A DNA stretch of 64,000 nucleotides from positions 29-64,028 of the IMG/VR virus record IMGVR_UViG_3300038701_003016; one strand, given 5' to 3'. Both the position numbers and the translations under genes were made by a program. Shown here one piece after another: positions 1 through 64,000 of this stretch. The stretch's first letter is position 1, and each line of letters opens with the position of its first letter. Under the pieces are notes generated by a model. It was given only the letters and a program-made list of their open reading frames with translations, ran no database searches and had not been told where the DNA came from. This DNA comes from a virus.

Positions 1-240
1 CCTGTAATTTTAGGGGAAGAACCCTGTAATTTTAGGGGAAGAACCCTGTAATTATCGGGGAAGAATTTAGAGCAAAAATGTAAGGAAATCAAGGGCTTAA
101 TAAAATAGAACATAGATATTCGGGGAAGAACTCAGTAATTTTAGGGGAAGAACCCTGTAATTTTAGGGGAAGAACCCTGTAATTTTAGGGGAAGAACCCT
201 GTAATTTTAGAGGAAGAACCCTGTAATTTTAGGGGAAGAA
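1..240. repeat. 22-bp tandem repeat array (CCCTGTAATTTTAGGGGAAGAA), iteron/origin-like
   Basis: Three units at 1-65 (first lacks one base, third degenerate) and five at 131-240, separated by a 65-nt AT-rich spacer ending in a partial unit. No unique spacers. Confidence 0.9.
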
Positions 241-320
241 CCCGGTTTTAAATAATGGGATTTATTCCCCGTAATTTCTCTTATACATATTTCTATTCAA
301 TTTACATAGGAGACTTAAGC

Positions 321-620
321 ATGAATAGTTCATCAGCCCCTTTTCATTATGACCTTCTTGAAAACTATTTTAAGAAGGCAGAAGAACTAAGAGGCTTTGT
401 TGTGCATGGAGAAGACACTGAAAGATGTGTTTGTCGTATTGATTTGATATCAGTTGGAGTTGTTTCGAAATCTACAGATCCTTTAGGGGAAGTAATTCAA
501 TTGGTAGAAGATGAAAGATGTGACTATATTGCGGACTTAGAACCTACTAATGGAATGCCTATGAGGCGAGGAGTAGTTTTGAAAAGGACTGCAGTTGTAA
601 GAGTGGAGTTTCCCCTATGA
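321..620 (+). CDS. hypothetical protein
   Basis: ORF track 255-620. ATG at 321 follows an AGGAG RBS, and the stop overlaps the next start. Confidence 0.6.
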   Translation: MNSSSAPFHYDLLENYFKKAEELRGFVVHGEDTERCVCRIDLISVGVVSKSTDPLGEVIQLVEDERCDYIADLEPTNGMPMRRGVVLKRTAVVRVEFPL

Positions 621-1339
621 AAAGAAATTTAGAAGATATAAAGAAAATCGTAGGAGCTCTTTTAAACGATAGTGGAAGAACTCCAGAGGAAGCAGAACTA
701 GCTGCAGATAAAGCCGCTCAGCTATTAGCCAGGTCAGGGCTCACTCTTCAAGACGTAGTGGAAAATGGAGGAGAGGATATTATCTTAGGAGCTCCTATTG
801 AAGTAGGTAGGCATCCTTGGATAGTATTTAAATTTTTATTAACTCCTATAAGTCGTCTTACTCAGACAGAAATATGGTTTAATGAACTGTTAACTAAGAA
901 TGGCAATCCAGGAGATAGAAAGTCAATTGCAGTAGTAGGATATGATGCTGATGTAGAATGGGCTAAATGGTTAATTCAAGTTATAGAAACTTCAGCTCGT
1001 CAAGCTATTAAAGGGGTTAAGACAGACCCTGATAAAAGAGCCATTCTGATTGGAGTAGGAGTTCGGCTAAGAGATAGAATTAATCTTCTTGTCTCTAAAA
1101 TGGATAGAGCTATTCAAGAACAAGGACAAGATGGTAAAGCGGTAGTTCTTCATAAGTCCGCTCAATTAGAGCAATGGATAAAAGAATTGGGAATTGAATT
1201 AGCCCCTTCAAAAAATAGGGGCTCTGATATGACTAAGTTAAGTGGAGAGAAATTTAAAGAAGGGCTATCTAAAGGGGACAGAATTGCTTTAGGTAGACCT
1301 ATTGAAGGAAATAAGGGAGTACTTCAAATAGAGAATTAG
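617..1339 (+). CDS. DUF2786-domain protein
   Basis: N-terminal KKIVGALL...TPEEAELAADKAAQLLAR pattern typical of DUF2786, followed by a VGYDADVEWA region. Confidence 0.7.
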   Translation: MKRNLEDIKKIVGALLNDSGRTPEEAELAADKAAQLLARSGLTLQDVVENGGEDIILGAPIEVGRHPWIVFKFLLTPISRLTQTEIWFNELLTKNGNPGDRKSIAVVGYDADVEWAKWLIQVIETSARQAIKGVKTDPDKRAILIGVGVRLRDRINLLVSKMDRAIQEQGQDGKAVVLHKSAQLEQWIKELGIELAPSKNRGSDMTKLSGEKFKEGLSKGDRIALGRPIEGNKGVLQIEN

Positions 1340-1354
1340 ATATGGATATTAAAT

Positions 1355-1426
1355 GCTGTATAGCTTAAGGAAAGCGCTAAGCTGGTAACTTAGAGATGTA
1401 GGAGGTCGAGTTTCTACTACAGCCCA
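1355..1426 (+). tRNA. degenerate tRNA-Thr(GGT)-like element
   Basis: GCTGTA/TACAGC acceptor stem followed directly by CCA, D arm GCTT/AAGC, anticodon arm CTAAG-CTGGTAA-CTTAG. The T-loop (GGTCGAG) is non-canonical. Confidence 0.6.
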
Positions 1427-1441
1427 ATTAAGAGATTTATA

Positions 1442-1768
1442 ATGACCAAGTGTTTGAAGGTAGCTTTAAAGTATCCACATCTTCTAGAGCTACCTATTAA
1501 ATATTCTAATATATCTAGCCCTGATGAAAGGCGCTTAGTCAGAGAGACATACATAAAGCTTCAAGAGGGTAAGTGTATGTACTGCGGGGGAAATTTATAC
1601 GATAAGCCTCCTTCTAGAATTGCTAATAAACCTGTTAAGGAAAGTCTATTTCCTCAGGGTTTCTTTAAGTGGCCTATACATATTCAACATTGCCATAAAA
1701 CAGGTATGACTGAGGGGGTTGTTCATGCAAAATGCAATGCAATATTATGGCAGTATCATGGAAGATAA
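1442..1768 (+). CDS. endonuclease VII-like (His-Me finger) nuclease
   Basis: CMYCGG...HIQHCHKTGMTEGVVHAKCN motif. Confidence 0.75.
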   Translation: MTKCLKVALKYPHLLELPIKYSNISSPDERRLVRETYIKLQEGKCMYCGGNLYDKPPSRIANKPVKESLFPQGFFKWPIHIQHCHKTGMTEGVVHAKCNAILWQYHGR

Positions 1769-1818
1769 ATAAGACCTAATTGCTATTATGGTAGTGTTTA
1801 TAATGAGAGGGATAGACA

Positions 1819-2334
1819 ATGACGAAAGTTGTTAAGGTGAATTACAACAGAGTGGAGCATATCATACTTGGGGGAATTAAAGCTATTGATCCTCATTTTG
1901 ATAAAGACCCAAAAGTAGAAAAGGCCCGTATGCGTATAGCTAAGAATATTCAGAAAGATTTTGATGAGCGTATGGAAAAAGGATTTTTTGGGTATGAGGA
2001 TTATACTGCTGAAGAGCAAGCAGCACTAAGTCGAATTCTAATGTACCATGAATTAGGTAAGCACTTTGGGTACCCTAAATGCTGCATAGCAGACTTTATT
2101 AAAAACATTCCTAAGAGACTTGATAAAGTTAAAATCGAAAAAAGAGCTTTTCATGGAACAGGATTTGTTCCTTGCCCCGATTGTAACAAAGTCGTGCAAC
2201 AAGCGGGGCCCGAAGCTTACATAGAGATAATAATTAATAGGAATAGGAAATGTCCGGATAGGTTCCCTCAACATGCAAATAAGGTGGATGAGGTAAGCAG
2301 GGCCATTATGAATAAGTATAAAGGAATTACCTAA
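1819..2334 (+). CDS. hypothetical protein, Cys-containing
   Basis: ORF with GAGAGGG RBS and GYPKCC...GTGFVPCPDC motif. Confidence 0.7.
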   Translation: MTKVVKVNYNRVEHIILGGIKAIDPHFDKDPKVEKARMRIAKNIQKDFDERMEKGFFGYEDYTAEEQAALSRILMYHELGKHFGYPKCCIADFIKNIPKRLDKVKIEKRAFHGTGFVPCPDCNKVVQQAGPEAYIEIIINRNRKCPDRFPQHANKVDEVSRAIMNKYKGIT

Positions 2335-2552
2335 TGATGATAGATTGTCCTTTTGCAAAGGAAGCTTATGCAAAACTTCGTAGTAAGCTTAAAGAAATAA
2401 AACCTTTGATTGAAGATATTCAAGCAGAGGGAAATTTAGAAGTGACTCTTGAAGTAGGTCCTCTTAACGCAATTGAGAAAAATCATATAAGGTTATATAT
2501 CCGGGACTCTATTCGAAATTCTGCTAGTGTAGAATATATCAAGCTATATTAG
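2334..2552 (+). CDS. hypothetical protein
   Basis: ORF coupled to the upstream stop codon. Confidence 0.6.
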   Translation: MMIDCPFAKEAYAKLRSKLKEIKPLIEDIQAEGNLEVTLEVGPLNAIEKNHIRLYIRDSIRNSASVEYIKLY

Positions 2553-2561
2553 GATTTAATT

Positions 2562-3197
2562 ATGTCTGTCGATTTTAACCGGTATATGGAAGATGCCAGA
2601 ATGATGCAGTCATTAAGGGAAGAGCAATTAAAGTATGATTTACAGAGGGAACAATGTCGTACTAAGCCTCCTTTAAATGAAGATAATTTCCTAAGGCTTA
2701 AGAGGGAATTGAGTTTGAATGTACTGCAACTTAATGAAATTTTAGTAGAGGTATATACACAAAACCGAAAAGGCCTAAATCTGTACGCAACGGGAACTTA
2801 CCCTAATAACGCTAGTACTTTCGATTATTATAAGGGAAGACTTGTTCCCTCTATATATTATACAGGGTTGCTAGACCCTTCATATAAAGAAGTTGCAGAC
2901 AGGTGGGAATTAGCTTCTCGGCTTGATAAGGTTATTTTGAAAGTAAACAAAGTATTAAAAGATTTAGTTTTAAAAGAAGATATTGGAACAGTATTTAATT
3001 TTCCAAAATATGAGCTGCCCGGCACTTCTAATGTAGTAGCAGATATTGAGGAAGGGCTAAGTCCTATAAAAGTGGTACAAATGAAGGTTCAATTCTTTAA
3101 TAATAGGCGTAAAGATGAAGATGATTTGAGAGCTTGGACTAAGAGGGTGAAAGAAATAAGCAAGCCTAAAATTAAATATCGTCCTATAAAATATTGA
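2562..3197 (+). CDS. hypothetical protein
   Basis: 211-aa ORF in an operon-like run with an AGGA RBS. Confidence 0.7.
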   Translation: MSVDFNRYMEDARMMQSLREEQLKYDLQREQCRTKPPLNEDNFLRLKRELSLNVLQLNEILVEVYTQNRKGLNLYATGTYPNNASTFDYYKGRLVPSIYYTGLLDPSYKEVADRWELASRLDKVILKVNKVLKDLVLKEDIGTVFNFPKYELPGTSNVVADIEEGLSPIKVVQMKVQFFNNRRKDEDDLRAWTKRVKEISKPKIKYRPIKY

Positions 3198-3207
3198 GGG
3201 TAATAGA

Positions 3208-3417
3208 ATGAAACTTGAAGGTGTTGCTAGAAGAGCTTATTTGATGAATAAGCTTCATTTAAAATTAAAAGAGGCTTCTATGGAAATAAGTCCTATAATC
3301 GCAGAGCTTCTTGATGAGTATAATACAGATGTTGTACTTGATGTTAACAATTATGAGAATGGCCCGGTCTCGGGACATAGAATGTTTGTATCAGAGTTTA
3401 AAACCTTAGAACTATAG
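3208..3417 (+). CDS. hypothetical protein
   Basis: Short ORF with a GAGGG RBS. Confidence 0.6.
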   Translation: MKLEGVARRAYLMNKLHLKLKEASMEISPIIAELLDEYNTDVVLDVNNYENGPVSGHRMFVSEFKTLEL

Positions 3418-3429
3418 GGGGTAAAGTTC

Positions 3430-3783
3430 ATGTATATTAGAACTGTATTAGGTATTACAAAGACTGCTTTGGCAGTTATGGGAGTAGGTTTCTTATTGTC
3501 TTTTCCTATTCAAAACTTTATTGATCCAGCTAATGGTCAAGAAATGATTGAGAGTATTAAAGACAAAGAATATTCTAAATTTCTTGATCTTTATGGAAAC
3601 TATGTCAAAATTTATAAAGATCCAGTTAGTAAATGCGAGTATTTAATATTTGGAAAAGCTAATGGAGGGCTTGCTTCTGAGCCTAGAAGAAACTCAAAAG
3701 GGGAAATTGTTTGCGAGAATAAAAAAAAGGAGCTAAAAGCCCCTTTCTTAAAGACGAGATTTAAAAATTATTATACGATATAA
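3430..3783 (+). CDS. membrane-anchored protein, DUF6440-like C-terminus
   Basis: N-terminal hydrophobic helix, then KDPVSKCEYLIF...GGLA..PRRNSKG. Confidence 0.6.
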   Translation: MYIRTVLGITKTALAVMGVGFLLSFPIQNFIDPANGQEMIESIKDKEYSKFLDLYGNYVKIYKDPVSKCEYLIFGKANGGLASEPRRNSKGEIVCENKKKELKAPFLKTRFKNYYTI

Positions 3784-3917
3784 ACTTTCCATTCCATTAC
3801 CGTCTTGCCAGGGCGGACTTGGCGAGACACTCTTTTTACATTGCCCGCACCGAAGCTTAATTTCTCTTTAGTTGAAAGGGCGCTAAATTCTTTGTCTGAG
3901 TATGTCCGAACAATCAT
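3771..3917 (-). CDS. 48-aa early protein missing from the ORF track (MIVRTYSDKEFSALSTKEKLSFGAGNVKRVSRQVRPGKTVMEWKVYIV)
   Basis: Translated by hand. Lies directly downstream of a promoter cassette with a GGAG RBS 7 nt before the ATG. Confidence 0.7.
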   Translation of the reverse strand: MIVRTYSDKEFSALSTKEKLSFGAGNVKRVSRQVRPGKTVMEWKVYIV

Positions 3918-3922
3918 TGTTT

Positions 3923-3982
3923 GCTCCAGCGTTTATTTGATGAATAATATAGCGCCCTTTCCAGTCTTTGTAAATAGGAAAA
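3923..3982 (-). promoter_or_regulatory. repeated sigma70-type promoter+RBS cassette, copy A
   Basis: Minus strand TTTTCCTA-TTTACA-17 nt-TATATT-ATTCATCAAATAAACGCTGGAGC. Confidence 0.85.
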
Positions 3983-4065
3983 TTATTTTTTTTTCCACTT
4001 TTTATTATGTACTTCCACTTCAATTCGCGTTATATAATAGATCTAGTCAATTCAAAGGGGACTTT

Positions 4066-4284
4066 ATGCCAAGATACTTTCAGAAGACTATATTCAATAC
4101 ACGTATGACTGAAAAGGTAACGGAAGTTTCCATCTTAAATGATAATGAGGTACCAGACTTTTTCAGTCGAGAAGAATTAGAGAAACTTGATAAGGGACAG
4201 TTGATCTATAGGAGTCATCCTAATTATAGCTTGGAAATAGTCGACCTTCAAGCTTTCTTTAATAAGGGTAGAAAAAAGAGTTGA
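4066..4284 (+). CDS. hypothetical protein (72 aa)
   Basis: Start moved from 3805 to the ATG at 4066 (AAGGGG RBS). The longer version would run through an opposite-strand promoter and gene. Confidence 0.65.
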   Translation: MPRYFQKTIFNTRMTEKVTEVSILNDNEVPDFFSREELEKLDKGQLIYRSHPNYSLEIVDLQAFFNKGRKKS

Positions 4285-4294
4285 ATGTGATTTG

Positions 4295-4372
4295 AAAAAG
4301 GGGCTTATATAAGCCTCTTTTTTATTATAGGGATTTAGGTAAATAAAAAGGCCCCTGAAGGGCCCTTTATTT
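4295..4372. terminator. pair of intrinsic terminators between convergent genes
   Basis: Hairpins GGGGCTT/AAGCCTC and AAGGCCC/GGGCCCT with flanking A/T tracts. Confidence 0.75.
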
Positions 4373-4384
4373 TATTTAAATTAC

Positions 4385-4633
4385 TTAAGCTTTTTTAACA
4401 AGTTCTACATCGAATTTTTCATTTTTCGCTATTGTTTCTTTAATAAGGTTTCCAGTAATTGTTCCTTGTAAAACCAAAGTAACATTATCACCCGATTTTT
4501 CAATTTCTAATACTTTATGTTTTTGAATTTGGAATTCATAGTTTGGGTTTTTTGTATCTACCATTACATATACATCAGCTGTCGCATTCAGTTCTTTAAA
4601 GCGCTTAGCAGTAATTTGTGTATGGACTGACAT
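4385..4633 (-). CDS. hypothetical early protein (82 aa)
   Basis: Start MSVHTQ at 4633, downstream of cassette B and its GGAG RBS. Confidence 0.75.
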   Translation of the reverse strand: MSVHTQITAKRFKELNATADVYVMVDTKNPNYEFQIQKHKVLEIEKSGDNVTLVLQGTITGNLIKETIAKNEKFDVELVKKA

Positions 4634-4640
4634 GTTCTTA

Positions 4641-4702
4641 GCTCCAGTGTTTGTTTGATGAATAATATATAACCCCCTTTCCAGCATTTGTAAATAGGAA
4701 AA
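4641..4702 (-). promoter_or_regulatory. repeated promoter+RBS cassette, copy B
   Basis: TTTACA-17-TATATA followed by the same ATTCATCAAACAAACACTGGAGC leader. Confidence 0.85.
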
Positions 4703-4801
4703 TTCACTTTTTCTATTTTTTTTTTCGCTTTATATAATAGGAGAGAATTTCGCTTTATATAATAGGATATTCCAAAATAGGAAAAAATAGAAAAAAGTGA
4801 A

Positions 4802-4860
4802 TTTTCCTATTTACAAACGCTGGAAAGGATGCTATATATTATTTATCAAATACACAAACA
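4802..4860 (+). promoter_or_regulatory. repeated promoter cassette, copy C
   Basis: TTTTCCTATTTACA-AACGCTGGAAAGGATGC-TATATA, inverted relative to copy B. Confidence 0.85.
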
Positions 4861-4872
4861 GAGGGAATTGAA

Positions 4873-5073
4873 ATGATTTACGCAAAATTGACAACTGCAA
4901 ACAAAACTAAACCTGTAGGGTATTTTGAAACTCCACACCACTTAATTGATTATATTATGAGTAAAGGAGAAATTTTAGATTGGGTTCAAATGGATACTGA
5001 AACCCAAGGGACTTTTTCGATTAAAATGAAAAGAGGACAAAAGCTTTACACTTTTGAGCAATCCAAACATTGA
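4873..5073 (+). CDS. hypothetical early protein
   Basis: ORF behind cassette C with a GAGGG RBS. Confidence 0.7.
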   Translation: MIYAKLTTANKTKPVGYFETPHHLIDYIMSKGEILDWVQMDTETQGTFSIKMKRGQKLYTFEQSKH

Positions 5074-5091
5074 TTTAATTAAATAAGTATT

Positions 5092-5167
5092 AAAGGGGAG
5101 GCTTTAAGCCTCCCTTTTTTTGTATATAAATAATGATAATAAAAAGACCCCTTATAAAGGGGTCTTT
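5092..5167. terminator. pair of intrinsic terminators
   Basis: GGGGAGGCT/AGCCTCCC plus T run; AAGACCCC/GGGGTCTT. Confidence 0.8.
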
Positions 5168-5185
5168 CTATTCCTTTAAAATGTA

Positions 5186-5398
5186 TTATCCAATAAAAAT
5201 AAGGAATTTATCTTCGTATGAAACTTTATTTGCAGGAGTATCTTCAAAACACCCTTCAGAAACCAGTTCATCAATATCTTCCTGAGTAGCTAGTTTCCAA
5301 TACATTCCGAAGGCATCCAAGGAATAATAGGTATAGTATTGTTCGTCAAAAAGGTTGCAAAGGGCTTTTGCATGGATGTCTTCGATTTCTTTATACAT
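5186..5398 (-). CDS. hypothetical acidic early protein
   Basis: ORF behind cassette D. Confidence 0.7.
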   Translation of the reverse strand: MYKEIEDIHAKALCNLFDEQYYTYYSLDAFGMYWKLATQEDIDELVSEGCFEDTPANKVSYEDKFLIFIG

Positions 5399-5404
5399 TA
5401 TTTA

Positions 5405-5466
5405 GCTCCAGTGTTTGTTTGATGAATAATATATAGCACCCTTCCCAGTCTTTGTAAATAGGAAAA
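5405..5466 (-). promoter_or_regulatory. repeated promoter+RBS cassette, copy D
   Basis: 62 bp, an inverted copy of E with one mismatch. Confidence 0.85.
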
Positions 5467-5498
5467 TGCTTTCTATTTTTTTTTTTTCAATTATAACA

Positions 5499-5560
5499 TT
5501 TTCCTATTTACAAAGACTGGGAAGGGTGCTATATATTATTCATCAAACAAACGCTGGAGC
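5499..5560 (+). promoter_or_regulatory. repeated promoter+RBS cassette, copy E
   Basis: TTTTCCTATTTACAAAGACTGGGAAGGGTGCTATATATTATTCATCAAACAAACGCTGGAGC. Confidence 0.85.
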
Positions 5561-5567
5561 AAAGAAT

Positions 5568-5897
5568 ATGTATCAATACAATTTAACAATCAAATGTGGA
5601 AATGAAAAAGTGTCAATTGATTTTACAGTTCCCAGTAAAAAAGAGGCAAAACAAGAAGGGGAATTTTTGGCAATGTCTTATGGCTGGAAAACAAATTCAA
5701 TTTGGAAAGTACATTCTTTAAAATATTTAGGAAGTTTTACTAAAAAAGAAATATCTGAATTTTCAAAAGATTTTGATAACTTATCAGAAACTCATAAAAA
5801 AGAAATAGAAAATCAAATTGCTTCAGTAAGAAAAAATAAAACATCCAAAGAACGTTTACAATCAGATAGAGATTTTATTCAATCTTTTTTAAAATAA
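5568..5897 (+). CDS. hypothetical early protein (109 aa)
   Basis: Start MYQYNL at 5568 behind cassette E. The track start at 5466 lies upstream of the promoter. Confidence 0.7.
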   Translation: MYQYNLTIKCGNEKVSIDFTVPSKKEAKQEGEFLAMSYGWKTNSIWKVHSLKYLGSFTKKEISEFSKDFDNLSETHKKEIENQIASVRKNKTSKERLQSDRDFIQSFLK

Positions 5898-5911
5898 ACT
5901 AAGTTACTTGT

Positions 5912-5992
5912 AAATAAAAGGCCCTTATTAGGGTCTTTTTATTTATGTATTTATATAAAATAAAGGGCTCTTATGATAAAGAGCCCTTTATT
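5912..5992. terminator. pair of intrinsic terminators
   Basis: AAAAGGCCCT/AGGGTCTTTT and AATAAAGGGCTCTT/AAGAGCCCTTTATT hairpins. Confidence 0.8.
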
Positions 5993-6011
5993 CTTGCTTA
6001 TTTAAAAGGAA

Positions 6012-6224
6012 TTACATATCCCAAATATTTTCTCTTTTAATAAATTGGGAAACTCTGACAGTTTGTAGCCTATTATCTCCTTTTGGTCTCTGAGTACTTA
6101 TCGCAAATACACATTCTATATCTTCATGCTCCAAAAGAGTTTGACTATGAGCATTTACAGTTTCAAGGCACTCATTGATTTCATCTTTTATTTGAGCAAT
6201 TAGCTTCTCTTTTTCAAGTGACAT
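6012..6224 (-). CDS. hypothetical protein
   Basis: ORF with a GAGG RBS behind a TTTACA-17-TATATT promoter (6251-6279, minus strand). Confidence 0.7.
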   Translation of the reverse strand: MSLEKEKLIAQIKDEINECLETVNAHSQTLLEHEDIECVFAISTQRPKGDNRLQTVRVSQFIKRENIWDM

Positions 6225-6361
6225 ATAATTTCCTCTCTATTGATAAAGACAATATAGCAGGTTATAATAGGAATGTAAACAGGAAATCCCATTCTATTTA
6301 ATGGGATACGGGAACTTAATCTCTTTTATAATAGGAACATATATTAAGTGGAGAATTTGCA

Positions 6362-7027
6362 ATGGGTTGTGATATACACCTTTTCGTTGAAGTAAAACAA
6401 AATGGCAAGTGGCAGTCCGTATCCGAAATGAGAGACTGCTATATAGAACGTAATTATCATATGTTTGCTTTGCTTGGGGGAGTTAGAAATTATGATGAAA
6501 TTACTCCTATATCTGAATTAAAAGGAATAGATAAAAATTCAGGGAGGGATTTCAAAATACAAGCTGAATATTATAACAGCGACGGGCATTCTTATTCCAA
6601 TTTGACTTTGCGGGAATTGCTAGATTTTGATTGGACTAAAAAGGTTTTAAAAAAAGGGTACCTTGATATAGTTCAATGGGCTAATTTTAGAAGTATAGGA
6701 AAACCAAGTGGATATTCCAGAGACATTAGTGGGCATCATATAGAAATTTTTAAGCCAGAAGCTTTTGAAGAAGCATGGAGAAAATATTCTTTTGCGATGG
6801 GCTTAGAAAAGTATATTTTACCTAGTAAAGCTATTACGAATGAAGAAGAAGAAAAAAGATTTGCTTTCTTTCTTGCTCCAAATAGAAAGACTTATCCGGT
6901 ATGTGATGCTGAATGGGAAATTCCCATATATGAAAATACTTCTCATTTTTGGAGCTGTATTATGCCTAGACTTCTTGCTTTAGGAGCTCCAGAAGAAGTA
7001 CGAATAAATTTCTTTTTTGATAGTTAG
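6362..7027 (+). CDS. conserved phage hypothetical protein
   Basis: MGCDIHLFVE...RNYHMFALLGGVRN...RINFFFD pattern common in phage accessory genes. Confidence 0.75.
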   Translation: MGCDIHLFVEVKQNGKWQSVSEMRDCYIERNYHMFALLGGVRNYDEITPISELKGIDKNSGRDFKIQAEYYNSDGHSYSNLTLRELLDFDWTKKVLKKGYLDIVQWANFRSIGKPSGYSRDISGHHIEIFKPEAFEEAWRKYSFAMGLEKYILPSKAITNEEEEKRFAFFLAPNRKTYPVCDAEWEIPIYENTSHFWSCIMPRLLALGAPEEVRINFFFDS

Positions 7028-7044
7028 ACAGAGAGGGCTAAAAC

Positions 7045-7476
7045 ATGACTACTCAAAAACATCCCGGAGATGGAACTGTTTTAATAGGGCAATATGTAGG
7101 AGAAATTGAGCCTTATAAACATTATATGAATATATTCAGCAAAAATCCTATGGACATTGAACGTATAAGGGTTGTTTTTAAGCCTGCTTTAAAAATACCT
7201 AAAGGGCTTTTAAAATCTGGAGTTTTGCTTGTAACAGAATTAAGAAGTGGAAGATATACTGGGAATATATCTAAAGGAGACCCTTCTACTTATAATTATT
7301 GGGAAGTACAGAAAGTTTTTGTGGAAACGGACAGCCCTGATTTTATATGGAGTAAACCTTCGGGCGCTAATACTACAGGTCCTGTTTTTCATAGGCTAAC
7401 TCCGTCACAAAAAGAAATATTTCGTAGTATATTTGAAAATGCCTTAGATAGCTTTGTTTTTACGGATAAATTATGA
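7045..7476 (+). CDS. hypothetical protein
   Basis: ORF with a GAGAGGG RBS. Confidence 0.65.
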   Translation: MTTQKHPGDGTVLIGQYVGEIEPYKHYMNIFSKNPMDIERIRVVFKPALKIPKGLLKSGVLLVTELRSGRYTGNISKGDPSTYNYWEVQKVFVETDSPDFIWSKPSGANTTGPVFHRLTPSQKEIFRSIFENALDSFVFTDKL

Positions 7477-7715
7477 AACTTGAAAACGGATGGAAACTAA
7501 TAGATGATAAAGCAAAGGATGGAAAATACTACGAAGTATGGCCTTGCGATCATTATCGGGTACCTGACATATTTATAGTATGTTGGACAATTGAATATGG
7601 ATGGAGTACAAGAGAAGGATGGTATATACCTGGAATAGGGGTTTATCCAATTGAGCCTACTCATTACAGAGAAATAAGAGACGCTCCTCATATACCATTA
7701 TTAAAGAGGGATTAA
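7473..7715 (+). CDS. DUF551-like small phage protein
   Basis: WKLIDDKAKDG...EVW...EPTHYREI pattern. Confidence 0.55.
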   Translation: MKLENGWKLIDDKAKDGKYYEVWPCDHYRVPDIFIVCWTIEYGWSTREGWYIPGIGVYPIEPTHYREIRDAPHIPLLKRD

Positions 7716-7716
7716 A

Positions 7717-8262
7717 ATGCAACTTTTAGAACATGGCGAAAATTTCACTAATGGCATAAGAGTTCTTATGCTTTTAGGTAGAAATAAAGACGGGTGCGAA
7801 AATAAACGTACTAAGCTAGTTGTATCTCAAAATTCTGTTGAATTTAGAGAGCACTTAGAGGACTTGTGTGAGGTTTCAACCCCAGGTCAACGAATATATG
7901 CATCTTTAGCTCGCCGAGATTTACAGAAGGCAATCCGCCTTTTCAAAGAGAGGCAGCTTCAGGCAGACTATTCTGAAACTCAACATTTCTATGCAAACTT
8001 AAATAAAACATGGGTTAGCTGCCTCATGAATGAGCAAGCGGCTACTAAGAAAGAAAAATTTTGGCTGATTGACTGTGATACATTCGATGAGTTCAATGAC
8101 GTGGTTAGACTATTAGGGGATAATTTAAGTATCTATGAAGGCCATTATAAAACTAAGAATGGGTTTCACGTAATTGTTAAGCCTTTTAATCTTAAAATGG
8201 AATTGCCTATTGAGCTACATGCTTTAGTCAATAGAAATCCAATGATGTTATGGGGATATTGA
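7717..8262 (+). CDS. small AEP/prim-pol-fold-like protein
   Basis: WLIDCD (hhhDhD) and KTKNGFHVI (motif II-like GxH) motifs. Confidence 0.5.
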   Translation: MQLLEHGENFTNGIRVLMLLGRNKDGCENKRTKLVVSQNSVEFREHLEDLCEVSTPGQRIYASLARRDLQKAIRLFKERQLQADYSETQHFYANLNKTWVSCLMNEQAATKKEKFWLIDCDTFDEFNDVVRLLGDNLSIYEGHYKTKNGFHVIVKPFNLKMELPIELHALVNRNPMMLWGY

Positions 8263-8265
8263 CTA

Positions 8266-8487
8266 ATGAAAATAAGTCGAGACATGGCAACAAAAGAGTA
8301 TACTCCTACGGCGGTAGTATTAGAGGATTATGATATTTTAAAAGGAACTTTGGTAGTTCAACTTAGAAGCTCTATAGCTATTAATAAAATAGCAATCGTA
8401 GATAATCCAGAAAATATAAAATATAAAGCCGGAGAAATAGTTAAGCTCAAGTTTAATAGCCTCGAAGATAGATGGGAACTTAGATGA
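8266..8487 (+). CDS. hypothetical protein
   Basis: ORF in operon. Confidence 0.55.
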   Translation: MKISRDMATKEYTPTAVVLEDYDILKGTLVVQLRSSIAINKIAIVDNPENIKYKAGEIVKLKFNSLEDRWELR

Positions 8488-8918
8488 TGAAAGCTTTTAC
8501 TGTATATGGAGTGGAAGTAACTTATGACCATTTAACCGCTATTTGGAATGAAGTAGCGGTCAGTCCAAGAAGGGTTAGAAGAACATGGGACCCTGAAGTA
8601 GCACATCTTATAGATTATGAGTTCGTGCATAAACATGATCTTTACCAGCCCATGATGAATGCTCTGCAAATAAGTCCTATACAGGATATAGATAATAAAA
8701 AGGGAATTTTCGTAGGTATGCTCGGAGACCTCTTAGGACAACGTCTTATAAATGACGCGATTAAGAAAGGCATAATTAAAAAAGAAGCCCGAGGAAGATA
8801 TAGTTGGAATAGAAGAGAACAACATTACCATAAGCGTATATTAAAACAGCCTTGGGTAGGTGAAGAGGGATGGAAATACCCAACACAAAATATAAAAGTG
8901 CTTGCTAAGGGGTTTTGA
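8484..8918 (+). CDS. hypothetical protein
   Basis: ORF coupled to upstream gene. Confidence 0.65.
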   Translation: MMKAFTVYGVEVTYDHLTAIWNEVAVSPRRVRRTWDPEVAHLIDYEFVHKHDLYQPMMNALQISPIQDIDNKKGIFVGMLGDLLGQRLINDAIKKGIIKKEARGRYSWNRREQHYHKRILKQPWVGEEGWKYPTQNIKVLAKGF

Positions 8919-8963
8919 GGGTATAACTGAAAATTATGATAGGTACTATATCTACATAAATAA

Positions 8964-9260
8964 TTGAGAGGGAAAATAATGTTGACTTTAAGTTTTTTTG
9001 AATTTTATTTGATTGCCGGGTTTATAACTTTTCATGGAGTTATGATGGCAAAACATATTAACACTGAAGATCCTGTCTATGACGTATGGAACATATTAAG
9101 TACAGCGGGTTTTGTTATATTTTTATGGCCTATATTCTTTGTGTATTTTCCGGCTGTATTTGCTGATTATGTAATTACAGAATTGAAATTTTATGCAAGG
9201 CGTAAAAAAGTCAATAAAGCCAACAAAGCGTTTAGGCGCTCAGAAAAATCAAATAAATAA
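8964..9260 (+). CDS. hypothetical membrane protein
   Basis: Two hydrophobic segments and a basic C-terminal tail. Confidence 0.6.
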   Translation: MRGKIMLTLSFFEFYLIAGFITFHGVMMAKHINTEDPVYDVWNILSTAGFVIFLWPIFFVYFPAVFADYVITELKFYARRKKVNKANKAFRRSEKSNK

Positions 9261-9280
9261 ATAAATAAATAAAGTTTTAT

Positions 9281-9355
9281 AGACCCGTAGCTCAAAGGTA
9301 GAGCTGGCTGCTCATAACGGTTAGGTTACAGGTTCGAGTCCTGTCGGGTCTACCA
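9281..9355 (+). tRNA. tRNA with CAT anticodon (probably Ile2, possibly elongator Met)
   Basis: AGACCCG/CGGGTCT acceptor, A73+CCA, GGTTCGAGTCC T-arm, loop CTCATAA. The A1-U72 pair excludes initiator. C4-G69 and C5-G68 match TilS determinants. Confidence 0.9.
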
Positions 9356-9356
9356 A

Positions 9357-9433
9357 GTGTCCTTAGCTCAATTGGATAGAGCCATGTACTTCTACTGCAT
9401 AGGTTGCAGGTTCGAGTCCTGCAGGGCGCACCA
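9357..9433 (+). tRNA. tRNA-Arg(TCT)
   Basis: GTGTCCT/AGGGCGC acceptor, anticodon arm ATGTA-CTTCTAC-TGCAT, GGTTCGAGTCC T-arm, encoded CCA. Confidence 0.92.
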
Positions 9434-9464
9434 ATTAAATTAAATTAAATAGAGAGGAAATATC

Positions 9465-9650
9465 ATGATTAGACGACGGAATAATAATGAAGAGTTAGTC
9501 CAAGGTTTGACTTTTGTACAGGGCCTATTCCTAGTATTCTTATTTCTAAAGCTTGATGGTTCAATTGATTGGTCTTGGCTTTGGGTAACTAGCCCTTTAT
9601 GGGTACATTTTGTATTTATGGCTTTAGCAAGCTGGGGTACAAATCATTAA
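9465..9650 (+). CDS. small membrane protein, transmembrane Fragile-X-F-like
   Basis: LFLKLDGSIDWSWLWVTSPLW motif. Confidence 0.7.
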   Translation: MIRRRNNNEELVQGLTFVQGLFLVFLFLKLDGSIDWSWLWVTSPLWVHFVFMALASWGTNH

Positions 9651-9701
9651 ATTCCCGTCTTATAATATAAATAACCTTGGGTCTATATTATAAGTTTTGG
9701 A

Positions 9702-9736
9702 GGGCGTTCCCTAGTCCGCCCGGGAAAGGCTAGGGG
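9702..9736 (+). promoter_or_regulatory. predicted H-type RNA pseudoknot in a 5' leader
   Basis: S1 GGGCG(9702-06)/CGCCC(9717-21); S2 CCCTAGTC(9709-16)/GGCTAGGG(9728-35). Confidence 0.5.
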
Positions 9737-9761
9737 CTAATTTAACATAGAGGATTTTAAA

Positions 9762-10061
9762 ATGAGTGAAGAATTAAGAGATAAACTTTGTAGAGACATT
9801 ACTGAAAGTGAATGTGCTTTAGCCACTGCTAATGAGCACTTAGCTCTTTTACAAGTTAAAGATGCTGTTTTAAATTATATGGGAGCGGTAGGGCATAGAA
9901 TAGAAATTAGCCCTCATAGCCAAACTCCTAATGAGTTTCCTAGTGAAAATACTGAGTTCTTTATGGAAGTAGTATCAAGAATTGATGAGGAATTAGACCT
10001 AATTAGATGCGAATATGGGTTAATAGATCTACAACCTTTTGACCCGGATAAGCTTGATTAA
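9762..10061 (+). CDS. hypothetical protein
   Basis: ORF with an AGAGGA RBS. Confidence 0.65.
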   Translation: MSEELRDKLCRDITESECALATANEHLALLQVKDAVLNYMGAVGHRIEISPHSQTPNEFPSENTEFFMEVVSRIDEELDLIRCEYGLIDLQPFDPDKLD

Positions 10062-10092
10062 AAAGGTAATTAAATAGTATTAAGGAGGTAAT

Positions 10093-10293
10093 ATGTGTTG
10101 GAGTTACATTGGACTGAGTTTACTCTATTTATTTATGGCTTTTATAGTTACTAGGGTTATAGAGGGCTCATGGGTTCGTAGAATAAGTGACAATGAAACT
10201 CTAAAAGCCCTAGGGGTTTTATTAGGTTTTTGGCTTTTCATCGGAAGTTTAATTATGCTTGTTTCCGGATTATTAAATAAATGTCCTGCATAA
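10093..10293 (+). CDS. small membrane protein
   Basis: Two hydrophobic helices and an AAGGAGG RBS. Confidence 0.65.
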   Translation: MCWSYIGLSLLYLFMAFIVTRVIEGSWVRRISDNETLKALGVLLGFWLFIGSLIMLVSGLLNKCPA

Positions 10294-10481
10294 ATTTAAA
10301 CAATATTGACGAATGCAAGGCCTGTCAAGGCAGAGCCTATTTACCTGTTTGCTGTAAAACAAGGGAATTAATTTATCCTGATGGATTTAATATTCCTTTA
10401 AGTATAGATGCATGCTGTGGAGATTGGGATTATGAGATGTGCCCTGAATGCAAGTCCGGATATGTCCTTAAGAAAGCCTAA
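10281..10481 (+). CDS. Cys-rich (Zn-binding) small protein
   Basis: CKAC, CC and CPEC motifs. Confidence 0.55.
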   Translation: MSCINLNNIDECKACQGRAYLPVCCKTRELIYPDGFNIPLSIDACCGDWDYEMCPECKSGYVLKKA

Positions 10482-10668
10482 AAGACTGCAATGCGAATTT
10501 GCAGTATTGGATATAAAGAATGGCAGAGTTATATTAGAAGAATATACTAATAACTCTCAGAATGAAGTAGAGGTCATTGTAACAGGGCGAATAACAGGGC
10601 CTCATAGCCGTGATGACGGAATAAGTACTGAATTTCTTCTAGATGTAGATAAAATACAGGTGGTATAG
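10462..10668 (+). CDS. hypothetical protein
   Basis: Track ORF 10408-10668 with a probable start at MSLRKP. Confidence 0.5.
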   Translation: MSLRKPKRLQCEFAVLDIKNGRVILEEYTNNSQNEVEVIVTGRITGPHSRDDGISTEFLLDVDKIQVV

Positions 10669-11162
10669 TGAAAGTACTTTTTCTTGATATAGATGGCCCG
10701 GTAGTTAATACTAGAAGTATATTAGCCAATCCTCAATGTGATTGTTGGTATGCTATAGATACTATAGGAGTGGCCTTATTAGTAAAGATAGCTAAAAAGT
10801 ACGATGTAAAAATAGTTTCAAATACCGCCCGGCATTCTTTAGATTTTGATGTTATGAAGTCAAAGCTTGAAATGCTCGGGCTTGTTTTTTATGGATCTAC
10901 TAATTTGCCAAAAACTCTACCTCGAAAACAAGCTATAGTAGAATGGCTTGAAGCTAATCCAGAAGTAGAACAGTGGGCGGCAGTAGATGATGAGTTTATA
11001 GATCATGAAAATGCAGTTCTTATAGACTATGATGAGGGTATAACCACAAAAGCTTTCCTCTCTATATTAAATATATTAGATTGTGAACAAGATGATGGAA
11101 TTATAATTTTAAAGGCTAATAGAGGGAAAGCTAATGACGAGAATAAACTGCGTTCATCCTAG
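10668..11162 (+). CDS. HAD phosphatase (HAD_SAK_2 / RNA-repair-type)
   Basis: KVLFLDIDGP motif I and WAAVDDE motif IV. Confidence 0.8.
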   Translation: MKVLFLDIDGPVVNTRSILANPQCDCWYAIDTIGVALLVKIAKKYDVKIVSNTARHSLDFDVMKSKLEMLGLVFYGSTNLPKTLPRKQAIVEWLEANPEVEQWAAVDDEFIDHENAVLIDYDEGITTKAFLSILNILDCEQDDGIIILKANRGKANDENKLRSS

Positions 11163-11550
11163 AGAGCTATGTGATAAGCATCTTTTAGCAGAATTAAATG
11201 AGTTACCACGGATTTTTACTAAAGCCGATATTTTCTGGAAAACCAGACAAGATGTGGGAAGTAAGCTTCCTACGGCATATTGTCTGGGAACTGGCCATAT
11301 GAAATTTTTCTATAATAAATTAAAGTATCTCCATTCCAGATATGGGCTACTCCACTTAGAAGCTACTCTTAGGGGTTTTAATGTAAAGTGGAGTAAAAAA
11401 GTATTTATTAGTCTAGAATATATTGATTTAAAAGTTGATAAATTTTGGCAGCCTAACTTAGAAGATATTAGGAAAAACAGAGAACGTATTGCTGAAAGAA
11501 TTTGGGATAGTATGAAAAGTAAACCCAAGTTTACCCCATATATTAATTAG
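11134..11550 (+). CDS. denV: pyrimidine dimer DNA glycosylase (T4 endonuclease V-like)
   Basis: MTRIN...LCDKHLLAELNELPRIF...LGTGHMKFFYNKLKYL. Confidence 0.9.
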   Translation: MTRINCVHPRELCDKHLLAELNELPRIFTKADIFWKTRQDVGSKLPTAYCLGTGHMKFFYNKLKYLHSRYGLLHLEATLRGFNVKWSKKVFISLEYIDLKVDKFWQPNLEDIRKNRERIAERIWDSMKSKPKFTPYIN

Positions 11551-11560
11551 GATACTTAAT

Positions 11561-12448
11561 ATGACTGATCTTAAAAAACCTATGCTGGCTGCCAAGTTTG
11601 ATCCTGACAAAGCTGTTTATCCTTTAATGGGAAGCATTAAAGTAGATGGAATAAGGTGTCTTATAAAAGATGGAGTAGCGGTAAGTCGGTCTTTAAAACC
11701 CATTCCTAATAAGTACGTTCAGAAATGGGCTGCTAGAAATGCAAGGCGTTTAGAAGGAGCAGATGGGGAACTAGTTGTAGGTAATTTAGAAGCTGAAGAC
11801 TGCTTTAGAAAAACCAGCTCTGCAATAATGTCTTTTGAGGGCAATCCTGATTTTAGCTATTGGGTATTTGATTTATGGAATAGGCCTGTTGCGCCTTTCT
11901 ATGCTCGATATGATGTATTTACTTTTGACCTTTGGGATGTAGACCGAGTATGTTTGCTAAATCAAGAAACTCTAAATACCCTTGAAGAGGTTTTAGATTT
12001 TTTAGATAAACAAACTAATAGAGGGTACGAAGGAATTATGCTTCGAGACCCTTACGGTCTTTATAAAATGGGACGCGCCACTGTAAATCAACGTCAACTT
12101 ATGAAATTGAAAAAATTTGAAGATGCTGAAGCGATTGTAATTGGTTTAGAAGAAGAAATGCATAATGCAAATGAGGCTCATACTAATGAAGTAGGGGCTA
12201 CAGAACGTTCACATCATAAAGAGAACATGATCGGCAAAAATACTTTGGGAGCTCTTAGAGTACAGCTTATAGACGGCTCAAAAACCGAATTTAAGGTAGG
12301 CACCGGCTTTTCGGCACAAGAACGTTTAGCGATATGGCGCTCTAAGCCGATCGGAGCTATAATTAAGTTTAAATACTTTCCTACAGGATCAAAAGATAAG
12401 CCCCGTTTTCCTGTATTTTTAGGTTTTAGAGATAGAATAGATATTTAG
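11561..12448 (+). CDS. ATP-dependent DNA ligase
   Basis: KVDGIR (motif I), DGEL, EGIMLR, KLK, and OB-fold VGTGFS...KYF...PRFP. Confidence 0.93.
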   Translation: MTDLKKPMLAAKFDPDKAVYPLMGSIKVDGIRCLIKDGVAVSRSLKPIPNKYVQKWAARNARRLEGADGELVVGNLEAEDCFRKTSSAIMSFEGNPDFSYWVFDLWNRPVAPFYARYDVFTFDLWDVDRVCLLNQETLNTLEEVLDFLDKQTNRGYEGIMLRDPYGLYKMGRATVNQRQLMKLKKFEDAEAIVIGLEEEMHNANEAHTNEVGATERSHHKENMIGKNTLGALRVQLIDGSKTEFKVGTGFSAQERLAIWRSKPIGAIIKFKYFPTGSKDKPRFPVFLGFRDRIDI

Positions 12449-12450
12449 CG

Positions 12451-12479
12451 TTTACATAACTAGGAAAATAGCGTATAAG
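12451..12479 (+). promoter_or_regulatory. sigma70-type promoter for the candidate ncRNA
   Basis: TTTACA-17 nt-TATAAG. Confidence 0.65.
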
Positions 12480-12485
12480 AAAAAG

Positions 12486-12777
12486 AACAATCGGAGTTGG
12501 CCTTTAGCAGGAGAGAGCACGCGTAGGCGTTAATGGTCTTTTAGTAGCGAGAAGCAGCTGTAGGCGGTGAGCTATTTCAGCCCCTACCTATTTAGAGTAG
12601 GGTAGCCAATAAAGAACATAGAGCGATGTCACGGAAGCAGTATAAAGCTATTAGCTTAAGGGATAGTACAATCTATCTAGCACCAATAATCAGTTAACTC
12701 TGTAGGGGCTTTTAGGAACTATATGTAGCTGCCAACGAGGCTCAAAACGAACTAAACAGTAAACGTGGATGATTGTT
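12486..12777 (+). ncRNA. candidate structured ncRNA, family unknown
   Basis: No long ORF. Nested long-range helices 12486-92/12771-77, 12496-501/12731-36, 12570-75/12725-30, 12579-87/12702-10. Confidence 0.5.
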
Positions 12778-12779
12778 TT

Positions 12780-12814
12780 AACGCGCTGGCTTGCATTATG
12801 CAGGTCAGCGCGTT
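12780..12814 (+). promoter_or_regulatory. 16-bp hairpin overlapping a possible terS promoter
   Basis: AACGCGCTG/CAGCGCGTT stem; TTGCAT-17-TATATA ends 6 nt before ATG 12826. Confidence 0.45.
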
Positions 12815-12825
12815 ATATATTTTTT

Positions 12826-13365
12826 ATGATTGAAAAAAGTTCAAAATATGAAACCGAGCGTAGAAAAGAGCTTGTAATTGAGGCGGCAAAAACAGCCCCC
12901 TCTTTTAGAAAGGCTTGTGACATAGCCGGAGTACCTTCTAGCACTGCTAATAGGTGGCGTAGGGATGATGAAGATTTTGCCGAGGCGCTACATGAAGCAG
13001 AAAAAGAACGGTGGGATGTTTTAAGAGAACATATCTATGAAAGAGCTATAGGCGGGTATGAAAAACCTGTGTATTATAAAGGCAGGCCTTTATGGAGACG
13101 AGACCCTAAAACTAATGAGCTTTTATTAGATGAAAATTTTGAGCCTATACCTCTAACAGAAACAGTCGTATCTGATAGGCTTCTTGAAAGGTATCTAGAA
13201 GCTAACTTGCCTGAGTTCGCTCGGAAATCGAGTTTGGAATTAAGTGGCCCTAATGGGGGTCCTGTTTCTACCCAATTAGTTGTAAATTTTGTTGATCCTC
13301 CTGATTGGGATAAAGTAAAATGGGATCCTGAAACAGGAAGAGCCGAATTACCAACAGATAAATAA
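12826..13365 (+). CDS. terS: terminase small subunit
   Basis: N-terminal HTH (ACDIAGVPSSTANRWRRDD), SDRLL and ELSGPNGGPV motifs, directly upstream of terL. Start refined from 12769. Confidence 0.8.
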   Translation: MIEKSSKYETERRKELVIEAAKTAPSFRKACDIAGVPSSTANRWRRDDEDFAEALHEAEKERWDVLREHIYERAIGGYEKPVYYKGRPLWRRDPKTNELLLDENFEPIPLTETVVSDRLLERYLEANLPEFARKSSLELSGPNGGPVSTQLVVNFVDPPDWDKVKWDPETGRAELPTDK

Positions 13366-13379
13366 GGCTGTAATTCCTG

Positions 13380-14678
13380 ATGGCTAAATTAGTTATTGAA
13401 AGACAAATTCCTAGGGCTTTTCAAGGGCTTTACAGACCAGCAAGATATAAAGTTTTCCATGGAGGAAGGGGCTCCGGGAAATCCCATTCTGTGGCTGACT
13501 ATCTTATTTCTATGGGCGTAAAAAGACGCATGAGATTTTTATGTGCTCGGGAAATACAGAAATCACTTGCAACTTCTGTCCATCAGCTTCTACAAGATAA
13601 AATAAAAGAACAGGGCTTAGAGCACGCCTATTCAGTTACTAAAGATGGTATTAGGGGTCCTAATGGAACTCATTTTCTTTTCGCGGGTCTAAGATCAAAT
13701 CCTGATAGTGTTAAATCGATGGAGGATTTAGATGGAGCTTGGATAGAAGAAGCAGACCGGTGTTCTCAAGCCTCTTTAGATTTATTAACTCCTACAATTC
13801 GTAAACCAGGCTCTGAATTAATATTCACATTCAATAGACAAAAGACGACTGATCCTGTCGATAAATTGTTTTTAGGAGGTACTCCTCCTCCCGACGCTAT
13901 CATACAACAAGTAAACTGGCGAGACAATCCTTGGTTTCCTAAAGTACTATACGACGAAATGACGTGGCTTAAATCTAGAGATAGAGATAAGTATTTGCAT
14001 GTTTGGGAAGGGGCGCCTCTAAGCCGTTCAGAAGCGAAAGTGTTTCAAAATTGGATTGAAGATGATCTGGATGGGCAAGTTCCTTCGGGAGTTCAACTGA
14101 GATACGGAGCAGATTGGGGATTTTCTGTTGATCCAACAGTACTAGTCGGAATGTATGTTTGGGATAGAACTATTTATATAAGGCACGAAGCTTATAAAGT
14201 AAAATGCCGTATTGAAGAAACTCCTAGCTTATTTGCGGGCTCTGATGATAGAGCTCCTCAAAAATGGAAAAATCCGTATAAACAAGGAGGCCCTAAACAT
14301 AAAGGACTACCTAATGCAAGACGTACTAGAATAATAGCAGATAGTGCTCGCCCTGAAACAATAGCTTATATGAAAGATAGAGGGTTCAATATTCATAGAG
14401 CTATTAAAGGGCCTAATTCTGTTGAAGAAGGGGTAGAGTTTTTACAAAATTATGATATAGTTGTCCATCCAAGTTGCATTCATGTAAGAGATGAACTTGC
14501 TTCTTATGAGTATAAAACGGACCCATTAACAGAAGAAATATTATCAGAACTAGAAGACAAACATAATCATACTATAGATGCTACTAGATATGCCCTAGAA
14601 GATTTAAGAAGATCGCGAGGAAGACCTGTTCCAGGAGTTTCTCTTCCAGGTATGGGCCCGAGGTTAATATCAAAATGA
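13380..14678 (+). CDS. terL: terminase large subunit, PBSX family
   Basis: Walker A GGRGSGKS, AREIQ, WIEEA (Walker B), nuclease DWGFSVDP and HTIDATRYA. Confidence 0.95.
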   Translation: MAKLVIERQIPRAFQGLYRPARYKVFHGGRGSGKSHSVADYLISMGVKRRMRFLCAREIQKSLATSVHQLLQDKIKEQGLEHAYSVTKDGIRGPNGTHFLFAGLRSNPDSVKSMEDLDGAWIEEADRCSQASLDLLTPTIRKPGSELIFTFNRQKTTDPVDKLFLGGTPPPDAIIQQVNWRDNPWFPKVLYDEMTWLKSRDRDKYLHVWEGAPLSRSEAKVFQNWIEDDLDGQVPSGVQLRYGADWGFSVDPTVLVGMYVWDRTIYIRHEAYKVKCRIEETPSLFAGSDDRAPQKWKNPYKQGGPKHKGLPNARRTRIIADSARPETIAYMKDRGFNIHRAIKGPNSVEEGVEFLQNYDIVVHPSCIHVRDELASYEYKTDPLTEEILSELEDKHNHTIDATRYALEDLRRSRGRPVPGVSLPGMGPRLISK

Positions 14679-15019
14679 AAGTATTAGTTTGCGGAGGCCG
14701 GAAATTTGCCGACGATAAAAAATTATATGAAACACTAGATTGGTATAATGTTTTATATGGGCCTTTTTCGTCAGTTATACATGGAGCAGCTAACGGCGCA
14801 GATAGTTTAGCAGGATTATGGGCCGCTGAAAATAATATTTCAGTAACTTCATATAAAGCTGATTGGGAAGCTGATGGGGTACAAGCAGGCATGCTTAGAA
14901 ACGGCCTTATGCTTCATGAAGAAAATCCAGATTTAGTTATTGCTTTCGAAGGGGGCCCTGGAACTAAAGATATGGTACGCCGAGCTAAATTGAAAAGGTT
15001 AAAAGTAATAGAGCTTTGA
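14675..15019 (+). CDS. DUF2493/YspA-like SLOG protein
   Basis: KVLVCGGR...HGAANGADSLA...RNGLML...AFEGGPGTKDM. Confidence 0.85.
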   Translation: MKVLVCGGRKFADDKKLYETLDWYNVLYGPFSSVIHGAANGADSLAGLWAAENNISVTSYKADWEADGVQAGMLRNGLMLHEENPDLVIAFEGGPGTKDMVRRAKLKRLKVIEL

Positions 15020-15077
15020 AGGTTTTAACATGCTTCCTTGACTATTATAGATTATATAAATAGAAAGGAATTATACT

Positions 15078-15506
15078 ATGGAATTAAAAGCCGGTGAAAA
15101 ATATTTATATGCTCCCTTAGATATTGCCCATGCAGATAGTGGGTTGACGGTTAAAAAACTTAGAGCCGAGGGCAATACTGAAGTTTTAAGAAATATAGAA
15201 GATAATCTACAAGGAGGCTTGAAAAAACTTACTGTAAATGGGGGCCAAGGAGATGGAGTTTCAGCTCTTGTAGAAGGCGAAATACTAACGGTAAAAGAAA
15301 GTGCAGCGGTAGCTATCGCCAACGATATTATCAAAGATGCTCAAAATAGATATAAAAAACCGCTTGCTAAATTAACTCTTATTCAATTAAATGACGGAAT
15401 AGAAGCTAGAGTTGTAGGCAGAGCTACCAGTGTCGGAGCTGTTATGGCTGAATTAGGGCGTCTGCAAAATCTAGCAATCTATAAAAGTAGAGTAAGGCGC
15501 CGTTAA
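15078..15506 (+). CDS. hypothetical protein
   Basis: ORF with an AAAGGA RBS between terL and portal. Confidence 0.65.
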   Translation: MELKAGEKYLYAPLDIAHADSGLTVKKLRAEGNTEVLRNIEDNLQGGLKKLTVNGGQGDGVSALVEGEILTVKESAAVAIANDIIKDAQNRYKKPLAKLTLIQLNDGIEARVVGRATSVGAVMAELGRLQNLAIYKSRVRRR

Positions 15507-15579
15507 TCACTGTTGGTCAACATTAATTATATATCACGACATGTTACAGAGTAACTTATAATTTTGTGGGAGACGGCAT

Positions 15580-17004
15580 ATGGCCGCTAAACCCCTTGAA
15601 ACTTCTTTCGGGGCTCTTCTCGGCGGCATTCGCTCAAGTAGAGTTAAACCCACAGAGTCTTTAGGGCACCCTGGTACAGCAGTATATGGGGGGTATGTTA
15701 TTGAAAGAGATAACGACCCAAAGCTAACCGGGGTAGAGCGTTACAGAACTTTTAGCGAAATATTAGCTAATTGTTCAGTAGCTGCTGCTGGAGTTAGGTA
15801 TTTCTTAAATTTGACTGCCAAAGCAACATGGGCTTTTATACCTGCGGATCATCCAAGAGGGGAAGAGTTAGCAAAACTAGCTGAAGAAATGCTAACAAAA
15901 GACCCTGATACATCGTGGGCAAGAATTATACGAAGGGCTGCGATGTATAGATTTTATGGATTTTCTATACAGGAATGGACAGCTAAAAGAAGACCTGATG
16001 GCCTTTTGACTTTTTCCGATATTGCTCCACGAGCTCAAATGACTATTGAAAGATGGGATATTAATACTGATGGATCTATAAATGGGGTAACGCAACGAAA
16101 TCCCCAGGACCAACAGGAAACATATTTACCTAGAGGAAAATTTCTATATTTAGTAGATGATAGTCTCAATGATGATCCTACTGGTCTAGGCCTATTTAGG
16201 CATATTGTTAAACCAGTAAGAGCTCTATTTAGATATGAGCAGCTTGAAGGCTTTGGATTTGAAAGCGATCTAAGAGGAATTCCAGTAGGTAAAGCTCCTT
16301 ATTCTGAGATACGCCAACAAGTATTAGATGGAAAAATAACAGAAGCTGAAGGCAAACAGGCTGTAGCGGCTTTAGAGGCCTTTATAGAAAAACATATAAA
16401 AAATCCAGAATTAGGGTTGTTATTGGATAGTGAGCCTTTTGCTTCTACAGATGAAGCAACTAGGCCTTCTTCAATACCAAAATACGAAGTAGAGCTTTTA
16501 AAAGGGAGTCCTACAGGGCTACCTGATATTGCTAAAGCTATTGATAGAATAAATAAAGAAATAGCTAGAGTTTTAGGGGTAGAGGCTATAATTTTGGGGG
16601 ACGGAAATGCAGGTTCTAACGCTCTAAGCCAAGATAAGACAAATCAGTTTTCGTTAACGGTAGACTCTACTTTAGCGGAATTAGCCGATAGTGTATCGAA
16701 AGATTTATTAGAGGTTTTATGGAATTTAAATGGCTGGCCTGAAGAAGCTATGCCTGAATTAAAGCCTGAAGCGGTACAATATAGAGATATTGAACAAATC
16801 ACTATAGCTCTTAGAAATATGGCAAATTCCGGAGCAATACTGGCTCCTGAGGATCCTGCTATAAATGAAGTAAGAGCTTTGATAGGACTTAGCCCTGCTG
16901 ATGAGCTAACTAGAGATGAAGATGCTTCTTTGTTACCAGCAGACAATGGTCAAGAGGAGGTAGATGAAGACGAAAAAATAGACCTTGAAGAAGGGGATAG
17001 TTAA
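15580..17004 (+). CDS. portal protein (DUF935 family)
   Basis: FYGFSIQEW, GLGLFR, EGFGFESDLRGIP; position and size fit a portal. Confidence 0.85.
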   Translation: MAAKPLETSFGALLGGIRSSRVKPTESLGHPGTAVYGGYVIERDNDPKLTGVERYRTFSEILANCSVAAAGVRYFLNLTAKATWAFIPADHPRGEELAKLAEEMLTKDPDTSWARIIRRAAMYRFYGFSIQEWTAKRRPDGLLTFSDIAPRAQMTIERWDINTDGSINGVTQRNPQDQQETYLPRGKFLYLVDDSLNDDPTGLGLFRHIVKPVRALFRYEQLEGFGFESDLRGIPVGKAPYSEIRQQVLDGKITEAEGKQAVAALEAFIEKHIKNPELGLLLDSEPFASTDEATRPSSIPKYEVELLKGSPTGLPDIAKAIDRINKEIARVLGVEAIILGDGNAGSNALSQDKTNQFSLTVDSTLAELADSVSKDLLEVLWNLNGWPEEAMPELKPEAVQYRDIEQITIALRNMANSGAILAPEDPAINEVRALIGLSPADELTRDEDASLLPADNGQEEVDEDEKIDLEEGDS

Positions 17005-17595
17005 ATGCCTAATAGAACTCGAATAGTTGACCAAAACGGGAGGCCAATGTGGATAGAAGCATCAGGCTTAATGGGAACAGTGACTGCTGAAGAGTTTGCT
17101 ACTCAACAAGGATGGGTATTTGAAACAAATGCTTCAGTACAGACTTTAGCTGATGGAGCTACTTTCGATTTAGCGCTATCAGTAGCAGATATTCCTGAGG
17201 ACCCTGGAGATACTTTTGCTTTAGGCATAGCGGGCAAATTTGTAACAACAAGACAAGCAGAAGTAGAAGTATATTTAGGAACCCAGTTTACTGGAGGAAC
17301 AAGTATAGCAGTGACTAATAGAAATACTATATCGGCTAATACTTCAAATGTATCCGCGGTAACTAATCCTACAATATCAGACCTAGGAACTTTATATCAT
17401 TTAGATTTAATACCAGGAACTGCTAGCAGTGGGGGCCCCCCTTCTTCTATAGGAGATAGTATCAGTGACTCAAGAAGAGTAGTAGGAACTCCAGAAGCTA
17501 TATTAACTCGTATTACTAATACATCCGGGGAGAGCATGTCCGTTTTAATTCAAAAATCTTGGATAGAGCGCAAATTAGGGGAAACGGTTATATGA
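17005..17595 (+). CDS. putative virion protein
   Basis: Beta-rich Thr/Ser/Gly ORF coupled between portal and adaptor. Confidence 0.55.
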   Translation: MPNRTRIVDQNGRPMWIEASGLMGTVTAEEFATQQGWVFETNASVQTLADGATFDLALSVADIPEDPGDTFALGIAGKFVTTRQAEVEVYLGTQFTGGTSIAVTNRNTISANTSNVSAVTNPTISDLGTLYHLDLIPGTASSGGPPSSIGDSISDSRRVVGTPEAILTRITNTSGESMSVLIQKSWIERKLGETVI

Positions 17596-18158
17596 GTATT
17601 TCCACAATTACAATTAACAGTGTCGATTATACTTCCTATGCTTCAGTTATAGAAGCTAATGAATATTTAGCAGTCGATCCTGTTCGTATGTCTCAATGGG
17701 ATACATTGGATGCTGACCAAAAAGGCTCAAACTTAGTAGCCGCCACGCGTAGGCTAGACCAATTAAATTGGGAAGGACTTAAAGTAGCCCCTTCTCAAGA
17801 AAATGCATGGCCTAGATCAGGAGTAACTGATAAAGAGGGAAATCCAGTTTCTTCTACGGGAGTTCCTTTAGATTTAGAAAACGCCTGTATTTTATTGGCA
17901 GGTTCTATTGCGTTAGATAGCGCGGCCTCTCAAGCGGGAGGTAGCGGGTCTAATATTAAATCAGTAGGAGCTGGCTCGGCAAGAGTAGATTTCTTTAGAC
18001 CTACAGACGGAGTAGCTTTATCTGATGAAACCGCGTTTAGCCTTGTTCAACAATATATAGGGTCTCCTACAGGGCTTTTCGGAACTGCAACCGGAACTTC
18101 TTCTAAATCAGAATTTTGTGATAAAGGGGCGCCGAGGCTAAATGAAGGATATCCCTAA
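17592..18158 (+). CDS. head-tail adaptor (DnaT-like)
   Basis: SYASVIEANEY...LVAATRRLD...WEG...WPR pattern. Confidence 0.75.
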   Translation: MSISTITINSVDYTSYASVIEANEYLAVDPVRMSQWDTLDADQKGSNLVAATRRLDQLNWEGLKVAPSQENAWPRSGVTDKEGNPVSSTGVPLDLENACILLAGSIALDSAASQAGGSGSNIKSVGAGSARVDFFRPTDGVALSDETAFSLVQQYIGSPTGLFGTATGTSSKSEFCDKGAPRLNEGYP

Positions 18159-18535
18159 TGCCTAATCTATTTGGACTGGATATTGCTAAATTAGTGAATG
18201 ATACTATACAAAAAGCTGGCGGAGTTTTAGACGGTACCTTGTCAAAAGTAGTAAATGGGGCTAGGGCTCCTGGGGATATAACAGCAGGTCCCTCCACTAC
18301 AGTAACTGAATATAGCTTTAAGGGGTTTATTGAAAATAAAACTGAAGTTCGTCGTTCGGGAACCCTAGTAGCTTCAGGCGGTAAATTTGTTTCTATGCTA
18401 GGAGGTTCATTACCGTCTGGTATAGAACCTATGACTGGCGACTTGGTTACTATAGAAAATATAGAATATAAAATAATAGAAGTTGCCGAAAGAGACCCCG
18501 CAGCAGCTTTATATGTTTTAAGGGTAGAAGTATAA
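18158..18535 (+). CDS. head closure / head-tail joining protein
   Basis: Size, position and the P..GD.V.IE..EY.II...RDPAAALY C-terminus. Confidence 0.65.
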   Translation: MPNLFGLDIAKLVNDTIQKAGGVLDGTLSKVVNGARAPGDITAGPSTTVTEYSFKGFIENKTEVRRSGTLVASGGKFVSMLGGSLPSGIEPMTGDLVTIENIEYKIIEVAERDPAAALYVLRVEV

Positions 18536-19512
18536 TGCCTGTTCAACCTGGAGGAGCTATTGATCCAGCTAGTCGTATAGAAGCTATATTAAATAGGCAA
18601 GAGAGATTATTCAGGCAATCTTTTGAAACGGCTATTTCTAATATAAAAGATGCTAATACTCTATCTATTTTAGCAGATTTATTAGAGCAAGGGCGCTTTG
18701 AAGAAGCTATTATAGCTTTGGATGCAGCAGCCGTTGCTTTAGGGGGTGTTTATGGAGCTGCGGTTTCTGAAGCAGCTCGAGATACTGCTAGATTTCTCTC
18801 CGAAGTCTTAACTGTTAGCGTTTCTTTTGACCAAACTAATATTAGAGCAGTACAAGCTATACAACGTAATTCTTTAAGGTTAATTAGAGAATTTAGCTCT
18901 GAGCAAAGATTGGTGCTTAGACAAGCACTCCAAGATGGTATAACTAGAGGATTAAACCCTATAGATCAAGCTAGAAATTTTAGGTCTTCTGTAGGATTAA
19001 CCCAAAGGCAATTGAGATCCGTTGAAAATTACAGGGCTCTTTTAACTACTTCTCGGCTAGATGGTTTACCTTCTACGCAAGCCTTAAATAGAGCTTTGAG
19101 AGATGGGCGTTTTGACAGAACTATCAGAAGCGCTATACAAAATGAAAATCCTTTAAGGCCTGAACAAGTAGAAAGAATAGTTAATAGATATAAAGAAAGA
19201 TTAATAAAACATAGAGCGGAGGTTATTGGCAGAACTGAAGCTTTACGGTCAGCCCATGAAGGTACCGAAGAAATGTACCGTCAAGCTATAGACACTGGCC
19301 AAATAAATCCGGAGCAACTTAGAAGAAAATGGGTTACTGCTGGAGATGAACGTGTTCGCACTTCGCATTCAAAACTTAATGGTCAGGTAAAAGGCATAGA
19401 TGAACCGTGGGAAGCAGACAGCGGAACTTTGCGTTTTCCAGGTGATCCTTTAGCCCCCGCTTCAGAAACTATCCAGTGTAGATGTGTATTAAGTACTACT
19501 ATAGAAGGTTAA
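18535..19512 (+). CDS. head morphogenesis protein (MuF/SPP1 gp7-like)
   Basis: RAEVIGRTE...KWVTAGDERVRTSH...FPGDP...IQCRC. Confidence 0.9.
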   Translation: MPVQPGGAIDPASRIEAILNRQERLFRQSFETAISNIKDANTLSILADLLEQGRFEEAIIALDAAAVALGGVYGAAVSEAARDTARFLSEVLTVSVSFDQTNIRAVQAIQRNSLRLIREFSSEQRLVLRQALQDGITRGLNPIDQARNFRSSVGLTQRQLRSVENYRALLTTSRLDGLPSTQALNRALRDGRFDRTIRSAIQNENPLRPEQVERIVNRYKERLIKHRAEVIGRTEALRSAHEGTEEMYRQAIDTGQINPEQLRRKWVTAGDERVRTSHSKLNGQVKGIDEPWEADSGTLRFPGDPLAPASETIQCRCVLSTTIEG

Positions 19513-19578
19513 TAGTAATGGTACCCCAATATTTTTAATGGCGGTATCCTAACAATTAATTAACTATAGGAGATATAC

Positions 19579-20316
19579 ATGGCTGAGCGCCTTTATATAC
19601 CTTTAGAAGTTAGAAATACTGTAATAAAAGGTATAGAACTTCAAAGAAGGTTTAATAGAGATTTGCTTTATGGAAAAAGTGTATCTACAACTGAAATTCT
19701 TAAGCTAGCTGCAAATTTACTTGCAAATTCATATATAGATAATGAAAATGCAAATTTGCTATATAAATTTTTCAAAGACATTCCAAACATAGATAATGTA
19801 GCCAAAAAAGAAAACGGAAAACCGACTTCAGAGGTTATCAAATGGTTTTTACATGGCGGCAAAGCTGGTAAACAGTGGATAGATAGCGTATATGTAAATA
19901 AAGAAATCCCGGCAGAAAACCAAGTCTCTATAGAGGTAGATGTACAAAAAGTAGATAGAGAGCTTGGGATAGTATTCGGATATGCTATTGTTTGTAAGAT
20001 AGGAAATGAGGACTATTTTGATACTCAGGGAGATCATATACCTGAGCAGTCTATGTTAGAAGCCACTTCAGATTTTATGTCGGGTGAGAGAACGGCTAAA
20101 GTTATGCATGCAGGAGAGCCTGCAGGACAAGTAGTGTACGGATTTCCATTAACACATGAAATAGCTAAGGCTTTAGATATTGAAGTCAATAAATCTGGAT
20201 TTATAGTCGGTATGAAGCCGGATAGTTCTGAAGTGCTAAATAAATTTGCTACTGGGGAATTTACTGGATTTTCAATTGGCGGTAGGCGCCTAAAAGATAC
20301 GGAGATTAGCGCATGA
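19579..20316 (+). CDS. prohead protease, XkdF-like, with N-terminal extension
   Basis: KVDRELGIVFGYA, DTQGD, KVMH and TGFSIGG motifs. Confidence 0.8.
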   Translation: MAERLYIPLEVRNTVIKGIELQRRFNRDLLYGKSVSTTEILKLAANLLANSYIDNENANLLYKFFKDIPNIDNVAKKENGKPTSEVIKWFLHGGKAGKQWIDSVYVNKEIPAENQVSIEVDVQKVDRELGIVFGYAIVCKIGNEDYFDTQGDHIPEQSMLEATSDFMSGERTAKVMHAGEPAGQVVYGFPLTHEIAKALDIEVNKSGFIVGMKPDSSEVLNKFATGEFTGFSIGGRRLKDTEISA

Positions 20317-21539
20317 CTAAATACTTAGGTAGAAGGCGCCGAATGGATAAGTTTTCTTTAAACGAAGTTAGCTTTGTAACAGTACCGGCTCAAACTCCTG
20401 CGTTAGCTGATATTCAAAAAGCAGATTTGGATATTCTACTAGATGAAAATACAGTTGTAAATACTGAAAAAGCAGGGGATTTAGTTTCCCTCTTTACTTC
20501 TATTGAAGACGGGCATCAACATGGAGTGTCAGTAGAAGAAGATTGTGAAGGCCTAAGAATATTTGTTCATTGGGCTTCTTCTGAAGATGATACAACAGGC
20601 AGTCACGATCATCAGATAACAAGAACTATAGATGGTCAATATGTACTCAGTGAAAATCATGGCCATAGCCATACTATAGATCAAGCCTCTATTGTAAATA
20701 TACTGATGGCAATTATGGCAAAATATGAAAAAACTTCAGATTTGGGCACTCCCAAATTGAAAGAAGGAGGCCTTGAGCTCGCAAGCCTTCCTGAGATTGT
20801 CAAGGCGAGCAAAAGCGATAGTAGCAAGGAGGTCCCAATGGACGAAGAACTTAAAAAAGCACTGGAGAAAGTTGAAACTCTTCAGGCCGAATTAGCTAAA
20901 TCTACAGCAATTAATTCAATGACTGATGTGCATAAACAGTATTTTGATAGCCTCGATGAAAGCATTGAGGATGATCTACGTAAATCGTTTATCGAAGCTT
21001 CTACGGAACAACGAGACGTAGTTGTAAAAGAAGCTCAAGCTAAAATCGAAAAAGCAAAAGAAGTAGTATATACAGCCGTAGATGGCACTGAATATACCAA
21101 AGCGGATGATCCTCGCCTTGTAAAAATGGCTAAAGATCGCGATGAAGATCGTAAAGAGCATATTCTTTTGCAAAAAGCAGCTGAAGATGCTGAAATCACA
21201 AAGCAAGCTGAAACTGAATTAGCTAATTTACCTGGTGACTTAGAAGTGCGTAAAGCTTTGGTAAAATCTGTAAATTCCATTGAAGATGCGGATACACGGC
21301 AAAAAGCTTTGGATGCTCTAAAAGCTCATAATGCTAAATTACATACCGCTTTTGAAACAGTAGGAGCTGCGGGCACTGTAAACATTGAGAAGGCTATTGC
21401 TGATAAACAAGCAGCAGCAGATAAACTCGATGAATTGGCTAAAGCAAGAGCAGCTGAAAAAGGCGAAAATTTCTATGACGCCTATGCAAAAGTATCTGAA
21501 GATAATCCAGAATTAAGAACTAAAGCCGTTAATGGCTAA
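20313..21539 (+). CDS. scaffold protein with a protease-like N-terminal strand
   Basis: LNEVSFVTVPAQ, a His-rich segment, then a long charged helical region. Confidence 0.7.
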   Translation: MTKYLGRRRRMDKFSLNEVSFVTVPAQTPALADIQKADLDILLDENTVVNTEKAGDLVSLFTSIEDGHQHGVSVEEDCEGLRIFVHWASSEDDTTGSHDHQITRTIDGQYVLSENHGHSHTIDQASIVNILMAIMAKYEKTSDLGTPKLKEGGLELASLPEIVKASKSDSSKEVPMDEELKKALEKVETLQAELAKSTAINSMTDVHKQYFDSLDESIEDDLRKSFIEASTEQRDVVVKEAQAKIEKAKEVVYTAVDGTEYTKADDPRLVKMAKDRDEDRKEHILLQKAAEDAEITKQAETELANLPGDLEVRKALVKSVNSIEDADTRQKALDALKAHNAKLHTAFETVGAAGTVNIEKAIADKQAAADKLDELAKARAAEKGENFYDAYAKVSEDNPELRTKAVNG

Positions 21540-21594
21540 TAGTGGGCTGGCTCACTATATAGACAGCTAAAAAATTTAAGTTAGGAGAACTATA

Positions 21595-22038
21595 ATGGCT
21601 TATGAAGCAGTCCACGCCATTTCTTTAGAAGTAATAGCTGCATCCGCAGATATTCCTCAACGGCGTTTTGTGACTTTTGAGACTACTAATGGCTTACAAC
21701 TTCCAGCGGATGTTGGTCAAGGCGTTAACTTGATCGGAGTAACTTTAGAAGGTTATGATGATAGTGAAGCAGATGCAGGTAATGGGACAACTGTTATTCC
21801 CGTTGCTATGCTAAATGGGTCCGGCAAACTGGAAGCAGAAGCCGGAGCCGCTATTGCAGTAGGCGATCTTTTGATTGTTGGCAATGATGGTCGGCCAATC
21901 CCTTCTACAACTACCGCAGGAGGCACAGTTCCAGCTGGGAATTATAGAGAGATTGGAATTGCAGTTTCAGCTACAGGAGCTGCTGCTGAAGTGGTAACTT
22001 TTGTGCCTATTACAGGCCCTGTAGTAACAACTGCATAA
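21595..22038 (+). CDS. capsid decoration/cement protein
   Basis: Small Ala/Gly-rich ORF before the MCP with EAGAAIAVGD motif (DUF2190-like). Confidence 0.65.
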   Translation: MAYEAVHAISLEVIAASADIPQRRFVTFETTNGLQLPADVGQGVNLIGVTLEGYDDSEADAGNGTTVIPVAMLNGSGKLEAEAGAAIAVGDLLIVGNDGRPIPSTTTAGGTVPAGNYREIGIAVSATGAAAEVVTFVPITGPVVTTA

Positions 22039-22079
22039 CCCGCAAACGTATAAACACTAATTAAAGGAGATTAGGTAAA

Positions 22080-23069
22080 ATGCCTATGGTAACAAATCCA
22101 ACAGCGGGTGACGTACATGTTAATAGACCGCTGACTAATTTTTCTCAAAAATTCTTGCAAGATGCAGAATTTTTTATTGGTACTCGGGCAGTTCCGAACC
22201 TGCCTGTCGCCAAACAGTCTGATCTGTATTATGTCTTTGATCGCGCTGATTTTTATCGGGACGAAGCAAAAGAAAGAGCAGATGGGACTGAAACTGAAGG
22301 TAGTGGGTTTAACTTGTCTACCAATCCTTATTTTGCTAGGGTATACGGTTTTCACAAAGACGTAACAGACCGTCAGCGTGCTAACCAAGATGACCAAGTA
22401 AAATTGGATGAGTCCGCTACTCAATTTGTGACTACGAAAATGCTTATTAGGCGTGAACGCTTATTTGCAGACGCCTATATGCAGGATAATATCTGGTTTA
22501 ATGGTGGAACGTCTGCTACTACAGGCGAAGATGTAACCTGGGGCGCAGCAAGTTCGGACCCTATTTCAGATGTTCGCGATGCTATTCGGGGCGTACATCA
22601 ACGTACAGGCTATCGTCCTAATAAAATGATAATTGGGCGTCAAGGCTACGATACTCTTTTGGATAATGATGAAATTTTGTCACGTATTACTGGTGGATCA
22701 ACAGTTTCTCAGCCTGCAAAAGTTGTACGTACTTTGATTGCTCAGCTGTTTGAGTTAGATGAAATTTTCGTTATGGACAGTGTATTTAATTCAGCAAATG
22801 AAGGTGCTGCAGAAAATACTCAGTTTGTATTAGCGGACCAGGCTTTGTTGTATTATGCTCCGAACTCAGTTGGATTAGAAGAGCCTACCGCAGCAGTCCA
22901 ATTTTCTTGGACGGGCCTAATTGGCAGCACAAATAACGGCGTTAGAATTAAACGTTTCCGTGTGGAAACAAAAGCTTCTGACCGTATTGAAGCTGAAATG
23001 GCCTTTGATTATCGGGTACCTTCTGGGGTACTTGGTCACTTGTTTAAAGATGTGAGTGACGCTTCTTGA
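22080..23069 (+). CDS. major capsid protein
   Basis: DVHVNRPLTNFS start typical of the YuA/RDJL-type MCP; position. Confidence 0.85.
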   Translation: MPMVTNPTAGDVHVNRPLTNFSQKFLQDAEFFIGTRAVPNLPVAKQSDLYYVFDRADFYRDEAKERADGTETEGSGFNLSTNPYFARVYGFHKDVTDRQRANQDDQVKLDESATQFVTTKMLIRRERLFADAYMQDNIWFNGGTSATTGEDVTWGAASSDPISDVRDAIRGVHQRTGYRPNKMIIGRQGYDTLLDNDEILSRITGGSTVSQPAKVVRTLIAQLFELDEIFVMDSVFNSANEGAAENTQFVLADQALLYYAPNSVGLEEPTAAVQFSWTGLIGSTNNGVRIKRFRVETKASDRIEAEMAFDYRVPSGVLGHLFKDVSDAS

Positions 23070-23075
23070 GCAACT

Positions 23076-23175
23076 CTAAAGCCTTTTAATAATGTGTTAT
23101 TATCTTTAAGGCCTTTAGAAACACCTACTATTGAGCCTCGGTTTATATTTATATAGGCCGAGGCTGAATAGGTAG
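23076..23175 (+). terminator. stem-loops downstream of MCP
   Basis: Nested GCCTT/AAGGC plus TAATAA/TTATTA hairpin, and AGCCTCGG/CCGAGGCT hairpin (23134-23165). Confidence 0.5.
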
Positions 23176-23209
23176 AAAAGCCTGTTAATTTTAAAAATAG
23201 GAGCTAATC

Positions 23210-23746
23210 ATGGCTGGAAGAATAAGTAGACCTTTGTTCAGACGCGATCAAGTTTTTGTCGCGGTTCGTCCTATAAGGCTCTCTAAGACGACTACTTTAA
23301 ATCCCGGAGAAGAACTTAAACCGGGAGATTTCAGAATTTACCATTTAAGATCCTTATATGCGCGTCGTAGAATTGGAGTCAAAGATACTCCTTGGACTGA
23401 TGCAATGCTTAAAACTACGGGCTTTTATAAGCCAGAGGCTTTTTCTAATGTAGAACCTAAATCTGAAAAAGTAGCGGATCCTGTTTTTGAAGAAAAATTA
23501 GAGACTACTGAAAAAGGTCTTTTAGGAACTATAGTTTCCGCCTTAAGGGGTAATAAAGAAGAAGCTACAGAAGAAGCTACAGAAGAAGCTACAGAAGAAG
23601 CTACAGAAGAAGCTACAGAAGAAGCTACAGAAGAAGCTACAGAAGAAGCTACAGAAGAAGTTACAGAAGAAGCTACAGAAGAAGCTACAGAAGAAGCTAC
23701 AGAAGAAGCCAAGGAAGAAGCCAAGGAAGATGAAGACTGGCTATAG
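23210..23746 (+). CDS. hypothetical virion-module protein with EEAT repeats
   Basis: Basic N-terminal domain plus 14 tetrapeptide repeats; AGGAG RBS. Confidence 0.75.
   Translation: MAGRISRPLFRRDQVFVAVRPIRLSKTTTLNPGEELKPGDFRIYHLRSLYARRRIGVKDTPWTDAMLKTTGFYKPEAFSNVEPKSEKVADPVFEEKLETTEKGLLGTIVSALRGNKEEATEEATEEATEEATEEATEEATEEATEEATEEVTEEATEEATEEATEEAKEEAKEDEDWL
23558..23725 (+). repeat. 12-bp coding tandem repeat x14 (GAAGAAGCTACA)
   Basis: Eleven exact units, one GTT variant and two GCCAAG variants. Confidence 0.95.
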
Positions 23747-23755
23747 GTAATTGAT

Positions 23756-24160
23756 ATGGCTAATCCCGAAGTTCGAAGGGTAACTAATATATTAGTGACA
23801 AGCATAGAAAAAACTATTGCTAGGCTATCAGTTAATATTACAGCGGAACTAATAGAAAGAACGCCTGTGGATACTGGGTGGGCTAGAGCAAATTGGGTAC
23901 CCGCTCTAGGAAGCCCCTCTTCAGAATTAGCAACTACATCTCCAGACTCTTCTGATGTACCTGGCCAATCTAATAGACAAAGTTCAGGTATAAGTTCAGT
24001 ATTAGGATATAAGCTACGTAACGGTGAAGTATTTATATCTAATAATGTTCCTTATATAGAAAGACTAAACGAGGGGACTTCTAACCAAGCTCCTAAAGGA
24101 TTTGTACAAGATGGCATAGAAGCAGGAATTAAGTCCTTAGATGGGATTAATATAGAATGA
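23756..24160 (+). CDS. tail completion protein (HK97 gp10-like)
   Basis: TPVDTGWARANW...ISNNVPYIERLNEG...QAPKGFV. Confidence 0.85.
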   Translation: MANPEVRRVTNILVTSIEKTIARLSVNITAELIERTPVDTGWARANWVPALGSPSSELATTSPDSSDVPGQSNRQSSGISSVLGYKLRNGEVFISNNVPYIERLNEGTSNQAPKGFVQDGIEAGIKSLDGINIE

Positions 24161-24573
24161 CAAATATAGTAGAAGCAAATGAAAAAATAGCTCAATTGTT
24201 TGTCGATACATGGACTACAACCGGGCATGAGTACACATTGGAGAATGAAAAATTTGATCCTCCAGACGATGCTCCTTGGGCTAGGTTTACATCTAGAATT
24301 TCAGCTTCTTCACAAGATACTTTAGGAGTTGAAGGCTCTAGAAAATTTGAAAGATCTGGCTCGGTACTAATTCAAATCTTCGTGCCTACTAACTCTGGTT
24401 CGAAAGTTTCTAAAGAGCTAGCGGGCGTATTATTGCAGGCCTTCGAGGGTCAGCGTATAACAGGAACTACTATACATTTTTTAGATGTAATACCTAGAGA
24501 GACAGGACCCGATGGAAACAAATGGTATCAAACCATCGTGGAAGTAAATTTTAATTTTTACGAAACTAAATAA
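24157..24573 (+). CDS. tail terminator protein
   Basis: FDPP...W.R...G.V.IQIFVP..SG...WYQ..V.V.F pattern. Confidence 0.75.
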   Translation: MTNIVEANEKIAQLFVDTWTTTGHEYTLENEKFDPPDDAPWARFTSRISASSQDTLGVEGSRKFERSGSVLIQIFVPTNSGSKVSKELAGVLLQAFEGQRITGTTIHFLDVIPRETGPDGNKWYQTIVEVNFNFYETK

Positions 24574-24584
24574 AGGAGCTAAAT

Positions 24585-26183
24585 ATGGGCCGCGTCTTGA
24601 CAAATAATGTAGGACTTCAATACGCTATTGAAGCCTCATTAGGCTTACTTCCCGGGGAGACTTCTCCTAACGACGGGAATTCAACTGCAGACTGGTTTAC
24701 TTTGGAACCCAATGAGCTTAGTGGATTTGGAGCTACTATTACTACTGTTGCTCGTGATCCTATTAGTCAAAATAGGCAAAGACGAAAAGGTACTGTTACG
24801 GATTTGGATAGTGCCGTCGAATTTGGGCATGATATTACAGGATCGGTATTTAGAGACTTTATCGAAGGTTTCTGTTTTGCTACCGGCATTAACTCTAATG
24901 TAACTCAACTATTAGCTACGGCAGTAGTAGATGGTGGGGGACTTGATGACGAGTTCACTTTAGATGCAGCTTTAGTAGCTGCTCAAAATAATAAATTAGT
25001 AGCAGGGGCTTTAGTTTGGGCTTCTGGATTTGATACAGCGGCCAATAATGGCCTACATGAAATTGCAACCAATACCACTACAGATACTTCTGTACCTGTA
25101 CCAACAGGAACTTTAACAGCTGAAACAGGGCAATCTGGAAGAGTATCTTTTGCCGGCTGGCGTATTCAAGCTTCAGATACGGTAACCTGGACTTGGAATG
25201 CGGGCTCTAAAGAAGCTACTTTAAATGAAACCGGAGTCGGAACTCAGCTGATTGCTTTAGGATTAACTGCCGGTCAGCTAGTGCATATTGGCTCGATAGC
25301 CTCTTTCGGCGGAAGCATTCAGAATGCTTTTGAAAATTCATCCGCTAATGATATGTTTGGGTATGCTCGAGTTAAATCTATTACAGCAGATGATGTAGTA
25401 TTTGATAAAGTAGATAGCGCTTTGCAATTTACAGATGCTACTGATCCTACTACAGATTTAGATATTGTTTTTGGTGAATTTATACGTAACGTTTCAGTTT
25501 CAGATAATGATTTCCTAGAAAGATCTTTTCAAATGGAAACGACATTTCCTAATTTAGGAGATGGCACAGTAGGCAATACAGATACAGCATACCAATATGC
25601 AAGAGGCAACTTTTGCAATACGGCATCTTTTAGTCTGCCTTTAACTGATAAAGCCTCAGTCACTTTTGCTATGGTCGGTACTGATACGGCAAATCCAGGG
25701 ACTACTAGGCAGCCAAATGCAGCTTCAGGAACATTGCCTACACAAACTGCTGCCTTTAATACTTCTTCAGATATTGCTAGATTGCGCATAACAGAAGCAG
25801 ACGAAGATGGAATTACCACAGACTTTAAGTCTTTGACTCTAACTTTAAATAATAATGTTAGTCCTGAAAAAGTGCTAGGGCAATTAGGAGCCAAGTTCTT
25901 AAATACAGGCAATTTTGAAGTAGAGGTAGAAGCCCAACTTTTATTTACTAACCCTCTAGTGATAAATAAAATTAGAGATAATGAAACAGTTACAATGGAC
26001 TTTATCCTTAAAAATGATGATGGAATTATCGGAGTAGATATTCCAAGCATGACTTTAGGGGGTGGTGATAGAGAATTTCCGGTTAATGAAAGTGTACTGC
26101 TCAATACAACGGGTGAAGCTTTTGGAGATGCTTCTTTAAATACCTCTATAGGTATAAGTATTATACCTATTCCTTTTGCGTAA
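24585..26183 (+). CDS. major tail tube protein with internal insertion
   Basis: YuA-type TTP motifs (RQRRKGTVTDLDS, TAAFNTSSD, LGGGDREFPVNESV). Confidence 0.8.
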   Translation: MGRVLTNNVGLQYAIEASLGLLPGETSPNDGNSTADWFTLEPNELSGFGATITTVARDPISQNRQRRKGTVTDLDSAVEFGHDITGSVFRDFIEGFCFATGINSNVTQLLATAVVDGGGLDDEFTLDAALVAAQNNKLVAGALVWASGFDTAANNGLHEIATNTTTDTSVPVPTGTLTAETGQSGRVSFAGWRIQASDTVTWTWNAGSKEATLNETGVGTQLIALGLTAGQLVHIGSIASFGGSIQNAFENSSANDMFGYARVKSITADDVVFDKVDSALQFTDATDPTTDLDIVFGEFIRNVSVSDNDFLERSFQMETTFPNLGDGTVGNTDTAYQYARGNFCNTASFSLPLTDKASVTFAMVGTDTANPGTTRQPNAASGTLPTQTAAFNTSSDIARLRITEADEDGITTDFKSLTLTLNNNVSPEKVLGQLGAKFLNTGNFEVEVEAQLLFTNPLVINKIRDNETVTMDFILKNDDGIIGVDIPSMTLGGGDREFPVNESVLLNTTGEAFGDASLNTSIGISIIPIPFA

Positions 26184-26214
26184 ATTAAATAACTGTAAAT
26201 AATAGTAAAAACTG

Positions 26215-26247
26215 GTTGCCATAGTCTACAAGCTATGGCAACTTTTT
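26215..26247 (+). terminator. intrinsic terminator after tail tube gene
   Basis: GTTGCCATAG/CTATGGCAAC plus T run. Confidence 0.8.
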
Positions 26248-26274
26248 ATTTAGCTCTAATTAGGAGAAAGTTAA

Positions 26275-26721
26275 ATGAGCAAATTTAGTTACTTTGAAAA
26301 AGCTAAGGTATCTGTAAATGATACTAAAAAATTCCCTTTGAATGATATTGAAAATCCTGATGGAAGCTCCCCCACTTTAATTCTTGCCCCTGCCGCTGAA
26401 CCGAATAAGCCTTATTTCAATGCCTTATTGAAAAAAGGAGGTAGGTCTACTCGTCAAGTAGTATCCGGAAAACTTACTTTAGAGCTGCTTCAAGAAAATA
26501 GAAATGAAGATAAACGCCTATTTCCGAAGTACGTAATTAAAGGATGGGAAAATGTATTTAATAGCGCTGGGGAACCCGTAGAGTTTTCCCAAGCTGAATG
26601 TGAAGATTTTGTAAATTCTATGCCTGATTGGTTGTTTGATACAATTAGAAACTATGCGGCTATTGTACAAAATTTTACAACTGGAGTAGTTGTAGATAGC
26701 CAAGAAACGGGAAACGATTAG
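26275..26721 (+). CDS. tail assembly chaperone (G-like)
   Basis: Position between tube and TMP; GWENV motif; ends just after a slippery heptamer. Confidence 0.8.
   Translation: MSKFSYFEKAKVSVNDTKKFPLNDIENPDGSSPTLILAPAAEPNKPYFNALLKKGGRSTRQVVSGKLTLELLQENRNEDKRLFPKYVIKGWENVFNSAGEPVEFSQAECEDFVNSMPDWLFDTIRNYAAIVQNFTTGVVVDSQETGND
26709..26715 (+). other. -1 programmed frameshift site G GGA AAC
   Basis: XXXYYYZ heptamer in the correct phase. The -1 frame from 26715 is open and in frame with ATG 26742. Confidence 0.8.
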
Positions 26722-26741
26722 GGGCCAGACTGCTTTGGGAG

Positions 26742-27095
26742 ATGCGCCTAGAAAGAGATGGCTTTTCTATAGATCAAGCTATAGCTAAAGGGCGTGCTCT
26801 CCCAGAATGGTTTTTAGAAGAGCCCATTATATTACCTGGAGAAGAATTTTATATAAAAGCTTTTTTCCATCTAAGTACTTGTAGACATGGAAATGGTATG
26901 TCAACCGGGCCTATTCCTTGGAATAATTGTCTCGAATATGGGTTGCTGGCAGGATTAGATAATGACATAATCGAAACGTTTATAGAAATAATCCGAGTAA
27001 TGGATACTATATATTTGAAATGGCAAGATGACGAGGCTAAAAAAGCACAACAATCTGCCAAGCGTTCAAGTAAAGCCAAAAGTACCAGAAAGTAA
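26742..27095 (+). CDS. tail assembly chaperone C-terminal part (T-like)
   Basis: AFFHLSTCR..G...GPIPW motif; reached by the frameshift. Confidence 0.8.
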   Translation: MRLERDGFSIDQAIAKGRALPEWFLEEPIILPGEEFYIKAFFHLSTCRHGNGMSTGPIPWNNCLEYGLLAGLDNDIIETFIEIIRVMDTIYLKWQDDEAKKAQQSAKRSSKAKSTRK

Positions 27096-27106
27096 AGGAT
27101 TTATAC

Positions 27107-30100
27107 GTGGCTGATTTTAGAATTGTAGTCCGGGTTGATCCATCGGGAGTAGCCAGAGGTACAAGGCAGGTTGAACAAAATCTAAATAGAGTCGGAAATG
27201 CAGCCGACCGAACTAGGCAGCTTATTTCTAGAACATTTGCCTTAGTAGGTATTGGAGGAGCCATATCAGGCTCTATTAGATTAATAGCAAATTTTGAGCA
27301 ATCTATTTCGTCAGTGGGAGCTGTATCGGGGGCTACTGGTCAGCAATTATTACAGTTAAGAGAAGAAGCTCAGCGATTAGGTTCTACTACCAGATTTTCT
27401 GCCAGTGAAGCGGCAGAAGGTTTACTATTCTTATCAAGAGCGGGCTTTAGCGTTGATGAGTCTTTGCAGACTATTCAGGGTACTCTTCAATTAGCTCAAG
27501 CGGGCGCTTTAGACTTAGCTTCGGCTGCTGATATTGCTTCGAATATTCTATCAGGCTTTAGATTAGAAGCAGAAGAGGCAGGGCGTGTTGTAGACGTAAT
27601 AGCCCTAGCAGCAAATAGCGCTAATACCAACGTATTTCAACTAGGGGAAGCTCTAAAGTTTGTTGCCCCTGTAGCGGCAGGCTTAGGGGTTTCTATAGAA
27701 GAAACTTCAGCGGCTATCGGAGTTTTATCAGATGCAGGCTTACAAGCCAGTTTAGCAGGTACCGGTCTAAGACGAGTTTTATCAGAGCTTGAAAGCCCTG
27801 CGTCTAGAACAGAACAAATTTTAAAATCTGTAGGTCTAACGGCAGAAGAAGTACAAGTTTCTCAAGTTGGATTGACAGAAGCTATACGGGCTTTGGCGGA
27901 AGCAGGAGTAGATACTGCGTTGGCGTTAGAAATATTTGGGGATAGAGGCGGCCCTGCTTTTGAGGTTCTATCTAATGGTATTCCTAGAGTAGAAGAGCTT
28001 ACTACCAGTTTAAATGATGCTGAAGGGGCTGCAGCCCGTATTGCGGAAATAATGGACGATAATTTAAACGGAGCTTTGTTATCAGTTCGAAGTGCTTTTG
28101 AAGGACTTATTCTTGAATTAGGGGACTCAGGAGCTACAGGAGCTTTCCAAAATTTCTTTGAAGCGGTAGCAGGAGGCCTCAGATTTTTAACGGATAACGT
28201 AGAAAATTTTATAAATGCTTTGGAAACTTTATCTATAGTTTTAGGCGTTCAATATGCAAGACGAGCTATCCCAAGAGCGATAGCGGCTACTAGAGCTTTT
28301 TCAGTTGCAATAGCTAGTAACCCTATAGGGGCTTTGGCTACTGTTATTACAGTGGCAATAGCTGCTTTAATTTCTTTTTCAGATCAACTCGAATTAACTA
28401 CAGGGTCAACAGCGTCTGCTTTAGATTTTATAATAGTCGCGTTTGAAAGATTTTCAAGTGGAGTACTGGCCGCTATAAACTTTATTATTGGGTTGTTTGG
28501 AGATTTCCAAATAACTCTTGATAATTTCGATTTTTTAGAGTTTATTGACGGAGCAGCGGTAGGCCTAGATGGAGTGTTAGCTTTATTCGAAGGAGCCTTT
28601 AGTGGTATTTTAGCTATATTTGATGATTTTCCTAGGTTACTAGGGGAAGTATTTATAGATACTTTTAATTTTATTATTAGAGGAACTGAAAGTTTTGTAA
28701 ATGCTATAGTAGGAGCATTGAATGAAATACCTGGAGTTTCTATAGCTACTTTGGATGGAGTCATACCCCAATTAGAAAATCCATTTGAGGGCGCAGCGGC
28801 CAATGTAGGCCGTGCTGCCCAAGAAGGCTTTGTAAGAGGGTTTCAAAGATCAATTGCCCAAGATTTAGTTGGGGATATAGCGGTCGAAGCAGAAAGGCGC
28901 GCTTCAGAAAGAGCTTCTCTTATAGAAGACGCTTTTGGAGCTTCTACTGCCGGGGCTGCTACCCCAGGCGTCCCTGGAACAACTCTTACAGAAACTAGGC
29001 CTTCTTTTACTCCAGGTGAAGCTGATAGAAATGCGATATTAGAGCGCGAACTAGAATTATTCGAACAAGAAGCAGAAATACTAGGGGTAGTTGGTCTTGA
29101 GCGCCAAAAACTTCAAGCTATATTAGCTACTGAAGAGCAAATCCGAAATGATCTAAGGCAATCTAACGAGGATTTAACTGAAGAACAGCTTAATAATTTA
29201 GCTACTCTTTCTGCCAGTGAAAGAGAGCGTATTGCGGCTTTAGTAGAGCAAAATGATACTTTACAACGTCAAGCTTCTATTCTTGAAGATATACAAGCTC
29301 CGGTTGAAGAATATAGTCAAACCCTGGCAGCCTTAAATGCTTTGTTAGATCAAGGAGCTATATCCCAAGCTGAATTCAATGAGCAACTACGTCAAACAGG
29401 ATTGGCCGCTTCTCTTATAGATTTAGATCAACAGTTATTTGGCCCGTTTGGAGAAGGGCTGGCTGCTCAAACTCAACTTATAAGAGATCAACAAGCCGAG
29501 CAATTACAAATAGTACAACAAGCTTTAGAAGCTCGAATAATCTCAGAAGAAGAAGCCGCCGAACGCATTCGGCAAATTAATACACAAACAGCCGCGGCCA
29601 TATCCGAAGCGAACCTATCTGGGTATAGTTTGATACTTGGCAATGCTCAAAATACCTTTGGTATGATTGCGGATGTAGCAAGAAATTCGGCGGGCGAACA
29701 AAGCGATGCCTTCAAAGCTCTGTTCGCGGTTTCTCAAGGATTTGCACTAGCTAACGCGATAGTGCAAACAGCTTCTGGTGTAGCTAATGCTTTAGGGTCT
29801 GCTCCTCCTCCTATTAGTTTTATTAATGCTGCTTTAGTAGCAGCGGCAGGTGCTGCTCAAGTAGCAACTATTGTCGGTCAAACTTTGGCTTTAAGGGATG
29901 GGGGTTTTGTAGCGGGTCCAGGTACTTCAAGATCAGACAGTATTCCGGCGATGCTATCTAATGGAGAATTTGTAGTAAATGCAAGAGCTACACGGCAAAA
30001 CAGAGCGTTATTAGAAGCAATGAATTCAGGAGCTAATGTAGATGGGGGCTCTGGGGTTACTGTTGTTCAAAACATATCTACTCCCGACGCTGATAGCTTC

Positions 30101-30178
30101 CGGAGATCAGATAATCAGATAAATGCTCGTTTACAGCAAGAACTTGCGAGAAGTAGAAAGAGAAATACTAATGGCTGA
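27107..30178 (+). CDS. tape measure protein (TP901 family)
   Basis: FSASEAAEG, LQLAQAG, LKFVAPVA, AGTGLR core; GPGTSRSDSIPAMLSNGEFVV C-terminus. Confidence 0.93.
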   Translation: MADFRIVVRVDPSGVARGTRQVEQNLNRVGNAADRTRQLISRTFALVGIGGAISGSIRLIANFEQSISSVGAVSGATGQQLLQLREEAQRLGSTTRFSASEAAEGLLFLSRAGFSVDESLQTIQGTLQLAQAGALDLASAADIASNILSGFRLEAEEAGRVVDVIALAANSANTNVFQLGEALKFVAPVAAGLGVSIEETSAAIGVLSDAGLQASLAGTGLRRVLSELESPASRTEQILKSVGLTAEEVQVSQVGLTEAIRALAEAGVDTALALEIFGDRGGPAFEVLSNGIPRVEELTTSLNDAEGAAARIAEIMDDNLNGALLSVRSAFEGLILELGDSGATGAFQNFFEAVAGGLRFLTDNVENFINALETLSIVLGVQYARRAIPRAIAATRAFSVAIASNPIGALATVITVAIAALISFSDQLELTTGSTASALDFIIVAFERFSSGVLAAINFIIGLFGDFQITLDNFDFLEFIDGAAVGLDGVLALFEGAFSGILAIFDDFPRLLGEVFIDTFNFIIRGTESFVNAIVGALNEIPGVSIATLDGVIPQLENPFEGAAANVGRAAQEGFVRGFQRSIAQDLVGDIAVEAERRASERASLIEDAFGASTAGAATPGVPGTTLTETRPSFTPGEADRNAILERELELFEQEAEILGVVGLERQKLQAILATEEQIRNDLRQSNEDLTEEQLNNLATLSASERERIAALVEQNDTLQRQASILEDIQAPVEEYSQTLAALNALLDQGAISQAEFNEQLRQTGLAASLIDLDQQLFGPFGEGLAAQTQLIRDQQAEQLQIVQQALEARIISEEEAAERIRQINTQTAAAISEANLSGYSLILGNAQNTFGMIADVARNSAGEQSDAFKALFAVSQGFALANAIVQTASGVANALGSAPPPISFINAALVAAAGAAQVATIVGQTLALRDGGFVAGPGTSRSDSIPAMLSNGEFVVNARATRQNRALLEAMNSGANVDGGSGVTVVQNISTPDADSFRRSDNQINARLQQELARSRKRNTNG

Positions 30179-30788
30179 TTTTGATGAAATTAGACTTCCA
30201 GACGATATAGAGCGGGGAGCAGCTGGAGGCCCTGTATATAATACTACTATTTTAGAACTTGCTTCAGGATTTGAAAAACGCAATCAAAATTGGGCTCAAT
30301 CTAGGGGTTCTTGGGATTTATCTTATGGAATACAAAATAGAATAGGATATTCTCAGGTAGTAGAATTTTTCAGAGCTAGAAGAGGCAGACTAAAAGGATT
30401 TAGGTTTAAAGACTGGTCCGATTTTCAAATAGAGGACCAGTTTTTATTTACTGGAGATGACTCTACTACGGAGCTACAATTATTTAAAAGATATGGAGAA
30501 GCTTCAACAGGGTTATATGATAGAAAAATATTTAAAATAGTAGCTGGAACTTTTTCTATAACTGCAGATGATGTAGACGATACGGCTAATGTATCTTTAG
30601 ATTTTAATACCGGTGTAGTTACGAGAGCCGGAACGTTTCTAAACGGCGTCGAATATAAATTTACATGTGAGTTTGACGTGCCTGTTCGATTTGATAGTGA
30701 TAGCTTAGCAGTACAATTAGATTGGGCTGAAGCAGGAGCTATTCCTTCAATACCTGTAGTAGAAATAAGGCAACAAAGTACGGTATAA
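30171..30788 (+). CDS. distal tail protein (DUF2460, RcGTA g12-like)
   Basis: GGPVYNT...SGFEKRNQNW...GFRFKDWSD...FDVPVRFD. Confidence 0.9.
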   Translation: MADFDEIRLPDDIERGAAGGPVYNTTILELASGFEKRNQNWAQSRGSWDLSYGIQNRIGYSQVVEFFRARRGRLKGFRFKDWSDFQIEDQFLFTGDDSTTELQLFKRYGEASTGLYDRKIFKIVAGTFSITADDVDDTANVSLDFNTGVVTRAGTFLNGVEYKFTCEFDVPVRFDSDSLAVQLDWAEAGAIPSIPVVEIRQQSTV

Positions 30789-30790
30789 AT

Positions 30791-32998
30791 ATGGCTAAGA
30801 CAGTTTCATCTTCTTTATTATCACATCTTCAACAAGAAACGGCTACATTAGCTACTTGCTGGGAAATAAAAAGACCTGATGGCTTTGTGGTTCGATTGAC
30901 GGATCATGATGAAGATATAACTTTTGAAGGGTCTACTTATAAATCTTCAGAAGGGTATACTCGTACGGCTATTTCAAATTCGGGAAATTTACAAGTAGAT
31001 AACTTAGATATAAGTGGTTTTCTTGCTGAAGATATATCCACCACTCAATTGGTCTATGATAATCCGGAAGACTCTTTAGGAACCCCTACAAATACTTTAG
31101 AAGTTTCAGATACTCCTGATCCGAATGATTTTACTTTAAATGATGATACAGTAATTGGTATTGATTTAACTTTTTCCTTTGTGCCCTCAGGATCTATATT
31201 TACCTTGGGAACAGAAATGAGTGTAGAAGTATCCGGAGGAAATTTAGTATCTACTATAGGGGATGGAGTAAATTCTATATCTACTTCTCACGATATTTCA
31301 GATTATTCAAATCTAAAAGGAACTCTATTATTAGAGGTAGATATAAGTGCTAATACTCTACGATCTGATTTTATACCAGATGACGGAGAAGGTCAGGTTA
31401 TAAATTCTGAGTTAACTTCAGGAGCTCCTATATCTGCATGGTCTTCAGGCGTTGGAGGTTCTATAGGCAGTTCGTTTAATGGCCTTATAACTGAAATTAG
31501 GCAATATGACTCTACAGAGTACCCAGCCGGATTTCCTAACTCTCAAGGGTCTTCTATTCAAACAGTAACAACTGAAACTCTAGGCTTAAAAGAAGAAGAT
31601 ATAAGAAAAGGTCTTTATGATTTTTCTGAACTCAGAATATTCCTGGTCAATTTTGAAGACTTAACTCAAGGATCAATAAAACTTAGAAGAGGGTTTCTGG
31701 GGGAAATGTTTGTAGGCCAGTCTGGTAGATTTCAAGCCGAATTTAGAGGCCTTCAACAAAGTCTTCAAACTCGAATTGGAGAAGCTACGACTCCTACTTG
31801 TAGGGCGGATGTCGGGGACTCTAGGTGCACAGTTCCTATTCAACCTTCTGCGGTTCTTAGAAATCAGGTATTATCTGTAGGAGATTATGTAAGAGCTTAT
31901 TCAGGAAATGTCGGGGCTACCCTTATATCAGTGCCTATACTTAATGCGGATTTCGAAGATGGCCCTGGAGGAGACGTTACTCCTCAAAGTTGGGAAAATA
32001 TATCTGGAGATACTTTGGTAGGTACTAGAGCGAATTTAACGGTAGCATCCGGATCCCGCTATCTTACAGGAGCAAGTCCTTCTGATGATTTTGTAATAGC
32101 CCAAACTGTAAATATGCAGGGTGTATCCAACTTTGATGGAAATGCAGTAGATGCCGGAGAAGTATTTTTAAGAGCTTCGCTACTAAGAGGCACAGTAGGC
32201 ATAGAAGGCACGGGCTCCCAATTTGATCCAGGGCGCTTTAGAATTGAAGCTTTAGACAGTCAAGGAAGAGTTTTAAAAGAGTTATTTAATACTGGATTTT
32301 CTGTTACTAGGCCTTTTGGGACTTGGATTTTAACAGGGGTAACTGATAGTATACTCCCAGCCACTACCCGGCAATTAAGATTTTATTGTGAGGGAAATAG
32401 AAGCACAGGATCAATTGTAGACGCCGCTTTTGATAATATACAAGCCGAATTAGTAGACATGGGGGATATGGTTACAAGCCCTCAAGAAGGGTATGAAAAT
32501 AGAATTTATGAAGTTACAACTGCAGGTACCACTTCAGGAACAGAACCCGCCTATGATACTATAGTAGGAAATACTACAACTGATGGAACTGCAGTATTAA
32601 CTGCTAGACAAAGCTGGACTAGGCATGCTGAAATAGCTACTGTTATAGATAGAAGACGTTTTACAATAACCGTCACGGAAACAAGAGCTTTAGATGATTG
32701 GTTTAATGACGGAGTAGTCATATTTGAAAGTGGCAATAATACCTTATTAACAATGGAAATAAAAGACTGGACTCAATCATCAAGTACCGTAGAATTATTT
32801 CTTCCTATGCCGGGCGATATACAAATCGGGGATAAATTACGTATATTTCCAGGATGTCCAAAAACGGTAAATCAGTGTAGAAATAAATGGGTAATACCTG
32901 ATAGTAGAGATTTTTCTAACGGAAACGTCATAAATTTTAGAGGCGAACCTTATCTGCCTGGTAAAGACGCCGTGGTTACTTATCCAGACGCTAAATAG
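30791..32998 (+). CDS. baseplate hub (DUF2163/BR0599, RcGTA g13-like) with two inserted domains
   Basis: LTDHDEDI, CRADVGDSRC and GCPKTVNQC...NFRGEPYLPG; 735 aa versus roughly 300 for plain family members. Confidence 0.85.
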   Translation: MAKTVSSSLLSHLQQETATLATCWEIKRPDGFVVRLTDHDEDITFEGSTYKSSEGYTRTAISNSGNLQVDNLDISGFLAEDISTTQLVYDNPEDSLGTPTNTLEVSDTPDPNDFTLNDDTVIGIDLTFSFVPSGSIFTLGTEMSVEVSGGNLVSTIGDGVNSISTSHDISDYSNLKGTLLLEVDISANTLRSDFIPDDGEGQVINSELTSGAPISAWSSGVGGSIGSSFNGLITEIRQYDSTEYPAGFPNSQGSSIQTVTTETLGLKEEDIRKGLYDFSELRIFLVNFEDLTQGSIKLRRGFLGEMFVGQSGRFQAEFRGLQQSLQTRIGEATTPTCRADVGDSRCTVPIQPSAVLRNQVLSVGDYVRAYSGNVGATLISVPILNADFEDGPGGDVTPQSWENISGDTLVGTRANLTVASGSRYLTGASPSDDFVIAQTVNMQGVSNFDGNAVDAGEVFLRASLLRGTVGIEGTGSQFDPGRFRIEALDSQGRVLKELFNTGFSVTRPFGTWILTGVTDSILPATTRQLRFYCEGNRSTGSIVDAAFDNIQAELVDMGDMVTSPQEGYENRIYEVTTAGTTSGTEPAYDTIVGNTTTDGTAVLTARQSWTRHAEIATVIDRRRFTITVTETRALDDWFNDGVVIFESGNNTLLTMEIKDWTQSSSTVELFLPMPGDIQIGDKLRIFPGCPKTVNQCRNKWVIPDSRDFSNGNVINFRGEPYLPGKDAVVTYPDAK

Positions 32999-33008
32999 GA
33001 AATTATTT

Positions 33009-33440
33009 ATGGTTTATAGAAGAGATGTAGTAAATTTAGCTCGTAGCTATGTTGGTACTAAATATAGGCATCAAGGTAGAACTAGGGAAGGTATAGATTG
33101 TGCAGGATTAGTTATATTAGTTGGAAACGAACTCGGACTAATAAACTATGATACGGATGGGTATTTAAGAAAATCTACTGGCAGGCAAATATTCCAGTAT
33201 TTTAAAGATAGTGGAATGGAACAAATTAGTACTTCAGATTTAAAACTCGGTGATGTAATATTAACTCGAGATAGTATATTTCCGTGTCATTGTGCTATTA
33301 TATGTACCCACGATCTTCCTAGCTCTTCCAGAATTGTGCATGCTTATGCTAAAAGACGGCAAGTAGTTGAAGAATATATGAACGCCGAATGGATAAATAA
33401 AACAGTGGGCGCTTTTAGGTTTAAAGGACTAAAGGATTAG
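33009..33440 (+). CDS. NlpC/P60 tail peptidase (RcGTA g14-like)
   Basis: YRHQGR...GIDCAGL...HCAI...HAY. Confidence 0.9.
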   Translation: MVYRRDVVNLARSYVGTKYRHQGRTREGIDCAGLVILVGNELGLINYDTDGYLRKSTGRQIFQYFKDSGMEQISTSDLKLGDVILTRDSIFPCHCAIICTHDLPSSSRIVHAYAKRRQVVEEYMNAEWINKTVGAFRFKGLKD

Positions 33441-33443
33441 ATA

Positions 33444-36400
33444 ATGGGTTTTTTAATACCTACTACGAGTGTAACTGTAGATAATCCAAGGACTGATGAA
33501 TTTAGTCTTTCAAATTCTACATTTGGGGAACCTATACCTATACCTTTTGGAACTGTAAGAGTTCCGGGAAATATTATATGGGCAGCTCCTATTAGAGAAG
33601 AAAAAGTTACAGAGACTAAAAAATCGGGGGGTAAAGGGGGAGGCGGAAAAGTTAAAACCACTACCACGACTTATTACTATTATGCTTCATTTGGTATAGC
33701 TTTTGGAGAAGGGGTGGTTAATAGAGTAAGGCGTATATGGGCTGACAGTAAGTTAATATATGATATTACTGGAGCAGGAACTACTACTTCAGTTGTAGAT
33801 TTAACCTTTCGGTTTTATCCAGGTACTGAAACTCAAGAGCCAGATGCCCTAATTGAAAATGATGTTGGAAGTGATTTAGCTCCTGCTCATAGAGGGCTAT
33901 GCTATATAGTATTTGATGAATTATCCTTAGCCAATTTTGGCAATAGAATACCAAATATCGAAGCTGAACTTGAAACAGATATATCAAGCGAATTAGTTAT
34001 TGGGGATATAGATTTATCTCCAACTGATATAAGCTATACTCAAGACCTTATAGTTTCTTCTGCTAGCCAAGATTATGCTAGAGGATTTATTTATGTAGCA
34101 GATGAGCAGACAGGTACCGGAGAAATACTGGTATTTTCTACGTCAACGAATTCACTTGTAAGTGTATTGCCGGCTCCTGAAACTGAGTCTTTACTAGGAG
34201 TAATACCTTCTAATGGAGACTTAGTAGCTTCTGACGGAGCTAGTACTTTACGTATTCTAAATTCTTTTAATGGCGCCGTTAAATCCTCCGGGGGCATTTC
34301 TGTACCTATTGATAGATTGCCTTTGAACAGACCTTCTACGCTCGCCGTAAGTGGATTAGGTAGAGACGCCTTGTTTAGCATACAAGACGGGGCTAATAAT
34401 ATAGTCGGGTACGATCTTGAGGACTTTTCAGTAATAGGTACTTGGGAGGCTCAAATATCAGGAACTTTAAGCGTTCCGGTAAATGGCTCAAGAAACCAAG
34501 GAGACTTATATTACGCTGAAGTATCTACGACTTCTATAAATTTTTATAGACTTCAACTTACAACTTCAGATGTTCAACAAACCTTAATAGGAGCGGTGCA
34601 GGCTTCGGATTTAAGAGAAGCCACGTCATTAACTGAAAGGTTAATGACTTGGGAGTTTGATCCTATATTGAATTGTGCATTTTTTAATATAGGATCAGAT
34701 GTAGGAAATACGGCTGCAAGATTTGATTTTGACTTACAAGGTATTAATTGGGCAGTGAGTACTCCAAGTCTTATTAACGGAGATTTTTCTGGAATTGGTA
34801 TGAACCGTACAAGAGGGGGCCGGTATGTATATCCTACTTCCGAAGATACATTTTTAGCTTTTAATGCGTCAAACGGGGAACGCTCCACGTTTAAATTTAC
34901 AGGTTCAGATGAAGCTGGAGTATTTTTCTATGATGACTCTCAACGTAGATACTTTGGTTTTGACGACGTATTTAGGCTATTAAAAACTGGAGTTCTTGAA
35001 GCTTCAGCCCCTACTGGAGGAGTTCCCGTATCTTTCATACTCGATAAAATATGTACAAAAGCAGGATTAGAATTAGTAGCCGATTTTAATACTTCAGACT
35101 TATCATCGGCTACTGTAGAAGGGTATATAATAAGAGAACAAGCACCCGCCGCTGAAGCTATAACTCCTTTATCCAGATTGCTACAATTTGATGTTGTATC
35201 CTCAGATTATAAAATACATTTCCGTTTAAGGTCTGATGATACTATACAAGCCACTTTAACTGATGATGATTTAATAAGGCTTCGTCAAGGGCAGAATGAA
35301 CCCTACATAGAAACCAGAATTCAAGAAAGTGAAATTCCGGCGGTATATGAAACAACGTATTTGGATAAAGATAATGCTTACCAACAAAATACTCAAAGAG
35401 CTCAACGAGTAAGAGCCCCTATAACAACAGTCCAATCTGATAATGCAGAAACTTTAGAAATAGATGCCGTATTGAGTGCAGATACGGCTAAACAAGCTTC
35501 TGAGATTTTGTTGTATAATTCTTGGACGGAGAGGCTATCTTTTGCTTTAAGAACTTCATGGGAATTTTTATATTTAGACCCGTCAGATAGCATACAATTA
35601 GATTTTCAAAACGTAGAAGTACAAGCGCGTCTTACAAATGCGGATATAGGCGCCGATTTATCTTTCGAGAGTACTACGGTATCTGAAACTCAAGGAGTAT
35701 ATATTTCGAATGCCGAAGGAGAAACAGGAGACAATAATATTCAAGTTTCTATACCTTCTGTTAGCCCTTCAGAATTGTTTCTACTTGATATTCCCCTATT
35801 AAGAGATATTGACGACACAGGGGGCTCTACAAGTAGATTATACCTAGCCGCTTCAAACTATGGCCAAATGTCTTGGCCTGGATGCTTAGTATTAAATTCA
35901 GCAGACAATGCTGCTTTTGATGAAATATCTCAGCACCAACAAGAAGCTGCTTGGGGAGTAACTGCTACAGTTATTAGCGACCCTACTTTTGAAAATGCCA
36001 TAGATGAAACAGATAGTTTTGATCTCACAGTAGTGTCTGGGTTAGATGATTTTTCCTCGGTTACTAATTCTGAAATTTATCAAGGGGCTAATACTTTAGC
36101 CGTAATTAAGGCGAATGGAAATATAGAAATACTTCAATTCAAAACAGTTACTATCGTATCAGGCCAGCGAATAACCTTATCAGGTTTATTAAGAGGCCGT
36201 AGGGGAACAGATGTATTTTCTACAGGTCACGCTATTGGAGAAACATGTATTTTACTTGAAACAGCTTCTGTTGAAAGTACTCAGTTATCAATAGGTAATA
36301 TCGGGTCTAGTCTATTTTATAAAGCACCTACAAATGGAACTATATTAGAAGATGCTGAAAGTCAACAATTTGCCTCCAATGGCAATGATTTAAAGCCTTA

Positions 36401-36779
36401 TGCTCCGGTCAAGGTAGAAGCCTCTATAGATATGTCAGATGATATAACTATTACATGGATTAGGCGCACTAGAATAGGAGGGGAGCTCAAAAATAGTGAC
36501 GGGGTAACTCCTATAGATGTACCTTTAAGTGAAACTCAAGAGTTGTATGACTTAGAATTTTTAGATGGAGTAGGTGGGGCAGTGCTGTCAAATATAACTG
36601 AACTTGATTTGACTTCAGAAACCGCTACTATATCCTTAATCAATTTAAATAATGAACTCACTTCTGATATAACAGGAGCCGGAGATGATATAACAGTTCG
36701 AGTATATCAAAAAAGTGGTAATACTCAAATAGGAAGAGGCTTTGCTCGAGAAGTTACAATAACTATCGCGGCAGCTTAA
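33444..36779 (+). CDS. tail tip / megatron-like host-specificity protein (RcGTA g15-like)
   Basis: GEPIPIPFGTVRVPGNIIWA, PAHRGLCYIVF..L.LANFGNRIP, LLRGRRGT, W.RRTR.GG. Confidence 0.88.
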   Translation: MGFLIPTTSVTVDNPRTDEFSLSNSTFGEPIPIPFGTVRVPGNIIWAAPIREEKVTETKKSGGKGGGGKVKTTTTTYYYYASFGIAFGEGVVNRVRRIWADSKLIYDITGAGTTTSVVDLTFRFYPGTETQEPDALIENDVGSDLAPAHRGLCYIVFDELSLANFGNRIPNIEAELETDISSELVIGDIDLSPTDISYTQDLIVSSASQDYARGFIYVADEQTGTGEILVFSTSTNSLVSVLPAPETESLLGVIPSNGDLVASDGASTLRILNSFNGAVKSSGGISVPIDRLPLNRPSTLAVSGLGRDALFSIQDGANNIVGYDLEDFSVIGTWEAQISGTLSVPVNGSRNQGDLYYAEVSTTSINFYRLQLTTSDVQQTLIGAVQASDLREATSLTERLMTWEFDPILNCAFFNIGSDVGNTAARFDFDLQGINWAVSTPSLINGDFSGIGMNRTRGGRYVYPTSEDTFLAFNASNGERSTFKFTGSDEAGVFFYDDSQRRYFGFDDVFRLLKTGVLEASAPTGGVPVSFILDKICTKAGLELVADFNTSDLSSATVEGYIIREQAPAAEAITPLSRLLQFDVVSSDYKIHFRLRSDDTIQATLTDDDLIRLRQGQNEPYIETRIQESEIPAVYETTYLDKDNAYQQNTQRAQRVRAPITTVQSDNAETLEIDAVLSADTAKQASEILLYNSWTERLSFALRTSWEFLYLDPSDSIQLDFQNVEVQARLTNADIGADLSFESTTVSETQGVYISNAEGETGDNNIQVSIPSVSPSELFLLDIPLLRDIDDTGGSTSRLYLAASNYGQMSWPGCLVLNSADNAAFDEISQHQQEAAWGVTATVISDPTFENAIDETDSFDLTVVSGLDDFSSVTNSEIYQGANTLAVIKANGNIEILQFKTVTIVSGQRITLSGLLRGRRGTDVFSTGHAIGETCILLETASVESTQLSIGNIGSSLFYKAPTNGTILEDAESQQFASNGNDLKPYAPVKVEASIDMSDDITITWIRRTRIGGELKNSDGVTPIDVPLSETQELYDLEFLDGVGGAVLSNITELDLTSETATISLINLNNELTSDITGAGDDITVRVYQKSGNTQIGRGFAREVTITIAAA

Positions 36780-36790
36780 GGAGATTTTAA

Positions 36791-37501
36791 ATGGCTACTC
36801 CCAATTTAGGAATTGAAGAAGTAAGCGCTTCTCAATCTCAAAAAGAAGTAACAATAAATAATGCTCTTATAGACTTAGATAATGCAACTCAGGATTTAAT
36901 TTCCATAGCTATATCTGGAAATACCTCAGTTACTGCCGACCAGTATACAGAAAATTTTGTACTTAGGCTTACAGGGTCTCCAGGAGCAGGCTTTGATTTA
37001 GATATTCCTGCTACGAATAGATTTTTCTTTGTCGATAATAATACTTCTCAAACTGCAACCGTACAAGTTACAGGTGGCGGAGGGGTATCTGTAGACATAG
37101 TGACTTTAGAGTCACGGCTTCTATATTGTGATGGTACAGATGTTGTAGAAGCTGGAGGGGGAGGAGGAGGAGGCGGATCAGGCTCTGTAGATGTAACTAT
37201 TCGTACAGAAACTGCAAGCCATGTATTAGAACTAGTTGATAGCAATTCATTAATTCGTATGAATGTAGGAGCTGCGAATACGGTAACTGTACCCCTTAAT
37301 GCTTCAGTAGCCTTTCCAATTGGAACTCAAGTTCATGTTACTCAAACAGGAGCCGGTACAACTTCTTTTTTAGCAGCCGGAGGGGTAACGTTAGATACTC
37401 CTGAAACATTAAACCTAAGAAAACAAGACTCGACGGCTAGCATTGTAAAAGTGGCTACAGATCAATGGCTAGTATTAGGAGATTTGGAGCTATCGCCATG
37501 A
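36791..37501 (+). CDS. tail fibre-associated protein (DUF2793-like N-terminus)
   Basis: TPNLG...SQSQKEVTINNALIDLD. Confidence 0.75.
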   Translation: MATPNLGIEEVSASQSQKEVTINNALIDLDNATQDLISIAISGNTSVTADQYTENFVLRLTGSPGAGFDLDIPATNRFFFVDNNTSQTATVQVTGGGGVSVDIVTLESRLLYCDGTDVVEAGGGGGGGGSGSVDVTIRTETASHVLELVDSNSLIRMNVGAANTVTVPLNASVAFPIGTQVHVTQTGAGTTSFLAAGGVTLDTPETLNLRKQDSTASIVKVATDQWLVLGDLELSP

Positions 37502-39702
37502 CTATGTTAATTGGTGCTATAGCTTCAGGGGCCTTAGATAAAACAAATCCCGGTCCTTGGAAAGCTAGAATTACTATAAGCTCTGGGACAGTAGGCTCCA
37601 ATTTAACAGATTTTATTGTAGCAGTACGTCTTTCAGATATGCCCGCTACTTTTTGGGAAAGAGTAAGGCCTGATGGAGGAGACTTAGAAGTTAAAACTAC
37701 GGGAGGTACAAATGTGCCTCGTCATTTGTTTAGATTTGACTATACTGAAAATGAAGGATGGTTATTTTTCAAAGGTACTTTATTATCTGCTTCGGATAAT
37801 GAATGGGATATTCATTACGGAAATAGATCAATAGCTCCTTTTGTACAATCTATTACTAACTCTTTAACTATAACAAATCCTGGAGCAGATGTAGATGTTT
37901 CAGGATGGACAGCAACAACTGGCTCTTTGGGTAGAAGAACTTCTAATCCAGCACCATTTGAGGGAGCGGGCTATTTTTTCGCAGGCCCAAATGCAGAAAC
38001 TCGAGCCCATCAAGATATATCAATTCCAATGGCCGAAGAAACGGATGTTGATAACGGGTTAAGACAAGCAAGACTTCAATGGTACCAAACCAGTTTTAAT
38101 GGATCAGACGAAGGAGAAATGGAAATAGAATTTTTTAATGGAGCTATGGCTTCATTAGGAAGCAGGATAGGTTCGGGGCTTACAGCTCCATTAGGACAAG
38201 AATGGAATTTAAGAAGATTAAATCTATTAATACCGTCTACTACCCGAACTATAAGAATTTCTATGCACGCTGTAAGAAGCGCAGGTACAAACAACGATGC
38301 GTATTTTGATGCTATAACTTTAGATATTGCTGATTTAGAAGAAAATGGAAAAGAACAAGTCTGGTCTGATTATGAAATGGTGGCGTTAATGGGATCAGAT
38401 GGAAATATAGATGCAGCGCGCCGTACAAGGGGAGCCGTTTTAGGTGACCCAGATATGTTTGAGCAACTTTCTGTAAGTGCCAATAGAGGAGTACATCAAG
38501 GAGTTTGCTCAGATAACATTTTTAATTACCTAGTAGATGACAATTTAATAAAAAAATATGATGGAAATACTTTAGTATTAGAAAATACTGATCCTATAGG
38601 GGATAGCGGTTTAGCCACTGTAGATCATTTAGGGGATCCAGAATATTTTGCAGGACTTTTATATATTCCGTTAGAAGAATTTACCGGCGGAGGATCTACG
38701 ACAGAGCACATAGCCATATACAATGCGAAAGACTTAACTTTTGTTCAGGCTTTTGATATATCGGCTCAAAATCATGAAGTGTCAAGTATAGCATATGTAC
38801 CAGAAGATGGCCTTTTATATATAACTTCCTTTTTCGATGATAGAAATATTTTTAAATATGACCCGGTTGATGGAAGTTTTATAGGCACCTTAGAATTATC
38901 TTCTCCTATAGCAGATATTCAAGGAATAACTTATTATAAAGGTAGGCTGTATATTAATGCAGATGGCCCTGACGAAACTTATATATGTGACCTTAACGGC
39001 GATGTAAGAGGATCAGGAATATTTGGGCAAGCAGTAGGCGGAGGTAATTATGAAGGTATAGGAAAAAGAGATGATAACCTTCTTATATTAACAGACCCTA
39101 CAGGAAGTTCAGATGGAGTAGTAAGGACCTTCTCCCCTCAGAATATAGATAATTCTGCGGGGGGAGGAATAGATATTCAAGCTACTGCTACTTTATTAAT
39201 GGACCAATTAAAAGATGCTTCTACTTATACTTTAGGATGCACTCTCGTAATAGATGATAAATCTGTAAATAGAGTAGCCGCTTCTTATCTAGACGAAGAT
39301 GATGCTCCGGCTAATAATACTAGGCAAATTATAGGATATCGAAATTCTGCATCTAGAATAGCTATTTGGGATGTAAATAATTCATGGCTTAATTCTTCTG
39401 TCGATCCAACAATAGGAGTAGCTTATAGAGTTCATGCGGTATATGATGGGTCTACAGATCGTATAGTCTACGTGGATGGATCTCAATCAGGACAAGAAAT
39501 AGGCATAACCGCTATTCCGTCTTCGTTTAACGCAGTGCGTATTGGTACTGAAGATGGGGACGAAAACGAAGACTGGCAGGGCCAAGTTGGATTTTGCTAT
39601 TTGAGATTTGAAGAACTTAGCGCTGACTGGATATCTGCAGAATACGATAACTTATCTTCCCCTGCAACTTTTTATTCTATAGGCACTGAACAATTAGCAT
39701 AA
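37498..39702 (+). CDS. multi-domain tail spike / receptor-binding protein
   Basis: DUF2341-like N-terminus, a carbohydrate-binding-like module, propeller-like repeats and a LamG-like C-terminus. Confidence 0.7.
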   Translation: MTMLIGAIASGALDKTNPGPWKARITISSGTVGSNLTDFIVAVRLSDMPATFWERVRPDGGDLEVKTTGGTNVPRHLFRFDYTENEGWLFFKGTLLSASDNEWDIHYGNRSIAPFVQSITNSLTITNPGADVDVSGWTATTGSLGRRTSNPAPFEGAGYFFAGPNAETRAHQDISIPMAEETDVDNGLRQARLQWYQTSFNGSDEGEMEIEFFNGAMASLGSRIGSGLTAPLGQEWNLRRLNLLIPSTTRTIRISMHAVRSAGTNNDAYFDAITLDIADLEENGKEQVWSDYEMVALMGSDGNIDAARRTRGAVLGDPDMFEQLSVSANRGVHQGVCSDNIFNYLVDDNLIKKYDGNTLVLENTDPIGDSGLATVDHLGDPEYFAGLLYIPLEEFTGGGSTTEHIAIYNAKDLTFVQAFDISAQNHEVSSIAYVPEDGLLYITSFFDDRNIFKYDPVDGSFIGTLELSSPIADIQGITYYKGRLYINADGPDETYICDLNGDVRGSGIFGQAVGGGNYEGIGKRDDNLLILTDPTGSSDGVVRTFSPQNIDNSAGGGIDIQATATLLMDQLKDASTYTLGCTLVIDDKSVNRVAASYLDEDDAPANNTRQIIGYRNSASRIAIWDVNNSWLNSSVDPTIGVAYRVHAVYDGSTDRIVYVDGSQSGQEIGITAIPSSFNAVRIGTEDGDENEDWQGQVGFCYLRFEELSADWISAEYDNLSSPATFYSIGTEQLA

Positions 39703-39713
39703 TATTAAGTAAT

Positions 39714-39750
39714 TAATACTGGGCTGTTAGTATTTAACGGCTCAGTATTA
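39714..39750 (+). terminator. 16-bp hairpin after tail module
   Basis: TAATACTGGGCTGTTA/TAACGGCTCAGTATTA. Confidence 0.65.
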
Positions 39751-39799
39751 TTAGTATTTTACCTATATTTATTACCATCACTTACAATATTAAGAGGTA

Positions 39800-40279
39800 A
39801 TGATGGGCTATAAATTAGGTAAAAAATCTAAAGCTGAATTACAAAGAGTTCATCCAATACTGATAGATATTGTAGAATGTTCTTTACAAAGCAGTCTGGT
39901 AGATTTTTCGGTTCATGATGGACTTAGAAGCCCTAATGAACAAAATTCCTTATTCAAAAGAGGAGTTTCTACTTTAGATGGCTATAATAAAATAAGTCAG
40001 CATCAGCTTCAAGATACAGGCTATGGCCATGCTGTAGACTTAGTTCCTTATATAAATGGAAAATTGAGATGGGAATGGAAACCCATTTTTAGTATTGCAT
40101 TAGCAGTGCAAGTTGCTAGTGAAGTAATAGGGGCTAATGTAAGATGGGGAGGGTGCTGGAAAATAATTACTAATTCAGAACTATCTCCTGAAAAAATGCA
40201 TTACGAATATTTAAAACGTAAAGCTTTGCAAGGTAAAAAACCTTTCGCCGACGGTCCTCATTTTGAGTTGATATTATGA
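39800..40279 (+). CDS. endolysin, M15 peptidase family
   Basis: GLRS..EQ, SQH...GHAVD, RWGG, DGPHFEL. Confidence 0.9.
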   Translation: MMGYKLGKKSKAELQRVHPILIDIVECSLQSSLVDFSVHDGLRSPNEQNSLFKRGVSTLDGYNKISQHQLQDTGYGHAVDLVPYINGKLRWEWKPIFSIALAVQVASEVIGANVRWGGCWKIITNSELSPEKMHYEYLKRKALQGKKPFADGPHFELIL

Positions 40280-40521
40280 CAAAAGAGGGACCCACCTGGA
40301 AAAATAGACGTAGATTTATGATAGCCGTAATACTTTTTTGTATGGCTACAATATCCGTAGTTATTTTAAAAGACATGCAAAGTTCTGTTGCTGAAACTGC
40401 CGTAACTATGTCCTTTGCAATTATGGGCTCCACAATAGCTTCTTATGTATTTGGAGTTGTATGGCAAGATAATACGATAACTCAAAGCGGGAAATTAGAT
40501 GATGGCTTGGCTGATCGCTAA
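40276..40521 (+). CDS. holin-like protein
   Basis: Two TM helices with a basic N-terminus, coupled to the endolysin. Confidence 0.65.
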   Translation: MTKEGPTWKNRRRFMIAVILFCMATISVVILKDMQSSVAETAVTMSFAIMGSTIASYVFGVVWQDNTITQSGKLDDGLADR

Positions 40522-40975
40522 TTGGAAATTAGTAATAGGAGGCCTAGGAGTCCTTTTCATTACCGGATTTATAATAGGTTTTTGGAGCTTCGTAGCCAAT
40601 TTACAAGAAGCTAACCGAATTTTATCTGAAAAAGTAGGCCAGTTTGAAGTGGCTTTAGAAGTCCAAAAAACTACGATAGATAGCCAAAAAGAAGCCCTTA
40701 TTAAATGGTCACTCGCTCAAAAGCAGCAAGCCCAGATTTTGCAGGAGATAAATCAAAATGCAAATAAAGCACGAGACGAAGTTAAACAGCTCGGAAAACT
40801 GTTTGGGTCCCACGACTTTAAAAACCTTGTGGATAAAAAGCCGGACAGTATTGAGCGTATTATTAATAGGGGCACCAGCAGGACTTTCCGCATGTTCGAG
40901 TGCTCCTCAGGAAGTTCAAATAAAAACTGCGTCGTTGGGAATTCCTCAACCCCCAAAAACGATAGTTCTTCCTAA
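40499..40975 (+). CDS. i-spanin (Rz-like)
   Basis: N-terminal TM helix plus coiled coil. Confidence 0.75.
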   Translation: MMAWLIANWKLVIGGLGVLFITGFIIGFWSFVANLQEANRILSEKVGQFEVALEVQKTTIDSQKEALIKWSLAQKQQAQILQEINQNANKARDEVKQLGKLFGSHDFKNLVDKKPDSIERIINRGTSRTFRMFECSSGSSNKNCVVGNSSTPKNDSSS

Positions 40976-41159
40976 GCCGGATCCTATATCTTTAAATGAT
41001 ATAGAATGGAAAATTGTAGAAGCAGACAATGAAAAATACATAGCTCTAACTCCAGAAGACTACGAAGATCTTTCTTTAAATATGGCCGAAATACTCAGAT
41101 ATATAAAAGAATTAAATTCGCAGCTGGATTATTACGTAGAAAGCCTTGAAGATGATTGA
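40758..41159 (+). CDS. o-spanin lipoprotein (Rz1-like), probable start TTG 40827
   Basis: Lipobox LSAC and Pro-rich linker, overlapping the i-spanin in another frame. Confidence 0.75.
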   Translation: MQIKHETKLNSSENCLGPTTLKTLWIKSRTVLSVLLIGAPAGLSACSSAPQEVQIKTASLGIPQPPKTIVLPKPDPISLNDIEWKIVEADNEKYIALTPEDYEDLSLNMAEILRYIKELNSQLDYYVESLEDD

Positions 41160-41439
41160 TCCAAACCAACAATCTAAATTATCAAATAGGCCAATAGTCC
41201 TAACAGAAATGGAATTGCGTAGACTAGTGGCTGAGGGGGTAGATGACGCCCTAACAAAACTTGGTGTTGACGCTGAAAATCCCATAGAAATGCAGAGAGA
41301 CTTTCAACATTTAAGAGAATGGAGGGAGGCAGTTAATAGCGTCAAGCAAAAAGGTATATTGACTGTTATAGGGTTAATTCTTACGGGAGGAAGTGTAGCC
41401 CTTGTAATAGGCTTAAAATCAATGTTCAATACCCCATAA
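41146..41439 (+). CDS. hypothetical membrane protein
   Basis: C-terminal TM helix; lies in the lysis cluster. Confidence 0.65.
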   Translation: MKMIDPNQQSKLSNRPIVLTEMELRRLVAEGVDDALTKLGVDAENPIEMQRDFQHLREWREAVNSVKQKGILTVIGLILTGGSVALVIGLKSMFNTP

Positions 41440-41451
41440 GGACTTTTTGGC

Positions 41452-43098
41452 ATGGCTGGAAAACAAATACCAATAGAAGAATTGGAAATAGCTGTTCAAG
41501 CTTATTATGACTACTCTGGAAATAAATCAGAAGCAGCTCGAGCTTTAGGATTAAATAGATGTACTTATAAAGATAGGCTGAAAGTAGCCGAGTCAAGATT
41601 AGGAATAAGATTAAATAAAGTCGCAGATGGAACTATACAGCCTTCCGAAAGTAAAATATTGAAGCTACCTAAGAAAGGCTATACAAAAAGATATATTCTC
41701 ACTTCTATTCAAAATAATACCCACCTACATCCGGCATTCAATAATATTCTTGCTCTTAAAGACTATTTGGACAATTATCCCAAAAGTAGTTGTGATCTAC
41801 TGATAGGAACTTATTCATACCAGCTTTCTTCGTATGGACCTAAAGCGGTTAAAAGGGGCAAATACAAAGCAGAAAAAGCTTTAGAAGAATTATGGTATGC
41901 TAGAGAAGCTGAAGATTTTATTGTAGATGAAAGTGTTGAGTTAGCTCCGGGACTAGTTTGGTGTGGAGAGCAAAATATATTACCTACGGCTAAACATCCT
42001 TTAACATCGTTTGAAGATTATAACGGCCGTAAATCTAACATTGTTCCGCATGCTAAAATAGAGATGGAAAGCGTGGCTTCAATGGCTAAAGAAGCGACTA
42101 AATTTAATTACTCTACGGGCACAATAACTCAACGTAATTATATAAAGAAACGAGCAGGTATTTTAGCCGAACAAAAACATTCATATGGAGCATTACTTGT
42201 AGAAGTAGATAGCCAAGGAAACTGGTACGTACGACAATTGCATGTTGATGACAATGATGCTATAATGGATATAGGGCCTTCAGGAACTTCAGGTATTTAT
42301 GTCCAAACGGGTATGGTAACAGAGCGACAAGTTACTGAAGCTATATACTGGGGGGATGCTCACGCTCATGAGCTCGAATTATGGGTTAGAGAATGCGGCT
42401 GGGGTAGAAAAGGAATGCTCCAAGTTTTAAAACCTAAATATCAATTTTTAGGAGACGTATTTTCTATGCATACCCGAGGGCATCATGAAATAAACGATTT
42501 TCATTCAAGGTACTCTAAGTTTGCTAAGCAAGAAGAAAGTGTAGAAGACGAAGTACAACTTACAACAGACTTTACAAATGAAGCTACGAAAAAATGGTGC
42601 AAAACTATTATAGTCCCTTCAAATCATGATAGGCATCTAGAAAGATGGTTGAATGAAGCGGATTTTAGAAAAGATCCTTTAAACTCCAAATATTTCTGTT
42701 ATCTCCAATATAATTTGTTAAATGCTATGGATAAGGGAGACTCTTCTTTTAATGTACTAGAATTTGCTATGACAAAGGCAGGACTAAACCCTTTAGTAGA
42801 ATTTTTGCCTTTAAATCAAAGCTGTATAATTAAAGGTATAGAGAATGGATTGCACGGAGATATGGGCCCTAACGGATCAAGAGGATCTACGCGTTCTCTT
42901 ACAAAGTTAGGAAGACCCGTAAATAAAGGACATGACCATACAGCAGCCATTCGCGATCAAGTGTATTCTGCAGGAGCTTGCTCTTTAGATTTTGGATTTA
43001 TGAATGGTCCGGACTCTCATTCTATTAGCCACATAGTGACCTACTCAAATGGAACTAGAAGTATTGTAACTATGTACAATAATAAATGGCGAGCATAA
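41452..43098 (+). CDS. T5 A1-like HTH + metallophosphoesterase-fold nuclease
   Basis: HTH NKSEAARALG; TSIQNNT, GEQNILPTA, TGTITQRNYI, GALLVEVD; metal motifs GDAH, GD, SNHD, HGD, GHDH. Confidence 0.7.
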   Translation: MAGKQIPIEELEIAVQAYYDYSGNKSEAARALGLNRCTYKDRLKVAESRLGIRLNKVADGTIQPSESKILKLPKKGYTKRYILTSIQNNTHLHPAFNNILALKDYLDNYPKSSCDLLIGTYSYQLSSYGPKAVKRGKYKAEKALEELWYAREAEDFIVDESVELAPGLVWCGEQNILPTAKHPLTSFEDYNGRKSNIVPHAKIEMESVASMAKEATKFNYSTGTITQRNYIKKRAGILAEQKHSYGALLVEVDSQGNWYVRQLHVDDNDAIMDIGPSGTSGIYVQTGMVTERQVTEAIYWGDAHAHELELWVRECGWGRKGMLQVLKPKYQFLGDVFSMHTRGHHEINDFHSRYSKFAKQEESVEDEVQLTTDFTNEATKKWCKTIIVPSNHDRHLERWLNEADFRKDPLNSKYFCYLQYNLLNAMDKGDSSFNVLEFAMTKAGLNPLVEFLPLNQSCIIKGIENGLHGDMGPNGSRGSTRSLTKLGRPVNKGHDHTAAIRDQVYSAGACSLDFGFMNGPDSHSISHIVTYSNGTRSIVTMYNNKWRA

Positions 43099-43099
43099 T

Positions 43100-43137
43100 A
43101 TTAAGGCCATGAACTGATTATAATTCATGGCCTTAAT
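43100..43137. terminator. bidirectional hairpin between converging genome arms
   Basis: ATTAAGGCCATGAA/TTCATGGCCTTAAT perfect 14-bp stem. Confidence 0.8.
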
Positions 43138-43212
43138 CTCATTATTTCTATAGGTAGACAGCTCGATAAGCTTTTAATATATAAGTTTATATTAGACTAT
43201 CACCGAAAGTAT

Positions 43213-44952
43213 TTAACCACATTCTTTAGAGCCATCAGGCCCTATTTCACACATAGCATTGTGGGCCTCCGGAGCCTTTTCATCTGGATCTTCTTTTCCT
43301 AAAAGAATGCCCATTCTTTTCCCGTCTTTATTGAAAGTGGTACACCCTTTACATCCTCGCTCCCAAGCTTGAATATAGATATTTTTAAAGGCTTCCCATG
43401 TCATAGAGCTATCTACGTTGCAAGTCTTAGATACAGCGCTGTCTACTAAAGCTGAAGCCGCTGCCAGAACATCAATATGTTGTTCGGCAGAAACCTTTGA
43501 GGATATAATTCCCTCTACTCCAAATTCTCTATAACCATAATCGGAAACATCTACGGTTACTTTTCCTTCAGGCATATTAACTACGCGCTTGCTTTCATAT
43601 TCAAATACGGGTTCAATTCCACTAGAAATATAATCTGCACAAAAACTTATAGTTCCAGTAGGCGCAATGCTAGTTAAATGTGAATTTCGTATCCCTTTTT
43701 CTTTAATTGCGTTTCTGATTTTTGGAGAAAGAGTTTTTGCAAAAGGTCCTGCTAGGAATAAATCCCTGTCGAATTTTGGAAAAGATCCTTTTTCTTCTGC
43801 TAAATCAGTACTAGCCAGATAGGCTTCGTCTCTAAGAGTTTCAAGAATTTCAAGTTGAAATTGCATAAAATCCGCTCCAGCATATGTATATCCTAAAGCT
43901 TCAGCAGCATTTGCAAGTCCGGTAATTCCTAGCCCCATACGCCTTTTTGATAAAGCTTCCATTCTTTGTTCTGGAAGGGGATATAAAGCTCTATCTACAA
44001 TATTATCCATAGCCCTTACAACATGAGGTATATCGGCTTCGAATAATTTCCAATCAAAAATATAGCCATTCCAACCTGATTTTTTCTCTTTTTTAATATA
44101 TTTTACTAGATTGAATGATCCTAAAAGACATGCTCCAAATGGAGGAAGAGGCTGTTCTCCACAAGGATTTGTGGCGGCTATTGTTTCGCAATACCAAAGG
44201 TTATTCATTTTATTTATAGTATCTATAAATAAAACGCCGGGTTCCCCCCAGTCCCAAGTAGATCTCATAATCATTTCCCATAAATAATTAGCATCTACTT
44301 CTTTATATACTCGACCTTGCCACCTTAATTGGAAAGGCTTATTGTCCTTTAGACAATTCATAAATTCATCAGTTACTGCTACTGAAATATTAAAACCTGT
44401 TAAACTTGTGGTATTTTGTTTTGCTAAAATAAATTCCTCAATATCAGGATGGTCTATTCGCATTACTCCCATTTGAGCACCTCGACGATGCCCTGAAGAA
44501 GCTATACATCTACATATGGCGTCAAAAATATCCATAAAACTTACGGGGCCGGAAGATCTAGATTGTAGTTTTTTAATTAATTCTCCTCTAGGTCTTAAGG
44601 TAGAAAAATCGTACCCAATACCTCCTCCCATTCTCATAGTCTGGGCAGCTTGTGAAGCTCTATCCATTATAGCCCCTGGGCCTTCCACAAAACTATCTTC
44701 TAAAGTACCAGAAACATAACAATTATAAGGAGTTACAGCTTTAGGGGCTCCCATTGCTGCTTGGACTCTTCCAGCTGCAATAAATCTCATATCTAAAGTG
44801 ATATCTCTAAAAGCTTTGAAATGCTCATCATCATCTTTAAGAGTGCTAGCAACTCTATTACAACTTTCTCTAAAAGTTTCATTTGGAAGACGGTATTTTT
44901 CAGCATGAAGTTTATCGCTGAAAACCAAGGAGGGTCCTGGTTCAGTGCTCAT
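43213..44952 (-). CDS. nrdJ: class II (B12-dependent) ribonucleotide reductase
   Basis: NCYV, TNPCGEQPL, APTGTIS, C-terminal Cys pair; no beta-subunit gene present. Confidence 0.88.
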   Translation of the reverse strand: MSTEPGPSLVFSDKLHAEKYRLPNETFRESCNRVASTLKDDDEHFKAFRDITLDMRFIAAGRVQAAMGAPKAVTPYNCYVSGTLEDSFVEGPGAIMDRASQAAQTMRMGGGIGYDFSTLRPRGELIKKLQSRSSGPVSFMDIFDAICRCIASSGHRRGAQMGVMRIDHPDIEEFILAKQNTTSLTGFNISVAVTDEFMNCLKDNKPFQLRWQGRVYKEVDANYLWEMIMRSTWDWGEPGVLFIDTINKMNNLWYCETIAATNPCGEQPLPPFGACLLGSFNLVKYIKKEKKSGWNGYIFDWKLFEADIPHVVRAMDNIVDRALYPLPEQRMEALSKRRMGLGITGLANAAEALGYTYAGADFMQFQLEILETLRDEAYLASTDLAEEKGSFPKFDRDLFLAGPFAKTLSPKIRNAIKEKGIRNSHLTSIAPTGTISFCADYISSGIEPVFEYESKRVVNMPEGKVTVDVSDYGYREFGVEGIISSKVSAEQHIDVLAAASALVDSAVSKTCNVDSSMTWEAFKNIYIQAWERGCKGCTTFNKDGKRMGILLGKEDPDEKAPEAHNAMCEIGPDGSKECG

Positions 44953-45026
44953 ATAAAGTTCCTTACTACTATATTAATGAAAGTTATTAACAATATCAGT
45001 AGTTTAATACTTTATAAGCCGTTAGA

Positions 45027-45344
45027 CTATATCAATCTAGAATAATAATCGCTTCTAATACTTTCAATATCGGAAATACGTTTCATTTTATCTTGACTAC
45101 ACTTATTGCATAACCCTTCAGTATTTAAGTCTAGAGGGCTAATAAAAGGATTTTCACAATCATCACAAATATATAGCTCTTCAGAATTATATACTTCGTT
45201 TCCAATATTCACAAGTAAATAGCCAAGCCCCTCTTTTTGTATTTCTAAAATTTCTGAGGTATTTAAGGGTGATATATTATTCTCGAACATAACTAACTCC
45301 AAATTAAAAATGCCTAACTGGAACATAATATTCCAATTAGGCAT
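45027..45344 (-). CDS. hypothetical Zn-finger protein
   Basis: CDDC...CNKC motif. Confidence 0.55.
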   Translation of the reverse strand: MPNWNIMFQLGIFNLELVMFENNISPLNTSEILEIQKEGLGYLLVNIGNEVYNSEELYICDDCENPFISPLDLNTEGLCNKCSQDKMKRISDIESIRSDYYSRLI

Positions 45345-45377
45345 TAAATTAAGCTTATATTTTAAGAAGTTAGCCCC

Positions 45378-45836
45378 TTATTTAGAAGGTTTAGATCTGG
45401 GTCTCCTTTGAACCAGATTATAATTTTCGTAGCCAAATTCTCCTACTCTAGCTTTAACAGAATACCAACGAAGACACGCTGGAGTTGTTTGGGCTTCAGG
45501 AAATTCTTCAATAATCATCTCAACAATTTCTTTATAAGGAAGCCCGACGGACCTAGCATTTGGATGATTTGCTTCTACAACATTTTCAGAACTTGGTTTT
45601 TTAGTCTTATCTTCATAATAAGACACTTTACAAAGAAGTTCCATAGAAGCTTCTCTAATAGTTCTTGTTTTTGGGGCTTGTTGGGCTAAATCCCTAAGTA
45701 AATCTTGAATGTGGCCAAGTAATTTGGCCTTACTTTGTTTCCAAGGTTTACTTAATTGATGATCCTCTGGGGCTTTTGAATTGAAAAAATCTACCAATTC
45801 AGAAGAAGTTTTTTGTTCAAGTACGGAAAAATCCAT
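45378..45836 (-). CDS. hypothetical protein
   Basis: ORF with a GGAG RBS. Confidence 0.7.
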   Translation of the reverse strand: MDFSVLEQKTSSELVDFFNSKAPEDHQLSKPWKQSKAKLLGHIQDLLRDLAQQAPKTRTIREASMELLCKVSYYEDKTKKPSSENVVEANHPNARSVGLPYKEIVEMIIEEFPEAQTTPACLRWYSVKARVGEFGYENYNLVQRRPRSKPSK

Positions 45837-45873
45837 TTTTAGTCTCCATTTAACTGTCTATAAGGGTTATTTA

Positions 45874-46104
45874 TTAAGCGAATACGCTCATAAAGCCTGC
45901 GGAAGCTCCAATTACAGCGCTTACAGGAGCATAAATTAAAACGAAAAACAGAATATCTTCTTTTTTCGCCGTTTCTTCGCGTTTGAATTTTGAACGAAGT
46001 CCCATAATTTTGTATGTTGCTTTCTGCTCTGTAGTCAAACGTAGATCGATTGAACCCCATGGTGTTAAAGTGGCGTTCGGAAAGTTTTTAAATAAAGGTG
46101 CCAT
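45874..46104 (-). CDS. small membrane protein
   Basis: C-terminal TM helix; own promoter TTTACA(46155-60)-17-CATTAT and AGGAGAGG RBS. Confidence 0.65.
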   Translation of the reverse strand: MAPLFKNFPNATLTPWGSIDLRLTTEQKATYKIMGLRSKFKREETAKKEDILFFVLIYAPVSAVIGASAGFMSVFA

Positions 46105-46222
46105 TGTCCCTCTCCTAATAATGTATAGAGGATAATGGCGTGTTTTATAGGACTTGTAAATAGAAAAATGGGATTTTTTAAAATTATTTTGAATGTTATA
46201 GAGACTCCTTATATATGGACCT

Positions 46223-46693
46223 CTATAATAAAGAAGAATGTTTCGGTTGAGGATGCTTTACGATAGCTGCCAAAAATTCTATTTTAGAAGCTCCGGGGTT
46301 GACAATAGAAAGAGCCCCTAATTCTTCCAAAGTCAACCCATTTTGCATCTTATCTATTAAGTCTCTGCTTGCTGGTATTAAATATCTGTTAGCTTTTGAA
46401 TATTTTCCAATAAGAATAGCTACAAATACTCGTCCTCCGGCTCTGTATCTATTTTTCAACCAAATAGGCTGTCCATCTTGAAATTTTATTTTAATAGGAG
46501 TTTTTGCATTAGAAGGTTTATTGGCTTTTTTTAACTCAAGCCAAAATTCTATACCTTTAAAACAACCATTTACATCCGCCATTCCATTTCCTGCAGAATT
46601 TTCAATTCTATTTAAATGGAGTTGGTTTCTATAAACAAATTTTAATTTTTTGATCCATTTCCATAAATTTTCTTCGCCGGGAGTTATATTCAT
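46223..46693 (-). CDS. PD-(D/E)XK nuclease (VRR-NUC / resolvase-like)
   Basis: RIEN...GMADV...FWLELK...Q..W. Confidence 0.8.
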   Translation of the reverse strand: MNITPGEENLWKWIKKLKFVYRNQLHLNRIENSAGNGMADVNGCFKGIEFWLELKKANKPSNAKTPIKIKFQDGQPIWLKNRYRAGGRVFVAILIGKYSKANRYLIPASRDLIDKMQNGLTLEELGALSIVNPGASKIEFLAAIVKHPQPKHSSLL

Positions 46694-46708
46694 TTAGGTT
46701 CTCCTACA

Positions 46709-47152
46709 TTATACTATATTGGCAAAAATTATTTCTATTCCTGCTTGTCTAAAAGTTTCCTCAGATTTTAATTGATCTTCAGCCCAACTAGAAACAGGGT
46801 CTATTTTCCAGGATATAAGACGGGAAATACCCGCATTCAATATAGACCTACAGCATCCTTTTTTAGTACAAGGGAACATAGTTACATATAGAGAACATCC
46901 CTCTGTCTCAAACGTAGCATTCATTAAAGCGTTATGCTCTGCATGAACCATATTGTGATTTTTAACTTCTTTCATATTAAGCATCACTTGATCGTCAGGA
47001 ATATCTTTCGGAAATCCATTATAGCCTATAGATATATTACGTCTATCAGGGCTTACAAGTACGGCTCCGACTCGACAATTAGGATCTTTTGACCACCCTG
47101 AAACTTGAGTGGCTATGAGAAAAAATCTTCTATCCCATTTATTTTCTAACAT
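46709..47152 (-). CDS. dCMP deaminase
   Basis: SKDP..RVGAV, GYNGFP, HAEHNA, PCTKKGC. Start refined to MLENKW. Confidence 0.88.
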   Translation of the reverse strand: MLENKWDRRFFLIATQVSGWSKDPNCRVGAVLVSPDRRNISIGYNGFPKDIPDDQVMLNMKEVKNHNMVHAEHNALMNATFETEGCSLYVTMFPCTKKGCCRSILNAGISRLISWKIDPVSSWAEDQLKSEETFRQAGIEIIFANIV

Positions 47153-47154
47153 AT

Positions 47155-48129
47155 TTATTCCACCAAAACAGGTAAAGGAGACCAAGAATTTTTTGTTACT
47201 CTCTTGCTCAGCCGGTTAACAAGATTTATATACCCTTCAGGATTATTTTCTATTTCAGAGATGCTCATTCCAGGTAGAGAGGGCTCTATTTCAGTTAGTA
47301 CTGTAGGCCAATCTTTTTCTTCGTAAGGCCAATAAACTAAATCTGCAAGCTGTAAATGCTTAGGAATACTTAAATCAGATCCCGCACTAAATTGACTTTT
47401 CAGATATTTATAACGTTTATCTATATGATGGCTGCCCGGTATGCAAGCTTCTACCATAGCTAAATGCGGTTGATAAATATGGGCGTTAGCTAAAGTAAAT
47501 GATATAGTCCCAGGTACTAAATCTACTTCTGACGCTAAAGCATCTAAGGTAAGAGCATAAGCCATAATGTCATAAGGCAATCCTACAAATACGTCACTTG
47601 ATCTTATGAAAACTGACATATGCAATTCTCTATTATTACTTTGTTTATTGTCTAAGACATTTACACTAAAGCCTACTGGACATGGAATATTTTTAGGTTG
47701 AGAGCCTCCTAGACCATCTGAAGCAGGATCCCAAGTGCTTACATATAGTTGCCTATTAGAAGGATTTAATTTAAGTTCTTCACAAAGCTGGGCTAACTGG
47801 TCTCTGCCGAAATGTTTTCGCCAACGATAACCATAAGCAGTTTTCAACTCCCCGTCTTCTACAAATTTACTCCATAATTTAGGGGCATGTTTTAAAATAA
47901 ATTCAGGGTTTTTAGTGCCCATTATTTGCCAAGCTACCTCGGCGGCGGCCACTTTTGGGAAATAAGCTCTATTAGCTGCTAAAGGCAGTCTGCCATTTAA
48001 CTCTAATTTTATATTATAAGAGCCCCTATGGGTTAATACTTCCGTCTCAGTTCTGCTATTGAGCTGCTTTACTCCTTCTTTGTATATTGTAGTCAGCAGA
48101 GTTCTATATTGTTCATTGAGAGTTTCCAT
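47155..48129 (-). CDS. thymidylate synthase homologue with Asp at the N177-equivalent site (candidate dCMP methyl/hydroxymethyltransferase)
   Basis: AAEVAW, AYGYRWR, catalytic PC, RSSDVFVGLPYDIMAY, NAHIY. Confidence 0.85.
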   Translation of the reverse strand: METLNEQYRTLLTTIYKEGVKQLNSRTETEVLTHRGSYNIKLELNGRLPLAANRAYFPKVAAAEVAWQIMGTKNPEFILKHAPKLWSKFVEDGELKTAYGYRWRKHFGRDQLAQLCEELKLNPSNRQLYVSTWDPASDGLGGSQPKNIPCPVGFSVNVLDNKQSNNRELHMSVFIRSSDVFVGLPYDIMAYALTLDALASEVDLVPGTISFTLANAHIYQPHLAMVEACIPGSHHIDKRYKYLKSQFSAGSDLSIPKHLQLADLVYWPYEEKDWPTVLTEIEPSLPGMSISEIENNPEGYINLVNRLSKRVTKNSWSPLPVLVE

Positions 48130-48130
48130 G

Positions 48131-49015
48131 TTATACCTTCCAATATAAGTGGTTCATAATTCGCCCTAAATTTTGCACCGTGGTTGATATATCACTATTA
48201 TTATCTAAGTGATAATCAGCCATATGAGGAGTTACCGAGCAAGATCCTTGGTCCTCAGGGAGTATTACCTTCGATCTATCTACCCAAATTATAGCGTCGA
48301 ATACATTCTCTTTAATACATTGTACAAGTTCTGAAGAGTCCCGCATTCCACAGTAGATATCATTTTCTTTCAATATTTCTTTTGCTAATTTAGATTTAAT
48401 AGGAAAATTATATTCTTGAATGGCTTTGTACCATATTTGTCTATTGTTACCTGAATGCCTATCTTCAAAGCATTCCGCTGTGCTATTATATTTTCTGCCA
48501 AGTTTTTCAAAATAAGGCCTCATGATCCGTTCAGCACAAAAAGCACTAGAAGATGTGAATTTCAACCCATAAGAATTTTGTAATATATCACAAACAGTAT
48601 CTTTTCCATGTCTTCCATGCCCAATAACTAATATTTTTGGGCGCCTTTCAATAGCTTTCTTTATATCTGGAGCTTTCCATCCATAAGGCTTTATGGCATC
48701 ACAGCCTAGAGCTCCAGGGCGCTTACTTAATTCGCCTTTTTCTTTAAGCATATTTGCTTTATGAACTTCATTTAGGACTTGTTTACCATTAACCCCCATT
48801 TCATAAAAACGCCCGGCGGCAAAGTACATTAGATCCATTAAGGCATCTACTTCATCTTCTAAAGTTTCAGCGTCCTTAAACTCCTGTAATTCTTCGGCAA
48901 GAGCTGAACTCGTCCATATCTTTCTTTGCTCCGAAAGCCTCTCAGGCGATACAGGTTTTGGGATATCAACTATGTATTTTGCAAAGTCTGCAGTAAGCGT
49001 GAAAATATCATTCAT
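48131..49015 (-). CDS. MazG/PRA-PH-like NTP pyrophosphatase fused to a dNMP-kinase-like P-loop domain
   Basis: EELQEF...DALMDLMYF...EVHKANM followed by ILVIGHGRHGKDT. Confidence 0.8.
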   Translation of the reverse strand: MNDIFTLTADFAKYIVDIPKPVSPERLSEQRKIWTSSALAEELQEFKDAETLEDEVDALMDLMYFAAGRFYEMGVNGKQVLNEVHKANMLKEKGELSKRPGALGCDAIKPYGWKAPDIKKAIERRPKILVIGHGRHGKDTVCDILQNSYGLKFTSSSAFCAERIMRPYFEKLGRKYNSTAECFEDRHSGNNRQIWYKAIQEYNFPIKSKLAKEILKENDIYCGMRDSSELVQCIKENVFDAIIWVDRSKVILPEDQGSCSVTPHMADYHLDNNSDISTTVQNLGRIMNHLYWKV

Positions 49016-49023
49016 ATTAAGTC

Positions 49024-49302
49024 CTATCTATTTAGCATATTCTCAAATACCATTTCAGAAGTGAGAAATGTCACGATAATTCCATTTTTCCATAACGCAT
49101 AATAAAATACCCCTTCATAACCTATTCTATAAACCCTGATACGTCTTTCAGTATATATTTTACGACAGGTACCTTTGCAGATACTAGTATAACAAGCCAT
49201 ATATACCCGGGCAGCATTCTCAGGAAGAACTTTGTATCTAGAAACAAGTCGCTGGCAAGCATGGACACTTGCTCTTACGATCTTATCCATATCTGGATAC
49301 AT
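49024..49302 (-). CDS. hypothetical protein
   Basis: SVHACQR...IVTFL pattern. Confidence 0.65.
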   Translation of the reverse strand: MYPDMDKIVRASVHACQRLVSRYKVLPENAARVYMACYTSICKGTCRKIYTERRIRVYRIGYEGVFYYALWKNGIIVTFLTSEMVFENMLNR

Positions 49303-49304
49303 AC

Positions 49305-49982
49305 CTAATCAAGCCAGCTTTCATCTTCAGCGGGTTCATCAAATGGATTAGAGCACCCTTCTGGAAATTCAATAGTAGCATTGTCTCCTACCAACCTATA
49401 TCCAATTCCATGATCCTTTTGAAGCATAAAAAGGTAAGATAAAGCATTAGATCGAGACATTGAGAACTCTGCCATAGCTTCTCGTATAGACCTGATATTA
49501 TTTCCGTCTATAAACCACTTAAGAAATTTCCCTCTTTTACTTTTTAATTTTACAGCCTTCTTTAGGGTGTTAGCTACTTCTTTTCCGCCTTTAACCCTTT
49601 TATCTTGGCTACCATCTTTCATAATTTGGTCTGGGACTTTAAGCCCTAATTTTCTCATAATTAGGGCCGCAGTATCATAATCTTTTTGCCAGCCATTTCT
49701 TTGGAACTCTTTCCACTTCTTAACAATATGCTCAGAAAACCAGTCAGGCCTAAATTCCAGATCAACGCTGCCTGTAAGTTCCCCGGCTAAATTAGGTATA
49801 GAATAGCTCTGGAAAGTATAAGGGCAAAAAACAGTAGATCTCTTTTCGCCTTTTAATACTAGAGCGCACTGCCAACCATTACATGGGGGGTCCTTTATGT
49901 AAGCGTCAATTGTACTTTTACGTACAGACCCGTTAACATAATAAATACGAACCCATTCCATTCCCTCTTGAATAATAGACAT
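49305..49982 (-). CDS. hypothetical protein with C-terminal winged-HTH-like region
   Basis: SIREAMAEFSMSRSNALSYL. Confidence 0.65.
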   Translation of the reverse strand: MSIIQEGMEWVRIYYVNGSVRKSTIDAYIKDPPCNGWQCALVLKGEKRSTVFCPYTFQSYSIPNLAGELTGSVDLEFRPDWFSEHIVKKWKEFQRNGWQKDYDTAALIMRKLGLKVPDQIMKDGSQDKRVKGGKEVANTLKKAVKLKSKRGKFLKWFIDGNNIRSIREAMAEFSMSRSNALSYLFMLQKDHGIGYRLVGDNATIEFPEGCSNPFDEPAEDESWLD

Positions 49983-49984
49983 AT

Positions 49985-50281
49985 TTAAAATCCTACGGTC
50001 TCTGTATGCACAGCTTCCACAAAATTTCCGAGGTGTTCACAAATGTTATGCTCAACTCTTATTAAAGGGTCTAAAGGAAAACTTTCTAATTCTTCCCATG
50101 TTACCATAAATTTATAGCAGGCGTTTCCATCTTGCCTAGTAATATGAGGCATTTGCCCTATTATAAGAAAACCTTCCAGGTGAATTTGATAAATAAAAGT
50201 AACCCCTTTAGTAGGCTTTTTACCACGTTCCAAAGCTCTTCTCATACGAGTATAGGCTATAGCTTTTCCTTCATCATACAT
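49985..50281 (-). CDS. hypothetical protein
   Basis: ORF with a GAGAGGG RBS. Confidence 0.6.
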   Translation of the reverse strand: MYDEGKAIAYTRMRRALERGKKPTKGVTFIYQIHLEGFLIIGQMPHITRQDGNACYKFMVTWEELESFPLDPLIRVEHNICEHLGNFVEAVHTETVGF

Positions 50282-50302
50282 ATGTATTCCCTCTCATTAA
50301 AA

Positions 50303-50334
50303 AAAAGACTAGTCATTTATATGACTAGTCTTTT
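50303..50334 (-). terminator. intrinsic terminator
   Basis: AAAAGACTAGTCAT/ATGACTAGTCTTTT with A/T tracts. Confidence 0.75.
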
Positions 50335-50366
50335 ATAAAATAGTTTCCTACTAAAATATCCCCTTA

Positions 50367-50621
50367 TTAGGCTAGGGGGTCTTCTTCAGAGGCTTTAGCT
50401 TGCTTTTTAAGTTCACGGGCTGTAGGGATATCTTCGCCGTCTGAACGAAGTTTATTACGGTACCAATTAATAGACGGAAGGGAGGTTTTAGCTTCTGGGA
50501 ATTCTGCTTTCACGGCTTCGAGGGCTTCCTCATTTGTCATGCCCGCACGAATAGCTTCAAGAGCTGCTTTGCCTACACCGCGTTTTTCAACTTTTTGATC
50601 TTGAGTTTCACTCATGTTCAT
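50367..50621 (-). CDS. small DNA-binding-like protein
   Basis: AGMTNEEALEAVKAEFPEAKTS..SINWYRNKL; AGGAG RBS. Confidence 0.7.
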   Translation of the reverse strand: MNMSETQDQKVEKRGVGKAALEAIRAGMTNEEALEAVKAEFPEAKTSLPSINWYRNKLRSDGEDIPTARELKKQAKASEEDPLA

Positions 50622-50713
50622 CTCCTAAACTAATTAATAATTAAATAATACGAATTCCTATAAAGGAAAGTCTTCTACAACTTAAGGCATCTTTTCAAAT
50701 GAAATAGCCCTCG

Positions 50714-51067
50714 TTATACTTTTATTTGTACTTTAAACGGATTGTATGTATTTGTCCTCCTGTCGTATTTAAGTATGTTTACTGTGCCATTAGCCATTTG
50801 ACAAGCAATAGCACATGCAGCTCCTATTGCAATAGGGTCTCCAATGGCCAATATATAATCGTCATGGTTAAAAGAGGCCGATTTAAATACATTCTGCATA
50901 TGAGTGATAGAAGTGTCAACTCGATCTGCATATAAATTACCAGGTCTCAATACTTCTACTATTTCTCCATATTGAGCCGCTGCGGAAAAATCATATTTAT
51001 TTACCCAGCCACGTCTGATCTTGTCATAATAGGCAGGTCTTTGAACCATGAATACTCGACTAATCAT
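50714..51067 (-). CDS. hypothetical protein
   Basis: DYILAIGDPIAI motif; coupled to the helicase. Confidence 0.65.
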   Translation of the reverse strand: MISRVFMVQRPAYYDKIRRGWVNKYDFSAAAQYGEIVEVLRPGNLYADRVDTSITHMQNVFKSASFNHDDYILAIGDPIAIGAACAIACQMANGTVNILKYDRRTNTYNPFKVQIKV

Positions 51068-52581
51068 AATTTAACCTCTTGTAAAATCTTTTTCATTCCC
51101 TCTCTTGTTAATGAAGAAGCTATATCAATATTATTTTTTACACTATCTCTTATGTATTTATCAATTGGAGCCCCTATAAAGTCTATAACAGGAATATTTC
51201 CCCCTCCAATTGCAGTAGCTCTTTCATCTGCTTGACTTCGTTTAATTCCATCAAATACATGAGAGTACCAAATAATTTTACTGGCGGCAGACAAATCTAA
51301 TCCAGAAGTCGAATACCCTACTAGAGCTTTAATATTATTTTCAGCTCCAGGCTCAAAAGCTTTGCGGGCTTTAAGCTTATTAGCAGTAGATATTCGCCCA
51401 TGATACTCTACTATTTCATGCCCTCTATCTCTTAAAGTCTTAGCAATCAAGTCCATATCTTCATGAAAAGCCGCCCAAATAATACATTTTCCGCTAGCTC
51501 TTTCTACTTCTTCAATAAGAGCTTCTAATTTAGGGTTGGCTCCTGGAATTCTATACGTTTCGCCGAATTCATCTTTAATAAATCCAGAAGCAACCTGCTG
51601 TAACTTTATAAGTCTATTTGTATTTTCCCCAACCGATATTTCATTTTCGCCTATTTCAAGTTCATATTTAGTTCTTAAATCTGAATATACTTGAACTTGT
51701 TCATAAGTCATACCTACTTCTATAGTTTCAGGTACTATAGAAGGTAAATCAGTACAATCTTCTCTGAGAACTACAGAGCTATATTTAGCCATTTTTGATC
51801 TTAAACTATCTAGATTTATATATTCAGATAGCTGTTTATATTGATGCTTTTTAGCCCTTTTAAGAACATAAATAGCATGGTTAGCTTCAAATTCACTATA
51901 TTTTTCAAAGCCTAAAGCTCCTTTTTTTAAGAGCTCAAATTGGCCCCAAGCATGTAATGGTGAATTGTCTAAAGGAGTACCTGTAAGTATACGCCTATAA
52001 GAGCATTTGTTTGCAATCGCCCGTGCCATACTTGTACGTTTAGCAGAAGGCTTTCTAAAATCATGACTTTCATCAAATACTACCAATATTTTACCGTGTT
52101 TATTTCGTATAATTCTTTTTATTAATTTTCTTACATCATCCCTTACCATAGTTTCGCTGGCAAAGCTAAACCATGTAAGATTAGAACTTTTTATTAATTC
52201 TTTAGCTGTTTGCCACCATCTTAAATGGTCTTGTTTCCATTTAGCTTTATCCGCCGCTTTTACTTTTACAACGCCTTTTTCACTGGCTATATCAGTATTC
52301 CAAACTAAACATTGGTATTCTATGGAGTCCCAATGATGAATGTTTAATTCTCTTCTGACCCAATTATCATGAACCCCATTAGGAGCAAATATAAGTACGC
52401 AATCTATTTTGCCTTGGGAGTGTAAATTGCAGGCTGTATCTATTATAAGCTTAGTTTTACCTGTTCTCATTTGCCAAAATAAAGCGCGAGAAGGTAAATC
52501 TGCAGAATACTCAAACTCCTTAAATTGATGGTCGTAAGGAATTGTTTTAAAATCTGCGCTTATAAGAGCTTGAGTACTCAT
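51064..52581 (-). CDS. SNF2-like superfamily 2 helicase
   Basis: QMRTGKT, DESH, LTGTP, QADER. Confidence 0.9.
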   Translation of the reverse strand: MSTQALISADFKTIPYDHQFKEFEYSADLPSRALFWQMRTGKTKLIIDTACNLHSQGKIDCVLIFAPNGVHDNWVRRELNIHHWDSIEYQCLVWNTDIASEKGVVKVKAADKAKWKQDHLRWWQTAKELIKSSNLTWFSFASETMVRDDVRKLIKRIIRNKHGKILVVFDESHDFRKPSAKRTSMARAIANKCSYRRILTGTPLDNSPLHAWGQFELLKKGALGFEKYSEFEANHAIYVLKRAKKHQYKQLSEYINLDSLRSKMAKYSSVVLREDCTDLPSIVPETIEVGMTYEQVQVYSDLRTKYELEIGENEISVGENTNRLIKLQQVASGFIKDEFGETYRIPGANPKLEALIEEVERASGKCIIWAAFHEDMDLIAKTLRDRGHEIVEYHGRISTANKLKARKAFEPGAENNIKALVGYSTSGLDLSAASKIIWYSHVFDGIKRSQADERATAIGGGNIPVIDFIGAPIDKYIRDSVKNNIDIASSLTREGMKKILQEVKL

Positions 52582-53201
52582 GCTGGATACAAAAAGCCTT
52601 CTTCTTTTAATATTTTTTTAGTGTATTTTTTATGAAGAGATAGCCATTTCATTTTTATAAGGAATGGAAATCTGCCTCTAATAGGCATTAATTTTACCCC
52701 GAGAGCTTCTAACTTATCTATTCCCCATGTATTTCCTGAGGGCCTCATAATTTGAGCCCGTTCATCCTTTAGCACTCTAGTATCAATTTCTTTTATCCAG
52801 TTCGGATGGGGCCATATAGTCCCAAATTTTCTAGCAGAAGCTTCATGTAAAGTTTCTTCATATACACAAAACTCAGGCATAAGCCTTTTTAAAGGAGTTA
52901 CTTTATCCCCAATTAAATACTCTGAATTATCATGACATAAAGCGGTTAAGCATTCTCGGGCTGTTCCCCCATTTCTTTCAATATACTTAGCTAAAACAAT
53001 TGTATGCTCGCCTACAGAATAAAACCTTTTAGAATGCCCATTATATCTGCATATTAGAGACAAAGCATGAGCAACGTCTTCGACTTTTATTTTAGAAATA
53101 AGAGTTTGCATATTGGTTGTAAAATAAAAATCAGTTCCAGAATGTAATTCCATCCATACGTCTCTGTTTTCAAGCTCATTTGAACTAGTATTTTCTTTCA
53201 T
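52578..53201 (-). CDS. HD-domain deoxynucleotidase (YfbR/DatZ-like)
   Basis: AHALS.ICRYNGH...YSVGEH...HDNSEYLIGD..TPLK. Confidence 0.82.
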   Translation of the reverse strand: MKENTSSNELENRDVWMELHSGTDFYFTTNMQTLISKIKVEDVAHALSLICRYNGHSKRFYSVGEHTIVLAKYIERNGGTARECLTALCHDNSEYLIGDKVTPLKRLMPEFCVYEETLHEASARKFGTIWPHPNWIKEIDTRVLKDERAQIMRPSGNTWGIDKLEALGVKLMPIRGRFPFLIKMKWLSLHKKYTKKILKEEGFLYPA

Positions 53202-53379
53202 ATTCCGTACCTTTAATTTTCAAGTTCTGATTTTCTGTGTGCCTTTTAACTCTTCTGTCACATTTTTTATTATCTGAAGTCTTTGTAAAGGTGCTCATAG
53301 GGCCTTTACCCCACAAATCGCTATTCATTCTAATAGGGTCTTTCGTATATTTAATATGGTCCTTATGCGTATATGACAT
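53185..53379 (-). CDS. hypothetical basic protein
   Basis: Short ORF between polymerase and HD gene. Confidence 0.5.
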   Translation of the reverse strand: MSYTHKDHIKYTKDPIRMNSDLWGKGPMSTFTKTSDNKKCDRRVKRHTENQNLKIKGTEYERKY

Positions 53380-53382
53380 TAT

Positions 53383-55743
53383 TTATTTCCTATATCTGCT
53401 GTACCTTTCAGCCTCTGCAGTAATAGGGCACCCTTCAGCCCATGGTTCAATTTCTGACATTAGCTCTTCAAATTCTTCCAAAGAGCCTTTATTCTTTGGC
53501 ACTTCCCCGACCATCTCATCATGGACTGTCATGAACACTCTATAAATAGTGTCTTTGCATCTTAACATTGCGTCAGCCATTATATCTCTAGCTACTGCTT
53601 GAGTTATATTCTCTACTAATTTTCCGCCATAGGATGCTGTACGAACCCATTTTCCTTTCGCCAAAGACATATATCTTATGCCATCTTTGACTTCTCCCCA
53701 ACTTGTCTTTGTAGGTTTTACAAGAGGGTCTCTGTAACGAACTAATCTACCTGAAGGTAGCTGACAGCACAAGAAACCTCCTTTTACAAACCATTTTATT
53801 TTACCTGATACATAGCAAGGACCCGTAAGTTTATCTCTTTGTTCTATATACTCTGGAGTTACTTCGGCGACAGCTCCTAAAGTTTGTTTGACTAAAGCTT
53901 CCCAGCCTTTAATAGCTGCTATCGCCGCTTCTTCTTGTTCCTTCCACATGGCTTTAACTTCAGGATACCTAGTTCTATAGACATCGACTGTATATTTCAT
54001 TAAAGCCAATTCGTGTATTATAGCTTTCGGATTTTCGTCAGCATCAATAAGTATACGTAAAACTCTCGACGCTTCTCTCTTTTTGAGAGGCTTAGCCTCT
54101 TTTCCAGGGAACAAATAGTCATTAACCCAATTATAATATTTTTCGTATTTATCTTGTAGGATTTTTGCTACTTGCTGTTTACTAAAAGAAATATCGTATT
54201 TACGGCATGTTAATAAGAAGGTTAAGAAACCCATTCCATAGCCTAAACCTAAAATGGCTTGTTTACCAAATTGCCTTTCTTCTGGATGGTCATGCCTATT
54301 TACTGGATATCCATAAATGCCCTCGGCCATATCACAGTAAATATCTCCTCCATTTCTGAAGGTTTCTAAGGCTTTTTCACAGCCAGCTTCCCACAACACA
54401 CATCTAGCTTCGATAGCAGAATAATCAGCTACTATAAGGTCATTGTCGATAGAAGGTATTATTAGGCCTCTTAAAGCACTAGAAAGGGCCTCCATAGTTC
54501 CTCCATCATAAAACGCTTCAAGCCAATCTGGATTTTGATCCAATATATCATTGGCAGCTACGTCCATATCAAATACTGATTTGTACTTTCCAGTTTTTTC
54601 ATCAAAATATGATACGTTTTTAGCTTTGCCTCTTGGAAAATTTTGTACTTGAATTCCTTTTCCAGACCATCTACCGGTGCCTGCTCCATGGTACATTAAT
54701 ATATCTCTAGCGCGGCCGTCTTCATGATCCGTTTTATCAAGAGCTGCCTGATATTTACGGGTAGAAGTTTTATTAACCAATTTTACAAGCTGAAGTACTC
54801 GGCGAGCTCTGCCTTCCACCTCTGGCATTTGTAAGAATTTATCTAAAGTAGCTGCTTGAGTATCTGGTAAATCCAAGTTTTCATTTTCTCTAAGCCAGTT
54901 TTTTACCTGTTCTCTTTTAGTAGCTGCAGAGATGCCTGTCATGTCTTCAAGCTCTGAATTCATTCGCTTCTTAGCTTCTTCGGCAATATACAATGCAGCT
55001 TTGGCTAGCTTAAGGTCAACTTGGGCTCCTGATATATTAATTTCTTGATCTAACTGCCACAATGAAAGCTCTCGGTCAGACAAGGCCGGAATAACGTCGC
55101 TTAAAGCTTCTTCAGCTCTTACATCTTGTTTACAATATTCCCATAACCTATAAATGTCTTCCTCTTCCTCATGCCATAAAGTAGGCATAGGAGTATCTCT
55201 TCCGTGTTTAGCTCTCCATTCTTGCCTTTCAGATTTACGAGGTTTTCTGGGTTTTGCCATTTTAAGCATAAGCCTTCGGCCTTCCATATCTTTTTCAATA
55301 GGAAGGCCCATAGCTTTACAGGCATTTTCAAGATCACGAGGGAGAGAGGCTGCACTAGCCCGAGAAGCAGAGCACCGCCACTGGTTTTCTGGAACCTCAG
55401 GCCACCCATATCTAGGCGTCATTATATGCCTCCAGATAACTCTTTCAAAGAAAGCATTGTGGGCTTCAACTAACCCTCCTTGCTCTATCCACTTAAAAAG
55501 CTCGTAGGGTATTTCGCTTTCAGCTATAAAAAATTGGTCGTGGCTTCTATGCCAAAGTTCTACTTTTCCTTCAGGCCAATAAGGTAACCTATAAGCTAAA
55601 CAAAATACGTCAGTTGTTGGATGCTTAGAATAAATCCATGAGCCAGTCTTCTTAATTTCGCATTCAGACTTGGTTTCAAAATCTATAGTAGCATGGAGAT
55701 TTAAATCAATATATGTTTCTATATTTAATACAGGTAGTCCCAT
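53383..55743 (-). CDS. family A DNA polymerase with 3'-5' exonuclease
   Basis: IDFET, DYSAIEAR (motif A), RQFGKQAILGLGYGMG (B), VHDE (C). Confidence 0.93.
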   Translation of the reverse strand: MGLPVLNIETYIDLNLHATIDFETKSECEIKKTGSWIYSKHPTTDVFCLAYRLPYWPEGKVELWHRSHDQFFIAESEIPYELFKWIEQGGLVEAHNAFFERVIWRHIMTPRYGWPEVPENQWRCSASRASAASLPRDLENACKAMGLPIEKDMEGRRLMLKMAKPRKPRKSERQEWRAKHGRDTPMPTLWHEEEEDIYRLWEYCKQDVRAEEALSDVIPALSDRELSLWQLDQEINISGAQVDLKLAKAALYIAEEAKKRMNSELEDMTGISAATKREQVKNWLRENENLDLPDTQAATLDKFLQMPEVEGRARRVLQLVKLVNKTSTRKYQAALDKTDHEDGRARDILMYHGAGTGRWSGKGIQVQNFPRGKAKNVSYFDEKTGKYKSVFDMDVAANDILDQNPDWLEAFYDGGTMEALSSALRGLIIPSIDNDLIVADYSAIEARCVLWEAGCEKALETFRNGGDIYCDMAEGIYGYPVNRHDHPEERQFGKQAILGLGYGMGFLTFLLTCRKYDISFSKQQVAKILQDKYEKYYNWVNDYLFPGKEAKPLKKREASRVLRILIDADENPKAIIHELALMKYTVDVYRTRYPEVKAMWKEQEEAAIAAIKGWEALVKQTLGAVAEVTPEYIEQRDKLTGPCYVSGKIKWFVKGGFLCCQLPSGRLVRYRDPLVKPTKTSWGEVKDGIRYMSLAKGKWVRTASYGGKLVENITQAVARDIMADAMLRCKDTIYRVFMTVHDEMVGEVPKNKGSLEEFEELMSEIEPWAEGCPITAEAERYSRYRK

Positions 55744-55754
55744 GTTTTATCTTT

Positions 55755-56009
55755 CTAGTCGAGGAAACCTTTAGTCCCATTAACAGCTTCTTCATACATA
55801 TTTAGAAGCTCGTCTTGTTCTCTACGGTCATATGCATCCATCTTTCTTCTTTTTATAACCATCCTAACAATTTTTGGATCATACCCGAGCATTTTAGCTT
55901 CGCCATAAATATCCCGTTTATCCTCATTATAAACATCTATTTCTTTCTGGACTGCCTCAAGTCTGTCAACTAAAGACTTTAAAATCTCAGAACTTGGCGT
56001 ATTGCTCAT
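55755..56009 (-). CDS. gapR: GapR-like nucleoid protein (DUF2312)
   Basis: LKSLVDRLE...EDKRDIYGEAKMLGYDPKIVRMVIKRRK...ELLNMYEEA. Confidence 0.85.
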   Translation of the reverse strand: MSNTPSSEILKSLVDRLEAVQKEIDVYNEDKRDIYGEAKMLGYDPKIVRMVIKRRKMDAYDRREQDELLNMYEEAVNGTKGFLD

Positions 56010-56037
56010 TTAATTTCCTCTAAATAAAAAGAGGACT

Positions 56038-56346
56038 TTCTGTTGCCCGGCCGTCCTCGGAGCCGCGTTCAATTAAGCTGCTTGAGCAAAATCAACAAGT
56101 GGTTGGTTATCGTTGACAATTAACGATTTTAGTCTATAAAGGAACTACCCTGCATTCTCCAATAACCTCTCATTGATAGTCGATCCTAGTTCACCCCCCT
56201 CAAGAGCCTACTGACAGAGCTTTGCGCCTTGCTAGAGGTCATAGGCGAGTCAACCCCTGCTTATCAGATATCAGTAGGCTCATGGTGGAGGTGCCGGGTA
56301 CTGCCCCCGGGTCCTACTCAATTAAATTCATCTTCATCAAATGCAT
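56038..56346 (-). ncRNA. ssrA: two-piece (circularly permuted) tmRNA, alphaproteobacterial type
   Basis: Acceptor piece ends GGACCCGGGGGCAGTACCCGGCACCTCCACCA (3' end 56283). Coding piece starts GGGGGTGAACTAGGATCGAC (56198). G3-U70 and A73 present; tag VNDNQPLVDFAQAA*; ends GGCAACAGAA. Confidence 0.93.
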
Positions 56347-56358
56347 ACTTAGAATAGA

Positions 56359-56514
56359 AAAAGGGCGCTCCGAAGAACACCCTTAATCTATTTAGCCCTC
56401 GATAATTCATATAGGTGATATACGAAATTAACTTATATAATATAAAAAGAGGGTGCCCCGAAGGACACCCTCAATTTCCTAGGCGGTCTTGAGAGGGGCA
56501 AGAGAAGCCTAGGA
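56359..56514 (-). terminator. three stacked hairpins (two UUCG-loop terminators) between SSB and tmRNA
   Basis: Minus strand GAGGGTGTCC-TTCG-GGGCACCCTC-TTTTT and AAGGGTGTTC-TTCG-GAGCGCCCTT-TTT, plus TCCTAGGC/GCCTAGGA. Confidence 0.75.
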
Positions 56515-56537
56515 GGGACACTCACATGTATCTAGCT

Positions 56538-57164
56538 TTAAAAACCTATATCGTCATCGTCTCCGAGGAAACCCTCAGTGTCTTCATCTTCAAGAAAATC
56601 ATCATCAAAGTCTTCAGCTGCATTCCGACGGCTATCAAGCCGATCTTCATCCGCACAATCTTTAACTTTTTGTAAATTCATAAGGCCTAAAGATACGCCT
56701 TTACCTTTACCGTCATATGAATATACAGTAACAGTAGCTCTAAAGTATGCTCCGGGGTAGATTTCATCCATATTACCTTCTTCATGGCTAATAGGATTTT
56801 TATTTCTATCTACAATACCTGGTCGCATTTCACTACTTAAATTGGCAAAAATAGTTCCTTCGCCATAGCCTTCCAGGTCCGCTTTTGATTTACCATCACG
56901 CAAACCAAGTTTGTAGCTAGCCCCTTCTGAATTTAAAACTTTAAGTTCTTTAATGGATTTCTTAAAACGTTCCTTAGCAGCCTCGTTCATAGCATTATTA
57001 ATATTACGCCATAAAACTTTTTCTTTTTCAGTAAAATTAGCTGGAGTCCAAATAGCCCCACAGCTAAATTTTTCTTTTGATCCTTCCTGATAAGCTTCAG
57101 GTTTTGCTAGTTTGGGAAAAGACATTCTAAATACTGGAGTCGTAAATCTTTGTACTGTAGCCAT
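56538..57164 (-). CDS. single-stranded DNA-binding protein (DUF2815 / gp2.5-like)
   Basis: RMSFPKL, LRDG, IYPG, KGVSLGLMNLQKVKD, acidic tail ending DDDDIGF. Confidence 0.88.
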   Translation of the reverse strand: MATVQRFTTPVFRMSFPKLAKPEAYQEGSKEKFSCGAIWTPANFTEKEKVLWRNINNAMNEAAKERFKKSIKELKVLNSEGASYKLGLRDGKSKADLEGYGEGTIFANLSSEMRPGIVDRNKNPISHEEGNMDEIYPGAYFRATVTVYSYDGKGKGVSLGLMNLQKVKDCADEDRLDSRRNAAEDFDDDFLEDEDTEGFLGDDDDIGF

Positions 57165-57246
57165 TTCGTCTTCCTTTCTATCTATAATGAAATCAGCTAT
57201 TACTCTTAAATAAAAGAGTAAATGAATATTATAAGTTATTAATAAA

Positions 57247-57810
57247 TTAAGAGCCCTTACTTTCAGACAATTCTAAGGCTTTTTGTAATAACATCGCTTG
57301 CCCTACAGCATCATCAAAAGCATCATGAGCATTAAGCCCTGTCCAATCTATTTTTGGAGTACCTGCAACCGAAAGAAAAGTTCTTGCACAGTAGGTAACC
57401 CTTCTGTCCCAAGGCACATCTCGACCTACTTTGTAATAAGCTGACTTCAAAATCGGGATATCGAAGTCAGAGGGTTTTGCCCAAACTCCTTGTATATCCC
57501 TCCAGCCGTATACTCCTGGTATATTTACTTTATTCAGCCATATATCTAAATTTGATAGAGCATAGGAAAGCTCTGTAGCATTCTGTTCAAGTTTTTTACC
57601 AAGGTCCTTAGCTAAAGGTTGTTGGAGCCACCATTGTAAAGTGGAATGGTCGATAGACCCTGCTCCATCTTGAAGTTTAACATACTGGTTAAACCCTTGG
57701 TCATTAAAAATACGCCCTTTGGATTTAAACTCGAATGCTACTGCGCCTATTTGCACTATAGAAGCATCCGGCCTTGTGCCAAAAGTTTCTAGATCTAGCA
57801 TAACATGCAT
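57247..57810 (-). CDS. DEDDh 3'-5' exonuclease (Rv2179c/DUF5051-like)
   Basis: MLDLETFGT...IVQIGAV...FDIPIL...HDAFDDA..QA. Confidence 0.85.
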   Translation of the reverse strand: MHVMLDLETFGTRPDASIVQIGAVAFEFKSKGRIFNDQGFNQYVKLQDGAGSIDHSTLQWWLQQPLAKDLGKKLEQNATELSYALSNLDIWLNKVNIPGVYGWRDIQGVWAKPSDFDIPILKSAYYKVGRDVPWDRRVTYCARTFLSVAGTPKIDWTGLNAHDAFDDAVGQAMLLQKALELSESKGS

Positions 57811-57947
57811 TTAACTGCTCCATAATTATCTAGTAGTAAATAAGTTATAATCGCCACGCCTCCCACAAACAGCTCTATTCCGAAACGGTCTAAAACTTTT
57901 GAAAAGAAAGCTAAATGAAATAGTCGATTTGTGAATGGGATTTTCAT
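57795..57947 (-). CDS. possible 50-aa membrane peptide not in the ORF track
   Basis: Hand translation MKIPFTNRLFHLAFFSKVLDRFGIELFVGGVAIITYLLLDNYGAVKCMLC fills the gap exactly. Confidence 0.4.
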   Translation of the reverse strand: MKIPFTNRLFHLAFFSKVLDRFGIELFVGGVAIITYLLLDNYGAVKCMLC

Positions 57948-58235
57948 TTATTTTTTCCCTATTATTACCCCTTGTACTAACGTTCTAATTCTTCCCGAAC
58001 CTCCTCTGTGAACTGAAACTTCTTCCGTGTTATTTTCTAGAAACCGCACAAACATTTTTGTAGGAGCCTTTTCAAATCCCCATTCATTACAAAAATTTTC
58101 ATAGTCTCTATAAATAAAAGTTAAAGGCATTAGCACGTTGCTAGATATAGAGCAAGTGCTAAGCCAAGCGCTGTAAGAGCCCCATTCAGCGGATACTTCT
58201 TTATGAATTTCAGCATTTTTCATACGGTATAGCAT
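57948..58235 (-). CDS. stand-alone winged-helix-like protein (D5-primase C-terminal-like)
   Basis: IYRDYENFCNEWG...FVRFLE...R.....GV pattern. Confidence 0.55.
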   Translation of the reverse strand: MLYRMKNAEIHKEVSAEWGSYSAWLSTCSISSNVLMPLTFIYRDYENFCNEWGFEKAPTKMFVRFLENNTEEVSVHRGGSGRIRTLVQGVIIGKK

Positions 58236-58467
58236 GGCGCTTAGCTATGTCTTCTAAAGAGACTTTCTTGCCTTTAGCAGCATACCCTCTACGAAGTTGA
58301 TCCAATAAAGCCAGGTTTAATGCTTCATTTAATTCCTGAGTAACATCCTCAATTCCATCAAAATCATCTAGCTCCGCCTTTAAATTTATGAAATATTCAG
58401 TGCCCTCATAGTTCCCTGTATTTACACGACAACTTTTAGAAACCGACACTTCTTTAATTTCTGCCAC
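58210..58467 (-). CDS. hypothetical protein
   Basis: VNTGNYE motif. Confidence 0.65.
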   Translation of the reverse strand: MAEIKEVSVSKSCRVNTGNYEGTEYFINLKAELDDFDGIEDVTQELNEALNLALLDQLRRGYAAKGKKVSLEDIAKRHAIPYEKC

Positions 58468-59059
58468 TTAAGACCTCCATAACGATTTCCCACATGTCCT
58501 TTTCAGACAATTGAAATCTATCAAAATCTTCATCAGGAGAAGTTTCAATAGCACATAGTGAAACCGCTCCTTTGTCACTCTCCTGTGTTTTAAGCATTAA
58601 AGTGGCAGTCTTACCTCCATTTAAAGGCTCCGTAGCATGAAACTCATGCATCTTCATATTATACCTTTGACCAGCAGGTACAATTTCTTCAGATACTTTT
58701 TTCACATGAACTAAGCCGTTAGGGCGCCAAGGTCTATTTCCAAACTGGCTTCTTTGGCCTTCATGCAAATATGACATATGTGTGGCGTTTGACGTAACAG
58801 GCTCACCTTTTAAAAGGCCGTCAAGATTTATATTATCTCTTTGGGTTTTGTACAAAATATTCTTCTGAGTTCCGATTAAGACCCGGCTCATAAAGCTAAA
58901 TCTGTGACTATGTATGCTAGAAAACTCAAAGCATTCTCTTTTCGGCAAGTCAGGATGCCATACATGTAAGCGTTGATTGCCCTGAAGCTTTATCTGAATA
59001 AAACCTAAGCCATGTAAGGTTATAACCTCAGCCGTTTCTTTAAAATTATCCGCTATCAT
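58454..59059 (-). CDS. cupin-fold (putative metal-dependent) protein
   Basis: LHVWH...IHSHRFSFMSRVLIG...EFHAT. Confidence 0.55.
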   Translation of the reverse strand: MIADNFKETAEVITLHGLGFIQIKLQGNQRLHVWHPDLPKRECFEFSSIHSHRFSFMSRVLIGTQKNILYKTQRDNINLDGLLKGEPVTSNATHMSYLHEGQRSQFGNRPWRPNGLVHVKKVSEEIVPAGQRYNMKMHEFHATEPLNGGKTATLMLKTQESDKGAVSLCAIETSPDEDFDRFQLSEKDMWEIVMEVLSGRN

Positions 59060-59349
59060 GTATCATCTCCATATCCCAAAGCTTTAAGAGCATTCGAAAC
59101 CAGGTGCAACACGCTAGATTTTCTTACGTGCCTCTTTACTTTTCTGATTTTAGACGAATGGGCACTATCTTTTAATATTAAAGCATTTCCCCATTCTGCG
59201 TACCCGCATGACTCTGGATAATTCATTTGGGCTACATCGTAGTTGCCTAATTCGTCATCTCCAGTCAAATCATTGCCAATAGCTATCTGTTCTAAAATGC
59301 TCACTTCGCCAGTTACTGCAGAATGTAGTTCTACTTTTACTATAATCAT
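59056..59349 (-). CDS. hypothetical protein
   Basis: IGND..G...GNYDV motif. Confidence 0.6.
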   Translation of the reverse strand: MIIVKVELHSAVTGEVSILEQIAIGNDLTGDDELGNYDVAQMNYPESCGYAEWGNALILKDSAHSSKIRKVKRHVRKSSVLHLVSNALKALGYGDDT

Positions 59350-59358
59350 AAGCCCCTC

Positions 59359-60705
59359 CTACTCTAAATCATCATCAAAGTCATTTCCAATATCTATAAC
59401 GACTTCAGATCTTTTATCTGAAATAGGTGCCATTGTTAAAGACCCTTCGTTCTTAATCATAACGCGCTCACTAAATTCTTTCTTACGCTGGCCTGACCCT
59501 TTACCTTTTATTAGTTTTTCTAGAGCAGGCCCCCTTTTTAATTCAGGCTCTGTAAAATGTTGTTCCACAGGAATGTCAAACTCTTCAGCACAAATAGTAG
59601 AAATTTCCTCCGGGCTTAAACCAGGACGATAAGATCTTCGACTTGCATTCCTTACTACTTTATAGCCTTCTACTTTTCCTCCAGCTAGAAGCTTTGCTTT
59701 AGCTTCTGCTTTTACTTTAGTAACCCAGTCGTCTATTAATTCTACCCAAGGTAAAATTATGGGGAACCTATTTTCCCCTCCGATTTCTATTTCTTCAGGA
59801 TCGTCTTCAAAATCAATTAAGGCCAATTCTTGCATTTTACTTTTAATAGCGGTGCATCTAGTTTTTAATTCACAAAAAGTGCAATGACTCCCGTCTTCTC
59901 CAATACTAATTAAACCACGCTGGTATAAGTCGTCAATAATTTCCTGTAGATTTTTTCCTTCTTTGGTTTTGTTCCGTAGAATTTCTCTAGCCAAATCCAC
60001 TTTACGGGCTTTTTCTCTTAGTTCATCCCTCCATTTGAGCAATTCCACCCTTGTTATCTCTTCAGTCATAATTCCATCTTCGGGTGCTTGATGATGCCGA
60101 GGCATGCAAATCGTATACCTATATACATCGTGAGAAAAGCCTGTTTCATGAGCTCTTCCTAAAACATAGGAACGTAATTGCATATTCCCTTCAACCGGTA
60201 CAAATACTCCTGTACCATTTTTATAATCAATGACTTCTAGAACATCAGGCCATGCATCAATAGTTACATCGGCAGTTCCTCCTGTATCATCTCTTTCAGG
60301 TAGCGGTATAGTATAGCCTTCTACTATAAGTTCTGCAGACTCTAATTCATCCATCCTCTTATTTACATAATCTGTAAATTTGGTGGTAGCATCCACCATG
60401 TCGTCATCTACTTCAAACCAGATAGCAGTTGCATCTTTTGGAGTTTTAGCATTGGCTTTAAGTATTTTAGCTTCTTCGCCCCCCGTCTCTGTTTCCACTA
60501 ATTGTATAATACGCCCTGTGTAAGTTTCTGGGGAAGTATCGGTAAGAAGGCAGTTTTCAATGAGCGCATGCGCGCATGTACCTAACTGGGCTTGAGGGCT
60601 GCTTTCCCCTTTAAGAGACGGAACCGCTTCTAGTACTGCAGCGGACCCTGGACAGTTCCACCATTGTTTAGTTTGCGATGAGCTAAGTCTTGCATGAGCA
60701 GCCAT
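59359..60705 (-). CDS. Cas4-like PD-(D/E)XK exonuclease (DUF2800)
   Basis: HARLSSS...W.NCPGS, GT.AH, GTADV, IDYKNG, QLRSY, HCTFC...RC. Confidence 0.88.
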   Translation of the reverse strand: MAAHARLSSSQTKQWWNCPGSAAVLEAVPSLKGESSPQAQLGTCAHALIENCLLTDTSPETYTGRIIQLVETETGGEEAKILKANAKTPKDATAIWFEVDDDMVDATTKFTDYVNKRMDELESAELIVEGYTIPLPERDDTGGTADVTIDAWPDVLEVIDYKNGTGVFVPVEGNMQLRSYVLGRAHETGFSHDVYRYTICMPRHHQAPEDGIMTEEITRVELLKWRDELREKARKVDLAREILRNKTKEGKNLQEIIDDLYQRGLISIGEDGSHCTFCELKTRCTAIKSKMQELALIDFEDDPEEIEIGGENRFPIILPWVELIDDWVTKVKAEAKAKLLAGGKVEGYKVVRNASRRSYRPGLSPEEISTICAEEFDIPVEQHFTEPELKRGPALEKLIKGKGSGQRKKEFSERVMIKNEGSLTMAPISDKRSEVVIDIGNDFDDDLE

Positions 60706-60780
60706 TATAAAATCTCCATTTAATAAAATAGCGGGAATTTTTAAGAGCTACCCCGCAACCCTCTACTTAATCTTAAAGCC

Positions 60781-61173
60781 TTAAAAGTCGTCTTCAGAAG
60801 GCTTAAGTGAAGCTGCGTCAATAACACTTTGATAGGCTTCTTCTTTAAGCTCACTTAGAGACGAAGCGGAATGGTCTTTGAGAATTTGAATGGCAGCATC
60901 TTTGCCATTTTCTTCTGAGAACTGTTTCAGAGCAGCGCGAACTTGTTCTTTTGTAATGGCTTCTGGTTTAGCTTCTTCTTTAGGTTCAGGCTTGGTTTCT
61001 GCCTTTGGCTTAGCGGCAGGTTTAGGTTTAGGCTTAGTTTCTAATTTTGTAGTCTCTGCCTTATTTGCAGAATGATTAAATGAAGCTGAAATAGCACTTA
61101 ATGTTTTATGAGCATCTTGTACCGCACTTTCAACACTTGGATCAAATTGAATAGTAACTAAGGAACTTGTCAT
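60781..61173 (-). CDS. hypothetical replication-module protein
   Basis: Lys/Pro/Glu linker plus ITKEQVRAAL...LSELKEEAY domain typical upstream of DUF2800/DUF2815. Confidence 0.7.
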   Translation of the reverse strand: MTSSLVTIQFDPSVESAVQDAHKTLSAISASFNHSANKAETTKLETKPKPKPAAKPKAETKPEPKEEAKPEAITKEQVRAALKQFSEENGKDAAIQILKDHSASSLSELKEEAYQSVIDAASLKPSEDDF

Positions 61174-61342
61174 TTAGGTAATCTCCTATTTATGGATTGT
61201 GAATAACAGGAGTACAATGACATAATTTTTCCTATCCAGTGGACCCTTAATGAGGAACTCAAAGGTTATAATGGCAACATGAAAAAGCTAAGTTATCCTA
61301 AGCTTGTAAAGTCATTAAAGCTTGTAAGACGGAGAAAAATAA

Positions 61343-63673
61343 GTGGCTAAGACAGATGTAGATTTAGAAGCCTTAAAGGAATATCAAAAAGCTAAATATA
61401 CTCTACTCCCTTTACATAAGTGGGATAAGACTTCAACCTATAAAGGAAAAGAGAGACAGGACGGTAAACGGCCGATTGATCGAGACTGGACAAACCGACC
61501 TTATAATAACGCAACTACAATAAAGCATGCTCAAACTGGAGGGAATGTAGGAGTTCGGCTCACCGCAGAACAACTTGTTATTGACGTTGATCCTCGCAAT
61601 ATGCCAGAAGGTAGAGATACTTTTAAGGAATTGTGCGAAGCTATTAAATTAGTTCCCGATGATTATCCTCAAGTTAAAACAGGAAGTGGAGGCCTTCATG
61701 TCTATATGCGTAAGAGCGCAGATGTGCCTGTCGTGGATAGTATTGAAGGATATGATGGCGTTGAGTTTAAAACAAAAGGGCGCCAAGTAGTCGCTGCCGG
61801 ATCAAAGCATCCTAATGGAAACATGTATGAATGGGATTTTCTAGGCCCTAATTTGGAAGATGCAGATCAAGCCCCCGACCGTCTCATGGCTTTGATTAGA
61901 AGACCGAGCAGGATATCATCGGGGCCTTCAGGCGGAGGAGAGCATACTCAAGAAGAGATTGCTACGATGCTTGATGAATTGGACCCTACAGATTTTAGAG
62001 ATCAGTCTGCATGGCTAGAATTGATGATGGCTTGTCATCATGCTTCTGGCGGAGATGCCCGCTCTGAATTTATCGACTGGTCTACCCGAGATCCTCAATA
62101 TTCTGCTGACTCTTGGATTGTCGGTCGTAGATGGGATAGCCTGCATAGAGATAAAGGATCGGGAGTCACATATCGGACTTTACATAAAGTTATGAGGGAT
62201 AAAGGAAAGCAGTCTGCTATTCCTCAAGTTAAAGCCGAAGATGATTTTGAAGATGATTTGGATTTACCAGGAGATGAAAACGAATTTGAAATCCCAGAGC
62301 ATGAACGTAAGGGCCCCATGACACGGTTGAATGAAAGACTTTGGGCAGTTATGGATGGGGGCAAATTTAGAATTATGTATGAGCACTTCAATCCAAGTAC
62401 CCAAAGAATGGAATGGGTTTCCGCTACCAAAAATAATGCCCTTGACATGTACGCTAATAGGAAGGTAGAAAAAATAAATATGAAAGGTGAACCAGTTGTT
62501 GTACCTGTTTTAGAAGAGTGGATGCAATGGGGTCATCGCCGTACAGCTCAAGGAGTAGTATTTGATCCGGAAAGAGACCACAAAGGATTTTTAAATTTAT
62601 GGCAAGGATGGGCTGTTGATCCAGCACCTGGTGATTGGTCTCTTACGGAAGAGCTTATTCATGAAGTCCTTTGTAATGGGGACTCGGTACAATCCAAATT
62701 TGTTATGGATTGGATTGCCTACATGGTGCAAAAACCTTGGGATCCACCAGAAGTTGCTATTTGCTTTAGAGGGGATAAAGGAACAGGCAAATCTACTCTT
62801 GGAGAGGCTCTTGTTAAATTATCAGGCAGGCATGGTATTCAGGTCACCTCTCCCCGGCATGTCATGGGCAACTTCAATATCCACTTAATGGATTGCATTA
62901 TGCTGTTTGCAGATGAGGCTGTTAGACCCACTGATAAAGCCGGACAAGCGGCCTTGAAGGCTTTGATAACTGAGAGGCAAATGGCCTATGAGGCTAAGGG
63001 GATTGATTTAAAAACAGGGATTAATAGAATTCATGTCATGATGGCTTCTAACGATGATTGGTTCGTAGATGCTTCAGCCGTTGATGGGGAGAGAAGGTAT
63101 TTTGTAGCGGAAGCAAATAATAAAAGGCAACGTGATACGAAGTTTTTTGGAGCTTTAAAAAATCAATTGTATAATAAAGGAGGGTTGGCCGCAATGCTCC
63201 ATGATATGCAATTAAGGGATATTTCTGGATGGGCTCCAAGAGGTAACGTTCCAGTCACTACTGCTTTAACTGAACAGAAAGCGAGAAACTTAGAACCTGT
63301 CGGTCAGTGGTGGTTTAATATATTAGATGAGGGGGCCATGCCTTGTCCTTTAACGAATGACGATGATGATTGGGACTTAGGGGCTATCAGAGTATTTAAT
63401 GAAGATTTGAAAGGATCTTTTGAGGATTTCTGCAGAAAAAACAGATTGTCTCCTGGTTCAATGAATAAATCCATGGATAGATATTTCTGGGGAGAACTGA
63501 AGAAATATTGTCCAAGTTTTACAGAGAAACGCGATAAAATACCGGAAGATCGCTTTGATATAGCTCCAGTAAGCAGCTCTGATAACAGGGCAAGATGTAA
63601 AGCCTTTCCTTCTATGAGTGAGTGCCGTATGGGCTTTGAAGCTGTTTTAGGAGGCAAATTTAACTGGAACTGA
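61343..63673 (+). CDS. primase-polymerase / SF3 helicase (Prim-Pol + PriCT-2 + D5-like)
   Basis: LVIDVDPRN, TGSGGLHVY, W..WS..DPQY, GDKGTGKS, FADE, RRYFV. Confidence 0.9.
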   Translation: MAKTDVDLEALKEYQKAKYTLLPLHKWDKTSTYKGKERQDGKRPIDRDWTNRPYNNATTIKHAQTGGNVGVRLTAEQLVIDVDPRNMPEGRDTFKELCEAIKLVPDDYPQVKTGSGGLHVYMRKSADVPVVDSIEGYDGVEFKTKGRQVVAAGSKHPNGNMYEWDFLGPNLEDADQAPDRLMALIRRPSRISSGPSGGGEHTQEEIATMLDELDPTDFRDQSAWLELMMACHHASGGDARSEFIDWSTRDPQYSADSWIVGRRWDSLHRDKGSGVTYRTLHKVMRDKGKQSAIPQVKAEDDFEDDLDLPGDENEFEIPEHERKGPMTRLNERLWAVMDGGKFRIMYEHFNPSTQRMEWVSATKNNALDMYANRKVEKINMKGEPVVVPVLEEWMQWGHRRTAQGVVFDPERDHKGFLNLWQGWAVDPAPGDWSLTEELIHEVLCNGDSVQSKFVMDWIAYMVQKPWDPPEVAICFRGDKGTGKSTLGEALVKLSGRHGIQVTSPRHVMGNFNIHLMDCIMLFADEAVRPTDKAGQAALKALITERQMAYEAKGIDLKTGINRIHVMMASNDDWFVDASAVDGERRYFVAEANNKRQRDTKFFGALKNQLYNKGGLAAMLHDMQLRDISGWAPRGNVPVTTALTEQKARNLEPVGQWWFNILDEGAMPCPLTNDDDDWDLGAIRVFNEDLKGSFEDFCRKNRLSPGSMNKSMDRYFWGELKKYCPSFTEKRDKIPEDRFDIAPVSSSDNRARCKAFPSMSECRMGFEAVLGGKFNWN

Positions 63674-63675
63674 CA

Positions 63676-63780
63676 GTTTGTAAAGCATGTATAGCATATT
63701 TTAGTCTAAGTTGTTTTTGAAATACACATGCGCATATATGACAATATTATAGTATTACAAGTAGTATATGCTTTACAAAC
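63676..63780. repeat. 13-bp perfect inverted repeat
   Basis: GTTTGTAAAGCAT (63676-88) / ATGCTTTACAAAC (63768-80). Confidence 0.7.
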
Positions 63781-63970
63781 TATAAAAAATTAAACAAAAT
63801 CAAGGATTTGAGTCTGTAAGACGGAGAGCACTTTCTATCTTACAGGTTTTACAAATCGAATTTAGCTACCTCTTCTACTCTTGGATTAAGGTAAAGGAGG
63901 GAAAAGTGGGAGATAAAGGAGAGTTGAAAGAGAGCTGAAAGAGATGATCTTAATTCAGAGAAGAAGACTT

Positions 63971-63998
63971 CATGCACGTGCGCGCGCATGTGCGCGTA
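63971..63998. other. 28-nt alternating purine/pyrimidine tract
   Basis: CATGCACGTGCGCGCGCATGTGCGCGTA. Confidence 0.8.
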
Positions 63999-64000
63999 AG

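What the first reader, a model, noticed from the sequence alone, without database searches (positions are those of the whole stretch)
12451..12820. Unassigned ~290-nt structured RNA with its own promoter, upstream of the terminase
Seen: a TTTACA-17-TATAAG promoter places +1 near 12486, exactly where AACAATC begins. That sequence pairs with GATTGTT at 12771-77. Nested inside are GTTGGC/GCCAAC (12496-501/12731-36), AGCTAT/GTAGCT (12570-75/12725-30) and a perfect 9-bp AGCCCCTAC/GTAGGGGCT (12579-87/12702-10), plus local hairpins and a twice-repeated GTAGGCG. The region is visibly GC-richer than the genome, has no long ORF, and is followed by a 16-bp hairpin and T-tract. Inference: a discrete multi-junction ncRNA of no family I recognise. 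It could be a packaging-associated RNA, a decoy/anti-defence RNA or a ribozyme.
Basis: partly seen in the sequence, partly recalled or inferred. Interest (0 to 1): 0.75.

Follow-up and report, generated by a model that had tools for sequence, protein, structure and literature searches.

The report
Orphan noncoding spacer before phage terminase
The 377-base gene-free gap before this marine phage's DNA-packaging genes is real and probably transcribed up to a strong terminator. Nothing shows that it folds into a special RNA, and no related sequence could be found to test that.

Summary
The sequence facts check out. Window 12449-12825 lies between an ATP-dependent DNA ligase and terS. It has no ORF, stops in all six frames and no protein-family match. 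It starts with a TTTACA-17-TATAAG promoter-like site and ends in a 17-bp hairpin plus T-tract, 10 nt before the terS ATG. Its GC (42-43%) is matched among intergenic regions only by the tRNA and tmRNA regions.

Fold energy of 12486-12778 is no better than shuffles (z +0.38; the phage tmRNA gives -4.0). The named helices occur at chance frequency. Rfam gives nothing. No homologue exists for a covariation test. Syntenic relatives have only 39 nt or a small ORF at this position, so the insert is lineage specific.

Best reading (about 0.45): an operon-boundary cassette. An untranslated, loosely folded RNA of about 340 nt ends at a strong terminator that separates early/middle genes from the packaging operon. 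terS has no Shine-Dalgarno site. It may be read from a promoter-like site embedded in the terminator (leaderless) or by read-through.

A trans-acting orphan ncRNA is not excluded (about 0.2). This scan has noted similar promoter-to-terminator noncoding units near terminase genes on other phage DNA.

The parts
11561..12448 (+). ATP-dependent DNA ligase, last gene of the early/middle + strand block
   Evidence: Pfam DNA_ligase_A_M and DNA_ligase_OB_2; 6386 homologues, best 56% identity
12436..12469 (-). Relic of an early-promoter cassette in reverse orientation, spanning the ligase stop codon. It supplies the TTTACA hexamer and the TAGGAAAAT 9-mer.
   Evidence: Alignment to the cassettes at 3940-5541, with a 10-nt gap in the spacer. 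TAGGAAAAT occurs 8 times in the genome, 5 of them in cassettes.
12451..12479 (+). Sigma-70-like promoter candidate: TTTACA, 17 nt, TATAAG; predicted +1 near 12486
   Evidence: It shares the -35 hexamer and spacing with the six early cassettes. The -10 lacks the last T and the consensus scan does not list it.
12486..12778 (+). Untranslated body, 293 nt, 43.3% GC, purine-rich, no significant fold
12503..12566 (+). Weak direct repeat of about 29 nt (TTTAG ... GTAGGCG) with 37-nt spacing. It lies in the densest GTAGG cluster of the genome (5 copies in 200 nt against a mean of 0.35).
   Evidence: 4 of 100 shuffles reach its score. TRF finds nothing and autocorrelation is not significant.
12576..12612 (+). 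Local hairpin (z -2.9).
   Evidence: P4 pair probability 0.77; domain 12579-12710 z -1.6
12779..12825 (+). Intrinsic terminator: 17-bp stem with 9 G-C and 2 G-U pairs, 3-nt loop, then a T-rich tail that ends at the terS ATG
   Evidence: -28.1 kcal/mol, z -7. On the minus strand the G-U pairs become mismatches. No other convincing + strand intrinsic terminator lies between about 6.0 kb and this point; the two weak hairpins listed there sit inside genes.
12791..12821 (+). Second promoter-like site inside the terminator: TTGCAT, 17 nt, TATATATT. It would put +1 on the A of the terS ATG (leaderless mRNA).
   Evidence: the only TTGNNN-17-TATATATT in the genome. The -10 block equals that of the early cassettes. 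This is inference, not shown.
12826..13365 (+). terS (small terminase), 179 aa, no Shine-Dalgarno sequence
   Evidence: The N-terminus aligns with homologue P0006. Weak Sf6_terminase Pfam hit. Followed by TerL at 13380-14678. Most other genes carry GGAG/GAGG.

Best explanation
The gap is a lineage-specific, non-coding operon-boundary cassette, not a specially folded RNA gene. It is most likely transcribed on the + strand, by read-through from the ligase operon and perhaps from its own weak sigma-70-like promoter (+1 near 12486). The product would be an untranslated, loosely folded RNA of about 340-380 nt that stops at the strong intrinsic terminator 12779-12825. That terminator insulates the early/middle genes from the packaging and structural operon. 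terS starts 10 nt after the stem and has no ribosome-binding site. It would be expressed either from the promoter-like site embedded in the terminator, as a leaderless mRNA, or by partial read-through. Shown: non-coding status, composition, the terminator and its strand, absence from relatives, and absence of excess structure. Inferred: that either promoter fires, that the RNA accumulates, and how terS is expressed.
For: No ORF, and no protein-family signal in six frames read through stops. The terminator is strong and + strand specific. No other convincing + strand intrinsic terminator follows the early cassettes at about 6.0 kb; the two weak hairpins listed there lie inside genes. The promoter-like site has the phage's own -35 hexamer and spacing. 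terS begins at 12826 by alignment and lacks the GGAG/GAGG seen before most genes. A TTGCAT-17-TATATATT site puts +1 on the ATG. Other late-region terminators sit in intergenic gaps, so read-through or re-initiation is normal in this phage. Syntenic relatives have ligase, then 39 nt, then terS, or a 66-aa ORF in between. The body is therefore dispensable for the phage type. Transcripts that end at a terminator in front of a structural gene are documented in virulent phages, including YuA (PMC10914365). [quoted passage not shown]
Against: A pure spacer would be expected to be AT-rich like the other gaps (21-40% GC), yet this one has 42-43% GC, like the tRNA and tmRNA regions. GTAGG is clustered here more than anywhere else in the genome. 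The 5' end at the predicted +1 pairs with the 7 nt just before the terminator, with probability 0.94, as in many discrete RNAs. The -10 hexamer of the first promoter lacks its last T, and the -35 of the second is weak. No transcript data exist.
Confidence: 0.45

Rival explanations
1. One reading: a discrete trans-acting ncRNA gene of about 340 nt, a moron-like unit with its own promoter and terminator. It would close its ends in a P1 helix and act as a regulator, sponge or anti-defence RNA.
For: The promoter-to-terminator frame is present. Among gaps, only the RNA-gene regions match its GC. P1 and P4 are probable in the ensemble. It is an insertion relative to syntenic relatives, as morons are. 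The z-score test has limited power, because the two tRNAs give only -1.5 and -1.0.
Against: Fold energy has z +0.38, against -4.0 for the phage tmRNA, and the helices are at chance level. There is no Rfam match even at E up to 10. No homologue was found anywhere searched. No antisense target of more than 12 nt exists in the phage.
Confidence: 0.2
2. Inert remnant: foreign or decayed DNA left between ligase and terS. Only the terminator functions, the promoter match is accidental, and the body is the 3' UTR of the ligase operon.
For: Relatives lack the element. Its left edge is a broken copy of an early-promoter cassette in the wrong orientation, which points to recombination scars. The promoter pattern is not significant once the six cassettes are set aside. 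There is no structure signal.
Against: Its GC is above that of every early gene (26-39%), so it is not a decayed early gene. No frame keeps any protein similarity. Compact phage genomes seldom keep 300 nt of useless DNA.
Confidence: 0.2
3. DNA-level site: a packaging-recognition (pac) site or regulator-binding region read by terS or another DNA-binding protein through the clustered GTAGG and TTTAG motifs.
For: It lies directly upstream of terS. It holds the densest GTAGG cluster in the genome and a direct repeat with 37-nt spacing. Two sites that resemble the 22-bp iteron flank the gap at 12411 and 12700. TerL of the RDJLphi1 group falls in the P22-like headful cluster (PMC3070671).
Against: Syntenic relatives with homologous terS and TerL have no such region. 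The repeat is weak.
Confidence: 0.08
4. Pseudo-antitoxin of a type III toxin-antitoxin system: promoter, repeats of about 37 nt, terminator, used to escape abortive infection.
For: The frame is promoter, repeat-like RNA, terminator, then a gene immediately after. GTAGG occurs at 12523, 12560 and 12597, exactly 37 nt apart.
Against: Copies are only about 54% and 32% identical when read off the 37-nt rows. TRF finds no array and the periodicity is not significant. No Rfam match appears in the region. The downstream gene is terS, not a ToxN-like nuclease.
Confidence: 0.02

Closest known systems
Lambdoid late leader: PR' promoter, 6S RNA, tR' terminator, with Q antitermination
   Same: A constitutive-type promoter, an untranslated leader of a few hundred nt and a strong intrinsic terminator placed before the late genes. 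A -10-like hexamer (AACAAT) sits at the predicted +1 to +6. That is where PMC3326312 places the pause-inducing -10-like element of lacUV5; the same paper reports sigma-dependent pauses at +16/+17 on lambda PR'.
   Different: No Q-like antiterminator was found in about 36 ORFs scanned. Pause-inducing signals occur in 10-20% of E. coli promoters, so the hexamer means little. The terminator abuts the first late gene.
5'UTR-derived ncRNA candidates made by premature termination in virulent Pseudomonas phages, including YuA (Putzeys et al. 2024, PMC10914365)
   Same: A small or medium untranslated RNA that starts at a promoter and stops at a terminator just before a structural gene. YuA shares genome organization with the RDJLphi1 group (PMC3070671).
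   Different: Those RNAs were seen by long-read RNA-seq and northern blot and are conserved within genera. Here there is no expression data and no conserved relative, and the RNA would be longer (about 340 nt).
Phage morons (promoter, insert, terminator units between conserved genes)
   Same: An insertion between two genes that are adjacent in relatives, framed by its own promoter-like site and terminator, with composition unlike its surroundings.
   Different: Morons normally carry a protein gene. This one has no ORF.
ToxI-type (type III) antitoxin RNA arrays and phage pseudo-ToxI
   Same: Promoter, repeat-like non-coding RNA, terminator, then a gene immediately after; a period of about 37 nt.
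   Different: The repeats are degenerate and not significant, and there is no toxin gene.
pac regions of headful phages (SPP1 pacL/pacR, P1 pac)
   Same: A non-coding stretch next to terS with clustered short repeats.
   Different: It is absent from syntenic relatives and there are no end-mapping data. The details of these known pac sites are recalled from general knowledge, not tested here.

Membership tests
Any Rfam 15 family (riboswitches, ribozymes, 6S, RNase P, ROOL, GOLLD, ToxI and others) | Covariance-model score at or above the gathering threshold | tested here: not met
   The whole window gives only tmRNA and tRNAs. For 12300-12950 at E up to 10, the best hit is 17 bits against a 49-bit cut-off, and it lies on the terminator.
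Structured ncRNA (generic) | Fold energy better than dinucleotide shuffles | tested here: not met
   z +0.38 for 12486-12778, with sliding windows between -0.6 and +1.9. Controls: tmRNA -4.0, tRNAs -1.5 and -1.0.
Structured ncRNA (generic) | Covariation in homologues | not testable with these tools
   No homologue in phages, IMG/VR, the metagenome scan or 401 sampled genomes. terS homologues reach only 51% identity and ligase homologues 56%.
Lambdoid PR'-tR' late leader | Promoter, leader and intrinsic terminator upstream of late genes | tested here: inconclusive
   The terminator is met. The promoter is only consensus-like, with a defective -10.
Lambdoid PR'-tR' late leader | Q-family antiterminator gene in the phage | tested here: not met
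   No Pfam antiterminator family in the ORFs scanned. Many ORFs have no family at all, so a novel factor is not excluded.
5'UTR-derived phage ncRNA by premature termination | Primary 5' end and a terminator-defined 3' end before the start codon, with no SD-led ORF inside | not testable with these tools
   The sequence is compatible. Confirmation needs RNA end mapping.
Type III antitoxin RNA | Near-identical tandem repeats followed by a ToxN/AbiQ-like toxin gene | tested here: not met
   TRF finds none. Lag-37 autocorrelation is 0.38, below the shuffle 95th percentile of 0.40. The downstream gene is terS.
pac / terS recognition site | Conserved position and repeats among phages with homologous terminase | tested here: not met
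   L091 has a 39-nt gap, L088 has a 66-aa ORF, and Tedan and RDJLphi1 have unrelated gaps of about 170 nt.

The most novel reading that the evidence does not exclude
The insert is an orphan, horizontally acquired RNA gene. On this reading a roughly 340-nt trans-acting RNA, closed by the 12486-92 / 12771-77 helix and carrying repeated GUAGG protein-binding motifs, is made early by a marine roseophage-like virus that also encodes its own tmRNA. It would act on a host factor or defence system.
Probability: 0.15. Interest if true: 0.55.

Novelty: new member of a known kind. Interest (0 to 1): 0.25.

Why it matters
If the RNA is only a boundary transcript, the finding is ordinary. It would still document how an AT-rich relative of the RDJLphi1/Tedan roseophages separates early from packaging genes, and it hints at a leaderless terS. 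If the body has a function of its own, it would add to the growing set of uncatalogued phage RNAs placed beside packaging genes. With no relatives, that cannot be argued from sequence.

Tried and rejected
1. Known RNA family: Rfam at gathering threshold and at E up to 10 found nothing.

2. tRNA-like element: ARAGORN finds none in the gap.

3. Pseudogene: all frames are full of stops. The six frames read with X at stops give no PHROGs hit at E up to 1. The GC is above that of every early gene.

4. Small peptide gene: the only ORF inside is 23 aa (12626-12697), and its SD-like GAG lies only 2-3 nt from the ATG.

5. Homologues by DNA:
- Phage blastn found none.
- nhmmer and blastn on 85 loci of relatives found none.
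- The whole Tedan and RDJLphi1 records gave only chance hits.
- Four IMG/VR pattern scans and one metagenome scan gave only seed-length chance matches that do not extend.
- Among 401 sampled Alphaproteobacteria genomes there was one 29-nt chance hit.

6. Host identification through the phage tmRNA: only the universal T-arm/acceptor stretch matches, so this led nowhere.

7. Antisense targets inside the phage: nothing beyond 12-mers. One same-strand 15-mer at 23519 is probably chance.

8. Tandem-repeat or type III antitoxin idea: not significant.

9. Shared late-promoter motif among late intergenic gaps: none.

10. Minus-strand RNA: it folds worse and has no terminator.

11. attP: no Pfam integrase family in the 36 ORFs scanned, and none of the unscanned ORFs outside the structural block has the size of a tyrosine recombinase.

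12. A covariance model from the single sequence was not built. Only session loci could be searched, and the relatives are 55-70% GC.

Full report
**Context.** The window is almost the whole of a 64,159-nt IMG/VR virus record. Its GC is 37.7%. It is a siphophage of the RDJLphi1/Tedan (Xiamenvirus-like) type. TerL is 65-67% identical to Ruegeria phage Tedan and to a JGI contig, and terS is 47-51% identical to Tedan, RDJLphi1 and RDJL6. Genes run on the + strand from 255 to 43098: early and DNA-metabolism genes first, then terS, TerL, a Mu-type portal and structural genes. A replication block lies on the - strand from 43213 to 61173. The finding sits between an ATP-dependent DNA ligase (11561-12448) and terS.

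**terS start.** The longest ORF begins at 12769. Alignment with five homologues places the N-terminus at the ATG at 12826. The gap is therefore 12449-12825, 377 nt.

**Observation.**
- The gap has no ORF of 24 aa or more, and there are 6-12 stops in each of the six frames.
- No PHROGs family matches when the frames are read through stops with X.
- The hairpin 12779-12815 is a 17-bp stem (9 G-C, 2 G-U) with a 3-nt loop and a T-rich tail. Its energy is -28.1 kcal/mol and its z is -7.
- Both mismatches of the palindrome are G-U on the + strand and A-C/C-A on the - strand. It is therefore an RNA-level element of the + strand.
- The core 12486-12778 has 43.3% GC. Of 27 intergenic gaps of 60 nt or more, all others have 21-40% GC, except the tRNA gap (42%) and the tmRNA gap (45%).
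- No gene in the early block exceeds 39% GC.

**Is it more than chance?** For structure, no.
- The MFE of 12486-12778 is -71.5 kcal/mol against a shuffle mean of -73.2, giving z +0.38; 125 of 200 shuffles fold at least as well.
- The z of -2.4 for the longer stretch comes wholly from the terminator.
- Sliding 100-nt windows give z between -0.6 and +1.9 on the + strand wherever the terminator is excluded.
- As positive controls, the phage tmRNA gives z -4.0, but the two tRNAs give only -1.5 and -1.0. The test is informative but not decisive.
- Complementary 6-mers (11 against 11.8) and 7-mers (4 against 3.0) are at expectation. A perfect helix of 9 bp or more appears in 17% of shuffles.
- In the partition function, P1 (ends) has probability 0.94 and P4 (the 9-bp pair) 0.77, while P2 has 0.007 and P3 0.26. 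Forcing all four helices costs about 4 kcal/mol.
- The best local signals are a 37-nt hairpin at 12576-12612 (z -2.9) and the P4 domain (z -1.6).

**Known families.** Rfam 15 finds in the window only an alpha-type tmRNA and three tRNAs. With permissive filters on 12300-12950, nothing scores above 17 bits. ARAGORN finds nothing in the gap.

**Relatives.** No DNA similar to the gap was found in any of these searches:
- the phage collection;
- 85 loci around homologous terminases;
- the whole Tedan and RDJLphi1 genomes;
- four IMG/VR pattern scans and one metagenome scan, whose few hits stop at the seed;
- 401 sampled alphaproteobacterial genomes.

Among 5.8 billion proteins, terS has no relative above 51% identity and the ligase none above 56%. 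The phage is therefore an orphan and covariation cannot be tested.

The ligase search did give syntenic relatives. Contig L091 has ligase, 39 nt, terS, TerL. Contig L088 (63 kb) has ligase, a 66-aa ORF, terS, TerL. Tedan and RDJLphi1 have unrelated gaps of about 170 nt before terS. The 377-nt stretch is thus an insertion peculiar to this lineage. It is not a conserved packaging site or a conserved RNA of the phage type.

**Promoters.** I confirmed them. They read TTTACA, 17 nt, TATATATT.
- The pattern TTTACA-N16-18-TATA occurs 9 times against 1.5 expected. Six are the cassettes and one is the site at 12451.
- Setting the duplicated cassettes aside, the remaining three hits are near expectation.
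- The -10 here (TATAAG) lacks the conserved last T, so the promoter is plausible but unproven.
- Alignment shows that 12436-12469 is a broken cassette copy in the opposite orientation, with a 10-nt deletion. It shares the 9-mer TAGGAAAAT, which occurs 8 times in the genome, 5 in cassettes. The TTTACA may therefore be a by-product of a recombination scar.
- A second promoter-like site lies inside the terminator: TTGCAT at 12791, 17 nt, then TATATATT. It is the only such combination in the genome, and it puts +1 on the A of the terS ATG.
- terS has no GGAG/GAGG, unlike most genes of this phage. The ATG-proximal sequences read in the relatives show none either.
- A leaderless terS mRNA is thus possible, but it is inference only.

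**Transcription logic.** On the + strand, the only terminator-like hits between the paired terminators of the early cassettes (up to about 5.99 kb) and 12779 are two weak hairpins inside genes, at 10204 and 10863. Later terminators lie in gaps at 26214 and 39714. The 12779 hairpin is therefore the natural end of the early/middle transcripts. It sits at the boundary with the packaging operon. No Q-type antiterminator, sigma factor or RNA polymerase was recognised in about 36 ORFs scanned. Most small ORFs, however, have no family at all.

**Other features of the body.**
- GTAGG occurs 5 times in 200 nt, the densest cluster in the genome (mean 0.35).
- A 29-nt direct repeat (TTTAG ... GTAGGCG) recurs after 37 nt, and 4 of 100 shuffles reach its score.
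- TRF finds no array, and the 37-nt periodicity is not significant.
- The pattern CTGTA-N0-8-TTTTAG, the core of the 22-bp iterons at the genome junction, occurs outside the iterons only at 12411 and 12700, on either side of the gap. This is curious and unexplained.

**Interpretation.** The evidence best fits an operon-boundary cassette.
- The stretch is probably transcribed into an untranslated RNA without unusual structure, as a leader or trailer.
- That RNA ends at a strong terminator just before terS.
- terS is then expressed by re-initiation from the embedded promoter-like site or by read-through.

This architecture resembles the lambdoid PR'-6S-tR' leader. The hexamer AACAAT at the predicted +1 to +6 recalls sigma-dependent pause elements. 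Such elements occur in 10-20% of E. coli promoters, so the resemblance carries little weight (PMC3326312). The architecture also resembles the 5'UTR-derived RNAs made by premature termination that long-read RNA-seq found in virulent Pseudomonas phages, including YuA (PMC10914365). [quoted passage not shown]

The GC content, the end-closing helix and the GTAGG cluster keep alive the rival reading that the body is an RNA gene in its own right. I give that about 0.2. An inert remnant gets 0.2, a DNA site 0.08 and a type III pseudo-antitoxin 0.02.

**Earlier findings of the scan.** Other agents reported promoter-to-terminator non-coding units beside terminase genes in other phages. A sequence look-up found no look-alike of this stretch among them. 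They are leads only and do not count as evidence here.

**Verdict.** The feature is a real, lineage-specific non-coding unit of a known general kind. Interest is low to moderate.

Noticed in passing
window 56028-56449 (-): The phage carries a complete alpha-type, two-piece (permuted) tmRNA gene among its replication genes. It scores 113.5 bits on Rfam RF01849, ARAGORN gives the tag peptide VNDNQPLVDFAQAA, and its fold z is -4.0. Only the universal T-arm/acceptor stretch matches sampled alphaproteobacterial tmRNAs, so it does not reveal the host.
   Followed up: partly
window 1-262 and record end (L086, L087): About ten 22-bp iterons lie in two clusters just after the Prim-Pol/primase gene. The last ~100 nt of the record repeat its first ~100 nt, so the 'linear' record is in fact a closed or terminally redundant genome. 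The iterons are a likely replication origin.
   Followed up: partly
window 12410-12423 and 12700-12716: Outside the iteron arrays, CTGTA-N0-8-TTTTAG occurs only here. The first copy matches 13 of the first 14 iteron bases and lies in the conserved PVFLG codons of the ligase. The two copies flank the gap. This could be chance or binding sites for the iteron-binding protein.
   Followed up: no
window 12769-12775 and 12826-12832: The 7-mer ATGATTG is repeated exactly 57 nt apart and in frame, bracketing the terminator module. It may mark a duplication of the terS start when the hairpin was acquired.
   Followed up: no
window 3900-6300: Six near-identical early promoter cassettes (TTTACA-17-TATATATT plus an RBS) in both orientations each drive a tiny gene closed by bidirectional terminators. 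A broken seventh copy spans the ligase stop codon (12436-12469).
   Followed up: partly
window 1354-1425 (+): A weak tRNA match in Rfam (40 bits) that ARAGORN does not call. It may be a degenerate or unusual tRNA-like element in a 102-nt gap.
   Followed up: no
window 12826; L083, L084, L082, L088, L091 terS starts: terS has no Shine-Dalgarno sequence in this phage. The few bases read before the terS ATG in its high-GC relatives show none either, whereas most other genes of this phage have GGAG/GAGG. The group may use leaderless or SD-independent initiation for terS.
   Followed up: partly
window 23494-23757: A 12-nt tandem repeat (about 16 copies, an acidic EEAT-type repeat) lies in ORF 23210-23746. 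The same ORF shares a 15-nt identity with the gap (23519-23533 equals 12709-12723).
   Followed up: no
L083 688-2150 (Ruegeria phage Tedan 38064-39526): A 1.46-kb stretch without annotated genes lies about 1.3 kb upstream of Tedan terS. It holds several unannotated ORFs of 60-126 aa and has no Rfam match.
   Followed up: partly
window 39714-39799: A 17-bp terminator hairpin is followed about 15 nt later by a promoter-like TTACCT-18-TACAAT before the gene starting at 39800. This is a second terminator-then-promoter boundary in the late region.
   Followed up: no

What the first reader, a model, noticed from the sequence alone, without database searches (positions are those of the whole stretch)
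46709..49015. Thymidylate-synthase homologue with cytosine-type specificity residue in a T4-like modification toolkit
Seen: motif RSSDVFVGLPYDIMAY (GAC codon at 47569-47571, minus strand) aligns with E. coli ThyA RSCDVFLGLPFNIASY, so Asn177 is Asp. Established: Asn177Asp (L. casei Asn229Asp) shifts TS toward dCMP, T4 dCMP hydroxymethylase gp42 has Asp there, and Xanthomonas phage Xp12 makes 5mC DNA via a folate-dependent dCMP methyltransferase. Seen: the gene is flanked by dCMP deaminase and an NTP-pyrophosphatase-dNMP-kinase fusion, the same functional set as T4 cd/gp56/gp1. Inference: either the DNA carries 5mC or 5hmC, or the phage makes dTMP in reverse order (dCMP to 5m-dCMP, then deamination). 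No glycosyltransferase was recognised, which slightly favours plain 5mC.
Basis: partly seen in the sequence, partly recalled or inferred. Interest (0 to 1): 0.88.

Follow-up and report, generated by a model that had tools for sequence, protein, structure and literature searches.

The report
Xp12-type dCMP methylase module in phage
This marine phage's "thymidylate synthase" has the active site of the phage Xp12 enzyme that methylates dCMP, so its DNA probably carries 5-methylcytosine and its thymidine probably comes from deaminated methyl-cytosine nucleotides; this pathway is already known from the Xp12 phage group.

Summary
The ThyA homologue (47155-48129, minus strand) has Asp, codon GAC at 47571-47569, exactly where E. 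coli ThyA has Asn177. All 119 retrieved homologues share it.

The nearest characterised enzyme is not T4 gp42. It is the dCMP methyltransferase of Xanthomonas phage Xp12 (45% identity), whose DNA has cytosine fully replaced by 5mC. The query matches Xp12 and PaMx74 at every diagnostic position:
- Asn three residues before the catalytic Cys (hydroxymethylases have Asp/Glu; T4 D145N is dead).
- Pro147, Asp169 and Asp177.
- A full ThyA-like C-terminal tail, which T4 gp42 lacks.

Gene order also matches Xp12: MazG-like pyrophosphatase, TS homologue, deaminase (41% identical), conserved nuclease-like gene. The genome has no second ThyA, no ThyX, no DHFR, and no DNA methyltransferase, TET/JBP or glycosyltransferase.

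A 2024 preprint describes this exact module. It shows such TS homologues making 5m-dCMP and a linked deaminase converting 5m-dCTP to dTTP.

Verdict: a new member of a known kind. What is modestly new is its extension to RDJL-type roseophages, where these genes are annotated as ordinary dTMP genes, and a pyrophosphatase-kinase fusion. This scan has already noted the same enzyme type on other DNA (Patescibacteria). No chemistry was tested here.

The parts
47155..48129 (-). ThyA-family enzyme, predicted Xp12-type dCMP C5-methyltransferase (324 aa). Catalytic Cys150 is at codon 47682-47680, Asn147 (the E. coli L143 / T4 D145 position) at 47691-47689, Asp179 (= D169) at 47595-47593 and Asp187 (= N177) at 47571-47569. 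It keeps a ThyA-like C-terminal tail, and residues about 230-285 form a low-confidence insertion.
   Evidence: PF00303 at E 5.8e-43. Alignments. 44.8% identity to the Xp12 TS homologue. The AlphaFold model (pLDDT 87) superposes end to end on E. coli ThyA, model 5-324 on chain 1-264, Z 29, rmsd 2.1 A. It scores below all NCBIfam ThyA equivalog cut-offs.
46709..47185 (-). Zinc-dependent deoxycytidylate-type deaminase. The probable true start is the ATG at 47152 (147 aa). It has the HAE motif and a PC-x4-C variant of the PCxxC motif. Predicted to deaminate 5-methyl-dC nucleotides to thymidine nucleotides.
   Evidence: PF00383 at E 3.8e-19 and phrog_174. 41% identical over its full length to the Xp12 deaminase, which sits in the same position. 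Junction sequence. The substrate preference is inferred from the literature and was not tested.
48131..49015 (-). Two-domain fusion (294 aa). Residues about 1-120 form a DR2231-type MazG-like NTP pyrophosphohydrolase. Residues about 125-294 form a P-loop (G-H-G-R-H-G-K-D-T) nucleotide-kinase domain distantly related to T4 gp1.
   Evidence: PF01503 at E 3.9e-12. The N-terminal domain is 51% identical to the Xp12 upstream protein. PDB DR2231 matches by sequence and by fold. The C-terminal domain folds like dephospho-CoA, adenylate and dNMP kinases (1DEK at rank 44). PF21448 is hit by 11 of 46 orthologues but not by the query. Model pLDDT is 93.8.
46223..46693 (-). Conserved 156-aa protein (phrog_2165) that follows the deaminase. 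It is syntenic with the gene closing the Xp12/ZQG1 block, which is annotated 'nuclease' in ZQG1.
   Evidence: 32% identity, E 7e-27, to Xp12 L002:6747-7193. No similarity to the Xp12 DHFR. ZQG1 annotation.
52578..53201 (-). HD-domain protein of the phage dNMP 5'-phosphatase family. It probably belongs to the nucleotide-pool toolkit.
   Evidence: phrog_318 at E 8.7e-42. Weak PF12917 YfbR-like match.
53383..55743 (-). Family A DNA polymerase, which would have to accept 5-methyl-dCTP.
   Evidence: PF00476 at E 6.4e-19. DNA_pol_A is one of the domains reported to co-localise with this module.
43213..44952 (-). Ribonucleotide reductase large chain, which supplies the deoxynucleotides.
   Evidence: PF02867 at E 1.5e-104.

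Best explanation
The three tightly packed genes at 46709-49015 are an Xp12-type cytosine-replacement and thymidine-supply module.

Step 1 (inferred): the MazG-like domain hydrolyses dCTP, and perhaps dUTP, to the monophosphate. This feeds the next enzyme and keeps plain C out of phage DNA.

Step 2 (best supported, by homology and active-site signature): the ThyA homologue uses methylene-tetrahydrofolate to methylate dCMP reductively, giving 5-methyl-dCMP and dihydrofolate. Asp187 selects cytosine. The non-acidic Asn147 and the ThyA-like C-terminal tail, which seals the site, favour hydride transfer over hydration.

Step 3 (inferred): the fused P-loop domain phosphorylates 5-methyl-dCMP, and host kinases complete the route to 5-methyl-dCTP.

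Step 4 (inferred): the family A polymerase builds DNA with 5mC in place of C.

Step 5 (inferred from Xp12 and mSCD-B5): the deaminase converts part of the 5-methyl-dC nucleotide pool to thymidine nucleotides, either at the triphosphate level as in mSCD-B5 or at the monophosphate level. This would explain why the phage has no dUMP-specific thymidylate synthase.

The 0.72 confidence is for the pathway as a whole. I put about 0.8 on the enzyme being a dCMP methyltransferase, and about 0.6 on virion DNA being largely or fully 5mC-substituted.
For: - Asp at N177 is confirmed and invariant in 119/119 homologues. All other catalytic residues are kept: R21, E58, W80, Y94, R126, C146, R166, S167, D169, H207, Y209.
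- The nearest characterised relatives are the TS homologues of Xp12 (44.8% identity, E 1e-55) and PaMx74 (36%). Canonical td/ThyA are at 25-31%. In the tree the RDJL-like and Xp12/PaMx74 clades are neighbours, far from ThyA, gp42 and M6 gp58.
- The signature is identical to Xp12/PaMx74: Asn at Cys-3, Pro147, Asp169, Asp177, Phe83, and a C-terminal (W/Y)-x-P-x-P tail.
- The model superposes on ThyA through its last residue.
- Published data: the Xp12 enzyme and 5 of 7 deaminase-linked N177D homologues make 5mdC in vivo. The linked deaminase mSCD-B5 converts 5mdCTP to dTTP. PRA-PH, TS, deaminase and Pol A co-localise in contigs with modified cytosine.
- Synteny with Xp12, PaMx74 and ZQG1, with 41% (deaminase), 51% (MazG domain) and 32% (downstream gene) identity.
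- The genome has only one PF00303 match, no ThyX, and no C5 DNA methylase or TET/JBP. No glycosyltransferase appears in any scanned ORF.
- Related Xp12-group phages have restriction-resistant DNA.
Against: - No chemistry was done on this phage or on any RDJL-type relative. I found no restriction or LC-MS data for them.
- Two of the seven N177D homologues tested in the preprint did not give 5mdC, so the signature is not fully predictive.
- Reductive methylation produces dihydrofolate. The Xp12, PaMx74 and ZQG1 blocks include a DHFR, but this genome has none, so it must rely on the host enzyme.
- The RDJL-like clade has Gln where Xp12 and ThyA have Arg127, a phosphate-binding residue from the partner subunit.
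- The deaminase's preference for methylated substrates cannot be read from sequence; the trait is reported as polyphyletic.
- The MazG domain's closest solved relative, DR2231, was crystallised with dUMP and a dUTP analogue. Its dCTPase activity is assumed.
Confidence: 0.72

Rival explanations
1. Thymidine route only. The enzyme methylates dCMP and the deaminase then converts essentially all 5-methyl-dC nucleotide to thymidine nucleotide. 5mC would be a transient intermediate, and virion DNA would contain ordinary C, or only partial 5mC.
For: The genome is 63% A+T, so thymidine demand is about 1.7 times cytosine demand. There is no dUMP-type TS or ThyX. Earlier notes of this scan read the same module in Patescibacteria as a housekeeping thymidylate route (unchecked here). 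dCTPase activity of the MazG domain is unproven.
Against: The characterised phages with this module (Xp12, PaMx74) are reported to replace C entirely with 5mC, and relatives are restriction-resistant. A dedicated kinase domain fused to the pyrophosphatase makes most sense if the methylated nucleotide is carried on to the triphosphate for incorporation. The one characterised deaminase acts on the triphosphate, which is also the polymerase's substrate.
Confidence: 0.15
2. T4-like dCMP hydroxymethylase. The enzyme hydrates the exocyclic methylene intermediate, and the DNA carries 5hmC, undecorated or decorated by an unrecognised transferase.
For: Asp at N177 is shared with T4 gp42. A Thr sits two residues before the catalytic-base Tyr, where gp42 has Ser94, which is Thr in some phages. 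The residue at Cys-3 is polar (Asn), not the bulky Leu of ThyA. There is no DHFR, and a hydroxymethylase would not need one.
Against: The published signature requires Asp/Glu at Cys-3, and T4 D145N makes no 5hm-dCMP. The query and all 119 homologues have Asn there, as do the 5mC makers Xp12 and PaMx74. gp42 lacks the C-terminal tail, whereas the query's tail superposes on that of ThyA. Identity to gp42 is about 23% against 45% to Xp12. No glycosyl-, carbamoyl- or other transferase was found.
Confidence: 0.06
3. Functionally ordinary or bifunctional thymidylate synthase. Despite the Asp, the enzyme still methylates dUMP made by a conventional dCMP deaminase, and the DNA is unmodified. This is how roseophage papers annotate these genes.
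For: All catalytic residues for C1 transfer and hydride transfer are kept. The literature treats the gene pair in roseophages as dCMP to dUMP to dTMP auxiliary genes. From my own knowledge, unchecked here: engineered N177D/N229D enzymes retain some dUMP activity.
Against: Asn177 and His147, the two positions most strongly associated with unmodified versus modified DNA, are both changed (Asp, Pro) in 119/119 homologues. The protein scores below every NCBIfam ThyA equivalog cut-off. The closest tested relatives make 5mdC.
Confidence: 0.07

Closest known systems
Deoxycytidylate C5-methyltransferase module of Xanthomonas phage Xp12 and relatives (Bosa, PaMx74, PaMx28, AXL1, DLP4, ZQG1; Bradleyvirinae/Pamexvirus)
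   Same: The TS homologue is 36-45% identical and matches at every diagnostic residue: Asn at Cys-3, Pro147, Asp169, Asp177 and the C-terminal tail. The gene order is the same: MazG-like pyrophosphatase, TS, deaminase, nuclease-like gene, downstream of Pol A and a helicase. Genome size (55-65 kb siphophage) and replication module are similar: HAD, ligase, Prim-Pol, RNR, Cas4-like nuclease.
   Different: There is no DHFR between the deaminase and the nuclease-like gene. The MazG domain is fused to a P-loop kinase domain that Xp12's protein lacks. Arg127 is Gln. The TS has a 55-residue insertion before the tail. The RNR is a single large-chain gene, whereas AXL1 has class Ia. The host is a marine low-GC bacterium. 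No chemical data exist.
mSCD-B5 contig and the MetaGPA 'deaminase + N177D thymidylate synthase + PRA-PH' contigs (bioRxiv 10.1101/2024.12.05.627091; eLife 2021, PMC8670742)
   Same: The same three Pfam domains lie within 3 kb of each other, with Pol A nearby. The logic is the same: the TS homologue makes 5mdCMP and the deaminase makes thymidine nucleotide from the methylated cytosine nucleotide.
   Different: The specificity of this deaminase, and whether it acts on mono- or triphosphates, is unknown.
T4 dCMP hydroxymethylase gp42 with gp56 (dCTPase), gp1 (dNMP kinase) and cd (dCMP deaminase)
   Same: The functional logic is the same: exclude dCTP, modify dCMP with a ThyA homologue carrying Asp at N177, phosphorylate with a phage kinase. 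The MazG-type pyrophosphatase and a gp1-like P-loop kinase are distant homologues or analogues.
   Different: The query has Asn rather than Asp at Cys-3 and retains the C-terminal tail. Identity to gp42 is about 23%. There are no glucosyltransferases and no separate td. BLAST against gp56 and gp1 is not significant.
Canonical thymidylate synthase ThyA/td (EC 2.1.1.45)
   Same: The whole fold is shared (Z 29, rmsd 2.1 A over about 255 residues, including the C-terminus), along with all catalytic and folate-site residues except the specificity positions.
   Different: N177 is Asp, H147 is Pro, L143 is Asn and W83 is Phe. The protein scores below the NCBIfam equivalog thresholds.

Membership tests
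Xp12-type dCMP C5-methyltransferase (ThyA superfamily) | ThyA fold with the catalytic Cys and the full C1-transfer residue set | tested here: met
   PF00303 at E 5.8e-43. R21, E58, W80, Y94, R126, C146, R166, S167, D169, H207 and Y209 are conserved. Z 29 against ThyA structures.
Xp12-type dCMP C5-methyltransferase (ThyA superfamily) | Asp at the E. coli Asn177 position (cytosine specificity) | tested here: met
   Invariant in 119/119 homologues.
Xp12-type dCMP C5-methyltransferase (ThyA superfamily) | A non-acidic residue three positions before the catalytic Cys, Asp169 retained, and a ThyA-like C-terminal tail (features favouring hydride transfer and a methyl product) | tested here: met
   Asn at Cys-3, D169 and a (W/Y)-x-P-x-P tail, identical to Xp12 and PaMx74. 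The tail superposes on ThyA residue 264.
Xp12-type dCMP C5-methyltransferase (ThyA superfamily) | Closest characterised homologues are the Xp12/PaMx74 enzymes, with the module context (pyrophosphatase upstream, deaminase downstream) | tested here: met
Xp12-type dCMP C5-methyltransferase (ThyA superfamily) | The product is 5-methyl-dCMP, and virion DNA contains 5mC in place of C | not testable with these tools
   This needs enzyme assays or LC-MS of virion DNA. No such data were found for RDJL-type phages.
T4 gp42-type dCMP hydroxymethylase | [quoted passage not shown] | tested here: not met
   Asn in the query and in 119/119 homologues. T4 D145N is inactive.
T4 gp42-type dCMP hydroxymethylase | No C-terminal tail sealing the folate site | tested here: not met
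   The query has the tail. gp42 ends about 40 residues earlier in the alignment.
Canonical thymidylate synthase (ThyA, dUMP to dTMP) | Asn177 and His147, and a score above the curated equivalog thresholds | tested here: not met
   Asp and Pro respectively. TIGR03284 scores 96.9 against a cut-off of 108.35, and NF002497 scores 114 against 327.
5-hydroxy-dCMP synthase (RB69 gp48 / DLP3 gp80 type) | Asn at the Asp169 position | tested here: not met
   Asp is retained.
MazG-like all-alpha NTP pyrophosphohydrolase (DR2231 type) | PRA-PH/MazG domain and a four-helix fold with conserved acidic residues | tested here: met
   PF01503 at E 3.9e-12. DR2231 matches by sequence at E 2e-06 and by fold at TM 0.7 on the target. 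E41, E42, E45, D57 and D61 are invariant in 46 orthologues. Substrate specificity was not tested.
T4 gp1 deoxynucleotide monophosphate kinase (PF21448) | Significant match to the family model and a P-loop kinase fold | tested here: inconclusive
   The query's C-terminal half gives only AAA_18 at E 0.1. BLAST against gp1 is not significant, and hhalign gives 18% probability. However, 11 of 46 orthologues hit PF21448 (best E 8e-06), and the model matches P-loop small-molecule kinases, including 1DEK.
Zinc-dependent dCMP/cytidine deaminase (PF00383) | The H-A-E and P-C-x-x-C zinc and catalytic motifs | tested here: met
   PF00383 at E 3.8e-19. HAE is present. The second motif is P-C-x4-C, with a two-residue insertion relative to Xp12 and Tedan. 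Selectivity for 5-methyl substrates is not testable here.

The most novel reading that the evidence does not exclude
The whole RDJL/Tedan-like clade of marine siphophages would have genomes with cytosine fully replaced by 5mC, and would make all their thymidine by deaminating methylated cytosine nucleotides. The clade includes cultured model roseophages and hundreds of metagenomic relatives, all with the invariant Asp177/Asn143/Pro147 signature. A clade-specific fused dCTP pyrophosphatase and 5-methyl-dCMP kinase would channel the pathway, without a phage DHFR. That would overturn the standing 'auxiliary dTMP-synthesis genes' annotation in marine virology. It would also add an abundant environmental reservoir of fully methylated DNA.
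Probability: 0.5. Interest if true: 0.5.

Novelty: new member of a known kind. Interest (0 to 1): 0.35.

Why it matters
The pathway itself is already known from Xp12 and from recent MetaGPA work: dCMP to 5-methyl-dCMP, with 5mC going into DNA and thymidine made by deamination.

What this window adds is evidence that the same module, with an invariant signature, is present in RDJL-type roseophages and in at least 119 related marine protein clusters. In those phages the genes are routinely annotated as ordinary thymidylate synthase and dCMP deaminase, and interpreted as nucleotide-recycling auxiliary genes.

If these phages really carry 5mC DNA, several things are affected:
- host-range and defence biology (restriction evasion, sensitivity to Mcr/Mrr-type systems);
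- cloning and sequencing biases;
- interpretation of marine viromes.

The MazG-kinase fusion and the deaminase are also candidate reagents of the kind already being exploited for methylation sequencing. The cultured relatives (RDJL Phi 1/Phi 2, Tedan) make the prediction cheap to test.

Tried and rejected
- Nucleotide search of the three-gene block against phage records found nothing. Relatives are detectable only at the protein level.
- T4 comparisons: the fusion against gp56 gave only a marginal 23-residue match (E 0.014). Its C-terminal half against gp1 was not significant. Profile against gp1 gave 18% probability over 22 residues. 'T4-like' therefore holds as functional analogy only.
- A search for a second thymidylate synthase (PF00303), ThyX (PF02511), DHFR (PF00186), C5 DNA methylase (PF00145) and TET/JBP (PF12851) in the whole 64-kb record found only the one ThyA homologue.
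- Pfam scans of essentially all called ORFs found no glycosyltransferase or other DNA-modifying transferase.
- 5-hydroxycytosine synthase was considered and rejected, because Asp169 is retained.
- Literature on RDJL-type phage DNA modification: no paper holds both 'Xp12' and 'RDJL'. The original RDJL Phi 1 paper is not held. The genome paper does not mention these genes. The R5C paper has no restriction data.
- Sequencing runs: the stretch is held by one algae-metagenome run (the probable source) and partly by one seawater run.
- No complex prediction was run, because no binding claim is made.
Full report
WHAT IS THERE

The window is almost the whole of a 64,159-bp virus record judged complete. 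It has 37% G+C. It was recovered from an algae-associated metagenome, and part of the stretch also occurs in a seawater run.

On the minus strand, three ORFs are packed with gaps of one and two bases:
- a 294-aa protein at 48131-49015;
- a 324-aa ThyA homologue at 47155-48129;
- a deaminase listed from a TTG at 47185, which more plausibly starts at the ATG at 47152, two bases after the TS stop codon.

Pfam assigns PRA-PH/MazG, Thymidylat_synt (model positions 1-221 of 266) and dCMP_cyt_deam_1 respectively. PHROGs agrees.

THE OBSERVATION

HMMER alignments to solved ThyA chains and MAFFT alignments with E. coli ThyA from NC_000913 both place this Asp opposite Asn177. It is invariant in all 119 homologous clusters retrieved, as are Pro at position 147 and every catalytic residue: R21, E58, W80, Y94, R126, C146, R166, S167, D169, H207 and Y209.

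WHICH KIND OF CYTOSINE-SPECIFIC ENZYME

The literature gives explicit discriminators.
- Positions 177 and 147 are the two positions most associated with modified versus unmodified phage DNA (PMC8670742).
- A bulky Leu at 143 goes with methyl products, and Asp/Glu with hydroxymethyl products. Asn at 169 marks the 5-hydroxy-dCMP synthases (PMC13326640).
- The T4 dCH ternary-complex paper defines the hydroxymethylase signature as Asp/Glu three residues before the catalytic Cys together with the absence of the C-terminal tail. It shows that D145N abolishes 5hm-dCMP formation (PMC6400193).

Counting back from the catalytic Cys gives this picture:

| Enzyme | Residue at Cys-3 |
|---|---|
| Query and 119/119 homologues | Asn |
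| Xp12, PaMx74, ZQG1 | Asn |
| T4 gp42, M6 gp58 (dUMP hydroxymethylase) | Asp |
| ThyA, td | Leu |

Asp169 is retained. The C-terminus carries a (W/Y)-x-P-x-P-x-hydrophobic tail, which aligns with the ThyA tail and is shared with Xp12 and PaMx74.

An AlphaFold model (mean pLDDT 87.4) superposes on E. coli ThyA from model residue 5 to 324 against chain residues 1 to 264, with Z about 29 and rmsd 2.1 A. The tail is therefore in place. The extra length is a low-confidence insertion at about residues 230-285. No dCH or MilA entry appears among the best structural matches.

NCBIfam puts the protein below every ThyA equivalog threshold.

RELATIVES AND CONTEXT

Among cultured phages, the best matches are Ruegeria phage Tedan and the Roseobacter RDJL phages (48-52% identity). 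Next come only the Xp12/Bosa/PaMx74/PaMx28/AXL1/DLP4/ZQG1 group (35-45%). All 74 records at E <= 1e-25 are 55-65-kb siphophages. Canonical phage td enzymes are at 25-31%.

A maximum-likelihood tree places the RDJL-like clade (with the query) and the Xp12/PaMx74/ZQG1 clade as short-distance neighbours. ThyA/td, gp42 and M6 gp58 sit on long separate branches. Support for the two clades is moderate (86/95 and 89/86), and the deep nodes are unresolved.

Gene order is shared. Xp12, PaMx74 and ZQG1 have pyrophosphohydrolase, TS, dCMP deaminase, DHFR and a nuclease-like gene, downstream of Pol I and a helicase. Compared with Xp12:
- the deaminase here is 41% identical;
- the MazG domain is 51% identical;
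- the gene after the deaminase is 32% identical to the gene closing the Xp12 block.

The rest of the replication module also mirrors the Pamexvirus layout described for AXL1: HAD, ligase, Prim-Pol, RNR, Pol A, SNF2 helicase and a DUF2800/PD-(D/E)XK nuclease.

WHAT IS KNOWN ABOUT THAT MODULE

- Xp12 replaces all C by 5mC. Its TS homologue produced 5mdC in an in vivo assay, as did 5 of 7 deaminase-linked N177D homologues from metaviromes.
- 70% of deaminases in modified-cytosine contigs lie within 3 kb of a TS homologue, with PRA-PH and DNA_pol_A among the top co-localised domains.
- One such deaminase, mSCD-B5, converts 5mdCTP to dTTP and barely touches dCTP.
- The authors propose that such phages make dTTP from 5mdCTP, and they cite older Xp12 labelling data (bioRxiv 10.1101/2024.12.05.627091).
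- AXL1, DLP4, PaMx28 and PaMx74 DNA resists restriction enzymes whose sites contain G/C.

THE REST OF THE GENOME

There is one PF00303 match and no ThyX, DHFR, C5 DNA methylase or TET/JBP. Pfam scans of essentially all called ORFs found no glycosyl- or other transferase. This supports an undecorated modification and also leaves the phage without a dUMP-specific TS.

An HD-domain protein of the phage dNMP 5'-phosphatase family lies between the polymerase and the helicase. It probably also shapes the nucleotide pool.

THE FUSION PROTEIN

The N-terminal 120 residues are a DR2231-type MazG-like pyrophosphohydrolase by sequence and by fold, with invariant acidic residues.

The C-terminal half has a G-x-G-R-H-G-K-D-T P-loop and folds as a P-loop small-molecule kinase. 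The nearest folds are dephospho-CoA kinase and adenylate-kinase-like proteins, with T4 dNMP kinase 1DEK at rank 44. The query does not reach PF21448, but 11 of 46 orthologues do. One orthologue carries a precomputed PF21448 hit and another is named a putative dNMP kinase by its source. The kinase call is reasonable. Membership in the gp1 family is inconclusive.

The fusion is specific to the RDJL-like clade, because Xp12's protein shares only the MazG half.

MECHANISM AND CONFIDENCE

The best-supported step is dCMP to 5-methyl-dCMP, by homology to tested enzymes and by signature (about 0.8). The other steps are inferred from the known systems and were not tested:
- dCTP hydrolysis by the MazG domain;
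- phosphorylation of 5-methyl-dCMP by the fused kinase;
- incorporation by Pol A;
- deamination of methylated cytosine nucleotides to thymidine nucleotides.

Points against:
- There are no chemical data for this clade.
- Two of the seven tested N177D enzymes gave no 5mdC.
- There is no DHFR, although reductive methylation consumes tetrahydrofolate reducing power.
- Arg127 is Gln in this clade.
- Deaminase selectivity cannot be read from sequence.

Rivals:
- a thymidine route without stable 5mC in DNA (0.15);
- a hydroxymethylase (0.06);
- a functionally ordinary or bifunctional TS (0.07).

NOVELTY

This is a new member of a known kind. The roseophage literature annotates these genes as ordinary dTMP-synthesis auxiliary genes, and I found no paper connecting RDJL-type phages with Xp12. 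The extension to this abundant marine clade, and the pyrophosphatase-kinase fusion, are therefore modestly new and easily testable on cultured phages.

This scan has already recorded the same enzyme type many times on other DNA: 73 notes, mainly Patescibacteria, all compared with the Xp12 module. Those notes were not checked here.

Noticed in passing
window 52578-53201 (-): An HD-domain protein matches the phage 'deoxyribonucleoside 5' monophosphate phosphatase' family (phrog_318, E 8.7e-42) and lies between the Pol A and SNF2-helicase genes. Xp12 has no gene at this position. It may remove unwanted dNMPs from the pool.
   Followed up: partly
window 46223-47152 (-), compared with Xp12 L002:6274-6762, PaMx74 L010:4246-4713 and ZQG1 L011:3819-4274: The Xp12-group blocks carry a DHFR between the deaminase and the nuclease-like gene. 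This genome has no PF00186 match anywhere, and Tedan shows only one hypothetical gene of similar size after its deaminase. A reductive methylase without a phage DHFR must depend on the host enzyme.
   Followed up: partly
window 47155-48129 (-), residue 127 (E. coli numbering): Arg127, a phosphate-binding arginine donated by the partner subunit in ThyA, is Gln in the query and in all 119 RDJL-like homologues. Xp12 keeps Arg.
   Followed up: no
window 47272-47440 (-), TS residues about 230-285: A low-confidence insertion (pLDDT 50-65) lies between the catalytic core and the C-terminal tail. It is longer in this phage (324 aa in total) than in relatives (274-318 aa). Its role is unknown.
   Followed up: no
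window 46709-47185 (-): The second zinc motif of the deaminase is P-C-x4-C, where Xp12 and Tedan have P-C-x2-C (a two-residue insertion). The listed TTG start overlaps the TS gene by 31 bases, but an ATG two bases after the TS stop fits the N-termini of the relatives better.
   Followed up: partly
whole window: G+C is 37%. AXL1, an Xp12-group relative, has 67.3% G+C by its own paper. This suggests a low-GC marine host. Full 5mC substitution would also favour C-to-T drift. Neither idea was tested.
   Followed up: no
window 13380-39702 (+) and the small ORFs at 1442-13365: Batch Pfam scans showed one YAcAr/SLOG-family protein, one DnaT_2-like protein, a GapR-like DNA-binding protein and a Pam3_gp32-like protein among the otherwise structural or unknown ORFs. 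The batch output does not say which ORF carries each.
   Followed up: no

What the first reader, a model, noticed from the sequence alone, without database searches (positions are those of the whole stretch)
56038..56346. Phage-encoded circularly permuted (two-piece) tmRNA
Seen: the 3' tRNA half with the alphaproteobacterial GGCAGUA T-loop and CCA comes first, then an intervening segment, then the 5' half GGGGGUGAACUAGGAUCGAC. The acceptor stem GGGGGUG/CACCUCC has G3-U70, and the coding piece ends in CCGGGCAACAGAA. Established: this permuted layout is the Alphaproteobacteria form. The phage tmRNAs I know of (mycobacteriophages, Bacillus phage G) are one-piece. The gene sits inside the replication arm between SSB and gapR, with no integrase or smpB recognised, so it is not an att remnant. 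Inference: it rescues stalled ribosomes or replaces host tmRNA destroyed by defence nucleases.
Basis: partly seen in the sequence, partly recalled or inferred. Interest (0 to 1): 0.85.

Follow-up and report, generated by a model that had tools for sequence, protein, structure and literature searches.

The report
Two-piece tmRNA gene in marine phage
This 64-kb marine phage really does carry a complete, well-conserved "two-piece" ribosome-rescue RNA (tmRNA) of the alphaproteobacterial type, but phages with such genes have already been described, so it is a new example of a known thing rather than a new kind of thing.

Summary
A complete circularly permuted alpha-type tmRNA gene lies on the minus strand at 56028-56345, between the SSB and GapR/PolA genes of a complete 64-kb virus record. 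ARAGORN calls it, and Rfam alpha_tmRNA scores 113.5 bits. G3:U70, ACCA, the T-arm, the long-range helix, the resume context and a 14-codon tag are all present. The genome has no SmpB and no integrase.

It is not an assembly artefact: contigs from two other studies carry it. It is not a recent host insertion: no sampled bacterium matches beyond the universal 32-nt T-arm.

Six IMG/VR relatives and two cultured Rhodobacter capsulatus phages (RcSimone-Hastad, RcRudolph; unannotated there) carry one in the same replication-module slot. Their helices are kept by compensatory changes. Close relatives (Tedan, RDJL phages) lack it, so it is a patchy accessory gene.

The implied novelty is wrong. Buchholz et al. 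2022 list 53 permuted tmRNAs in cultured phages, including phages of Caulobacter, Pelagibacter, Roseobacter and Ruegeria.

It most likely performs trans-translation using host SmpB and AlaRS; this is not shown. Its oddities are a GUC (Val) resume codon and an unparalleled AQAA tag end. Verdict: new member of a known kind, with modest interest.

The parts
56283..56345 (-). Acceptor piece (first in the gene): 5' strands of the long-range helix P2 (UGCAU 56341-56345; GAUG; UGA-G-UAG 56314-56320), T-arm, acceptor 3' strand CACCUCC (56287-56293), discriminator A and encoded CCA (56283-56286)
   Evidence: Rfam alignments; dissection; sequence
56294..56310 (-). T-arm: 5-bp stem CCGGG/CCCGG with the 7-nt loop GGCAGUA (alpha consensus GGCgGUA)
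   Evidence: T-stem paired in 35/35 cells across 7 phage copies, 2 compensatory positions
56199..56282 (-). Intervening segment (84 nt), predicted to be excised. It is a long hairpin whose closing stem brings the two acceptor strands together, and it ends in the leader UUGAG just before G1 of the coding piece
   Evidence: closing stem 70/70 cells paired in 7 phages, changes on both sides at 10/10 positions; slid controls 20-33/70
56028..56198 (-). Coding piece: acceptor 5' strand GGGGGUG (56192-56198), AACUAGGAUCGA, 3' strands of P2, pseudoknot-1 region, tag reading frame, 3'-terminal hairpin
56073..56117 (-). Tag reading frame: resume codon GUC, 14 codons VNDNQPLVDFAQAA, stop UAA. It is preceded by the conserved UAAUU context
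   Evidence: ARAGORN; Rfam alignment to GCa-AAC-GAc-AAc; comparison of 8 phage copies
56031..56058 (-). 3'-terminal hairpin GAGGAC/GUCCUC with the loop GGCCGGGCAACAGAAA
   Evidence: the same hairpin with different stem sequences in 7 of 8 phage copies. Each alone is weak (shuffles reach it in 4-31% of trials)
56449..56472 (-). Intrinsic terminator T1 (10-bp stem, UUCG loop, U-run) closing the SSB gene
56361..56384 (-). Second, similar hairpin plus U-run (T2), 15 nt upstream of the tmRNA structure. Its role is unknown (terminator, attenuator or 5' leader structure)
56538..57164 (-). Upstream neighbour: Enc34-type ssDNA-binding protein
   Evidence: Pfam PF10991, E 6e-32
55755..56009 (-). Downstream neighbour: GapR-like DNA-binding protein. 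Its start codon is 19 nt past the end of the Rfam tmRNA match, with no terminator between them
   Evidence: Pfam PF10073, E 2e-20
53383..55743 (-). Family A DNA polymerase, used to find the phage's relatives
   Evidence: Pfam PF00476

Best explanation
This is an intact, selectively maintained ssrA gene of the alphaproteobacterial two-piece type. It is carried as an accessory gene in the replication module of a virulent-looking RDJL/Xp12-related siphophage of about 64 kb. The steps below are inferred from the anatomy and from established tmRNA biology; none was shown here. The gene is transcribed on the minus strand together with gapR and polA, because no terminator separates them. The precursor folds so that the intervening hairpin closes the acceptor stem. 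Host RNase P cuts before G1 of GGGGGUG. The encoded CCA end is exposed by host 3' processing, and the 84-nt intervening segment is lost. That leaves an acceptor piece of about 63 nt base-paired to a coding piece of about 170 nt. Host AlaRS charges it through G3:U70. Host SmpB delivers it to ribosomes stalled on broken mRNAs, since the phage encodes no SmpB. Translation resumes at GUC and appends (A)VNDNQPLVDFAQAA. The likely benefit is to keep ribosomes available while mRNAs are being degraded during infection. Whether the unusual QAA tag end changes the fate of tagged proteins is open.
For: Identity: ARAGORN calls it and two Rfam models match full-length at 113.5 and 109.3 bits. Functional elements are intact: a 7-bp acceptor stem with G3:U70 and ACCA, the T-arm, P2 pairing without mismatches in the tmRNA_permuted alignment, and the resume context and tag frame aligned to the alpha consensus. 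Selection: seven syntenic phage copies are only 52-72% identical, yet keep acceptor 49/49 cells paired, G3:U70 in 7/7, T-stem 35/35 with 2 compensatory positions, intervening closing stem 70/70 with double changes at 10/10 positions (slid controls 20-33/70), and P2a 35/42 against 7-18/42. All 8 tags, including RcSimone-Hastad, read xNDN...AA plus a stop. Not an artefact: a 40-kb contig in X1 spans the locus; an X2 contig from another study bridges gapR into the tmRNA at about 97% identity, and none of its 10 listed differences falls in the mature pieces; an X3 contig covers 56065-56324 with 2 differences. Not an att remnant: the gene is complete and the record has no tyrosine or serine recombinase. 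The cultured relative RcSimone-Hastad is described as virulent (PMC8601537). Dependence on the host: no SmpB in a record that CheckV rates 100% complete. Not a recent capture: BLAST against 401 alphaproteobacterial genomes, and against 120 loci sharing the exact 32-mer, matches only the T-arm/acceptor; elsewhere identity is about 60-65%.
Against: There is no expression or processing evidence. No sigma-70-like promoter was found, and two terminator-like hairpins lie directly upstream, so how the gene is transcribed is unclear. The tag departs from the norm: Val instead of Ala at the resume codon (3 of 106 bacterial tags start with V) and AQAA at the C-terminus (0 of 106 bacterial and 0 of 67 viral tags). 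Pseudoknot 1 was judged only by eye. Close relatives (Tedan, RDJL Phi1, Phi2 and RDJL6, L123, L129-L134) do without the gene, so it is dispensable for this type of phage.
Confidence: 0.75

Rival explanations
1. The tmRNA works in ribosome rescue, but its point is the altered tag. The QAA C-terminus and Val start would weaken or redirect recognition by ClpXP or its adaptor. Rescued products would then be spared, or handled differently from those tagged by the host tmRNA, uncoupling rescue from proteolysis.
For: AQAA is unique among the 173 alpha-type tags collected here. The tag region shows no listed difference in the independent X2 and X3 contigs, so it is not a sequencing error. From my own knowledge (Flynn et al. 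2001, E. coli): the residue before the terminal Ala-Ala contributes to ClpX binding.
Against: The other seven lineage copies end in the usual I/L/V-AA, so an altered degron is not what the lineage selects for. The NDN adaptor-like motif and the terminal AA are retained. No protease data exist for this host.
Confidence: 0.12
2. It is a decoy. The phage RNA competes with host tmRNA for SmpB, AlaRS or stalled ribosomes and so inhibits host trans-translation.
For: There is a precedent: the CDS-less tmRNA-like RNA of mycobacteriophage DS6A inhibits endogenous tmRNA when expressed in E. coli (as reported in PMC11915505). The phage encodes no SmpB of its own.
Against: Unlike DS6A, it keeps a full tag frame with resume context and stop codon, and these are conserved in all 8 lineage copies. 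A decoy would not need them.
Confidence: 0.05
3. It is a neutral passenger: a host ssrA gene picked up by illegitimate recombination or imprecise excision, or an attP-associated remnant, with no role in infection.
For: tmRNA genes are common integration sites, and fragments of them occur in prophages (PMC9004378). The distribution in the lineage is patchy: 5-6 gains or losses on the PolA tree, no more clustered than shuffled labels.
Against: The gene is complete and there is no recombinase. It occupies the same slot in 9 phages whose PolA is only about 32-63% identical, with structure kept by compensatory changes. No near-identical bacterial source was found.
Confidence: 0.06
4. It is an assembly chimera or host contamination in the metagenomic contig.
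For: The same sample contains very abundant unrelated contigs that share only the T-arm (depth 2438 against 212 for the phage). Shared sequence of this sort can confuse an assembler.
Against: One X1 contig of 40,383 nt spans the whole stretch at even depth. An independent X2 contig bridges gapR to the tmRNA, and X3 also holds the tmRNA. Synteny holds in 8 other phage genomes, two of them cultured isolates.
Confidence: 0.01

Closest known systems
Alphaproteobacterial two-piece tmRNA (Rfam RF01849; Caulobacter ssrA, Keiler, Shapiro & Williams 2000)
   Same: Same permuted gene order: acceptor piece, then intervening segment, then coding piece. Also shared: the GGC(g/A)GUA T-loop, G3:U70, encoded CCA, AGGAUCGAC after the acceptor, the long P2 helix between the pieces, the UAAnU|GCN-AAC-GAY-AAC resume region, the NDN...AA tag and the GGCAACAGAA 3' motif.
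   Different: It is encoded by a phage with no partner smpB. The resume codon is GUC instead of GCN. The tag ends in AQAA instead of A(L/V/M)AA or RLAA. About 41 nt after the stop codon are missing relative to the Rfam consensus. A 63-nt insertion carrying a hairpin lies in the 5' flank. No sampled bacterium is similar beyond the T-arm.
Published phage-encoded permuted tmRNAs (Melnitz, Pelagibacter phages HTVC008M and Mosig, Caulobacter phiCbK-like phages, Roseobacter DSS3_MAL1, Ruegeria vB_RpoS-V10; Buchholz et al. 2022, PMC9004378)
   Same: A complete alpha-type two-piece tmRNA in a phage of marine or aquatic origin with no integrase. [quoted passage not shown]
   Different: Of the examples I read in their Table S1, those on hosts in Alphaproteobacteria have genomes of about 140-320 kb. 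This one is a 64-kb siphophage of the RDJL/Xp12/RcG type, with the gene in the SSB-PolA replication module. No glutamine riboswitch is associated with it. I found no published mention of a tmRNA in this phage group.
Rhodobacter capsulatus phages RcSimone-Hastad and RcRudolph (cluster RcG)
   Same: They are related phages (PolA about 44% identical) with an alpha_tmRNA hit upstream of PolA (97.7 and 94.8 bits). The RcSimone-Hastad copy, which I dissected, is complete, with the tag ANDNVRMDAQALAA.
   Different: Their genomes are high-GC (60.7% and 65.3% in PMC8601537 and PMC9753621, against 37.7% here). The tag is canonical (Ala start, ALAA end). The gene is not annotated: it falls in a gap in MW677525 and under a 'hypothetical protein' CDS in OP009285.
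One-piece phage tmRNAs (mycobacteriophages, Bacillus phage G) and the CDS-less DS6A tmRNA
   Same: They are phage-borne ssrA-like genes that presumably rely on host SmpB.
   Different: Those have the standard, non-permuted gene form, and DS6A lacks a tag frame (PMC11915505). This one is permuted and has a tag frame.

Membership tests
Alphaproteobacterial permuted (two-piece) tmRNA, Rfam RF01849 / RF04321 | Covariance-model score above the curated gathering threshold, with a full-length match | tested here: met
   RF01849 113.5 bits (threshold 50), model 1-355; RF04321 109.3 bits (threshold 47), model 1-213
Alphaproteobacterial permuted (two-piece) tmRNA, Rfam RF01849 / RF04321 | Circularly permuted order: T-arm, acceptor 3' strand and CCA lie upstream of the acceptor 5' strand and tag frame | tested here: met
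   ARAGORN 'tmRNA*'; dissection: CCA at 56283, G1 at 56198, 84 nt between them
Alphaproteobacterial permuted (two-piece) tmRNA, Rfam RF01849 / RF04321 | 7-bp acceptor stem with the G3:U70 alanine identity pair, discriminator A and CCA | tested here: met
   GGGGGUG/CACCUCC plus ACCA; all 7 pairs standard; G3:U70 in 7 of 7 lineage copies
Alphaproteobacterial permuted (two-piece) tmRNA, Rfam RF01849 / RF04321 | T-arm with a 5-bp stem and a 7-nt loop of the alpha type | tested here: met
   CCGGG-GGCAGUA-CCCGG
Alphaproteobacterial permuted (two-piece) tmRNA, Rfam RF01849 / RF04321 | Long-range helix (P2) holding the acceptor and coding pieces together | tested here: met
   UGA-G-UAG/CUAUCA, GAUG/UAUU and UGCAU/AUGCA in the RF04321 alignment without flagged mismatches. 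P2a is paired in 35/42 cells across 7 copies against 7-18/42 when slid. The middle helix is poorly matched in the RF01849 alignment.
Alphaproteobacterial permuted (two-piece) tmRNA, Rfam RF01849 / RF04321 | Tag reading frame with resume codon, C-terminal Ala-Ala and stop | tested here: met
   GUC AAC GAU AAC ... GCA GCU UAA = VNDNQPLVDFAQAA*. It deviates in its Val resume codon and in Q at the third residue from the end.
Alphaproteobacterial permuted (two-piece) tmRNA, Rfam RF01849 / RF04321 | Pseudoknot 1 upstream of the resume codon | tested here: inconclusive
   By eye, AGGG/(U)CCU and UAGU/ACUA pairings are possible, with counterparts such as UGAC/GUCA and UGGC/GCCA in relatives. No anchored count could be made, and the Rfam models do not cover it.
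Alphaproteobacterial permuted (two-piece) tmRNA, Rfam RF01849 / RF04321 | Processing into two RNAs, alanylation, SmpB binding and tagging activity | not testable with these tools
   These need bench work (see decisive next steps).
Phage attP or integration remnant of a tmRNA gene | Only a fragment of the tmRNA gene, next to an integrase | tested here: not met
   The full-length gene is present. No PF00589 or PF00239 domain is in the record.
Self-sufficient trans-translation module (ssrA plus smpB) | SmpB encoded alongside the tmRNA | tested here: not met
   No PF01668 match at E<=1 in the complete record; the control found SmpB in 12 of the 14 control genomes, above the cut-off in 10

The most novel reading that the evidence does not exclude
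The phage tmRNA writes a non-canonical degron. The tag (A)VNDNQPLVDFAQAA ends in QAA, which none of the 173 other alpha-type tags collected here does. This phage may therefore rescue ribosomes while sparing or redirecting the tagged products. More generally, RDJL/Xp12/RcG-type phages may keep ssrA in their replication module because trans-translation is tied to DNA replication in alphaproteobacteria. That tie is my own recollection of Caulobacter work, where tmRNA is cell-cycle regulated and needed for the correct timing of replication initiation.
Probability: 0.12. Interest if true: 0.5.

Novelty: new member of a known kind. Interest (0 to 1): 0.3.

Why it matters
Phage-borne tmRNAs are known, but their function during infection has never been shown. 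This finding adds a mid-sized (about 60 kb) phage lineage in which the gene sits at a fixed place in the replication module, is kept by compensatory evolution, and is present or absent among close relatives. That pattern is a natural comparison set. The lineage also includes two cultured phages of the genetically tractable Rhodobacter capsulatus (RcSimone-Hastad, RcRudolph), in which the gene has gone unannotated. The question "what does a phage gain from its own tmRNA?" could be tested there directly. For genome annotation, it shows that tmRNA genes in phage records are still missed or overlaid with spurious ORFs.

Tried and rejected
1. BLASTN of the tmRNA region and of the 19-kb replication arm against INPHARED phages gave no match. 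Relatives were only reachable at the protein level.
2. RNA evidence: no RNA holder was listed for the locus or for the gene alone. This says nothing about expression.
3. The genome search 'relatives' is not available for a virus record, and 'of' needs a G handle. I worked around this through.
4. The sigma-70 promoter scan of 55500-57300 found none. A self-BLAST of the upstream 141 nt found no motif shared with other intergenic regions. The promoter remains unidentified.
5. A permissive Rfam scan for a riboswitch like the one reported beside the Melnitz tmRNA found only sub-threshold hits to terminator-bearing sRNAs: STnc100 at 28 bits against a threshold of 47, and MicX at 24 against 75. I rejected these.
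6. Unconstrained-register MFE folding of the tRNA-like domains did not recover the long-range P2 helix consistently, so I replaced it with anchored pair counts.
7. The 3'-terminal hairpin is seen in 7 of 8 copies, but each is individually weak against shuffles (4-31%). I kept it as suggestive only.
8. Origin of the gene: pairwise identities do not separate vertical descent from repeated capture, and the PolA tree shows scattered carriers. This is unresolved. The row L136 in that tree is a wrongly extracted ORF on a long branch and should be ignored.
9. X2 conservation: 4 of the 14 differences in the bridging contig are not listed, so "no difference in the mature tmRNA" is suggestive, not proven.
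10. I did not use complex prediction, structure prediction or the large protein searches, because no protein question was open.

Full report
**1. The observation**

- ARAGORN reports a permuted tmRNA at 55982-56379(-) with the tag VNDNQPLVDFAQAA*.
- Rfam alpha_tmRNA (RF01849) matches over its whole length at 113.5 bits (gathering score 50).
- The general tmRNA_permuted model (RF04321) matches at 109.3 bits (gathering score 47).

Reading the RNA from high to low coordinates, the parts are:
- the 5' strands of the long-range helix P2 (from 56345);
- the T-arm CCGGG-GGCAGUA-CCCGG (56310-56294);
- the acceptor 3' strand CACCUCC plus ACCA (56293-56283);
- an 84-nt intervening segment (56282-56199);
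- the acceptor 5' strand GGGGGUG (56198-56192), followed by AACUAGGAUCGA;
- the 3' strands of P2;
- the resume region UAAUU|GUC-AAC-GAU-AAC;
- a 14-codon tag ending at UAA (56117-56073);
- a terminal hairpin GAGGAC/GUCCUC with the loop containing GGCAACAGAA (56058-56031).

G3:U70 is present.

**2. Context**

The window is nearly all of an IMG/VR virus record of 64,159 nt that CheckV rates 100% complete. Overall GC is 37.7%.

The tmRNA lies in a minus-strand replication arm. In transcription order this arm holds:
- a DUF2800/PD-(D/E)XK nuclease;
- an Rv2179c-like exonuclease;
- an Enc34-type SSB;
- the tmRNA;
- GapR;
- a family A polymerase;
- an SNF2 helicase.

A prim-pol/VapE-type primase is encoded divergently.

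No SmpB, tyrosine integrase or serine recombinase domain is detectable.

Two similar hairpin-plus-U-run terminators precede the gene: T1 at 56472-56449 and T2 at 56384-56361. No terminator separates it from gapR, whose start codon is 19 nt beyond the end of the Rfam tmRNA match. No sigma-70-like promoter was found. How the gene is transcribed is therefore open. Co-transcription with gapR and polA is an inference.

**3. Is it an artefact or a host insertion?**

It is neither.
- In the probable source run (X1), one contig of 40,383 nt covers the whole stretch.
- In a seawater run from another study (X2), a contig bridges gapR into the tmRNA (55799-56267) at about 97% identity.
- In a sediment run (X3), a contig covers 56065-56324 with two differences.
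- None of the ten listed differences in the X2 contig lies in the mature tmRNA. Four further differences are not listed, so this is only suggestive.

The exact 32-nt T-arm/acceptor sequence occurs in at least 120 species, mostly alphaproteobacteria. Outside that segment the best similarity is about 60-65%. In 401 evenly sampled alphaproteobacterial genomes, the listed BLAST matches cover only that segment. No recent donor is evident.

**4. Relatives**

By PolA, the nearest cultured phages are:

| Phage | PolA identity |
|---|---|
| Ruegeria phage Tedan | 59% |
| Roseobacter phages RDJL6, RDJL Phi1, RDJL Phi2 | 53% |
| Rhodobacter phages RcSimone-Hastad, RcRudolph | 44% |
| Xp12 group | 40% |

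An alpha-type permuted tmRNA is present in six related IMG/VR contigs: L121, L122, L124, L128, L149 and L161 (L161 is the same contig as L031). In these it lies between SSB and PolA. In RcSimone-Hastad (97.7 bits) and RcRudolph (94.8 bits) it lies a few kb upstream of PolA.

It is absent from:
- the whole records of Tedan, RDJL Phi1, RDJL Phi2, RDJL6, L123, L129, L130, L132, L134 and L150, and the fragments L127 (49% complete) and L131 (56% complete);
- the loci of L133 and the others scanned.

On a PolA tree the carriers are scattered. At least 5-6 gains or losses are needed, which is no more clustered than shuffled labels. The eight copies are 52-72% identical to each other and no closer to each other than to other alpha-type tmRNAs. 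The history, whether ancient with losses or repeated capture into one slot, is unresolved.

**5. Evidence of selection**

I counted pairing at helices defined only by fixed offsets from conserved anchors, with no search for complementarity. Across the seven copies analysed:
- acceptor stem: 49/49 cells paired, G3:U70 in 7/7, and one U:A to C:G exchange;
- T-stem: 35/35 cells paired, with two compensatory positions;
- closing stem of the intervening hairpin: 70/70 cells paired, with changes on both sides at all ten positions (20-33/70 when the partner strand is slid);
- P2a: 35/42 cells paired (7-18/42 when slid).

All eight tags, including RcSimone-Hastad, read xNDN...AA plus a stop. This is the signature of a functioning RNA, precursor hairpin included.

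**6. Mechanism**

The mechanism is inferred from the anatomy and from established tmRNA biology: the Caulobacter two-piece tmRNA of Keiler et al. 2000, and the three permuted lineages of Sharkady & Williams 2004, both cited in PMC9004378. The steps are:
- RNase P cleavage before G1;
- exposure of the encoded CCA;
- loss of the intervening segment;
- alanylation through G3:U70;
- delivery by host SmpB;
- resumption at GUC;
- tagging.

None of these steps was shown here.

There are two deviations from the norm.
- The resume codon is Val. Only 3 of 106 bacterial tags in my sample start with V, though L149 also uses GUC.
- The tag ends in AQAA. None of 106 bacterial or 67 viral tags does. The tag region shows no listed difference in X2 or X3.

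Whether this weakens protease recognition is speculation.

**7. Comparison with what is known**

Phage-encoded two-piece tmRNAs are published. Buchholz et al. 2022 (PMC9004378) describe one in Melnitz. They list 53 permuted forms in cultured phages, 50 of them from marine or aquatic samples. The list includes:
- Caulobacter phiCbK-like phages;
- Pelagibacter HTVC008M and Mosig;
- Roseobacter DSS3_MAL1;
- Ruegeria vB_RpoS-V10.

The 2025 tmRNA database counts 79 bacteriophage sequences (PMC11915505). In IMG/VR, at least 119 contigs carry the alpha-type 32-mer, and 67 of them hold complete permuted genes.

What appears unreported is the gene's presence in this RDJL/Xp12/RcG-type lineage.
- The two papers on the Rhodobacter phages do not mention it.
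- The GenBank records leave it unannotated (MW677525) or cover it with a hypothetical CDS (OP009285).

**8. Verdict**

- The identification is correct.
- The novelty claim is not supported.
- The function is plausible but untested.

It is a new member of a known kind. Interest is modest, mainly because it points to a tractable system for testing what a phage gains from its own tmRNA.

Noticed in passing
window 56361-56472 (minus strand): Two similar UUCG-loop hairpins with U-runs (T1, T2) lie 64 nt apart between SSB and the tmRNA. This hairpin type occurs nowhere else in the window. The 111-nt leader folds better than all 200 shuffles (z -3.55). An independent X2 contig covering 56359-56519 is identical. 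It could be a tandem terminator, an attenuator or a small leader RNA.
   Followed up: partly
MW677525.1 32147-32537 (L323); OP009285.1 49090-49454 (L340, L342): Cultured Rhodobacter capsulatus phages RcSimone-Hastad and RcRudolph each carry an alpha-type permuted tmRNA (97.7 and 94.8 bits) that is not annotated. In RcRudolph the 'hypothetical protein' RCRUDOLPH_61 (49133-49468) overlaps it and is probably spurious.
   Followed up: yes
window 56178-56198 and 56283-56315, as seen in run X4: A 70-nt contig (depth 16) joins the T-arm/acceptor to an identical 21-nt start of the coding piece through only 9 nt. That is another permuted tmRNA with a very short intervening segment, possibly from the host or another phage. 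In X1, T-arm-only contigs reach depth 2438 against 212 for the phage, so an abundant alphaproteobacterium (a host candidate) is present in the source sample.
   Followed up: no
whole window compared with L121-L161: This phage is 37.7% GC, while all its tmRNA-bearing relatives and the cultured relatives are 54-68% GC. It is a low-GC outlier of an otherwise high-GC Rhodobacterales-phage lineage, and its host is unknown.
   Followed up: no
window 1354-1425 (+): Rfam finds a third tRNA-like hit at 40 bits (threshold 29) that ARAGORN does not call. It is in addition to the tandem tRNA-Met(CAT) and tRNA-Arg(TCT) at 9281-9433.
   Followed up: no
window 56016-56036 (minus strand): The 3' strand of the tmRNA terminal hairpin (GUCCUC) can alternatively pair with the gapR Shine-Dalgarno sequence AGAGGA (56016-56021). 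The scan reported this as a plus-strand 'terminator'. The related X2 strain has G>A in the RNA at 56020, which weakens this pairing, so it is probably not a conserved switch.
   Followed up: partly
L149 2719-2984 and tRNA at 3162-3235: The relative L149 also uses a GUC resume codon and the U6:A67 acceptor pair, as the window does, although its PolA is distant. A tRNA gene lies just downstream of its tmRNA. This hints at exchange of the tmRNA cassette between phages.
   Followed up: no
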